Shown here: one piece after another, positions 1-32,000 of the stretch
Numbering within the stretch: position 1 is the stretch's first letter
Layout: every line of letters starts with the position of its first letter
Source of the DNA: Xanthomonas campestris pv. campestris str. ATCC 33913
GTDB lineage: Bacteria > Pseudomonadota > Gammaproteobacteria > Xanthomonadales > Xanthomonadaceae
Length of the DNA: 32,000 nucleotides
Direction: 5' to 3'
Assembly (NCBI RefSeq): GCF_000007145.1
Contig: NC_003902.1
Span: forward strand, 2,216,497-2,248,496
The notes under the pieces: generated by a model
What the model was told of the DNA's origin: nothing
The model's database searches: none
Seen by the model: the letters and a program-made list of their open reading frames with translations, nothing else
Program-made: the position numbers and the translations under genes

Positions 1-2
1 CC

Positions 3-983
3 ATGCCCAGCGGCGCCCCGGCCGACACCTATTGCGGAACCGAAGGCTACTGGCGTTTGTCCGACAGCGTGCAACGCACCGAGTCGTTCGTCATCAGCGG
101 GCTGGACCGCAACTACACCGACGTGTTGCCGAGTTTCAACCTGGCCTACGACCTGACCGAGAACCTGCTGCTGCGCGCGGCAGCCGCGAAGGTGATCGCA
201 CGTCCCAGCTACAACGATATTGCCGCGCCTGGAAGCCTGGAGTTCTACAGCCCCGAGTACGTGGCCGACCGGCGCCTGACCGGCGGTGCTAGCGAGCAGG
301 GCTGGTACGGCTCGGGCAGCAACAAGAACCTGGAGCCGTACAAGGCCAACCAGTTCGACCTGGGGCTGGAATGGTATTTCCACCCGGGTTCGGTGGCCGG
401 TCTGGGACTGTTCCGCAAGAATGTGGAGAACTTCGCGGTCGACGTGATCAGCGACGTCAACATGATGGTCGACGGGCAACCGGTCACGGTGCAGAACTAC
501 AGCACCCAGGCCGGCGGCCAGGACGCGGTCTCGCAGGGTGTGGAGCTCTACGCGCAGCACACGCTGCCATTCGGTCTCGGGGTGCAGTTCAACTACACCT
601 ACAACGATGCCAGCAAGGCGGCGGTGCGGCTGGAGGACGGCACCGAGGCCGGCAAGACCTCCATGCCGGGCAGCGCCAGAAACCAGACCAACCTCACCGT
701 GTTCTACGAAGCCGACAGCCTGCTGCTGCGCGCCTCGTACAACCGTCGCGGCGAGCTGGTGCAAGGCCTGGTCAACGGGTTGAACGTCTTCGAGGAGCCG
801 TACTACCAGATCGATCTGAACGCGGCATACAACATCACCCCGGCACTCAGCCTCACCGCCTCGGTGCTGAACCTGACCAAGCAGGAGTCCCGCTCGGACC
901 TTGGCGACGACACCCGCGCCCGCTTCTATACCGGCGGATACGCAGGCCGGCTGGCGTACCTGGGGCTGACCTACAAGTTCTAG
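3..983 (+). CDS. TonB-dependent outer-membrane receptor, C-terminal part (5' end lies outside the window)
   Basis: The ORF is open to the window edge. It has a beta-barrel style alternating pattern rich in Y/N/G/T and ends ...AGRLAYLGLTYKF, the terminal aromatic residue typical of TonB-dependent receptor barrels. Confidence 0.8.
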   Translation: MPSGAPADTYCGTEGYWRLSDSVQRTESFVISGLDRNYTDVLPSFNLAYDLTENLLLRAAAAKVIARPSYNDIAAPGSLEFYSPEYVADRRLTGGASEQGWYGSGSNKNLEPYKANQFDLGLEWYFHPGSVAGLGLFRKNVENFAVDVISDVNMMVDGQPVTVQNYSTQAGGQDAVSQGVELYAQHTLPFGLGVQFNYTYNDASKAAVRLEDGTEAGKTSMPGSARNQTNLTVFYEADSLLLRASYNRRGELVQGLVNGLNVFEEPYYQIDLNAAYNITPALSLTASVLNLTKQESRSDLGDDTRARFYTGGYAGRLAYLGLTYKF

Positions 984-995
984 GCCCTGGTGGGT

Positions 996-1030
996 CGCGC
1001 CCATGCCTGCCACATGGCGGTATGGGCGCG
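996..1030 (+). terminator. Hairpin downstream of the receptor gene (possible terminator)
   Basis: CGCGCCCAT (996-1004) pairs with ATGGGCGCG (1022-1030) 13 nt after the stop codon. There is no clear T-tract, so the call is weak. Confidence 0.3.
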
Positions 1031-1086
1031 ATGGTTTGGCGACGGCCGGGTTGCAGTGGAAGTGAACCTGGAATCGTTATTTCTAC
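1028..1086 (-). repeat. R0: inverted copy of the first ~55 bp of the cassette-boundary repeat
   Basis: The reverse complement of 2845-2901 aligns with 1028-1084 at about 48 of 55 positions by hand alignment (TTTGGCGACGG..GTGGAA.TGAACCTGGAA.CGTTATTTC). Confidence 0.8.
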
Positions 1087-1227
1087 ACCCTAATGGATAC
1101 TTCCCTGGCCGCCTGGTGTGTATCCGCAACGGGGCGCGGGGTCACGACCGGGCGATAGGTGCGCGATCCGGCTAGGGTCGGCTTATCATCCACGTTTCAA
1201 GGTCGAACAGTACATACAGGGGAAAAC

Positions 1228-2034
1228 ATGAAAAGGATGTTCGCGATGGCCGCGCTTGTGGGGTGCGGCAGTCTGTCGGCAGCGCCGTTGCCGCTCACCA
1301 CTCCGTGCACATTGGAAGAGGGATCAACCCTCCCGATCAATTTTGCAGGTCACGACACGGTGGCGGTCTACAGCGCCTTGAAGTCGATACCGGCCAAGGA
1401 CGAGTTTGAGACTGCGGCGGATCACGCCTCACGTGTCAAAAGCGCTGTCGCTGCACTCCCAACGGCCATCGCCACGGGACAACTGTGCGCGGGAAGCATG
1501 GTGATCAACCCATTGTTTGACTCGTGGAAGTACAACGCAGAGAAACGCCAGTACGAGGGGACGGATCTGTACATCCAGATGCATCGTGTCAGTGGCTACT
1601 ACGCACCGATCTACGGCAAAGAGACGAAGCGCCGCGAAAGCTCGTACATGGGAACCAACGCCTATGGTGTGACCGCGCGCGTACCCAAGGTTGAGCGAAC
1701 CACATACCAGGTTGCACTGCCTCGCAACGCGCTCACCGATGCGGCGTCTGACGTTCCTGGCTTGAATGTGGGCAAAGAGACGATTGCGGCCATTCTTCCT
1801 ATGGAGCCTGACGATGCGCGCGCGCATAAAGGGCGCCTTACGGAAATCTACCAGTACGAAGTTGTTCCGCCCCTCATTTCGCAGGACACCGAGCGGGAAT
1901 ACCCGACCTTTGATCTGCCGACGCATTACGAGAACGAGCAGCACTTCATTGAAGGGCGCTTGATAAAAATTGCGGTGGTTGATGTCAAGACGGGCACCGT
2001 CCTTAAGGTGTACGAACTGGGCAACGATCAGTGA
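1228..2034 (+). CDS. Hypothetical lipoprotein (module 0, gene 1)
   Basis: ATG at 1228 is preceded by AGGGGA. The N-terminus MKRMFAMAALVGCGS has a signal peptide with the lipobox L-V-G-C. GC content is lower than in the flagellar genes. I recognise no family. Confidence 0.65.
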   Translation: MKRMFAMAALVGCGSLSAAPLPLTTPCTLEEGSTLPINFAGHDTVAVYSALKSIPAKDEFETAADHASRVKSAVAALPTAIATGQLCAGSMVINPLFDSWKYNAEKRQYEGTDLYIQMHRVSGYYAPIYGKETKRRESSYMGTNAYGVTARVPKVERTTYQVALPRNALTDAASDVPGLNVGKETIAAILPMEPDDARAHKGRLTEIYQYEVVPPLISQDTEREYPTFDLPTHYENEQHFIEGRLIKIAVVDVKTGTVLKVYELGNDQ

Positions 2035-2834
2035 CGTTCAAGCTCGTGGACGTGGAAGAGTTGATCGCACAGGCCAAGATGTCTGGCGTGAGCAAGATCA
2101 GCGTGGATGTCCCATTGCTTGCGTCCTACTCCCAAGAGGCGTGTATTTCGCAAACGCAGTGGATGGCCGGCCCTCACTTCAACAAGAACTACGCGTGGCT
2201 GCACGTGGACGCAGAGGGCGTGCCGTTTTACGCCGGGTATGGTCGCGGGGCGTTTGCGTGGCAGAAGAACGGTGGCGTAGCCTGGGAATGGTTTGTTCGT
2301 GAGCGGCTGGGCGGAGAGTACCGCGTGGTGGTGTTGGCCGTTGGCATGTCGGAGGCTCACGCCCAAAGCATTTTTGAACAGATGTTGGAGACCTACAACA
2401 AACGGCTGCTCAATCAATCAAGCTTCAACCGAGGCATGGACTACGCGGCGCTCAAGGAAGAGAACGATAAAAAAGACGCCATCCGACCGTATTACCCAAT
2501 CGTACGCAGCAAAAAGCCAGCTGCAATGATCTTCCAAGCCGCACTGACGGCCCAGAATATGCAGTACGCCCTCAACCCCTACCGGACCGAAACAGGCCGG
2601 TTTGGGGAGGTCTTGCGGGATATGGACGCATACCAGCCTATCAATACGTCGTTCATTACGTTCATTGTTGAGTGGCACATTGGACAGGACGACCTGGATG
2701 GAGCACGGGAGGCGTTGGCCGAGTTCAAGCGTCGTGCGCCCCGGCACAACGGCCACGATAGAATTACTCGGCTCGATAAGCTTGTTGAACATGGGCGTTT
2801 CTACCGTCGCCCAGGCTGGCTTGATATAACATAA
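2031..2834 (+). CDS. Hypothetical cytoplasmic protein (module 0, gene 2); weak GIY-YIG-like motif spacing
   Basis: The GTG start overlaps the upstream stop (GTGA at 2031-2034), which suggests translational coupling. There is no signal peptide. YAWLHVDAEGVPFYAGYG followed by SEAHAQSIFEQMLETYN gives GIY..YIG..E-x15-N-like spacing, but the match is weak. An alternative ATG lies at 2079. Confidence 0.55.
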   Translation: MTFKLVDVEELIAQAKMSGVSKISVDVPLLASYSQEACISQTQWMAGPHFNKNYAWLHVDAEGVPFYAGYGRGAFAWQKNGGVAWEWFVRERLGGEYRVVVLAVGMSEAHAQSIFEQMLETYNKRLLNQSSFNRGMDYAALKEENDKKDAIRPYYPIVRSKKPAAMIFQAALTAQNMQYALNPYRTETGRFGEVLRDMDAYQPINTSFITFIVEWHIGQDDLDGAREALAEFKRRAPRHNGHDRITRLDKLVEHGRFYRRPGWLDIT

Positions 2835-2844
2835 GAGCTGGGGG

Positions 2845-2967
2845 AAATAACGGTTCCAGGTTCAGTTCCACGGCAGCCTGACCGTCGCCAAACTATCGCG
2901 ACCGTGCCTGCGCGCGTAGCGGCATAGATCGGCAGCGATGTTGGTAGTGAAACGACAACGGCCGCAG
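2845..2967 (+). repeat. R1: cassette-boundary repeat, truncated inside its terminal hairpin
   Basis: Homologous to 7628-7741 and 10574-10696. It starts a few nt after the module 0 stop codon and ends at ..ACGACAACGGCCGCAG, where the module 1 left end (CGTGATGGGGTCAGG) begins. Confidence 0.85.
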
Positions 2968-3110
2968 AACCGTGATGGGGTCAGGTGCACTTATCAGGCG
3001 ACGGCGTTCGGCTTGCGTGGCCCTTATGTAACTGCGCCAGCGGCGCACACAGCCGCGCGAGACCCGCCAGCGTGTATTGACACGCCAGACCGTGTACTTG
3101 CAATCTAGTC

Positions 3111-3172
3111 CCAAGGAGCGTCGAAACTCCTCTAGTAGCGGTACCCACCTCCGTCAAACCGGTGGGTTTTTT
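3111..3172 (+). ncRNA. Candidate small RNA with its own promoter and intrinsic terminator
   Basis: TTGACA (3077-3082), a 16-nt spacer and TGCAAT (3099-3104) form a promoter-like motif. About 60 nt further on are a 5' hairpin AGGAG/CTCCT (3114-3131) and a terminator hairpin ACCCACC/GGTGGGT (3143-3167) running into a T6 tract (3167-3172). No ORF lies in this stretch. Confidence 0.4.
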
Positions 3173-3212
3173 GTGCCTGCATCCCGCAGGTACAAGCCGA
3201 CGCAATGCCTGT

Positions 3213-3287
3213 GTCGGGAGGGCGGCTAATACAACACCCGCAAGGGGAATATGCCCGCCGGCTACTAGCGGTTTCGAACCTCCCGAC
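3213..3287 (+). other. 75-nt structured element in the leader of the HTH/SymE-like operon
   Basis: A perfect 9-bp closing stem pairs GTCGGGAGG (3213-3221) with CCTCCCGAC (3279-3287). Inside it is a GGTT-TCGA-AACC hairpin. It does not fold as a tRNA cloverleaf. Confidence 0.3.
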
Positions 3288-3338
3288 ATCCCGTCGCCGT
3301 TGGCGGCGGTTCTTGGGTTGTTCCAGGAGGGCGTTGCC

Positions 3339-3608
3339 ATGTCTACCGCACCATCCATGCCGGCATCTGTGCCGGTTGATCTGTTGCCAGCTTCCGCTCA
3401 CCGCCTGCGGTGGGATGTTGGCGAGGTGCTGCGCCGGCTCGTCGCACGCGCAGCTGTTGAGCAGGCGAGCGACGATGCCGCGCATTCGCTGAGTCGCCAG
3501 CTCGGTGTATTGCCGCACACCTCGCGCCGCCGGTTCGCACGCAAGGCCGTGGCGTTGCAGCAGCATTTCGCCGCATCCATCATCCGCCATCACCCGGAGG
3601 CGCCATGA
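3339..3608 (+). CDS. Small (89 aa) HTH-like protein, putative regulator or antitoxin partner of the downstream SymE-like gene
   Basis: AGGAGG lies 8 nt upstream of the ATG at 3339. The stop overlaps the next start (ATGA at 3605-3608). AHSLSRQLGVLPHTSRRRFARK looks like a helix-turn-helix. Confidence 0.5.
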   Translation: MSTAPSMPASVPVDLLPASAHRLRWDVGEVLRRLVARAAVEQASDDAAHSLSRQLGVLPHTSRRRFARKAVALQQHFAASIIRHHPEAP

Positions 3609-4021
3609 CACGCCGCCGCCCACCCAAGGCATCTGCCAACGCACGGCCCACCCGCACGCGTACGCGCCCCGCGCCGCCCAAGCGGGTGCAGTGGGTCGTT
3701 GTGGAACCCGACCGCACCAAGCTGCCACCGATGCTACCACCCGACCCGGACGCCTCCTCGCAAGGCCCCGGCACGCTACGCGCACCCCGCCGCGCCCGCC
3801 GCCCGCGCCAATGCACCGTCAGCTACACCCATTACCCCGGCGCCCACGACCACGCCGGCGACCAGCACGTGCCCCACGTCCGTCTCAGCGGCCTATGGCT
3901 GGAACACTTGGGCTTTGCCATCGGCACCAAGCTGCGCATCACCGCCGGCGCGGGGCAGTTGTTGATGGAGGTGTTGCCGCTGGTGGAGGTGCCGGCCAAG
4001 GCGCGCAGCGTGCGGCGATGA
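3605..4021 (+). CDS. SymE-family (AbrB-fold, type I toxin-like) protein with a basic Pro/Arg-rich N-terminal region
   Basis: The C-terminal RQCTVSYTHYPG..HVPHVRLSGLWLEHLGFAIGTKLRITAGAGQLLMEVLP matches the E. coli SymE core as I recall it ([42 protein letters not shown]). Confidence 0.6.
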   Translation: MTRRRPPKASANARPTRTRTRPAPPKRVQWVVVEPDRTKLPPMLPPDPDASSQGPGTLRAPRRARRPRQCTVSYTHYPGAHDHAGDQHVPHVRLSGLWLEHLGFAIGTKLRITAGAGQLLMEVLPLVEVPAKARSVRR

Positions 4022-4107
4022 TGCTGCGGCTGCCAGACCCCTTGCGATTGACCTCGGTGCCGGATGCCACTAGCGTCGCAGCCACACCAGCGCACAACGG
4101 ACGCTTC

Positions 4108-4737
4108 ATGATCGCGCGCCCCCTCTACGCCTTGCTCGCCAGCCTCGCTCTGGGCGCATGCGCCCACACGGCGGCCACCCCAGCCTCGGCAACCGTCACG
4201 GAGACATCTGCCATGAGTTCCCCAGCCGATCACGTACCTGCAGATCCTTCCAAAGGTGGACCACGTACCGCGCAGGAAGCATTGGAGCGGGTACTGGAGC
4301 TGATTCGCACAAGCGCCAGTATTGAATCGTTCACTTCCGACCATGTGTCTCGAGCAATGGGCCAGTCGGCACAGCATCGCGATGATGGGTCCGGGCGGTT
4401 CGGTGCCAGCGGAGTGCTGACCCGAAACTGGAACTACGGGTTTGGTGTCAACAAAACCGAAGTAAAGGGTGCATGGTTCGAGTTCCTGTTCCTGCCTAAC
4501 CCGCCAGAAGCATCTCCCTCTATGTCGGATATCTGCCAGATCGACTTTGAGGCATTTGCGGCGCATCTCGAGAAAATGGGTTTTTCGCGACAGCGCAACC
4601 TTGTCGAGGATGGACGATGGATGAGCGATATTTTTCAACGCCCAGGGATGCGCGTAGAGCTCTTCCCGCGTGGCGAGGCTGACGAACCTTTAGCGCGCAC
4701 CACTCATCAGTGCGTCGAGTGGGTTCAAATTCGGTAG
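4108..4737 (+). CDS. Periplasmic lipoprotein, putative immunity protein (X-Tfi-like) for the downstream XVIPCD effector
   Basis: MIARPLYALLASLALGACAH carries a lipobox (L-G-A-C). It sits directly upstream of the effector-like gene, and a paralog lies at 8123-8740. A TTGACC-17-TAGCGT promoter-like motif at 4048-4076 is conserved upstream of the paralog. Confidence 0.6.
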   Translation: MIARPLYALLASLALGACAHTAATPASATVTETSAMSSPADHVPADPSKGGPRTAQEALERVLELIRTSASIESFTSDHVSRAMGQSAQHRDDGSGRFGASGVLTRNWNYGFGVNKTEVKGAWFEFLFLPNPPEASPSMSDICQIDFEAFAAHLEKMGFSRQRNLVEDGRWMSDIFQRPGMRVELFPRGEADEPLARTTHQCVEWVQIR

Positions 4738-4751
4738 TCCAAGGAGCGGAC

Positions 4752-6221
4752 ATGTTGAGCCAAGAAGCAAGTGCCGTGGTGGCGTCATTTGGTCAGCAAC
4801 CAGGTGTCACACGTGAGCATCTGGACAACTTCAACCGGGTCCTGAACGATTCGCCCGAGTTGACCCGCCAGATCAACGAGGCGGTGCAGAAAAAGGTGCT
4901 GAAAGGCTTCGCGCCGTTAAATGATCCGCATGCGGGAGGCACCTATGATCCACGCGATCAGGAAATTCACCTGCCGCTTGCAGCGCTGGTGAATGATGCC
5001 AACGGCAAGCATGCAGCAGCAGGCGATCTGACTTTCGTCTTGGGGCATGAAATTCAGCATAGCCTTTACAGTCCCACTGCTGCGCTTGCGCGGGAACAGT
5101 TCAAAACAGAGGCAATAAAAATTGCCCGTAGCACGCACGATTACACTGCTGCTGGCGAGAAGGTGCTGGCCAGTAACCGTGCGGACGAAGCAACGGCCGA
5201 AATAGCCGGATGGAACGCTATCGTGAGCGCGGCCAAGAGTCGTAATCCTAATCCTACGCTTGAAGATGTGTACCTGTTTGCGGATGGTCGGGCCAGAGAT
5301 TTCGTCACGCGCAGCGGTTATCCAAGCGTCTATACGCCCAAGGCAAACCTGACGTTCAATAGCGACCTGACGTTGTCGCCCACGGCGGCTAATGTCGAGG
5401 CAATGGGAGTGAATTACTTCGACAAATCGGTCAAGGACACCCGTATCGGTCATGCGGGCCAGTCCGACTGCGTCAACCATTACGGTCCGTGGGTGGTTGG
5501 CACAGCCGCCATCTACGAGCGACACTACAACAAGTCAAAGCCCGGCGAGCCGGAGCAGCCAATGATCCTGGACATGCAGCGCCTGGGATTCAAAGAAGAA
5601 ATTTTGGAGCACAACGGCGTTGACCTGGGCAGCGACACCCGTCCCATGCCATACCTGGACAGTAGTACACAGCCGCCAACCCCTGGGCTCTTCCAGCACA
5701 GCAAGGACACTCACCTGCACATCTCGCCGATTTCTGCCCAGGCGCTGGAGCAGGAGCTGCGAGAGCGCGATCCGCAATCGCCGGGGCCGTCGGCACAGCT
5801 TTTTCCGTCAGACCCCGGTCATGCGGATCACTCGCTCTACCAACAGATCAGGAATGGGGTGCAAAAGCTCGATGCCCAGCATGGCAGGGAGTGGGATGCA
5901 TCAAGCCAGCGCATGACTGCCAGCCTGCTTGCTCTGGCAAAAGAGGAAGGGTTGTCGCGGGTGGATCATGTGGTGCTCAACAACCCAACGGCTCAGCTGG
6001 CGGGCGGCGAGAAGGTCTTCGTCGTTCAGGGCGCCCTCAACGACCCGGCTCACCAGCGTGCCCATATGTCGACCATGGACGCCGTGCAGACACCAGAGAC
6101 CCAGTCGTTCGATCGTCTGCAGGCAATCAACCAAACCCAGGCCCAAGCGCGCGAACAGCAGCAGGCGCTGGAGCAGTCCCAGCAAGCCGTCAGCCAGGCT
6201 GGTCCGTCGGTGACGCGCTGA
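4752..6221 (+). CDS. Putative T4SS antibacterial effector (X-Tfe-like): N-terminal HExxH zincin-like domain plus C-terminal XVIPCD and Gln-rich tail
   Basis: AAGGAG lies upstream of the ATG at 4752. The metallopeptidase motif is LTFVLGHEIQHSLY. The C-terminus DPGHADHSLYQQ..LDAQHGREWD..LAKEEGLSRVDHVVL..VFVVQGALNDPAHQRAHM.. plus a Q-rich tail has the conserved blocks of the XVIPCD. Confidence 0.7.
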   Translation: MLSQEASAVVASFGQQPGVTREHLDNFNRVLNDSPELTRQINEAVQKKVLKGFAPLNDPHAGGTYDPRDQEIHLPLAALVNDANGKHAAAGDLTFVLGHEIQHSLYSPTAALAREQFKTEAIKIARSTHDYTAAGEKVLASNRADEATAEIAGWNAIVSAAKSRNPNPTLEDVYLFADGRARDFVTRSGYPSVYTPKANLTFNSDLTLSPTAANVEAMGVNYFDKSVKDTRIGHAGQSDCVNHYGPWVVGTAAIYERHYNKSKPGEPEQPMILDMQRLGFKEEILEHNGVDLGSDTRPMPYLDSSTQPPTPGLFQHSKDTHLHISPISAQALEQELRERDPQSPGPSAQLFPSDPGHADHSLYQQIRNGVQKLDAQHGREWDASSQRMTASLLALAKEEGLSRVDHVVLNNPTAQLAGGEKVFVVQGALNDPAHQRAHMSTMDAVQTPETQSFDRLQAINQTQAQAREQQQALEQSQQAVSQAGPSVTR

Positions 6222-6278
6222 GTGTTTCGCAACGAGATAACGGGGTCAAAATAACGGTTCAAATAACGGTTCCAGGTT

Positions 6279-7627
6279 CTGAGGTTTCCCCACATTTCCT
6301 CCTGGCAAATCAATCACTTGCGACGTAATTGCCTGGAAGAAAGTGCGCGCATGGCGCAATCTTCAAGGTGACTAAGCCAGAGAAGGTTGACGACCATGCG
6401 CGCCAGCGAAGTATTGCAGAAGTGCCTGCCCAACTCACTGTCCGGGATGCATGCGTTGCGCGAACGCGCGTTGCTGCATGCGGTCGAGGCGTTGTTGCAC
6501 GGACGCAGGCTGACACTGATGGACATCGCACGTTCGTGGCCGAGCGCACTGCGGGTGCGCGCGCCGCTCAAGGCAGTTGATCGCCTGTTGAGTAATCGCA
6601 ATTTGCAGGTCGAGCGATCAGTGATCGACCACGAGATGGCGCACTGGCTGCTGCGCGGCGCGCAGCCGGTAATCGTCATCGACTGGAGCGATCTGAAGCC
6701 AGACAAATCGTGGTGTCTGCTGCGCGCAGCGGTGCCGGTGGGCGGCCGCACGCTTACCTTGCTGGACATGGTAGTGCCAGGAAAGCAGCAGGGATCGCCT
6801 GGTGCAGAAAGACGCTTCTTGCAACAACTGAGGGCACTGGTTCCGGACGATGTTCGCCCGATCCTGGTCACTGACGCCGGCTTCCGGACACCGTGGTTCC
6901 GCGCTGTATCGGCCATGGGCTGGTGTTGGGTTGGGCGACTGCGCGGGCGCACGCAAGTCAAGCCGCAGGACGTGCGGGATGAAGCAGATCAGTGGATCGA
7001 CAGCCGGAAACTGCATGTGTTGGCGTCCAATCGTGCATGCGAGTTACCGCCGATGCAGGCCAATCGCAGCGATCCACTCGATTGCAGGTTGGTGATTTAC
7101 GCCAAGGCACGGCAAGGGCGCAAACAGTGCAATCGCCGCTCACCCGCCAAAGTCTCGCGTGCGTCATCGAGTCTGAAGGCCGCAGCGCGCGAGCGCGAGC
7201 CTTGGCTCATCGTTGCATCCCCGCAGCTGCAGGCGCCCAGCGCAAAGCAGTTGGTCAATGTGTACGCACGACGGATGCAGATCGAGCTTGCATTTCGCGA
7301 TCTGAAATCACATCGCTACGGCCAGGCGCTGGAAGACAGTTTGACCCGACGCGGCGAGCGACTGCAGATCCTGCTGCTGATCAATACGTTGGCTGCATTC
7401 GCCAGCTGGTTGGCGGGGCTGGGATGCGAAGCGACCGGTATCGCCCAGTGGCTGTCTCCTCGCAACAGCACACGCAAGCTTTACTCCACGCTACGCATCG
7501 GCCGAGAAGCGCTGGTCAGGCAGTGGCCGATGGAACCCGTCTCACGGTGGATAGGGCGCTTGCGCGCACTGCCTGCGGCAGTGCGCGAGCAGATGACGCT
7601 TACGGTGTAAAACGTGGGGATACCTTA
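6279..7627 (+). mobile_element. IS10-like insertion sequence (IS4 family), apparently intact
   Basis: The terminal inverted repeats are CTGAGGTTTCCCCAC (6279-) and the reverse complement CTAAGGTATCCCCAC (-7627), matching at 13 of 15 positions. A 9-bp direct target duplication TTCCAGGTT lies at 6270-6278 and 7628-7636. The element is 1349 bp long and interrupts boundary repeat R2. Confidence 0.9.
6396..7610 (+). CDS. IS4-family (IS10-like) DDE transposase
   Basis: Several blocks resemble the IS10 transposase as I recall it: LTLMDIARSWP, VDRLLSNRNL, PVIVIDWSDL, ILVTDAGFRTPWF, GWCWVGRLRG. QLVNVYARRMQIELAFRDLK contains the Y-2-R-3-E-6-K signature. Confidence 0.9.
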   Translation: MRASEVLQKCLPNSLSGMHALRERALLHAVEALLHGRRLTLMDIARSWPSALRVRAPLKAVDRLLSNRNLQVERSVIDHEMAHWLLRGAQPVIVIDWSDLKPDKSWCLLRAAVPVGGRTLTLLDMVVPGKQQGSPGAERRFLQQLRALVPDDVRPILVTDAGFRTPWFRAVSAMGWCWVGRLRGRTQVKPQDVRDEADQWIDSRKLHVLASNRACELPPMQANRSDPLDCRLVIYAKARQGRKQCNRRSPAKVSRASSSLKAAAREREPWLIVASPQLQAPSAKQLVNVYARRMQIELAFRDLKSHRYGQALEDSLTRRGERLQILLLINTLAAFASWLAGLGCEATGIAQWLSPRNSTRKLYSTLRIGREALVRQWPMEPVSRWIGRLRALPAAVREQMTLTV

Positions 7628-7726
7628 GTTCCAGGTTCAGTTCCACGGCAGCCTGACCGTCGCCAAACTATCGCGCCCGTGCCTGCGCGCTTGGCGACAT
7701 AGATCGACAGCGATGCTAGTACTGAA

Positions 7727-7759
7727 ACGACAACGGCCGCAGTACGCGGCCGTTGTCGT
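7727..7759. terminator. Perfect 14-bp hairpin (copy of the cheA-distal hairpin)
   Basis: ACGACAACGGCCGC, loop AGTAC, GCGGCCGTTGTCGT. The sequence is identical to the hairpin at 10681-10713. Confidence 0.5.
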
Positions 7760-7787
7760 CAGATCAGGCAGCCAGGATCGTCTTGAC

Positions 7788-7822
7788 GATTCCCGATTCC
7801 CGATTCCCGATTCCCGATTCCC
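7788..7822. repeat. Heptamer microsatellite (GATTCCC)x5
   Basis: Five perfect tandem heptamers lie directly next to the stop codon of the cheA 3' fragment. Confidence 0.95.
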
Positions 7823-7827
7823 GAAAA

Positions 7828-7950
7828 TCAATGATCGCTGGAGCGCAATCCGTCCGCATCCAGAATCAGCGCCATCCGGCCGTCGCCGATTAAGGTGGCG
7901 CCGGCGTAGCCGGGTAGGCCGCGCAGGGCGTGGGGTAGTGGTTTGATCAC
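7828..7950 (-). pseudogene. cheA: Displaced 3' fragment of cheA (last 40 codons plus stop)
   Basis: The reverse strand translates to VIKPLPHALRGLPGYAGATLIGDGRMALILDADGLRSSDH*, which matches the C-terminus of the intact cheA (10781-) at 38 of 40 residues. There is no upstream coding continuation, because the sequence switches to the module 2 left end at 7951. Confidence 0.85.
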
Positions 7951-7984
7951 GGAGCGTGATGGGGTCAGGTGCAATTATCAGGCG

Positions 7985-8033
7985 GGTGTTGGCGCAGGTG
8001 GATGTGCCGGCCAAGGCGCGCAGCGTGCGGTGA
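7985..8033 (+). pseudogene. Remnant of the SymE-like gene 3' end (deletion variant of module 1)
   Basis: 7985-8033 aligns with 3970-4021, the last codons of the SymE-like ORF. The ~970 bp corresponding to 3001-3969 is absent here. Confidence 0.6.
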
Positions 8034-8122
8034 TGATGCTGCGGCTGCCAGATGCCCTGCGATTGACCTCAGTGCCGCATGCCACTAGCGTCGCAGCCAC
8101 ACCAGCGCATAACGGACGCTTC

Positions 8123-8740
8123 ATGATCGCGCGCCCCCTCTACGCCTTGCTCGCCACCCTGGCTCTGGGAGCTTGCGCCCACGCGGCGGGCGGCGCAGCT
8201 CCGGCAACCGTCAAGGAGACATCCGCCTTGAGTTCATCCAGCCCTGCCACTGTGCCGCCTGACAAGCCCACTGCGGAGGGTTTGCTTGGCCAGCTGCTTG
8301 CGTTGATCAAAGGCAGCCAGACCATTTCCGACTTCACTCCCGAGCGTCTGAAGTCGGCAATGGGGCAGGTCGTTCAATTCGTAAAAGATGATGAACCCCT
8401 ATACCGTGCTTTTGGCCGGCTCACCAAAGAGTGGAGCTACGGCTTTGGTGTTGATGAAACCAAACTCGATGGACGCTGGTTTGAATTCCGTTTTGATCGC
8501 AATGTGGCCGGTGCATCGCCTTCAATGACCGAGATCTGTCGTCTGGACTTCGACCGCTTCACCCAGCAGCTTGAGTTAATGGGATTTGCGCGCGAGCGCA
8601 ACATCGTCGAGGACGGCCGCTGGATGAGTGATTTCTACACGCGCCCGGGGATGCGTGTAGAGGTTTTCCCAAGAGGTGAAGCTGCGGAACCGCAAGAGTT
8701 GGTGGCGCACAAATGCGTCGAATGGGTCTACATCCGATAA
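8123..8740 (+). CDS. Lipoprotein paralog of 4108-4737, an immunity-like gene with no adjacent cognate HExxH effector
   Basis: MIARPLYALLATLALGACAH carries a lipobox. The C-terminal block NIVEDGRWMSDFYTRPGMRVEVFPRGEA..KCVEWVYIR parallels NLVEDGRWMSDIFQRPGMRVELFPRGEA..QCVEWVQIR. Confidence 0.65.
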   Translation: MIARPLYALLATLALGACAHAAGGAAPATVKETSALSSSSPATVPPDKPTAEGLLGQLLALIKGSQTISDFTPERLKSAMGQVVQFVKDDEPLYRAFGRLTKEWSYGFGVDETKLDGRWFEFRFDRNVAGASPSMTEICRLDFDRFTQQLELMGFARERNIVEDGRWMSDFYTRPGMRVEVFPRGEAAEPQELVAHKCVEWVYIR

Positions 8741-8901
8741 GCTGAGGTAGCGGACATATCACTCAGCCCTGGAGTTGTCAGGCCTCATAAAGCAATGCGT
8801 GCATAGGGCATTGGGGGTGGTTGAGAGGCGTGCATGACACGATGACATTGAAAAACTGTCAAAATTCCCCCTGCAGCACCAACACTTATTGGAGAAAGGC
8901 C

Positions 8902-9543
8902 GTGCCCCTTGCAAACGATCCAATGCGCTTTGCACTCACGGCATTGATTACCTGCCTGATCGCTGGCTGCAGCCTGCAACCGCCGCCTGAAAACGTGCCT
9001 ATCGCAAAGGAGCAGATAGAGATGAGAACGGTCGTCCCGTTGGTACGGAGTTTGACCCCACATGATCGTGGGCCTACAGAGCTGGAATTCGATGTGCCCG
9101 CACTGCCCGACGACGCGACTCCTCCCGTTTTCATCGGTGTGCGGATCACCGGTGTCGATCCAACTGCCGTCTCCCAAAGTGCTGACAGGCTGATTAGCGC
9201 TGGTGTTTCGGCCGAGCTCCACTTGGAGCGTATTGAACCATCCGGTCCGGTCTCCGTGGAATTGCAGCGTAGTCAGCGTGTGGGGGTAGGTCAGCAGGCG
9301 TCCATTCCCTTGTCAGCTGATGGTATGGCTCCTGGTCTGTTCGCTTTTGATGCGGACGGTACGACGCTGCAAGACGCCGGTTTGTCTACTGAACAGACCG
9401 CGTCCAGGGAGTTGGCGTTCGGCTATAGCAATGCTGTCAAGCCAGGCCGTTATCGGCTCAAACTGCGCTTTGATCAGAACGCCGAGGCGCTGGTTGCGGC
9501 TAATGCGCAACTTCTTGTCGCTTACACCTACAAAGGAAAGTAA
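8902..9543 (+). CDS. Lipoprotein, putative immunity protein for the downstream XVIPCD effector
   Basis: GGAG lies 7 nt upstream of the GTG at 8902, and an alternative ATG is at 8923. ..MRFALTALITCLIAGCS carries a lipobox (I-A-G-C). The gene ends 5 nt before the effector-like ORF. Confidence 0.6.
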   Translation: MPLANDPMRFALTALITCLIAGCSLQPPPENVPIAKEQIEMRTVVPLVRSLTPHDRGPTELEFDVPALPDDATPPVFIGVRITGVDPTAVSQSADRLISAGVSAELHLERIEPSGPVSVELQRSQRVGVGQQASIPLSADGMAPGLFAFDADGTTLQDAGLSTEQTASRELAFGYSNAVKPGRYRLKLRFDQNAEALVAANAQLLVAYTYKGK

Positions 9544-9548
9544 GGGGA

Positions 9549-10550
9549 ATGAGCATGGATGATCATGAAAAGCGCTATGCAGTCACTGTCTACGTCGCTG
9601 CCGCAGGTACGCCGTTGATGGCCGGAGGCACATCCTTCGGTGGCCATATGTATTACTCGATTGACGACGGAGCGACTGTCAAAAGTTATGGGTTTTCGCC
9701 TATCAAACATGGCGAGGCTAGCGGGCCAGGGAAAGTTTCTTTCAATGACGTCGACACCTATCAAAAGCCGTATTACTCACGCACGATGGAGATCGATAAG
9801 GCGCAGTATGACAAGCTGGAAGCCTTCGGCGTAGCCCCTGCAAAGCATGGGTTCAATATGGAATATCACGGTGCTAAGAATAGTTGTATCGACTTCACGT
9901 GGGATGCGCTCAACCACGCTGGACTGCACCGGAAGACAAAAGACGGAATCGATAAAGGCTTCGAGGGGGATATCAGGCCCGTAGAAAACGTAGATGATAT
10001 CAAGAGCATTTCTGCTCCTTTGCCTAAAAGTGAGTTGAATAAGGAGCACATCAATCCGAAGCCCAAGCAGGAACTTTGGCAGAAGGTGATTGGTGAGGCG
10101 CAGCCGCCCGGTGAGCAGGTATCTCCACTACAGGAAGCAACACAGCTCGCGAGAGTGCTGCCAACAGATCCGCTGCATCACCAAGCAGAAGAGGCCGTTC
10201 GCCGCCTTGAGCAAGGTCTCGGCCGCGAGTACGACGACAACGGTGCACGGCTGGCAGCAAGCAGCGCGTATTTAGCCAAAGAGAACGGGCTGTCGCGAAT
10301 CGATCATGTCGTGCTGAGCGAGTACACCAAGTCCGTGCGGCAGGGCGAGAACGTCTTCGTTGTGGAAGGTGCGTTGAACGATCCCGCTCACAAGATGGCG
10401 CATATGATGACGAGTGATGCGATTGCGCAGCCCGTCGAGCAATCCTTGGCGCAATTACAGGCCTTGGGCGAAACTCAGCGCCAACAGCAATCCCAGCAGC
10501 AGGAGCAACAGCGAGAGCAGTCGATTGCGCCTCAACACCGGATGGTGTGA
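9549..10550 (+). CDS. Putative T4SS antibacterial effector (X-Tfe-like): N-terminal His...Cys domain plus C-terminal XVIPCD and Gln-rich tail
   Basis: The C-terminus LGREYDDNGARLAASSAYLAKENGLSRIDHVVLSE..VFVVEGALNDPAHKMAHM..PVEQSL..QQQSQQQEQQ parallels the C-terminus of 4752-6221. N-terminal GGHMYYSIDDG ... HGAKNSCIDFTW suggests a permuted papain-like (LRAT/NlpC-type) hydrolase, which is inference only. An alternative start at 9555 has better RBS spacing. Confidence 0.7.
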   Translation: MSMDDHEKRYAVTVYVAAAGTPLMAGGTSFGGHMYYSIDDGATVKSYGFSPIKHGEASGPGKVSFNDVDTYQKPYYSRTMEIDKAQYDKLEAFGVAPAKHGFNMEYHGAKNSCIDFTWDALNHAGLHRKTKDGIDKGFEGDIRPVENVDDIKSISAPLPKSELNKEHINPKPKQELWQKVIGEAQPPGEQVSPLQEATQLARVLPTDPLHHQAEEAVRRLEQGLGREYDDNGARLAASSAYLAKENGLSRIDHVVLSEYTKSVRQGENVFVVEGALNDPAHKMAHMMTSDAIAQPVEQSLAQLQALGETQRQQQSQQQEQQREQSIAPQHRMV

Positions 10551-10680
10551 GAGCTAGTGAAGTAACGGTTCTGAAATAACGGTTCCAGATTCAGTTCCAC
10601 GGCAGCCTGGCCGTCGCCAAACCATCGCGCCCATGCCTGCGCGCATGGCGGCGTAGATCGGCAGCGATGCTGGTAGTGAA

Positions 10681-10713
10681 ACGACAACGGCCGCAGTACG
10701 CGGCCGTTGTCGT
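10681..10713. terminator. Perfect 14-bp hairpin between convergent cheA and the effector gene (putative bidirectional terminator)
   Basis: ACGACAACGGCCGC-AGTAC-GCGGCCGTTGTCGT. The U-tracts are weak on both strands. Confidence 0.5.
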
Positions 10714-10741
10714 TAGATCAGGCAACCAGGATCGTCTTGCC

Positions 10742-10776
10742 GAATCCCGAATCCCAATCCCCAATCCCCAATCCCC
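10742..10776. repeat. Heptamer microsatellite (GAATCCC)x2 (AATCCCC)x3
   Basis: Five tandem heptamers end 4 nt from the cheA stop codon. They are G-rich on the cheA sense strand. Confidence 0.95.
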
Positions 10777-10780
10777 AAAA

Positions 10781-12436
10781 TCAATGATCGCTGGAACGCA
10801 GCCCATCCACGTCCAGGATCAGCGCCATGCGGCCATCGCCGATCAGGGTGGCGCCGGCGTAGCCGGGCAGGCCGCGCAGGGCGCGGGGCAGGGGCTTGAT
10901 CACCACTTCCTCGCGGCCGCGGACCTGGTCCACCACCAGGCCGAAGCGGGTTTCGCCGGCCTGCAGCAGCACCACGGTCAGCAGCGGCGGTTGTTCGGCG
11001 GGCACGCCCAGCCAGCGGCGCAGGTCGATCAGCGGCAAGGTGTGCGAACGACGATCGAGCACGGCGCGGCCGTCGAACCAGCCGAGCGAGGACTGCGGGG
11101 CATGCAGCACCTCAACCACGCGGGCGAGCGGCAGGGCATAGACCGCTTCGCCGGCCTGCACCAGCAAGGTGGGCAGGATCGCCAGGGTCAGCGGCACGCG
11201 AATCATGAAGCGGCTGCCGCGGCCCAGTTCGGACTGGATCTGGATCTGCCCGCTGAGCTCGCGGATACGCGATTGCACCACGTCCATGCCGACGCCGCGG
11301 CCGGAGATGTCGGTCACCTCGGCCTTGGTCGAGAAGCCGGGCATGAAGATCAGATGCAGGCACTCGTCGGTGCTCAGGCGCGCGGCGGCTTCTGCATCGA
11401 TCAGGCCCTTGTTGCGGGCGATTTCGCGCAGGCGCTCGGGGTCGATGCCGGCACCGTCGTCCTGGATTTCGATACTGACGTAGTCGCCTTCCTGCTGCGC
11501 GGACAGGCGCACGTGGCCACTACGCGGCTTGCCGGTGGCTTCGCGCAATGCCGGTGATTCGATGCCGTGGTCGATCGCATTGCGCACCAGGTGCACCAGC
11601 GGGTCGGCCAGGGCTTCGACCAGGTTGCGATCCAGCTCGGTCTCCGCGCCAATCAGCTCCAGTTCCACTTCCTTGGATAGCGTGCGCGCCACATCGCGGG
11701 CCACCTTGGGAAAGCGCGAGAACACCTTGCTCACCGGTTGCATGCGGGTGCGCATGACCGCGGTCTGCAAGCGGGCGGTGGCGATGTCGAGCGTGCTCAC
11801 CGCGCGGTCGAGTTCTTCGTCGCGTAAGCGGGTGCGCAAGGTCTTGAGCCGGTTGCGCGAGAGCACCAGTTCGCCGATCAGGTTGACGATGGCGTCCAGG
11901 CGCTTGGTATCCACGCGCACCGTCTGTTCGGCTTCGGCGCCACCGCTCTTGGCTGCGGCCTTCGGCGTGGCCTTGGCACCGGCGGCGGCCGGTGCCTGGC
12001 CGGCGGGCACCGCGGCGAGCGCAGCAGCCTTGGGCGCGGATTTCACCGCCGGCGGGCCGCTCTTGGCATCGAACTGCGCGATCAGCGACGCCGGTGCATG
12101 CGGCACCGGGTCACCCGAGCCCATCGCATCGAGCATGGCCTGCAGATAATCCAGCGACTGCTGCGCGGCATCGAAGTGATGCGCCTGCAGCACCGCCTGG
12201 CCGGAGCGCGCCATGCCGAGGGTTTCTTCGGCGGCGTGGCACAGCTCCACCATGGGCTTGATCGCCAGAAAGCCGGCGCCGCCCTTGAGCGTGTGGAAGC
12301 CGCGGAACACCGCGTTGAGCTGGTCGGCTTCGTCTGGCGCCTGTTCCAGCGACACCAGCTGTTCGCCGAGGCGATCCAGGATTTCCTGGGCCTCGACGAT
12401 GAAATCGGCAGCAATATCGTCTGGAACAGCACTCAT
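10781..12436 (-). CDS. cheA: Chemotaxis histidine kinase CheA (short form with no obvious P2 domain)
   Basis: HPt motif FRGFHTLKGGAGF, an Ala/Pro-rich linker, a dimerisation segment VRVDTKRLDAIVNLIGELV, kinase boxes HLVRNAIDHGIE, DDGAGID and GRGVGMDVV, and a CheW-like C-terminus. Confidence 0.95.
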   Translation of the reverse strand: MSAVPDDIAADFIVEAQEILDRLGEQLVSLEQAPDEADQLNAVFRGFHTLKGGAGFLAIKPMVELCHAAEETLGMARSGQAVLQAHHFDAAQQSLDYLQAMLDAMGSGDPVPHAPASLIAQFDAKSGPPAVKSAPKAAALAAVPAGQAPAAAGAKATPKAAAKSGGAEAEQTVRVDTKRLDAIVNLIGELVLSRNRLKTLRTRLRDEELDRAVSTLDIATARLQTAVMRTRMQPVSKVFSRFPKVARDVARTLSKEVELELIGAETELDRNLVEALADPLVHLVRNAIDHGIESPALREATGKPRSGHVRLSAQQEGDYVSIEIQDDGAGIDPERLREIARNKGLIDAEAAARLSTDECLHLIFMPGFSTKAEVTDISGRGVGMDVVQSRIRELSGQIQIQSELGRGSRFMIRVPLTLAILPTLLVQAGEAVYALPLARVVEVLHAPQSSLGWFDGRAVLDRRSHTLPLIDLRRWLGVPAEQPPLLTVVLLQAGETRFGLVVDQVRGREEVVIKPLPRALRGLPGYAGATLIGDGRMALILDVDGLRSSDH

Positions 12437-12438
12437 GG

Positions 12439-13065
12439 TTACAACCCCAATCCGGACAGCAGGTCGTCGGCGTCGTCTTGCGACACCGCGTGACGGTCCA
12501 GGCCCTTGACTGCAGGACCGGCAAGACCGCCGTCGTCTTTCTTCGGCTCGGTGCTTTTCGGCGGCAGGCCGAGGGCACCAAAGCCTTCATGCACGCGCCG
12601 CACGATGCCGGCCACGCGCCGAATGATCTGGCCGCTCAGGTCCTGGTAGCTCTGCGCCAGCGACAGCTCGGTCAGGTTGTGGCGCATCTTGTCCATCAGC
12701 GCGCCCTGGTCCTGGTTGAGACCACCATCGCGCAGCTGGTTCGCCAGCAAACGGCATTCTTCGACCAGATCCAGCGTGCGATGGCTGGCCTTTTCGGTCA
12801 TTTCCACCACGTGGTCCAACCGCGAGCAGGCGTCGTCCAGCTCGCCGGCTTCTTCGGGCACGGTGGGCAGTTCGCCCAGGGCCTGGCCCAGTTCGCGTGC
12901 AAGCCGGCTCAGGCCCTGCATCATCGGACGGGTGCGCAAGGCGGCGAGGTGGTCGACCTCGCGCTTCCAGGCGGCTTCGTCACCGCTTTCCAACGCATCG
13001 AGCGCGCCCTGCAGGCGGTCGATCAGCGCGGCGCGTTCGGCATTGGTGTCCACGGTGGCGTTCAT
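12439..13065 (-). CDS. cheZ: CheY-P phosphatase CheZ
   Basis: The start [19 protein letters not shown] overlaps the cheY stop (TGATG). It has a helical, acidic CheZ-like sequence and sits between cheY and cheA. The upstream extension shown in the ORF track is unlikely to be real. Confidence 0.85.
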   Translation of the reverse strand: MNATVDTNAERAALIDRLQGALDALESGDEAAWKREVDHLAALRTRPMMQGLSRLARELGQALGELPTVPEEAGELDDACSRLDHVVEMTEKASHRTLDLVEECRLLANQLRDGGLNQDQGALMDKMRHNLTELSLAQSYQDLSGQIIRRVAGIVRRVHEGFGALGLPPKSTEPKKDDGGLAGPAVKGLDRHAVSQDDADDLLSGLGL

Positions 13066-13457
13066 CAGGCGGTCGCCGCCAGACGTTCGAACACCTTGCC
13101 CAGCTTTTCTTCCAGGGTCTGGGCGGTAAACGGCTTGATGATGTAGCCGTTCACGCCGCACTGGGCGGCTTCGATGATCTGTTCGCGTTTGGCCTCGGCG
13201 GTCACCATCATCACCGGCAGGTGCTTGAGCTTGGCGTCGGCGCGGATGTTGCGCAGCAGGTCGATGCCGGTCATGCCGGGCATGTTCCAGTCGGTGACCA
13301 CGAAATCGAACGGGCCCGCGCGCAACGCAGCCAGTGCGCTGTTGCCGTCTTCGGCCTCTGCGGTATTGGTGAAGCCGAGATCCGCCAACAGATTCTTGAC
13401 GATACGGCGCATCGTCGAGAAGTCGTCCACGATCAGGATCCGCATGTTCTTATTCAC
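13065..13457 (-). CDS. cheY: Chemotaxis response regulator CheY
   Basis: A 130-aa single receiver domain: [49 protein letters not shown]. Confidence 0.95.
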
Positions 13458-13480
13458 ATCAAGCTCCTAACACGAAAAAA

Positions 13481-14248
13481 TTAATCGTCAATTTCGACAC
13501 CGGCATCTGCCAGCTCGAAGACTTTGAGGCGGCCGCGCAAACGCACCACGGCCTGGCCATGGATCTGGCAGACGCGCGACTCGCTGACACCGAGCACGGC
13601 GCCGATTTCCTTCAGGTTCAATTCCTGTTCGTAGTACAGCGACAGCACCAGCTGCTCGCGCTCGGGCAACTGGCCAATGGCCTTGCCCAGCTCGCGACCA
13701 AACTCGCCGCGCTCCATCATCTGCTGCGGATTGGGGCCACCCTTGGCGGTGGTGTCCAGTTCGCCGTGGTCTTCGATGCGCGATTCCAGGCTCAGCACCT
13801 GGCCGCGTGCGGCGTCTTCCATCAGGCGCAGGTAGTCGGGCAGCGGCATCTCCATCGCGGCGGCCACTTCGGTGGCGGCGGCGGCGCGGCCGGTGTTCTG
13901 TTCGATCTTGCGCACGGCGGCGGCGGCGTCGCGGGCCCGGCGGTGCACCGAGCGCGGCACCCAGTCGCCCCGACGGATCTCGTCGATCATCGAGCCGCGG
14001 ATACGGATCGAGGCATAGGTTTCGAACGAGGCGCCCTGGTCGGAGTCGTAGCTGCGCGAGGCTTCGATCAGGCCGATCATGCCGGCCTGGATCAAATCGT
14101 CCACTTCCACGCTCGCCGGCAGGCGCGCGGCCAGATGGTGGGCGATCCGGCGCACCAGGTCGGCGTGCTGGGTGACCACATCGTTGGCGTTATTGCGTTG
14201 CACGGCACGGTACTGGGCCGTGGCGGTCGTTGCGGTGGCGGTACTCAT
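13481..14248 (-). CDS. fliA: Flagellar sigma factor FliA (sigma-28)
   Basis: From the ATG at 14248 (MSTATATTATAQYRA..) it has sigma-70 family regions 2 to 4: DDLIQAGMIGLIEA, RIRGSMIDEIRR, LNLKEIGAVLGVSESRVCQIHGQAV. The start overlaps the flhG stop. Confidence 0.9.
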   Translation of the reverse strand: MSTATATTATAQYRAVQRNNANDVVTQHADLVRRIAHHLAARLPASVEVDDLIQAGMIGLIEASRSYDSDQGASFETYASIRIRGSMIDEIRRGDWVPRSVHRRARDAAAAVRKIEQNTGRAAAATEVAAAMEMPLPDYLRLMEDAARGQVLSLESRIEDHGELDTTAKGGPNPQQMMERGEFGRELGKAIGQLPEREQLVLSLYYEQELNLKEIGAVLGVSESRVCQIHGQAVVRLRGRLKVFELADAGVEIDD

Positions 14249-15129
14249 GCGGCCACTCCCCGTTGGATGATGCGTTCGACGAAGAACTCGACGTTGCCGC
14301 GCGGCACGGTGGGGGCCTGCCAGCGCGAGGTACGGCGTGCGATTTCGGCAATGGCCTGTGCCGAGGGACTGGCCGGGTAGGCCTTGATGACCGGTTGCTG
14401 GCGCTGCACCGACAGGCGCAGCCAATCGTCCTGCGGCACGTGGCCGAGGTAGTTCAGCGAGACATCGCCGAGGAACTTTTCGCACACCCGCGAGAGCTTG
14501 TCGTACAGCAGGCGGCCTTCGTTGGGGTCGCGCACCATGTTGGCGATGATCTGCAGGCGGTCCACGCCGCGTTCGCGCGAGAGCACCTTGATCAGCGCGT
14601 AGGCGTCGGTGATCGAGGCCGGCTCGTCGCAGACCACCACCACGGTGTCCTGGGCGGCCTGGCAGAAGGTCAGCACGCTGTCGGTGATGCCGGCGGCGGT
14701 GTCGATGACCATCACGTCCAGGTCGCGCTCCAGTTCGGAGAACACGTTGACCAGGCCGATGTGCTGGGCCGGGGCCAGTTCGGCCATGTGGCGGCGACCG
14801 GAGGCGGCCGGCACCACGAGCACGCCGCCGGGGCCTTCGATGATCACTTCGTCCAGCGTGCAGCGGCCGGCGATCAGGTCGGCCAGGGTGTACTTGGGCG
14901 ACAGGCCCAGCACCACGTCCAGATTGGCCAGGCCCAGGTCGGCGTCGAGCAGCAGGGTGCGCTTGCCCATGTCGGCCAGGGCCACCGCCAGGTTGGCGGA
15001 GATGTTGGTTTTACCCACGCCACCCTTGCCACCGGTCACGGCAATGGTGCGCACCGGGCCCAAAGGCTCGGGACGGGTCGCCGACAGGGGGAAGGCGTTG
15101 GTCAGCTTTGCGTATTCACGCGACTGCAT
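14245..15129 (-). CDS. flhG: MinD/ParA-type flagellar number regulator FlhG (FleN)
   Basis: Deviant Walker A motif AVTGGKGGVGKTNISANLA, with MinD-like DLGLANLDV. It lies between flhF and fliA. Confidence 0.9.
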   Translation of the reverse strand: MQSREYAKLTNAFPLSATRPEPLGPVRTIAVTGGKGGVGKTNISANLAVALADMGKRTLLLDADLGLANLDVVLGLSPKYTLADLIAGRCTLDEVIIEGPGGVLVVPAASGRRHMAELAPAQHIGLVNVFSELERDLDVMVIDTAAGITDSVLTFCQAAQDTVVVVCDEPASITDAYALIKVLSRERGVDRLQIIANMVRDPNEGRLLYDKLSRVCEKFLGDVSLNYLGHVPQDDWLRLSVQRQQPVIKAYPASPSAQAIAEIARRTSRWQAPTVPRGNVEFFVERIIQRGVAA

Positions 15130-16783
15130 GGTTGTGCTCCGGAGTACAGGGCTTATCGGCAGCGCGCCGCAAATCTTCAAGGCGAAGAACGAGACTGGCG
15201 GCATTGGCACGGTGCAGGTCATCGGGGACGCGTTGTCCGTCGGTGACCCAGGTGATCGGCATCTGGTGATCGACGACCACCGACAGGGCGCTGCCGAAGC
15301 GTCCGGTCTCGTCGAGTTTGGTCAGCACCACGCCCTGGGGCTTGGCATGGGCGAAGCGGCGCACGACCTCGTCGAGGTCGGAAAAATGGGCGTTGGCGGG
15401 CAGCACCAGCAACGAGGTGACCTGGCGGGCGGCGCGCAGCCAGTTGAGCTGGGCGGCCAGGGCGCGGTCGCGCTGGCCCATGCCGGCGGTGTCGATCAGT
15501 ACCAGCTTGTAGTCGCGCAGGCGCTCGAGCAGCTCCAGCAGGCTTTCGGCGCTGTCGGCCTCGTGCACGGCGATGCCGAGCTGGCGGCCGTAGCTGTGCA
15601 GCTGTTCGCGGCCGCCGACACGCTGGGTGTCGGTGGTGACCAGGGCCACGTCGCGCGGGGCGTGCTGGGCGGCGAAGCGCTGGGCGAGCTTGGCGATGGT
15701 GGTGGTCTTGCCGGCGCCGGTCGGGCCGACCAGGGCGATGACGCCGCCCAGTTCCAGCGGGTCGACCGGGGCCACCGGCAGGCGCTTGGACAGCAGGCCC
15801 AGCATCAGGCCACGGCCGCGGTGCAATTCGGTGTCGGCCGGGATCTGCAGGGCAACATCGCGGATCAGGCCGGCGTCGAAGCCGTAGTCGTCCATCAGCT
15901 CCAGCGCCTGGGCACGCACCGGCGAGCCGCGCAGGCGTTCGTCGGTGAGGCGGTTCATTTCGCGCTCGATCATCTGGCGCATCAGCGCCAGCTCACCGCG
16001 CAGCTGCTTGAGTTCTTCGTCGTTCTGCGGCGCCGGGGCGGCGGCCTGCACGGCGGCCAGGGCGACCGGCGCCACCGGGGCGACGACCAGCGGCGGCAGC
16101 GCGGCCGGCGGCAGGATCTGCGGCAGCGCGTCGTCCAGGTCGAAGCCGTCGTCGACCAGTTCGTCGTCGTGGTGGTGTGCGATCGCGACCGGTGCGGCAA
16201 CAGCGGCCGGAATCGCCGGGACCGGCGCGGTGGCGACGACCGGGGCCTGCAGCGGTGCACGCGGCACCGGCGGGGTGGTCAGGAATTCGGCGAACAGCTG
16301 CTCGGGCAGTTCCGACAGGGCGTGCTCGGGCTGCTGGCGCATGGCGGCAGCCGGTGCGCTCTGCACGGCGACCGGCATCGGCGCGGCAGCGCGGACCGGT
16401 GCAGCCGCCGGGGCGGGGCGCGGCACGCTGACCGGCTGGCGCAGGGCCATGGCGGCGATCATTTCTTCGGCGGCACTGGCCACGCGCTGGCGCTGGGTCA
16501 TGCCGACTTCGGCGGTGTCGCGACGCGGCACGTGCACCGGGGCAGGCTGGATGGCCGGCGCCTGCTGGACCGGAGCCGGCGCCGCGGCGGTGACCGGCAC
16601 GTCGGAGCGGGCGGTTTCCAGGGCGCGCTGCACCAGTTCTTCGTCGTAGTTGCTGGCGGCGACGATCTCGACGCCTTCGGCGGTACGGCGGTTGGACAGG
16701 ATCACCGCGTCCGGGCCGTGCTCTTCGCGCACCATGCGGAATGCGGTGCGCATGTCCGGGGCAACAAAGCGTTTGATCTTCAT
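15116..16783 (-). CDS. flhF: Flagellar SRP-like GTPase FlhF
   Basis: From the ATG at 16783 (MKIKRFVAPDMRTAFRMVREEHGPDAVILS) with GGAGG upstream. It has a long Ala/Pro-rich linker and an NG domain with LVGPTGAGKTTTIAKLA, DTAGMGQRD and TKLDET. Confidence 0.9.
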   Translation of the reverse strand: MKIKRFVAPDMRTAFRMVREEHGPDAVILSNRRTAEGVEIVAASNYDEELVQRALETARSDVPVTAAAPAPVQQAPAIQPAPVHVPRRDTAEVGMTQRQRVASAAEEMIAAMALRQPVSVPRPAPAAAPVRAAAPMPVAVQSAPAAAMRQQPEHALSELPEQLFAEFLTTPPVPRAPLQAPVVATAPVPAIPAAVAAPVAIAHHHDDELVDDGFDLDDALPQILPPAALPPLVVAPVAPVALAAVQAAAPAPQNDEELKQLRGELALMRQMIEREMNRLTDERLRGSPVRAQALELMDDYGFDAGLIRDVALQIPADTELHRGRGLMLGLLSKRLPVAPVDPLELGGVIALVGPTGAGKTTTIAKLAQRFAAQHAPRDVALVTTDTQRVGGREQLHSYGRQLGIAVHEADSAESLLELLERLRDYKLVLIDTAGMGQRDRALAAQLNWLRAARQVTSLLVLPANAHFSDLDEVVRRFAHAKPQGVVLTKLDETGRFGSALSVVVDHQMPITWVTDGQRVPDDLHRANAASLVLRLEDLRRAADKPCTPEHNHAVA

Positions 16784-16942
16784 GCGAAGTGCCTCCAGGA
16801 ACAGGACCCGACGGACGCCGTACGGGTGCGGGTGAAATGTGGGTGTGTTGCCAGCGTCATGAGGTGCCTGTCCCGTTCGTTCGTCCAAGTGCTGCGTCCC
16901 GCCCCGCAGCGGTGTGGCTGTCTGCGGTCTCGCCAGAGCTAA

Positions 16943-16958
16943 TGCATGCGGTGTGCCA
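16943..16958 (-). promoter_or_regulatory. Sigma-54 type promoter motif upstream of flhF
   Basis: The minus strand reads TGGCAC-ACCGC-ATGCA (10 of 11 consensus positions, correct GG-N10-GC spacing), about 160 nt upstream of the flhF ATG. Confidence 0.5.
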
Positions 16959-17288
16959 AAACGCGGCGCCGGGGTTCCGGCGCGTGGATTTGGGGGATTG
17001 GGACGGAGGCAGGGCTGGGGGTTTGGCCTGGGCGGAAGTGGTCAAGTCACTGGATTGATTGACGTTTTTCCGGGGCGGCGATGTGGTGGCGACGCCTTGC
17101 GGGCAGAGCCGCTGGTGGGCTGTACGTCGAACGTTGAGCGATTGGAGCGCCTGGAAACGGCCAGCGCCCTGCAATCGATTGGAGGTTCGGACCAGTGGCG
17201 GGTTTCCGACGCCGGGTTTTGGCATTCGATTACCGGTTGGCAGGCATTGCCGGCGCGTAGAGGGAAGGGGCGGGGCGCCGGTCAATGC

Positions 17289-17643
17289 GTAGGAGCGCCC
17301 TTGGGCGCGATGGGCGTTCCCGGTAAAGCCCATGGGCGTTCCCGGTAAAGCCCTCGCGACCGAGGTCGCTCCTACACAAGCGTGTTAGCGAGATTGTTGG
17401 CCGATCGCGCGTGGTCGGATCGCCGGAATGCCGTAGGAGCGCACTTGTGCGCGGGGGCGTTCCCGATGAAGCCCTATGGGCGTTCCCGGTAAAGCCCTCG
17501 CGACCGAGGTCGCTCCTACACAAGCGGTGTTAGCGAGATTGTCTGGGCCACTGCGCGTGGTCGGGTCGCCGGAATGTCGTAGGAGCGCCCTTGGGCGCGA
17601 GGGCATTCCCGATAACGACCGTCGCGCCCGGGTGCGCTCCTAC
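17289..17643. repeat. Array of GTAG-type palindromic REP elements in ~150-bp tandem units
   Basis: GTAGGAGCGC(N)GCGC hairpins and TCGCGACCGAGGTCGCTCCTACA recur, with units starting near 17289, 17443 and 17579. GGGCGTTCCCGGTAAAGCCC subrepeats also recur. Confidence 0.85.
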
Positions 17644-17716
17644 GCGGTGGCCAATCGACGAACCCGCCTCATCAATCACCACAGCGAAGGCTGGCTGACC
17701 ACAAACCCGTCTCACC

Positions 17717-17816
17717 ATTCGAAGCGCCCGGCTCAGCTAATGGTGCCCGCCAGCTTCAACCGCTTGATTCGAAGTGCCCGGCTCAGCTAATCGTGCCGAC
17801 CAGCTTCAACCGCTTG
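17717..17816. repeat. 50-bp tandem duplication covering the flhA stop codon
   Basis: 17717-17766 matches 17767-17816 at 46 of 50 positions. The second copy holds the last 11 flhA codons plus the stop. Confidence 0.9.
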
Positions 17817-19876
17817 TCTTCCGGCACTTCGCTATACGCCAGCACCGACAGGCTCGGCACGCTGTGGCGGACCAGGCGGGCCAGGGCGGCGCGCACCTGG
17901 CCGGGCACCAGCACCACCGCCGGTTCGTTGCGGGCTTCCTGCTTGCCGACGCATTCAGCCAGGCTCTGGTGCAGGCGTTCGGCCAGGCCTGGCTCCAGCG
18001 CCACGCCGTTGCCATGGGTGGATTCCTGCAGCACGCGCTCCAGCTGCGGGGCCAGGGTGAACACGGGCAGCTCGGCCGACATGCCGGCGATTTCCTGCAC
18101 GATGAACCGGCCCAGCGAGGTGCGCACCGCGGCAGTGAGGGCGGCCGGGTCCTGGCTGTGCGGGGCGTGCTCGACCAGGGCTTCGACGATCTTGCGCAGC
18201 TGGCGCACCGGGATGCGTTCGATCAGCAGGTTCTGCAGCACGCGCACCACCACCGACAGCGGTAGCGCCTTCGGAGTGAGGTCTTCGACCATCTTCGGCG
18301 CGGTCTTGCCCAGGGTGGCCAGCAACTGCTGCACTTCTTCGTGGCCGAGCAGCTCCGGGGCGTGTTCGCGGATCAGGTGCGACAGGTGGGTGGCCACCAC
18401 GGTGGCCGGGTCGACCACGGTGTAGCCCATCGATTCGGCATAGGCGCGCTGGTGCGGCTGGATCCAGGTGGCATCCAGGCCGAACGCCGGGTCCTTGCCG
18501 GGAATGCCGTCTAGTTGGCCGAGCGCACCGCCCGGGTCCAGGGCCAGTTCGCGGTCGGGGTAGATCTCTGCGGTGGCCACCGGCACGCCGTGCACCAGCA
18601 GCCGGTAGGCGTTGGCTGAAAGCTCCAGGTTGTCGCGGATGTGCACCGGCGGCACCAGGAAGCCGATGTCCTGGGTGAGCTTGCGGCGCACGCCCTTGAT
18701 GCGCGCCATCAATTCGCCGCCCTGGTTCTTGTCCACCAGCGGGATCAGGCGGTAGCCCACTTCCAGGCCCAGCGGGTCGATCGGGCGCAATTCGTCCCAG
18801 CTCAGCTCGGCGCTGGCGGCGGCGGCCGTCGCTGCGGCAGCGGCTTTTGGGTCGGTCGCGGCTTCGCCGGTGGGGGCGACCACCAGGCTGCGCTTGTACA
18901 TTTTCCAGGCGATCACGCCCAGGATCAGGCCGAGCGTCAAAAACGCGACGTTCGGCATGCCGGGCACCAGGCCGACCAGGCCCAGGATGGCTGCGGCCAC
19001 CGCCAATGCGCGGTGCTGGCCGAAGACCTGGCTGATCATGGCGCCGCGCATGTCCTGCGCCCGCGAGGCGCGGGTCACCAGCAAAGCGACCGAGGACGAG
19101 ACCAGCAAGGCCGGCAGCTGCGCCACCAGGCCGTCACCGATGGACAGCAGCGTGTAGGTGGACGCGGCGTCGATGAAGGACATGTTGTGCTGGAGCATGC
19201 CCACCGCCATGCCGCCGATGAGGTTGATGAACAGGATCAGGATGGCGGCGATGGCGTCGCCGCGGATGAACTTGTTGGCACCGTCCATTGCGCCGTAGAA
19301 GTCGGCTTCCTCGCGGACCTCTTCGCGGCGGGCCTTGGCTTCCTCACGCGTCAGCAAACCGGCGTTGAGGTCGGCGTCGATGGCCATCTGCTTGCCGGGC
19401 ATGGCGTCCAGGATGAAGCGGGCGGTCACTTCCGACACGCGCCCGGCACCCTTGGTGATGACCACGAAGTTGATGATGGTCAGGATCGCGAACACCACGA
19501 TGCCCACGGCGTAATTGCCGCCGATCACGAACTGGCCGAAGGCCTCGATCACCTTGCCGGCTGCGGCGTGGCCGTCCTGGCCGTTGATCAGGATCACGCG
19601 GCTGGAGGCGACGTTCAGCGCCAGCCGCAGCATCGTGGTCATCAGCAGCACGATCGGGAAAATGGTGAATTCCAGCGGGCGCTGCACGTAGACCACCGCC
19701 AGCAGCACCATCAGCGAGATGGCGATGTTGAAGGTGAACAGCGCATCCAGCACCGGCGCGGCCAGCGGCACCATCAGCATGGCCAGCATGGCCATCAGGG
19801 CGAGCGGGGCGCCCAGGCCGTTGCGCAGCAGCTCCATCACGCGGCGGGCGTTCATCGGGGCGGGTTGGGCGCTCAT
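17783..19876 (-). CDS. flhA: Flagellar export apparatus protein FlhA
   Basis: A 697-aa protein with an N-terminal TM domain (FPIVLLMTTMLRLALNVASSRVIL, GGNYAVGIVVF) and a C-terminal cytoplasmic domain. Its start overlaps the flhB stop. Confidence 0.95.
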   Translation of the reverse strand: MSAQPAPMNARRVMELLRNGLGAPLALMAMLAMLMVPLAAPVLDALFTFNIAISLMVLLAVVYVQRPLEFTIFPIVLLMTTMLRLALNVASSRVILINGQDGHAAAGKVIEAFGQFVIGGNYAVGIVVFAILTIINFVVITKGAGRVSEVTARFILDAMPGKQMAIDADLNAGLLTREEAKARREEVREEADFYGAMDGANKFIRGDAIAAILILFINLIGGMAVGMLQHNMSFIDAASTYTLLSIGDGLVAQLPALLVSSSVALLVTRASRAQDMRGAMISQVFGQHRALAVAAAILGLVGLVPGMPNVAFLTLGLILGVIAWKMYKRSLVVAPTGEAATDPKAAAAATAAAASAELSWDELRPIDPLGLEVGYRLIPLVDKNQGGELMARIKGVRRKLTQDIGFLVPPVHIRDNLELSANAYRLLVHGVPVATAEIYPDRELALDPGGALGQLDGIPGKDPAFGLDATWIQPHQRAYAESMGYTVVDPATVVATHLSHLIREHAPELLGHEEVQQLLATLGKTAPKMVEDLTPKALPLSVVVRVLQNLLIERIPVRQLRKIVEALVEHAPHSQDPAALTAAVRTSLGRFIVQEIAGMSAELPVFTLAPQLERVLQESTHGNGVALEPGLAERLHQSLAECVGKQEARNEPAVVLVPGQVRAALARLVRHSVPSLSVLAYSEVPEDKRLKLVGTIS

Positions 19877-21003
19877 GCGCTGGCCCCCTTGCCGAACTCA
19901 TCCACCTCGAGCGGCGGCAGATCCGGCATCGGGCCGCCATTCCAGCCGCGTAGCTGGTAGACGTAGGACAACACCTGTGCCACCACCGAATAGAGTCTCA
20001 CGGGAATTTCCTTGCCGAGTTGGGCTTCCCTATACAAGGCGCGTGCCAAAGGCGGCGCGGTGACGATCGCCACCCGGTGCTGCTCGCAGGCTTCGCGGAT
20101 GCGGAAGGCCATTTCGTCCACGCCCTTGGCCACCACCACCGGGGCGCGCATCTTGCCGCCTTCGTACTTCAGCGCCACCGCGTAGTGGGTGGGATTCATC
20201 AGCACCACATCGGCGGTGGGCAGCGCTTCCATCATCCGGCGCTGCGACATCTGCATCTGCATCTGGCGGATGCGGCCCTTCACTTCCGGGCTGCCTTCGC
20301 TTTCCTTCATCTCGCGCTTGATCTCCTCGCGCGTCATCTTCAGCTTCCGCAGCCAGTTCCACTTCTGGTACGGCGCGTCGAAGGCGGCCAGCAGCACCAG
20401 CGCGCCGGCGGTGTAGAACAGCAGGCTCTTGGTGAAGTCCAGCCCGTTGCCCACGGCCTGTTCCAGTGGCCGGTTCACCAGCGAGCGCAGCCCGTGCAGG
20501 CCCTTGGAGATACAGAGGCTGGCCGCCAGGCCCACGAACAGCAGGCGCAGGATCGACTTGACCAGCTCAGCCAGGCTGTTGCTGCCCCACATGCGCTTGA
20601 TCCCGTTCATGGGATTGAGCTTGTTGAGGTCGGGCATGATCGCCTTGCCGGAAAAGTGCAGGCCGCTCATCAGCAGTGGGCCGACCAGCCCGGCCGCCAG
20701 GCAGATGCCGATCAGCGGCACCATCACCCACAGCAGTTGCAGCAGCAGGTCGCCGAAGTGGCCGAACAAGGCCATCGGGTTCTCGCGCATCTTCGGGTCG
20801 GGGCTCAGCGCGGTCTTCATCCAGACACTGGCGCCGTCGCCGATGCCGCGCGCCATCAGCATCAGCGCGAACACCCCGGTGCCGAACACCGCAGCGGTGG
20901 ACAACTCGCGCGATTGCGGGATGTTGCCTTGCTCGCGGGCTTCGCGCAGGCGTTTTTCGGTGGGTAGTTCGGTGCGTTCGCCGCCGTCTTCGGACTCGGA
21001 CAT
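19873..21003 (-). CDS. flhB: Flagellar export switch protein FlhB
   Basis: The N-terminus is MSESEDGGERTELPTEKRLREAREQGNIPQSREL. It has four TM segments and the NPTHY autocleavage motif. Confidence 0.95.
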   Translation of the reverse strand: MSESEDGGERTELPTEKRLREAREQGNIPQSRELSTAAVFGTGVFALMLMARGIGDGASVWMKTALSPDPKMRENPMALFGHFGDLLLQLLWVMVPLIGICLAAGLVGPLLMSGLHFSGKAIMPDLNKLNPMNGIKRMWGSNSLAELVKSILRLLFVGLAASLCISKGLHGLRSLVNRPLEQAVGNGLDFTKSLLFYTAGALVLLAAFDAPYQKWNWLRKLKMTREEIKREMKESEGSPEVKGRIRQMQMQMSQRRMMEALPTADVVLMNPTHYAVALKYEGGKMRAPVVVAKGVDEMAFRIREACEQHRVAIVTAPPLARALYREAQLGKEIPVRLYSVVAQVLSYVYQLRGWNGGPMPDLPPLEVDEFGKGASA

Positions 21004-21037
21004 TGGGGGGCCGTTGACTGGATTGGCCTTGCGTCAT

Positions 21038-21052
21038 GCAAGTGGTGTTCCT
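21038..21052 (-). promoter_or_regulatory. Sigma-54 type promoter motif upstream of flhB
   Basis: The minus strand reads AGGAAC-ACCAC-TTGCA (GG-N10-GC spacing is correct, 9 of 11 consensus positions). Its -12 element lies about 35 nt upstream of the flhB ATG. Confidence 0.35.
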
Positions 21053-21058
21053 TAAAAC

Positions 21059-21086
21059 GGGAATGGGGAATCGGGATTCGGGAATC
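21059..21086. repeat. Heptamer array GGGAATG GGGAATC GGGATTC GGGAATC
   Basis: Four tandem heptamers lie 6 nt beyond the putative flhB -24 element. Confidence 0.9.
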
Positions 21087-21449
21087 GCAAGGGCGGGGGG
21101 CTGCGCGCTGGGCGATTGCAGGGGGGGGCGGGAATAGGTAAAGCCGGGTAGCAGACGCCTGGTAGGTTGCGCTGGCCGGGCAAGCGGCGGCGGTGCGTTT
21201 TACGCCGTATGGCTGGGAGCGTGCATGGTCTAGATCGGGGCGCCTGGCGATGCCAACCATGTGGGTGTGCTGTTGGGTGGTTCGGTGTGTGTTGGCGGCT
21301 GGATGCTGGGAGCGCGAACGTGAACTAGGCCAAGGGATCGATTGGCCTGCATGGGGCTGAAGGAGGGGGGCGTCAGGTTGCCGGCGTTGGGCTGCGTACG
21401 CGCAAGGTGCGGGCTTGCGCCCGCGGAACTTTCACCTGCAGCCTTGGGC

Positions 21450-23540
21450 TCAGCTGGCGCGGCGGCGTTCGCCATCGCGCTGGGCGACGACCAGGGCGAT
21501 GAAGCGGTCCGGTTCCATCGGCCGGCCCAGCAGGTAGCCCTGTAGTTGGTCGCAGCCCAGGCGTTCGAGCGTATTGCGCTGGGCGGGGGTCTCCACGCCT
21601 TCGGCCACTACCTGCAGGCGCATGGTGTGGGCCAGGGCCACCACCGCGGCGACGATGGCGATGTCTTCCGGGCCGCTGTCCATGGCCTGCACGAAGCTGC
21701 GGTCGATCTTGAGCTCGTGGGCGGGCAGCTTGCGCAGGTAGAGCAGGTTGGAATAGCCGGTGCCGAAGTCGTCGATGGCGATCCGCACGCCCAGGTCGGT
21801 GAGCTGGCCCAGCGTGCGCAAGCAGGCGTCGGCGTCGCGCATGGCCATGGTTTCGGTGATCTCCAGGGTCAGCTGGCCGGGCGCGATGGCGTGCGCGGCC
21901 AAGGTGGCGGCCACTTCCGCCGGCAGGCTGGGCGAGGCCAGCTGGGTGGCGGAGAGATTCACTGCCACGCGCCAGTCGCCGTGCCCGGCATCGCGCCAGG
22001 CGCGCATCTGCCGGCAGGCTTCTTCCAGCACCCACTTGCCGAGCGGGCCGATCATGCCGCTGCGCTCGGCCAAGGGGATGAAGCTGTCCGGCGGCACCAT
22101 GCCGCGTTCGGGATGCAGCCAGCGGATCAATGCCTCCGCGCCCAGGGGGCGGCCGTCTTCGGCGCAGTATTTGGGCTGGTAGTGCAGGGCGAACTGGCCC
22201 AGCTCCAGCGCGCGCGGCAGGTCCTGCAGCAACTGCAGGCGCTCCCGGGTGGTGCCGGTCATCGAACGGTCGAAGAAGCTGTAGCGGTTGCGGCCGGCCT
22301 GCTTGGCGTGGCCCATGGCCGCATCGGCGTGGGTCATCAGCTGGTGCTCGCTGCCGGCATCTTCCGGATACAGCGCTATGCCCACGCTGCTGCTGAGGCG
22401 CAGCTCGTGGTCGCCCACCAGGAACGGCAGCGCCAGGGCCTGCACCAGATGACCGGCGATGGCGGCGGCATCTTCCGGGTCGGCGATGTCGGCCACCAGC
22501 ACGAATTCGTCCGCGCCCAGCCGCGCCAGGCTGCCATGCGCGCGCCGATGCGCGCCCAGCCGCTGTGCCACGGCGATCAGCAGTTGGTCGCCGAGCTGAT
22601 GCCCGTAGCCGTCGTTGACCGCCTTGAAGCCGTCCAGGTCGATCAGCATCACCGCAAAGCGCTGCCCGTCGCGCTGGCCGCGCTCGATGCTCTGCAGCAC
22701 GTGCTCATGCAGCAGCACGCGGTTGGGCAGGCGGGTCAGCGGGTCGTGCAGGGCGGCCAGCACCAATTCCTGGTTGGCCTGTGCCAGCGATTGCGCCAGC
22801 ACGTCGGTGCGTTGCTGGAAGCGGCGCGACAGCACCGAGATCACCAGCGCCAGCCCCAGCAGGCCCAAGGTGACCGCCGCCACCACCGAGGCCAGCCACG
22901 ACAGCGGCAGCTGCGCGCCGATCCCGGCCGCGCCGCAGATGCTGCCGGGCGCAAATTGCGCGGCAGCCATGCCGGTGTAGTGCATGCCCACGATGGCCAC
23001 GCCCATGATCATGGCGGCGACCACGCGCAGGCTGTAGCGGCGGCCGTCGTGGCGCAGCTGGAAGGCGATCCACAACCCTGCAGCCGAGGCACCGATGGCG
23101 ATCGCCACCGAGACCGCGAACAGCAGCGGGTCATAGGTGATCTCCGGATCCATGCGCATCGCCGCCATGCCCATGTAGTGCATCAGCGCGATGCCCAGGC
23201 CCATCAGCAGCGCGCCCAGGCTCAACCGGCGCCAGGGCAGGTCGGCGCGCGAGGTCAGCCACAGCGCCAACGCCGAGGCCAGGATCGCCACCAGCATCGA
23301 GTACGCGGTCAACGCCAGGTCGTAGCCCAGCGGAATCGGCAGCTGGAATGCCAGCATGCCGACGAAATGCATCGACCAGATGCCGAACCCCATCGCAATG
23401 GCGCCGCCCACCAGCCACGCGGCCGCAATGCCGCCACGGCTGGCGGTCATGCGCGCGGCCAGGTGCAGCGCGGTATACGAGGCCAGCACGGCCACCGCCA
23501 GCGACAGCAGCACCAGCGAAAGATTGTAAGTACCGAGCAC
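21450..23540 (-). CDS. MHYT-GGDEF-EAL membrane signalling protein (c-di-GMP turnover, MucR/NbdA-like architecture)
   Basis: Three MHYT repeats (MHFVGMLAF, MHYMGMAAM, MHYTGMAAAQF) in a TM region. The GGDEF domain has the variant motif GADEF. The EAL domain has EALIRW, DDFGTGYS, KIDRSF, EGVET and QGY. Confidence 0.9.
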   Translation of the reverse strand: MLGTYNLSLVLLSLAVAVLASYTALHLAARMTASRGGIAAAWLVGGAIAMGFGIWSMHFVGMLAFQLPIPLGYDLALTAYSMLVAILASALALWLTSRADLPWRRLSLGALLMGLGIALMHYMGMAAMRMDPEITYDPLLFAVSVAIAIGASAAGLWIAFQLRHDGRRYSLRVVAAMIMGVAIVGMHYTGMAAAQFAPGSICGAAGIGAQLPLSWLASVVAAVTLGLLGLALVISVLSRRFQQRTDVLAQSLAQANQELVLAALHDPLTRLPNRVLLHEHVLQSIERGQRDGQRFAVMLIDLDGFKAVNDGYGHQLGDQLLIAVAQRLGAHRRAHGSLARLGADEFVLVADIADPEDAAAIAGHLVQALALPFLVGDHELRLSSSVGIALYPEDAGSEHQLMTHADAAMGHAKQAGRNRYSFFDRSMTGTTRERLQLLQDLPRALELGQFALHYQPKYCAEDGRPLGAEALIRWLHPERGMVPPDSFIPLAERSGMIGPLGKWVLEEACRQMRAWRDAGHGDWRVAVNLSATQLASPSLPAEVAATLAAHAIAPGQLTLEITETMAMRDADACLRTLGQLTDLGVRIAIDDFGTGYSNLLYLRKLPAHELKIDRSFVQAMDSGPEDIAIVAAVVALAHTMRLQVVAEGVETPAQRNTLERLGCDQLQGYLLGRPMEPDRFIALVVAQRDGERRRAS

Positions 23541-23627
23541 CCGTCCACATCCCGCGCCGACACCAGCGCTTGCCCTGTGAGCTAACGACCCGCCGCGCCG
23601 CTTCTTGAGTGGGCGGGGCGACGGGGT

Positions 23628-26591
23628 TCATGCAACCGAGCAGGCCGGGGTTTCCGGTTCGATCCGGTTGCGCCCCTGGCCCTTGGCGCGATACAGCGCC
23701 TCGTCGGCACGGGCTAGCAGGGTCGGGGTGCTGTCGCCGCTGCGGAACCAGGCCACACCGACCGAGCAGGTGACCCGCAACGGCCGCGCAATGCCGACCT
23801 CGTACGGCGTGGCGCCGATCGCCTCATGGATGGCGCGCAGGCGGTGCTGGCTCTGTTGGGTCATGCCCGGCAGCAACAGCAGCAGTTCTTCGCCGCCATA
23901 GCGGCCCACCTTGTCGGAATCGCGCAGGCAGTTGGTGAGCCGCGCGCCGACCTGCGCCAGCACGGCGTCGCCCACCAGGTGCCCGTGTTCGTCGTTGACC
24001 AGCTTGAAGTGGTCCAGATCGATCAGCACCACCGCCAACGGGTGACCGGCGCTGGCGCACTGCTGCAGTTCTTCGGCCATGGCCTCCAGCACGCCGGAGC
24101 GGTTGAGCAGGCCGGTCAGCGCGTCATGGCTGGCCTTCAAGGCCAGCGCGGCGCGTGCGGTTTCCAGCTCGCGCTTCTCGCGCTCGAGTTGGTAGGTCCG
24201 TTCGGCCACCAGCTCGGCCAGCATGCGTTCGCGCGCCACCAGATGGCGGTGCCGCCAGCGCCACAGGCCGGCCAGCACGGCAGCGCCGATCAGCACGTAC
24301 AGCGCGATGGCCGGCGGGCTGCGCCACCACAGCGGTGCCACCGCAAACGGCCAGTCGACGATGGGCGAGGCGGTGCGCCGGTAGCGGTCGAGCACCTGCA
24401 CCTGCAGGCGGAAATGGCCCGAGGGCAGCGGCGGCTGGTCGATGGCCAGGTCGTTGGTCTGGATCCATTCGTCGTGCAGGCCGAGCAGGCGATAACGCAC
24501 GCTCAGACGGCTGGGGTCGTCGTAGACCTGCAGGCTGGACAACGCCAGATGCAGTGGCTTGTCGTTCCAGGCCAGCAGCTGGCCGCGCTGCACCGGCACA
24601 CCGCCGCGGGTGACGCTGTCGATACGCACACTGGGCTGCTGCTGGTCGAACAGCCGCGCCGGCGTGCGCACATGGCTGACACCACGCGCGGTGCCGATCC
24701 ACACCGAGCCATCGGGCTCTTCCAGGAACGCGGCTTCGGAGACATCGTCCCAGAGCAGGCCTTGCGACTGCGACAGATGCGACCAGCGCTGGCCGTCGTA
24801 GACCTCCACGCCGCTCGCGTGGCCCACCCAGATCCGCCCGGCGCTGTCCTCGCGCAGCAGGTACACGCCCGCTTCGCCTAGGGCTTCATCACTGACCGCC
24901 TGCAGGTCCAGCCCGGAGGGCCGCAACACGCCATGCCACACGCCGGGGCGATAGAAGGCCAGCCAGACTTCGCCGCTGTCGGTGACGTGGAATTTGCTCA
25001 CCCAGGGCTCGCCCGGCGCGCCGTTGACGCGGATCGGAATCTTGCTCCAGTGCGCTCCCTGCAGGCGGAACAGGCCATTGGCGCTGGACACCCACACACT
25101 GCCGTCGCCGCTTTGCTGGACATCGGTATAGGCAATCGCCGGCAAATCGGCCACCCGCTGCAGGGGGCCGCCCTCCAGGGCCGTGTCGATGACAAACAGC
25201 CCGGCCGCGCTCAGCGCCCAGAGCCGCCCCTGGCGGTCGAGCAGCAGGCGGCGCCCGGTGCGCGGCAGCTTGCCGACCTGGGCGCTGCGCCCATCCGGCC
25301 AGTCGCGCCGCACCGCGCCGGCGGAATTGAGGCTCCACACACTGCCGTCGGCAGAGCGCACCATGCTCACCACCTGGATGCCCGAACCCGGCAGCGCCGG
25401 TGCAAAGCGGCCATGCGGCACGGCCTGCCGGCCAACGCCGTGTTCGTTGCCGACCAGCAATGCGCCACGCGCGTCGCGGGTGATCGACCAGGTGGGTGTC
25501 AGTGGCATGCCTTGCGAGGCGTCCCAGTTTTCGATCCATTCGTAGCCGGCCCAGCGCACCAGGCCTTCGCCATCGACGCTCATCCACACGTCGCCTTCGC
25601 CGTCGACCACCACCGCGTGGCTGCTGCCCTGCGGCAGCCCGTTGCCGGCATCGAAACTGCGCCAGTGGTCAGACTCCCAGCGCACCAGCCCGGCGTGGCT
25701 GCGCACCAGCACGCGGCCGCTGCGGTCCAGCACCAGTGGCGCTGGCTGGCCGACGGTGCGGCCATCGAGCACCGGCAGTGGCCGTACCGTGAAGTTGTGT
25801 GCGCCCGGTGCGCGGTACACGATCGTGCCCACGCCGCGGGCCCACAGCCCACCTGCGCGGTCACGCAACACGCTGTACCAGCGATCGTCCGGCACGCCTT
25901 GCTGCGGGCCGTAGACCTGCACCTGGCGCTGCGCATCGATCGCACACAGCTGGCGTCCGCAGCCGGCCCACAAGGTGTCGCCATCCACCGACAGGCTCAG
26001 CACCTTGGACAGGTCCGGCACGCGCACCCGGGTGGCGGTGTCCAGCAGCGGTTCGCTATGCCAGCGTTCGCGTGCACGTGGCAACAGCCGCAGCAGGGTC
26101 CCGTTATTGGCCAGCACGGTGCCCCACGGCAGGCTGGCCAGCAACACGCCGTCTTGCAGGTGGTTGACTTCAGTGGTGTCGAGCTTGCGAAAGCCGTGTT
26201 CGTCGCCGACGAACAGGCTCTGGAAACCGGCCACCCACAAGCGCCCGTCGGGCGCTTCGCTCATCGACGAAATGGGTTCGTTGCGCAGGCCATCCAGTGG
26301 CGACTGCTGAAAATTGCGGCCATTGAAGCGATACAGCCCGGTTTCGGTGCATACCCACAGCAATGTGTTGCGGGTCTGCAGCAGGCAGGTGCCGGCCAGG
26401 CCGAGCAGGCCTTGATCGTGTGCGTAGCGACGGATGGTGGCGGTCTGCGCACCGGCGAGTTCGGCAAACGCCAGCCACAGCAGTACCAACAGCAGCGCCA
26501 CGCCTTTCGACGGACGCCGGCTTGGCGAAATGCACTGGCGGTTCTCGAACCCCACGGGCGTCGCGCTCTCCCACGCAGCGGCAGGCGTCAA
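23628..26591 (-). CDS. Periplasmic beta-propeller (two-component regulator propeller plus Y_Y_Y) sensor diguanylate cyclase
   Basis: A signal/TM segment is followed by many ..LW(V/A)..GL..(F/W) propeller blades and a Y_Y_Y-like SVRYRLLGLHDEW. Then come a TM helix, a coiled coil and a GGDEF domain with RDSD-x5-GGEEL (I-site plus active site). The exact start is uncertain. Confidence 0.85.
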   Translation of the reverse strand: MTPAAAWESATPVGFENRQCISPSRRPSKGVALLLVLLWLAFAELAGAQTATIRRYAHDQGLLGLAGTCLLQTRNTLLWVCTETGLYRFNGRNFQQSPLDGLRNEPISSMSEAPDGRLWVAGFQSLFVGDEHGFRKLDTTEVNHLQDGVLLASLPWGTVLANNGTLLRLLPRARERWHSEPLLDTATRVRVPDLSKVLSLSVDGDTLWAGCGRQLCAIDAQRQVQVYGPQQGVPDDRWYSVLRDRAGGLWARGVGTIVYRAPGAHNFTVRPLPVLDGRTVGQPAPLVLDRSGRVLVRSHAGLVRWESDHWRSFDAGNGLPQGSSHAVVVDGEGDVWMSVDGEGLVRWAGYEWIENWDASQGMPLTPTWSITRDARGALLVGNEHGVGRQAVPHGRFAPALPGSGIQVVSMVRSADGSVWSLNSAGAVRRDWPDGRSAQVGKLPRTGRRLLLDRQGRLWALSAAGLFVIDTALEGGPLQRVADLPAIAYTDVQQSGDGSVWVSSANGLFRLQGAHWSKIPIRVNGAPGEPWVSKFHVTDSGEVWLAFYRPGVWHGVLRPSGLDLQAVSDEALGEAGVYLLREDSAGRIWVGHASGVEVYDGQRWSHLSQSQGLLWDDVSEAAFLEEPDGSVWIGTARGVSHVRTPARLFDQQQPSVRIDSVTRGGVPVQRGQLLAWNDKPLHLALSSLQVYDDPSRLSVRYRLLGLHDEWIQTNDLAIDQPPLPSGHFRLQVQVLDRYRRTASPIVDWPFAVAPLWWRSPPAIALYVLIGAAVLAGLWRWRHRHLVARERMLAELVAERTYQLEREKRELETARAALALKASHDALTGLLNRSGVLEAMAEELQQCASAGHPLAVVLIDLDHFKLVNDEHGHLVGDAVLAQVGARLTNCLRDSDKVGRYGGEELLLLLPGMTQQSQHRLRAIHEAIGATPYEVGIARPLRVTCSVGVAWFRSGDSTPTLLARADEALYRAKGQGRNRIEPETPACSVA

Positions 26592-26685
26592 GGCCGGTGC
26601 ATCATGCGCCGTACCTCACGGGTGCCATGGACGGCCGGTCGTGCAAGCCGCGTTACCACGCTAACGGCTGCAGTGACGGCTTTCT

Positions 26686-29676
26686 TTAACCGGCGTTGTC
26701 GGCGTTGCGTGCTGCATCACTGGCGTGCAGCTGCGGCGCAGCGTCGTATGCGATGCGGTTGCGTCCGTTGCGCTTGGCCAGATACAGCGCTGCGTCGGCG
26801 CGTGCGAGCAGGTGTTCGACGCTGTCGCCGGGGTGCCGCCAGGCCACGCCGATCGAACAGGTGATCGGCAGCACGACCTCGCCGGTGGGGTAATCGCCGC
26901 AGATGCCGGCGTGCAACGCGTCCAGGCGATGGGTTGCATCAGCACCAAGGCCGGGCAGCAGCGCCAGCAATTCTTCGCCGCCATAGCGGCCGATCCGGTC
27001 GTTGCCACGCACCAGCGCATTCAAACGCTTGCCGACGCCCGCCAGCACCGCATCGCCGGCCAGATGGCCGTGCTGGTCGTTGACCTGCTTGAAGTAGTCC
27101 AGGTCGATCAGCACCACCGCCAGCGGTTGCTCGCGCAGCGGCGCGCTGTCGAGCATGCCGCGGAGCGCTTCCAGAATGCCGGCGCGGTTGAGCAGGCCGG
27201 TCAATTCGTCATGCGTGGCCTTGTGCGTCAATGCCGCGCGTGCGGCCTCCAGGTCGCGCTTGTCCTGCTCGAGCTCGGCGGTGCGTTCGGCGATGAGATG
27301 TTCCAGCTCTTGCTTGCGCGCCAGCAACTTGCGCGTGCGCCAACGCAGCAGCGCCACCACGCCGCCGATGCCGGCCAGCACGTACGCCACGATGGCCAGC
27401 GCGCTGCGCCACCACGGCGGTCGCAGTGCGAAGGCGAACTGCGCAATGGGGCTGGCGCTGCGTTGGTAGGCGTCTAACGCCTGCACTTCCAGCGTGTAGT
27501 TGCCCGGTGGCAGCAAGGGGTAGGTGATGTGGCTGAGCGAGGTGGTGGTCCAGCGTGCCTGGCGGCCTTCCACCCGGTAGCGGAAGCTGATGCGCTCCGG
27601 CCCGCCTTCCACACCGGGGGTGCGCAGGTCGATCTCCAGCGGCGTCTCCGACCAGCCCACCGATGCATCCGCACGCAGGCTGCGCTCGCCGCGCTGCACC
27701 TGGGCGATCTCCACCCGCAATGGCGGTGCAGCAAACAGGCGCTCGGGCTGGCGCAGATGGCTCAGGCCGCGGCTGCTGCCGATCCAGATGCTGCCGTCGG
27801 TGTCTTCGAAAAACGCATTGGCCGACATGTCGTCCCACAGCAGCCCCTCGGCGCGGGTGATCCGCGACCAATGGCCGTGCTGATACAGATCCAGCCCCTG
27901 GCTGCTGCCCACCCACAGCCGGCCCTTGCGGTCGTGACGCAGGATGAAGGGCATGACCTTTGAGACCAGCGGGTCGGTCACTGCCTGCAGCGCCACGCTG
28001 CCGTCGGGCTGCACACGCCCGTGCCACAGGCCCACCTCGCGCAGCGACACCCAGAGCTCGCCATCGGCGGCGAAGTCGAGCTGGAACAGGTCCTGGCTGG
28101 GCAGATCGCCATGCACCGGCACCTGCACCCAGCGGTTGCCATCGCGGCGATACAGGCCATCGGCGGTGGCCGCCCACAGCCGGCCCTGCGCGTCGAGATC
28201 GAGATCGCCGATAAAGGTACCGGCCAACGCGACATCGGGTGCCAGCGGGTAGGGTGCCTGGCTGCTGCCGTGGTAGATGCCGCGCGGGGTGGCCATCCAC
28301 AGCGTGCCGCTGCGGTCGAAGACCAGTTTGTAGACCGGGCTCGGCAGGTCCATCACCCGGCGCGTCTGCCCGGTGATCGGGTCGCGGCGCGCAATGGCCC
28401 CGGAAAAAAACGACACCCAGCCCGCGCCATCGGGCGCCACCGCAATGGCCAGCGCCTGCGGCAGCGGCTGGCCGTCGTGTTGCAGCCAGGGCTGCGCGCG
28501 CTGCGCCTGTGCCGGCAGCAGGCTGCCGCCGCCGTCCGCACCCACCGCCAGGGTGCCGTCGGGTAGCCGTTGGATGGCCCAGGTGGGCGCGGCGGCCATG
28601 CCCTGTGCTTCGGTCAGGTGTTCGATGCTGCCGTAGCCGAGCCAGCGCTGGATCCCCATGCCGCGCGTGCCGATCCACAAGGTGCCGGTGGATTGCTGCA
28701 GCAGCGGGCCCACCATCGCATCCAGGTGCAGGCCCTGGTCGGCACCGATCGCCGTCCAGTGGCCGTCCTGCCAACGCACCAGGCCATGGTCGGCACGCGT
28801 CAGCAGCCGGCCTTGCGGGTCTTCCACCATGGTGGTGGCGCCCGACAGTGTGTTGAAGGTGGCTTGCGCGCTGGACGGATGCGAACGGAAACGCCCCTCG
28901 CCTGGCCCGCGCGAGATGATCAGGCCACCGCCACGCAACCACAGCCGGCCAGCACGGTCGCGAAAGATCACCCGCCAGCGCTTGGCCGGCACGCCTTCCT
29001 CGTCCGAGAGCACCTCCACCAGCGTGCCGTGCGCATCCAGCCTGCAGACAGTTGCCGCGCAGGCCACCCACAAATCGTTGCCATCGGCCAGCAAGGCGCG
29101 GCGCGGCGGCAGCACCGTGCCATCGGCGGCACGCAGCGGCAGCGGCTGCACCTGCCAGCCGGTGACTGCGGCAGGGGTCAGCGCCAGCAGCGTGTTGTCG
29201 CTCACCACCGCCACACCGTTGCGGTAGGCGGCGATCACGTTGCCGGCATCGGCGCGGATCCGCTTGCCGTTGTAGTGCACCTGCTCGAAGCGCTCGCCGA
29301 TGCGGACGAACACGCCGTTGGCGGTGGCCACCCACAACCGCCCGGCGCGGTCCAGGGTCAGTGCACGGGTATAGCGGGCATCGAGCCCTTGTTCGGCACC
29401 CACCGGGACGAAGCGATCGCGCTCGAAGCGGTGCAGCGCGGTTTCGGTGGCCACCCAGACCGCGCCGTTGCGGTCTTCGAGGATGCCGTTGACCGACATC
29501 CCCTGCAGGCCATCGGCCTGGTCGTATTCGCGAAAGCTGAAGGTCTGTGCATGCGCCGCACCTGCGGTGCCCAGCAGGGCAAGCACCAGCATGCAGACCG
29601 CCGGCAGCCACGGCCGAGCCCGCAGCGAACCGCGGCGCGGGAGCAGCAGGGCGAGCAGGGCAGGCAGCGTGGGCAT
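26686..29676 (-). CDS. Paralogous periplasmic beta-propeller sensor diguanylate cyclase
   Basis: The architecture matches 23628-26591: SFRYRVEGRQARW, a TM helix, a coiled coil and RGNDRIGRYGGEELLALLPG. The GGDEF domains look very similar by eye. Confidence 0.85.
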   Translation of the reverse strand: MPTLPALLALLLPRRGSLRARPWLPAVCMLVLALLGTAGAAHAQTFSFREYDQADGLQGMSVNGILEDRNGAVWVATETALHRFERDRFVPVGAEQGLDARYTRALTLDRAGRLWVATANGVFVRIGERFEQVHYNGKRIRADAGNVIAAYRNGVAVVSDNTLLALTPAAVTGWQVQPLPLRAADGTVLPPRRALLADGNDLWVACAATVCRLDAHGTLVEVLSDEEGVPAKRWRVIFRDRAGRLWLRGGGLIISRGPGEGRFRSHPSSAQATFNTLSGATTMVEDPQGRLLTRADHGLVRWQDGHWTAIGADQGLHLDAMVGPLLQQSTGTLWIGTRGMGIQRWLGYGSIEHLTEAQGMAAAPTWAIQRLPDGTLAVGADGGGSLLPAQAQRAQPWLQHDGQPLPQALAIAVAPDGAGWVSFFSGAIARRDPITGQTRRVMDLPSPVYKLVFDRSGTLWMATPRGIYHGSSQAPYPLAPDVALAGTFIGDLDLDAQGRLWAATADGLYRRDGNRWVQVPVHGDLPSQDLFQLDFAADGELWVSLREVGLWHGRVQPDGSVALQAVTDPLVSKVMPFILRHDRKGRLWVGSSQGLDLYQHGHWSRITRAEGLLWDDMSANAFFEDTDGSIWIGSSRGLSHLRQPERLFAAPPLRVEIAQVQRGERSLRADASVGWSETPLEIDLRTPGVEGGPERISFRYRVEGRQARWTTTSLSHITYPLLPPGNYTLEVQALDAYQRSASPIAQFAFALRPPWWRSALAIVAYVLAGIGGVVALLRWRTRKLLARKQELEHLIAERTAELEQDKRDLEAARAALTHKATHDELTGLLNRAGILEALRGMLDSAPLREQPLAVVLIDLDYFKQVNDQHGHLAGDAVLAGVGKRLNALVRGNDRIGRYGGEELLALLPGLGADATHRLDALHAGICGDYPTGEVVLPITCSIGVAWRHPGDSVEHLLARADAALYLAKRNGRNRIAYDAAPQLHASDAARNADNAG

Positions 29677-29780
29677 CGTTTCCTGTCGACGGAAGAAGGG
29701 CAGTGAACACTGGCGATTGCCGCCATCAATCGTCCACCAGCATTGTCGGCCATGGCACCTAAAGCTTGAGGCCGGTCACG

Positions 29781-30572
29781 CTATCCTGTCAGTGCGCGCG
29801 CCGCATCGAACGCACTGTCGAACAGCCGTTGCACTGGCGGTGCGAATTCGCTGGCGAAACTGGACAGCAGGAACAGCCCCAGCAACACCGTCAGCGGCAA
29901 GCCCAGCTGCATCGGATTCAGCGCGGGCGCGGCCTTGGCAAGCGCACCAAAGGCCAGATTCACCGCCAGCATCGCCACCATCATCGGCAAGGCCAGGGTC
30001 AGCCCACCACGCAGCACCTGCAGCAGCAAGGTGGGGGCCACTTCGGCAAACGCCGCCGCATCCGGCACCGCGGTGCCGATCGGCAAGGCCTTGTAGCTGT
30101 CCACCAGCAACGCGATCACCGCCAGGTGCCCATTGGCCGCGAAGAACAGCAGCCCGAAGCCGATGTAGAACCACTGCGCGATCACACCGGAGGTCACCCC
30201 GCGCAGCGGGTCGGACATCTGCGCGAACGACAGACCGGTGGCCTGCGACACCAGCTCGCCGGCCAGCGCACCGGCCTCGAAGATCAGCCGCAGCATGAAA
30301 CCCATGCTGGCCCCCACGGCCAGCTCGCGCGCAATGCTCAGCACCGCGGTGGCATTGAACCCGTCCCACTCCGGCACCGGCGGCAGGATCGGCGCCAGCG
30401 CCATCGCCAGGGTCCCGGTCAGCATGACCCGCACCCGCCCCGGCACCGCCCGCGTCCCGATCAACGGCATCGCAGTCAGCAGCGCACCGGTGCGCAGCAT
30501 CGTCCACATGATCGCCCCGACCATCGCAAACGCGCGCTGGCCATCGATCACCATCTGGGTAGCGGCATCCAT
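29781..30572 (-). CDS. fliR: Flagellar export apparatus protein FliR
   Basis: A 263-aa polytopic membrane protein located after fliQ, with FliR-like segments (RTGALLTAMPLIG.., LLLQVLRGGLTLALPMMVAML). Confidence 0.85.
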   Translation of the reverse strand: MDAATQMVIDGQRAFAMVGAIMWTMLRTGALLTAMPLIGTRAVPGRVRVMLTGTLAMALAPILPPVPEWDGFNATAVLSIARELAVGASMGFMLRLIFEAGALAGELVSQATGLSFAQMSDPLRGVTSGVIAQWFYIGFGLLFFAANGHLAVIALLVDSYKALPIGTAVPDAAAFAEVAPTLLLQVLRGGLTLALPMMVAMLAVNLAFGALAKAAPALNPMQLGLPLTVLLGLFLLSSFASEFAPPVQRLFDSAFDAARALTG

Positions 30573-30584
30573 CAGCGCGTGCCG

Positions 30585-30854
30585 CTACCCGATCAGATGC
30601 GGAATGCGGTGGAACAACTCGATGGTGAACTCCACCAGATGTCCCAGCAGCATGCTGCCAGTGGCAAACAGGGTTGCGGTCAAGGCAACGGCCTTGGCGA
30701 CAAAGCCGATGGTGGGTTCGTTCAACTGGGTGGCGGCCTGCACCACACCAATCACGACACCAACGACCAGCACCGCCAGCAACATCGGTCCGGCAATCCA
30801 CAAGACGGTGACCAGGCCACCACGCAATTCGGTCAGGGCGATTTCAGGGCTCAT
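30585..30854 (-). CDS. fliQ: Flagellar export apparatus protein FliQ
   Basis: An 89-aa protein: MSPEIALTELRGGLVTVLWIAGPMLLAVLVVGVVIGVVQAATQLNEPTIGFVAK.. The longer ORF in the track (to 31166) is a non-coding extension. Confidence 0.9.
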   Translation of the reverse strand: MSPEIALTELRGGLVTVLWIAGPMLLAVLVVGVVIGVVQAATQLNEPTIGFVAKAVALTATLFATGSMLLGHLVEFTIELFHRIPHLIG

Positions 30855-30866
30855 GGGGAGTGCTGA

Positions 30867-30882
30867 TGCAAGTGCGGTGCCA
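30867..30882 (-). promoter_or_regulatory. Perfect sigma-54 consensus motif abutting the fliQ start codon
   Basis: The minus strand reads TGGCAC-CGCAC-TTGCA (11 of 11 consensus positions). Only 12 nt separate TTGCA from the fliQ ATG, so the predicted start site is about 2 nt before the ATG. Confidence 0.5.
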
Positions 30883-30887
30883 AAGGA

Positions 30888-30915
30888 GGGGATTGGGGAG
30901 GTGGGATTGGTGATT
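30888..30915. repeat. Degenerate heptamer array GGGGATT GGGGAGG TGGGATT GGTGATT
   Basis: Four heptamer-like units start 5 nt beyond the -24 element of the fliQ sigma-54 motif. Confidence 0.7.
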
Positions 30916-30954
30916 CGTTTGGAGCAGGGGCTGAAGTGCCCGATGCGGGCACGC

Positions 30955-31074
30955 ATTGCGGTGGTGCACCGAGCAAGGATTGTTGAGTCTGTCGACACGG
31001 GAGTGGGGATCGTTCTGGTCACGGTGCCGAAGCGCCCGGTTGGGACTGATTGCGGTGGCGCACCGAGCAGCGAT
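30955..31074. repeat. Two 26-bp direct repeats ATTGCGGTGG(T/C)GCACCGAGCA(AG/GC)GAT, candidate enhancer-binding sites
   Basis: The copies lie at 30955-30980 and 31049-31074. The first contains the palindrome GGTGCACC. They sit about 100 and 195 bp upstream of the predicted fliQ start site. Confidence 0.35.
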
Positions 31075-31194
31075 GCGGCGAATCTGCCGCTGCCGCTGTG
31101 GAAGCCATACTCGCTGTTGGGCTTGAGCCCGCTCAGTTGGCCGGTGATACGCAGTGCGCCCTCCACGGTCTTGAAGGTGGCCGTGCCCCTTACC

Positions 31195-31890
31195 TCGTCG
31201 CTGTCGCTGTCCCTTCGCTGTTACTAGCTGTTCTCGGCCGTTGCTCAGCTTTGCTGTTGCCTGGCTTTTGCTGTTCTGCTTCGGGGTCCCCCATACCGCA
31301 GCGGCAGGCCACGTGGGTCAAACCCCAGCGGGGCGGCGCGCATGGATGCGCGACGTTTTTCAAAGGGACAGGGACGTCCCTTTGAAAAATTCCCACGTGG
31401 ACTGCGTACCCGGAGCGCCTTGGCGCGGAGGGGCGCGAGGACGGGGGTGTGTTTCTTTGGTTACTTTCTTTGCACAAGCAAAGAAAGTAACTCGACCCCC
31501 GAAGGGGGCCGAAAGCTCTGCTTTCGCTTGAGCTTTTGCTGTGTGTTGGAGCAATCAATCAAATGCTTTCACGCCCTCCGGGCGCGAGTCACTTTTCTTT
31601 GCTTGTGCAAAGAAAAGTAACCAAAAGAAAGCACACCCCGTCCTCGCGCCCTCCGCGCCAAGGCGCTCCGGGTCCGCAAGTCCGACAGAAATTTTTGTAA
31701 GGGACATCCATGTCCCTTACAAAAACGTCGCGCATCCATGCGCGCCGCCCTGCGGGTTGTATCTGCCGGCCTTGCCGCTGCGGTATGGGGCCCCGGAAAA
31801 GCTGAAAGCCAGAGCTAAGGCAAAGCAAAAAGCGGCAAGCGGCGAGCGGCAATCCGAGCTGATGGTTGAGCAGTCCAGCGTTGCCGTGCC
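31195..31890. repeat. Large composite inverted repeat of nested palindromes (MITE/REP-like) between fliP and fliQ
   Basis: Core arms 31289-31491 and 31592-31790 are reverse complements of each other. Each arm holds three hairpins: GCGCATGGATGCGC, TTTTTCAAAGGGAC..GTCCCTTTGAAAAA, and GTTACTTTCTTTGC-ACAA-GCAAAGAAAGTAAC. Weaker similarity extends to about 31195 and 31890. Confidence 0.85.
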
Positions 31891-31939
31891 GAAATCATTC
31901 AACTAGGGCCGTGCTACCGCGCGCAACGCGCGTCCACAC

Positions 31940-32000
31940 CTACGACGCGTTAAAGCTCGCCGCCAGCGTGCCCACCACCAACACCCACCCATCCACCAGG
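31940..32000 (-). CDS. fliP: Flagellar export apparatus protein FliP, extreme C-terminus (rest lies outside the window)
   Basis: The minus strand reads LVDGWVLVVGTLAASFNAS*, which matches the conserved FliP C-terminal LVDGW.L.VG.LA.SF motif. Confidence 0.6.
   Translation of the reverse strand, partial: LVDGWVLVVGTLAASFNAS

Follow-up and report, generated by a model that had tools for sequence, protein, structure and literature searches.

The DNA between a TonB-dependent receptor gene and cheA in Xanthomonas campestris pv. campestris ATCC 33913 carries three blocks of cargo, each closed by the same boundary repeat, and this repeat is the segment downstream of cheA. On balance, and with modest confidence, we lean towards homology-anchored additive recombination as the process that stacks the modules, with ordinary homologous recombination and IS events reshuffling them. 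This reading draws on variation among genomes, the anatomy of the repeat, variable breakpoints in cheA, the foreign-allele signature of displaced cheA ends and long recombination tracts.

Organisation of the locus

Coordinates refer to the window, the whole 32,000-nt stretch of DNA that was analysed.

3–983, forward: TonB-dependent receptor gene, 3' part, left flank (PF00593, 1.7e-35; TIGR01782, 1.6e-90)
996–1030, no strand: GC-rich hairpin 3' of the receptor gene (CGCGCCCATGCC-loop-GGTATGGGCGCG), read from the sequence
1019–1083, reverse: R0, inverted copy of the boundary repeat (inverted repeats I1–I3, 85–89% complementary over 55–65 nt)
1084–2844, forward: slot-1 cargo, a lipoprotein gene (1228–2034) and a 267-aa gene (2031–2834)
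2845–2970, forward: R1, comprising core (2845–2868), R65 and the left arm of the hairpin
2971–3000, forward: left end (Lend), copy 1, 29/30 identical to 7955–7984
3150–3172, forward: intrinsic terminator of a short upstream transcript-like stretch (terminator scan, T6 tail)
3213–3295, forward: sRNA-Xcc1 family RNA (Rfam RF02221, 78.8 bits, gathering score 53, E = 2e-13)
3339–3608, forward: p89, an 89-aa ORF upstream of symE, kept with symE in at least 15 loci
3605–4021, forward: SymE-like toxin gene (PF08845, 6.1e-15)
4108–4737, forward: lipoprotein A, putative immunity protein (X-Tfi), lipobox LALGAC in the translation
4710–6221, forward: X-T4SS effector A (X-Tfe) with C-terminal XVIPCD (PF20410, 1.1e-33)
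6237–6278, forward: R2, first part, one degenerate and two exact AAATAACGGTTC units, from core to IS target
6279–7628, forward: IS4-family insertion sequence (NF033591, 358 bits, cut-off 152)
7629–7950, forward: R2, second part, remaining core and R65, hairpin (7726–7759), CGATTCC x5 (7787–7824) and cheA' fragment (7828–7950)
7955–7984, forward: Lend, copy 2, which runs straight into the remnant of a symE 3' end (7985 to about 8035)
8123–8740, forward: lipoprotein B, putative immunity protein (X-Tfi), paralogue of 4108–4737
8923–9543, forward: second lipoprotein of module 3 (ORF, lipobox LIAGC)
9549–10550, forward: X-T4SS effector B (X-Tfe) with XVIPCD (PF20410, 7.7e-26)
10558–10780, forward: R3, 14-nt unit x2, core (10574–10597), R65, hairpin (10681–10714) and AATCCCC x5 (10743–10778)
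10781–12436, reverse: cheA, right flank (Hpt, H-kinase_dim, HATPase_c and CheW domains)

The earlier note had read the cargo as stacked toxin and immunity genes of low GC content. Blocks 2 and 3 are indeed toxin/immunity modules; the GC content of block 2, however, is not low throughout, as 3450–4200 reaches 69–74%. Lipoprotein A is a putative immunity protein by its position upstream of an X-Tfe. The second lipoprotein of module 3 adjoins the B-type effector in other species too, and p89 belongs to no Pfam family. The genes of slot 1 have no Pfam or PADLOC match; their homologues lie in defence-island and plasmid contexts, and in other species the slot holds different anti-phage systems (Drt8, a PD-T4-6-like kinase, Fic, an LmuB-like protein).

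The boundary repeat

All three direct copies of the repeat (R1, 2845–2970; R2, 6261–6278 and 7629–7950, interrupted by an IS; R3, 10574–10903) lie where they had been described, just past the last stop codon of each block, at 10 nt (stop at 2834), 27–39 nt (6221) and 9–23 nt (10550). A repeat search of the window returned a 199-nt family at 2853, 7628 and 10582 (64–89% identity) and a 151-nt pair at 7800 and 10753 (85%), while a 40-nt probe gave three matches at no more than 3 mismatches against none expected (100 shuffles) and a 19-nt probe four against none. Tandem core units at the junctions are also real: at R2 two exact copies of AAATAACGGTTC occupy 6249–6272 and a degenerate one starts at 6237, and at R3 a 14-nt unit occurs twice (10558–10585). 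To these we add R0, a fourth copy absent from the earlier note, which directly adjoins the receptor gene and whose 25-nt core (1059–1083, 2 mismatches) points its AAAT end at the cargo. The nearby hairpin at 996–1030 is the main contributor to the fold of 984–1095 (z = -3.5).

R3 is the live cheA-downstream segment, and the other direct copies reproduce it to different extents. R1 breaks off inside the hairpin loop, and R2 extends 123 nt into a cheA 3' fragment (the last 40 codons and the stop), for which the last 123 nt of live cheA are the template; this agrees with the earlier note, in which the left end is joined inside the hairpin for module 1 and inside cheA sequence for module 2. That left end is itself non-random. 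Its left edge is sharp, (GA)CCGTGATGGGG, and abuts more than 12 unrelated sequences across species. Beyond the 30 bp it continues as a 251-nt repeat (3970–4220 and 7985–8235, 90%), so that 3001–3969 has no counterpart outside block 2; at the second copy of Lend the sRNA/p89/symE unit has been lost.

Each genome holds one to five near-exact copies of the boundary sequences, and in Xanthomonas all of them lie at the cheA locus. Dispersed REP elements were rejected, since the sequences are low-copy and confined to a single locus.

Could the core instead be a functional cis element of operon 3' ends, a 3'-UTR or terminator-associated RNA signal or a regulator site, that travels with cassettes because it is useful and serves recombination only as homology? 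In nearly every case it starts 2–40 nt past the stop of a co-oriented last gene, in one locus (L034) that stop codon even lies inside it, and a hairpin follows it in Xanthomonas and outgroups alike. However, the receptor-side inverted copies have no co-oriented gene before them, the core shows no conserved pairing (R1 alone does not fold above chance, z = +0.7) and no Rfam match, and joints of the AAAT end to internal cheA positions are left unaccounted for; we consider this explanation improbable.

Displaced cheA ends

Displaced cheA fragments begin at five positions of the gene (945, 1257, 1332, 1427 and 1534). The fragment in the window is 87% identical to the live gene, its reading frame is intact on translation, and its differences fall 2/2/12 by codon position. 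All tested fragments align with their resident gene as one ungapped block and differ mainly at third positions (2/1/12, 3/0/15, 2/3/10 and 1/0/10 for the others), which identifies them as the ends of once-functional alleles from other lineages. Together, the five break positions and the foreign-allele signature argue for homology-anchored additive recombination and not for a site-specific cassette system.

The same data bear on tandem duplication in place followed by divergence, without horizontal input. Such a process gives a unit-junction-unit architecture like the one seen, and the two putative immunity genes, for lipoproteins A (4108–4737, block 2) and B (8123–8740, block 3), are paralogous at 61% identity (E = 2e-85). 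Yet cheA stubs that differ mainly at synonymous sites, with the frame intact, are not products of neutral decay, the toxin domains of effectors A and B are unrelated, and in other species the two types of module occur as alternative alleles next to cheA. The codon-position test largely refutes in-place duplication, and we give it hardly any weight.

Variation between strains and species

The locus is a genuine recombination hotspot, as had been suspected, in which both module number and cargo vary. Strains with 100% identical CheA hold different contents, namely an IS only, modules with serine hydrolase and AKR/TetR genes, or an extra immunity gene, and across about 25 Xanthomonas species the flanks are alike while the cargo differs; the arrangement is far from invariant. 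In X. sacchari, motA-motB-parA-cheW come straight after cheA and neither core nor R65 is present, which is probably the ancestral empty state, and Pseudoxanthomonas has a glycosyltransferase cluster at the corresponding position.

Long recombination tracts are also evident. X. arboricola pv. populi carries a B-type module and a C-terminal half of CheA that is 99.7% identical to that of X. campestris, compared with about 95% for other X. arboricola. In strain L003, cheA DNA is 98.1% identical where other strains show 100%, and the cargo has been replaced alongside. Downstream segments group partly by the preceding cargo and not by species. No recent stacking event was seen among the sampled X. 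campestris strains, a point against additive recombination.

A model of module accretion

We propose that the locus is a genus-wide accretion island in the Xanthomonas flagellar/chemotaxis cluster, between the once-adjacent cheA and motA. A receptor-side slot holds one variable, often anti-phage cargo between inverted copies of the 65-nt repeat, followed by at least one type IV secretion effector/immunity module, each headed by an sRNA-Xcc1/SymE unit and trailed by a copy of the cheA-downstream segment (the 25-nt core, 40 more nt, the hairpin and sometimes a cheA end). Incoming DNA of another lineage would bring a module of its own together with the downstream segment and 3' end of its cheA, entering by a homologous crossover inside cheA on one side and by an illegitimate joint to the resident chromosome, within or just past cheA, on the other. 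Because joining would be illegitimate on one side only, the resident module, segment and cheA stub would stay upstream and not be replaced, and the newest module would adjoin cheA. Repeated segments and flanking genes could later supply homology for allele swaps among strains and among species, insertion of IS elements and recombination between them may break and delete modules, and the sharp edges of the repeats would mark the limits of common homology. Presumably no dedicated enzyme takes part.

Several observations count against additive recombination. Illegitimate joining should produce random donor joints, yet the observed ones are concentrated at AAAT: the AAAT end of a core, or of a sequence resembling one, is the exact joining point in three of five long cheA fragments and at many further junctions, and Lend is just as sharp. 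In slot 1, the same nucleotide marks the junction of inward-facing cores with at least eight unrelated cargos, on the left and the right alike. Moreover, the 25-nt core is identical (25/25) in Rhodanobacteraceae and Lysobacteraceae contigs, where it lies at the 3' end of Rhs toxin/immunity cassettes that have nothing else in common with the locus, and inverted core brackets are found at two further loci; the edges of shared homology do not by themselves account for this spread or for the inverted duplication.

These observations are the strength of a competing explanation, in which the 25–27-nt core is the site of an enzyme encoded elsewhere that cuts it at the AAAT edge and joins incoming DNA. 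Conflict genes would then be loaded precisely and stacked by a cassette system resembling integrons or dif modules. The nucleotide-exact edges of the unrelated slot-1 cargos speak for it. The AAAT end is fixed while its partners vary (positions 945 and 1257 of cheA, an immunity gene that is cut short, and two sites past symE), the one to three partial tandem copies always restart at AAAT, and the identity of the core across families at Rhs cassette ends, the inverted brackets at three loci, a direct pair in L051 and a partial dyad symmetry (8/13 around CCAGG, by eye) all fit. The slot-1 gene family occurs elsewhere without the core, so the site belongs to the locus. On the other hand, no candidate enzyme was found in or near any locus: consistent with the earlier note, the Pfam-scanned or pre-annotated genes of the window contain no recombinase domain except the IS4 transposase, nor do the annotated neighbouring loci, IS transposases aside. 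Partner junctions vary with no single crossover point, the core lacks a fold above chance, gain or loss of a single cassette at the core is not seen among closely related strains, and foreign-allele cheA stubs are not expected from site-specific insertion. Downstream segments also co-vary with cargo, which places crossovers beyond the core. We regard a cassette system as a possible but rather unlikely explanation.

Inverted core pairs might alternatively be terminal inverted repeats of non-autonomous cargo transposons (mobile insertion cassettes) served by a transposase encoded elsewhere. They bracket cargo in the window (1059–1083 and 2845–2868), twice in L003, and in L030 and L052; one L003 module lies between copies of a 7-bp direct repeat, CACGAAA (by eye), and small core-core palindromes occur in L015 and L019. 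However, the other brackets show no consistent target-site duplication, the ends lack the usual TG...CA-plus-duplication pattern, all Xanthomonas copies sit at one locus, outgroup Rhs loci show single cores, and no autonomous transposase-bearing copy was found among 55 matched regions. Such transposons therefore seem to us an improbable source of the array.

Relation to known systems

The earlier note had likened the array to an integron or to orphan modules, and neither likeness amounts to membership. Integron cassette arrays and integrase-less attC clusters (CALINs) likewise consist of accessory modules closed by one short shared sequence, growth here is apparently at one end too, next to cheA, and the lack of an integrase is familiar from CALINs. 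Unlike them, the locus has no IntI nearby, no attC-type fold above chance and no R''/R' boxes, its modules are multi-gene with their own regulatory RNA, and its junctions fall at variable points of the repeat. An IntegronFinder survey of Xanthomonas places CALINs beside lamG/secF and other loci, not cheA (bioRxiv 10.1101/2025.06.18.660453). Rhs/CDI orphan arrays share the tandem, strain-variable polymorphic toxin/immunity modules, and genuine outgroup Rhs modules bear the same core at their 3' end. Orphans, however, keep part of the conserved delivery domain, through which they recombine with the main gene, whereas both effectors here are complete genes, each with its own conserved C-terminal XVIPCD, and what is reused as homology is non-coding DNA together with a cheA stub.

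Complex class 1 integrons (ISCR1) resemble the locus in holding cargo between full and truncated copies of one downstream segment. Their 3'-CS duplications are explained by homologous rescue of an intermediate carrying part of that segment. Here, in contrast, an ISCR/IS91 transposase is absent, the variable ends lack GTTC/CTTG (by eye), and the duplication takes in the end of a housekeeping gene that came from another lineage. The pdif modules of Acinetobacter plasmids, which are Xer-dependent, likewise place recombinase-free toxin-antitoxin or resistance modules between inverted short sites; unlike them, our locus is chromosomal, its sites do not alternate regularly and its core is not dif-like (each 11-nt arm about 5/11 against E. 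coli dif, by eye).

In pan-genome hotspots of E. coli, one set position between core genes holds differing defence systems with no integrase, as here (PMC10121019). Compared with such hotspots and defence islands, which lack mobility genes, the cargo boundaries here are nucleotide-exact at a short inverted repeat, interbacterial toxins are stacked as well, and flank segments are duplicated. A further comparison is with homology-facilitated illegitimate recombination, in which added foreign DNA is anchored by homologous crossover at one end and joined illegitimately at the other, with breakpoints that vary on the illegitimate side. This one-sided homologous anchoring is known from transformation studies of Acinetobacter and pneumococcus. 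It is not known to build ordered arrays repeatedly at a single locus, and the donor-side joints here differ in clustering to an unusual degree where the shared segment ends.

Insertion sequences

The IS4-family element that interrupts R2 has its transposase gene at 6387–7610 and is flanked by a 9-bp target duplication, TTCCAGGTT, at 6270–6278 and 7629–7637, read from the sequence. In another locus, L010, the flanks of the IS are mismatched (AACCTGGAA and TTCCAGATT), which fits deletion through IS-IS recombination.

Layout of the island

The island between the TonB-dependent receptor gene and cheA carries three blocks of cargo (1084-2844, 2971-6260 and 7955-10573), the second and third of which open with the same 30-bp left end (2971-3000 and 7955-7984).

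Features of the island
3-983, + strand: TonB-dependent receptor gene, 3' end; left flank
1019-1083: inverted copy of the boundary repeat's first 65 nt, directly 3' of the receptor gene
1228-2834: block-1 genes, a lipoprotein and a 267-aa protein; no family match
3001-3969: extra stretch of block 2, absent from block 3
3213-3295: sRNA-Xcc1 (Rfam RF02221), 78.8 bits against a gathering threshold of 53, full model length covered
Between sRNA-Xcc1 and the SymE-like gene, block 2: 89-aa ORF
3605-4021: SymE-like toxin gene (SymE_toxin PF08845, 55.5 bits against a cut-off of 29)
4108-4737 and 8123-8740: lipoprotein genes, putative X-Tfi (immunity proteins), 61% identical to each other
4710-6221: X-Tfe (T4SS effector) A, C-terminal secretion domain XVIPCD PF20410, 1.1e-33 (cut-off 24.9 bits)
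6279-7628: IS4-family IS (NF033591, 358 bits against 152), ends CTGAGGTTTCCCCAC / CTAAGGTATCCCCAC, 9-bp target duplication TTCCAGGTT
9549-10550: X-Tfe B, C-terminal XVIPCD PF20410, 7.7e-26 (cut-off 24.9 bits)
10781-12436, - strand: cheA; right flank

Effectors A and B have unrelated N-terminal parts; both are full-length and end in their own XVIPCD, as expected of the X-Tfe class. The orphan-module array suggested in the earlier note thus does not describe the locus, given that in Rhs/CDI arrays an orphan starts with a fragment of the main toxin's conserved region. Lipobox-bearing lipoprotein genes lie directly 5' of each effector. A lipoprotein-box motif for periplasmic localization has been reported for the X-Tfi XAC2610 (PMC10933484), and by analogy with X-Tfe/X-Tfi pairing and this box the lipoproteins of 4108-4737 and 8123-8740 are likely immunity proteins. 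The N-terminal toxin part of effector A matched no Pfam family; it carries an HExxH motif (LGHEIQH; window 4990-5010, residues ~110-116 of 503 aa), which suggests a metallopeptidase-type toxin.

The left end is prolonged as a 251-nt repeat (3970-4220 and 7985-8235). The stretch 3001-3969 is thus additional DNA of block 2, and all that block 3 retains of symE is a 3' remnant. The description of the cargo as low in GC needs an exception, the interval 3450-4200 being GC-rich. As for mobility functions, the earlier statement that the window lacks an integrase or recombinase stands for its Pfam-scanned or pre-annotated genes, apart from the IS4 transposase, and integrases were also absent from annotated neighbouring loci. 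The element encoding that transposase has the DDE domain, terminal inverted repeats and 9-bp duplication of its family (range 9-12 bp). The 32-kb window holds no VirB/VirD4 X-T4SS genes, and a tRNA or tmRNA as insertion target was rejected, no such gene lying within it.

A side observation concerns the trio of sRNA-Xcc1, the 89-aa ORF and the SymE-like gene (3213-4021), which is kept at the 5' ends of effector modules at no fewer than 15 Xanthomonas loci. Matches to the sRNA-Xcc1 part without the rest lie on plasmids of Klebsiella, E. coli and Pantoea, among others, and an X. citri plasmid has SymE genes beside the match. Together, this conservation and these plasmid neighbourhoods suggest that sRNA-Xcc1 belongs to a SymE addiction unit.

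Anatomy of the boundary repeat

The boundary repeats and left ends all lie where the earlier note had placed them. Probes from the repeat gave 3 and 4 matches in the window against 0 in shuffles, with no further copies across the 32 kb. The three direct copies of the repeat (R1, R2 and R3, in order from the receptor side) were correctly recognized; the inverted copy beside the receptor gene had been overlooked. Alignment of the copies identified R3 as the DNA downstream of the live cheA. The repeat runs from a core of 25-27 nt (AAATAACGGTTCCAGGTTCACTTC; with its variable position, AAATAACGGTTCCAGGTTCA(G/C)TTC) through ~40 conserved nt, a hairpin with a 14-bp stem and heptamer repeats to the end of cheA. 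R2 repeats this segment and reaches 123 nt into cheA, and R1 is a copy that stops within the loop of the hairpin. In the genomes compared, the next module sets in after 24, 67, 126, ~170 or 323 nt of repeat, depending on the array. One to three partial core copies stand in tandem, and the restart always falls at AAAT. This AAAT end of the core is the constant partner in many junctions: it is joined to cheA at 945 and at 1257, to two sites 3' of symE, to an immunity gene that is truncated and, in the comparison locus L003, at a deletion.

Several identities for these sequences were considered and rejected. The left end matches the core at 14/21 positions by eye, a score reached by 2/5000 shuffles; unrelated 31-mers of the window score equally well or better, and a profile of 56 core sites finds 0/21 left-end sites. 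Hairpins give the only significant structure, and R1 alone (z = +0.71) folds no better than shuffles, which speaks against a structured RNA or attC-like fold; Rfam gave no match at the core. A plasmid origin found no real match among 72,556 plasmids, and a phage origin no exact core match in viral contigs. By eye, a dif/Xer site fails with arms matching at ~5/11, a sigma-54 promoter in the reverse-complemented core with GG-N10-TC in place of GG-N10-GC, and a FliA promoter there with a poor -10. In the literature searched, neither core nor left end appears in any relevant paper, a substring of the left end giving one chance match in an unrelated plant-virus siRNA paper.

Among smaller observations, the heptamers after the cheA stop (CGATTCC at 7787-7824, AATCCCC at 10743-10778; ~5 copies) differ in copy number between strains, and X. 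sacchari, which has no island, carries the same heptamers in both orientations in its cheA-motA spacer (L072 8750-9170). Small palindromes made of two diverged core-like sequences head to head occur in L015 (6590-6674) and L019 (~7830-7900), one of them joined to a cheA fragment starting at gene position 1427. On the mobilizable X. perforans plasmid CP077787 (L045 5001-5051) the left end stands without the sRNA/SymE unit beside an IS3-family element, with ~100 nt of upstream DNA in common with X. cannabis (L014 5900-6010).

Variation among strains and species

The reading of the locus as a hotspot stacking toxin and immunity genes is borne out by comparison: arrangement and cargo of the receptor-cheA interval vary, both among strains whose CheA is 100% identical and across ~25 Xanthomonas species. 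An exact protein match of CheA assigns the window to X. campestris pv. campestris, and locus L009 (CP155931) has the very sequence of the window together with the IS. Among same-CheA strains, some lack the IS and some have an extra immunity gene or another immunity allele. In L003 the interval holds serine-hydrolase and AKR/TetR modules. One X. campestris strain (L010, 8360-9830) has lost the whole array, an IS alone standing between receptor gene and cheA. We rejected this locus as an ancestral empty site and regard it as a secondary deletion, since the IS flanks AACCTGGAA and TTCCAGATT are inverted copies and not a duplication.

Side observations concern IS elements and rearrangement. The flanks of the L010 IS come from two different target sites, the receptor-side half of one and the cheA-side half of the other, which is what recombination between two copies of the IS would be expected to leave. 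The IS4-family element or a close relative has entered the same 9 bp of the core, TTCCAGGTT, in at least four independent insertions, in both orientations and in different core copies (window 6270-6278/7629-7637; L003 ~8459-9806; L010 8462-9808; L042 ~7911, reverse strand), so that it seems to target this sequence. In 8004-type strains (strain 8004 itself, L001, with L004 and L006; ~1100-3750) the receptor gene lies apart from the array, the SymE unit is broken by an IS5-like element, an extra immunity paralogue is present, and the left end is abutted by another repeat variant with the receptor-side hairpin, signs of a larger rearrangement that has one of its breakpoints inside the island.

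The earlier note had also raised the possibility that the boundary repeat is an ordinary REP, and this is refuted. Dispersed REP or MITE elements come in tens to hundreds of scattered intergenic copies, whereas a scan with an exact 23-nt pattern in one genome for each of 185,579 species, blind to diverged copies, found only 34 core regions, 1-5 per genome, in ~25 Xanthomonas species and three outgroup genomes; all Xanthomonas matches lie in the cheA-receptor interval. In the early-branching X. sacchari, motA-motB-parA-cheW directly follow cheA, with ordinary REPs and no core, and Pseudoxanthomonas has a glycosyltransferase cluster at the corresponding position. Judged by this gene order, the island, receptor gene included, is an insertion into a one-time cheA|motA junction.

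The interval from the inverted copy to R1, the position of block 1 (slot 1), differs in cargo from species to species. Elsewhere it is occupied by a reverse transcriptase of DRT type 8 together with the partner nuclease (1.9e-131, 1e-60), a PD-T4-6-like kinase, a Fic protein or a Lamassu LmuB-like ATPase, all transcribed toward R1. At least eight such cargos meet the cores at the identical nucleotide on both sides, no exception being found. No core adjoins those homologues of the slot-1 gene that lie on a plasmid and in other islands, which argues that the core belongs to the docking locus and not to that cargo. The two genes in slot 1 of the window may form a defence or anti-plasmid system not described before. 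Homologues of the 267-aa protein (L081 3079-3879; L077/L078 5001-5795; L075 5001-6622) were seen in three kinds of setting: beside CBASS-like (SMODS/SLATT) and HEPN genes accompanied by a phage integrase; on a conjugative plasmid of X. translucens, flanked by a ParE toxin and a resolvase; and in a Stenotrophomonas-like island, next to a lipoprotein-like partner with which the homologue is paired.

Displaced cheA fragments

Including longer pieces in other arrays, the displaced cheA fragments start at gene positions 945, 1257, 1332, 1427 and 1534, and such variable starts indicate that the cheA-side breakpoints are not site-specific. Each tested fragment aligns to the resident cheA as one ungapped block, with differences almost only at third codon positions, and the window's piece keeps its reading frame on translation.

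Differences between cheA fragments and the resident gene at codon positions 1/2/3
Window, 123 nt: 2/2/12
L015, 400 nt: 2/1/12
L015, 228 nt: 3/0/15
L015, 123 nt: 2/3/10
L033, against its own species' cheA: 1/0/10

Because decay of a copy in place would spread changes evenly over codon positions, the pieces are, judged by this bias, ends of alleles that evolved under selection in other lineages. Three further results agree with this. Downstream segments group partly by the preceding cargo and not by host species. In X. arboricola pv. populi (L026 7125-8000) CheA shares 99.7% identity with X. campestris over its C-terminal half, against ~95% in other X. arboricola, and the same B-type effector module is present, a combination that indicates an interspecies recombination tract. 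In L003, cheA DNA identity is 98.1% beside the replaced cargo. These three observations argue that long homologous tracts reaching into cheA carry modules between lineages.

How the array may have grown

The explanation we favour, by a modest preference, is homology-anchored additive stacking next to cheA, followed by allelic exchange and IS events. A foreign haplotype consisting of a module, its downstream segment and the 3' part of cheA would pair homologously within cheA, and its other end would be joined illegitimately, inside or just past the resident cheA end. The resident module with its downstream segment and cheA stub would be kept upstream, so the array would grow beside cheA; no dedicated enzyme would be involved. 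Later, repeats and flanks would serve ordinary allelic exchange, and IS elements would insert and delete. The sharp edges of core and left end would be the limits of homology common to the haplotypes, to which non-homologous tails were trimmed back. The locus is an integration hotspot whose history is legible in stacked housekeeping-gene stubs; if stacking proceeded in this way, each stub would record a single gain of DNA from a different lineage, the latest module probably being the one that adjoins cheA. The locus shows how a plant pathogen can gather bacteria-killing effectors and phage-defence systems at one address with no visible mobility gene. With boundaries this exact, the intervals between cores could serve, in Xanthomonas and its relatives, as a practical trap for new effectors, immunity proteins and defence systems.

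What stacking does not explain is the cross-family 25-nt core, the inverted brackets, the fixed AAAT junctions and the tandem restarts; together with the observation that the core goes with its locus, these keep three rivals alive. The core's 25 nt recur identically in MAGs of Lysobacteraceae and Rhodanobacteraceae as well as in metagenomic contigs, and at the outgroup loci, where RHS repeats and a Tox-REase-7 domain were confirmed, it lies 2-40 nt past the last gene of Rhs toxin/immunity modules, with a different spacer and hairpin. Such a position suits a 3' cis element, a reading we consider improbable. Less improbable, if still doubtful, is that a site-specific activity encoded elsewhere acts at the core: the constant AAAT end would favour it, and the variable breakpoints on the cheA side speak against it. 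Put tentatively, the core would be the recognition site of a candidate Lysobacterales recombination or nicking activity that loads conflict genes with nucleotide precision. If true, secreted toxins with their immunity, Rhs cassettes and anti-phage systems would be stacked at docking sites by a system that works like an integron through another site and another enzyme, and this would define a new cassette-capture system.

The third rival takes the cores for the ends of an inverted-repeat transposon or mobile insertion cassette. Core pairs do form terminal inverted repeats in the window, L003, L030 and L052, the last two being unrelated loci bracketed with the AAAT ends inward; L051 has a direct pair. 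Such elements leave a target-site duplication of constant length, whereas by eye none is present at the window bracket, L030 or L052, and L003 has one possible 7-bp repeat. Among 55 core-holding regions, a search blind to diverged ends turned up no autonomous relative that encodes a transposase between these ends. We consider this reading unlikely. Three further mechanisms were rejected: IS91/ISCR-type one-ended transposition (by eye, no GTTC/CTTG at the variable ends), a retro-copy origin of truncated units by reverse transcription (the fixed end is on the wrong side for known transcripts) and inside-out transposition of whole circles into slot 1 (the cargo ends lack duplication).

Nor does the integron style proposed in the earlier note hold. 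An integron needs an adjacent IntI and a CALIN at least two attC sites, whereas no integrase was found here in the scanned or annotated genes, and the repeat does not qualify as an attC. An attC folds as a single strand and is an imperfect palindrome, 55-140 nt long, whose R'' (RYYYAAC) and R' (GTTRRRY) boxes are complementary. AAATAAC fits RYYYAAC at 5/7 positions, and no complementary GTTATTT-type box was read downstream. Integrons have one fixed crossover point per cassette boundary, whereas this repeat breaks off after anything from 24 to 323 nt, depending on the array. The attC clusters lacking an integrase that an IntegronFinder survey of Xanthomonas lists are at loci other than cheA (bioRxiv 10.1101/2025.06.18.660453). 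An integrative element in a gene's 3' end would bring an integrase and a gene-end duplication of fixed length; here stub lengths vary, and the scanned or annotated genes gave no integrase. In its working the array is somewhat integron-like, or comparable to complex class 1 integrons in which 3' segments are duplicated, and its content recalls Rhs/CDI arrays and defence-island hotspots.

Beyond the island, window positions 23631-29676 encode two adjacent paralogues (987 and 996 aa), Reg_prop/Y_Y_Y/GGDEF sensor diguanylate cyclases, which with the adjoining MHYT-GGDEF-EAL gene form a c-di-GMP signalling cluster beside flagellar export genes.
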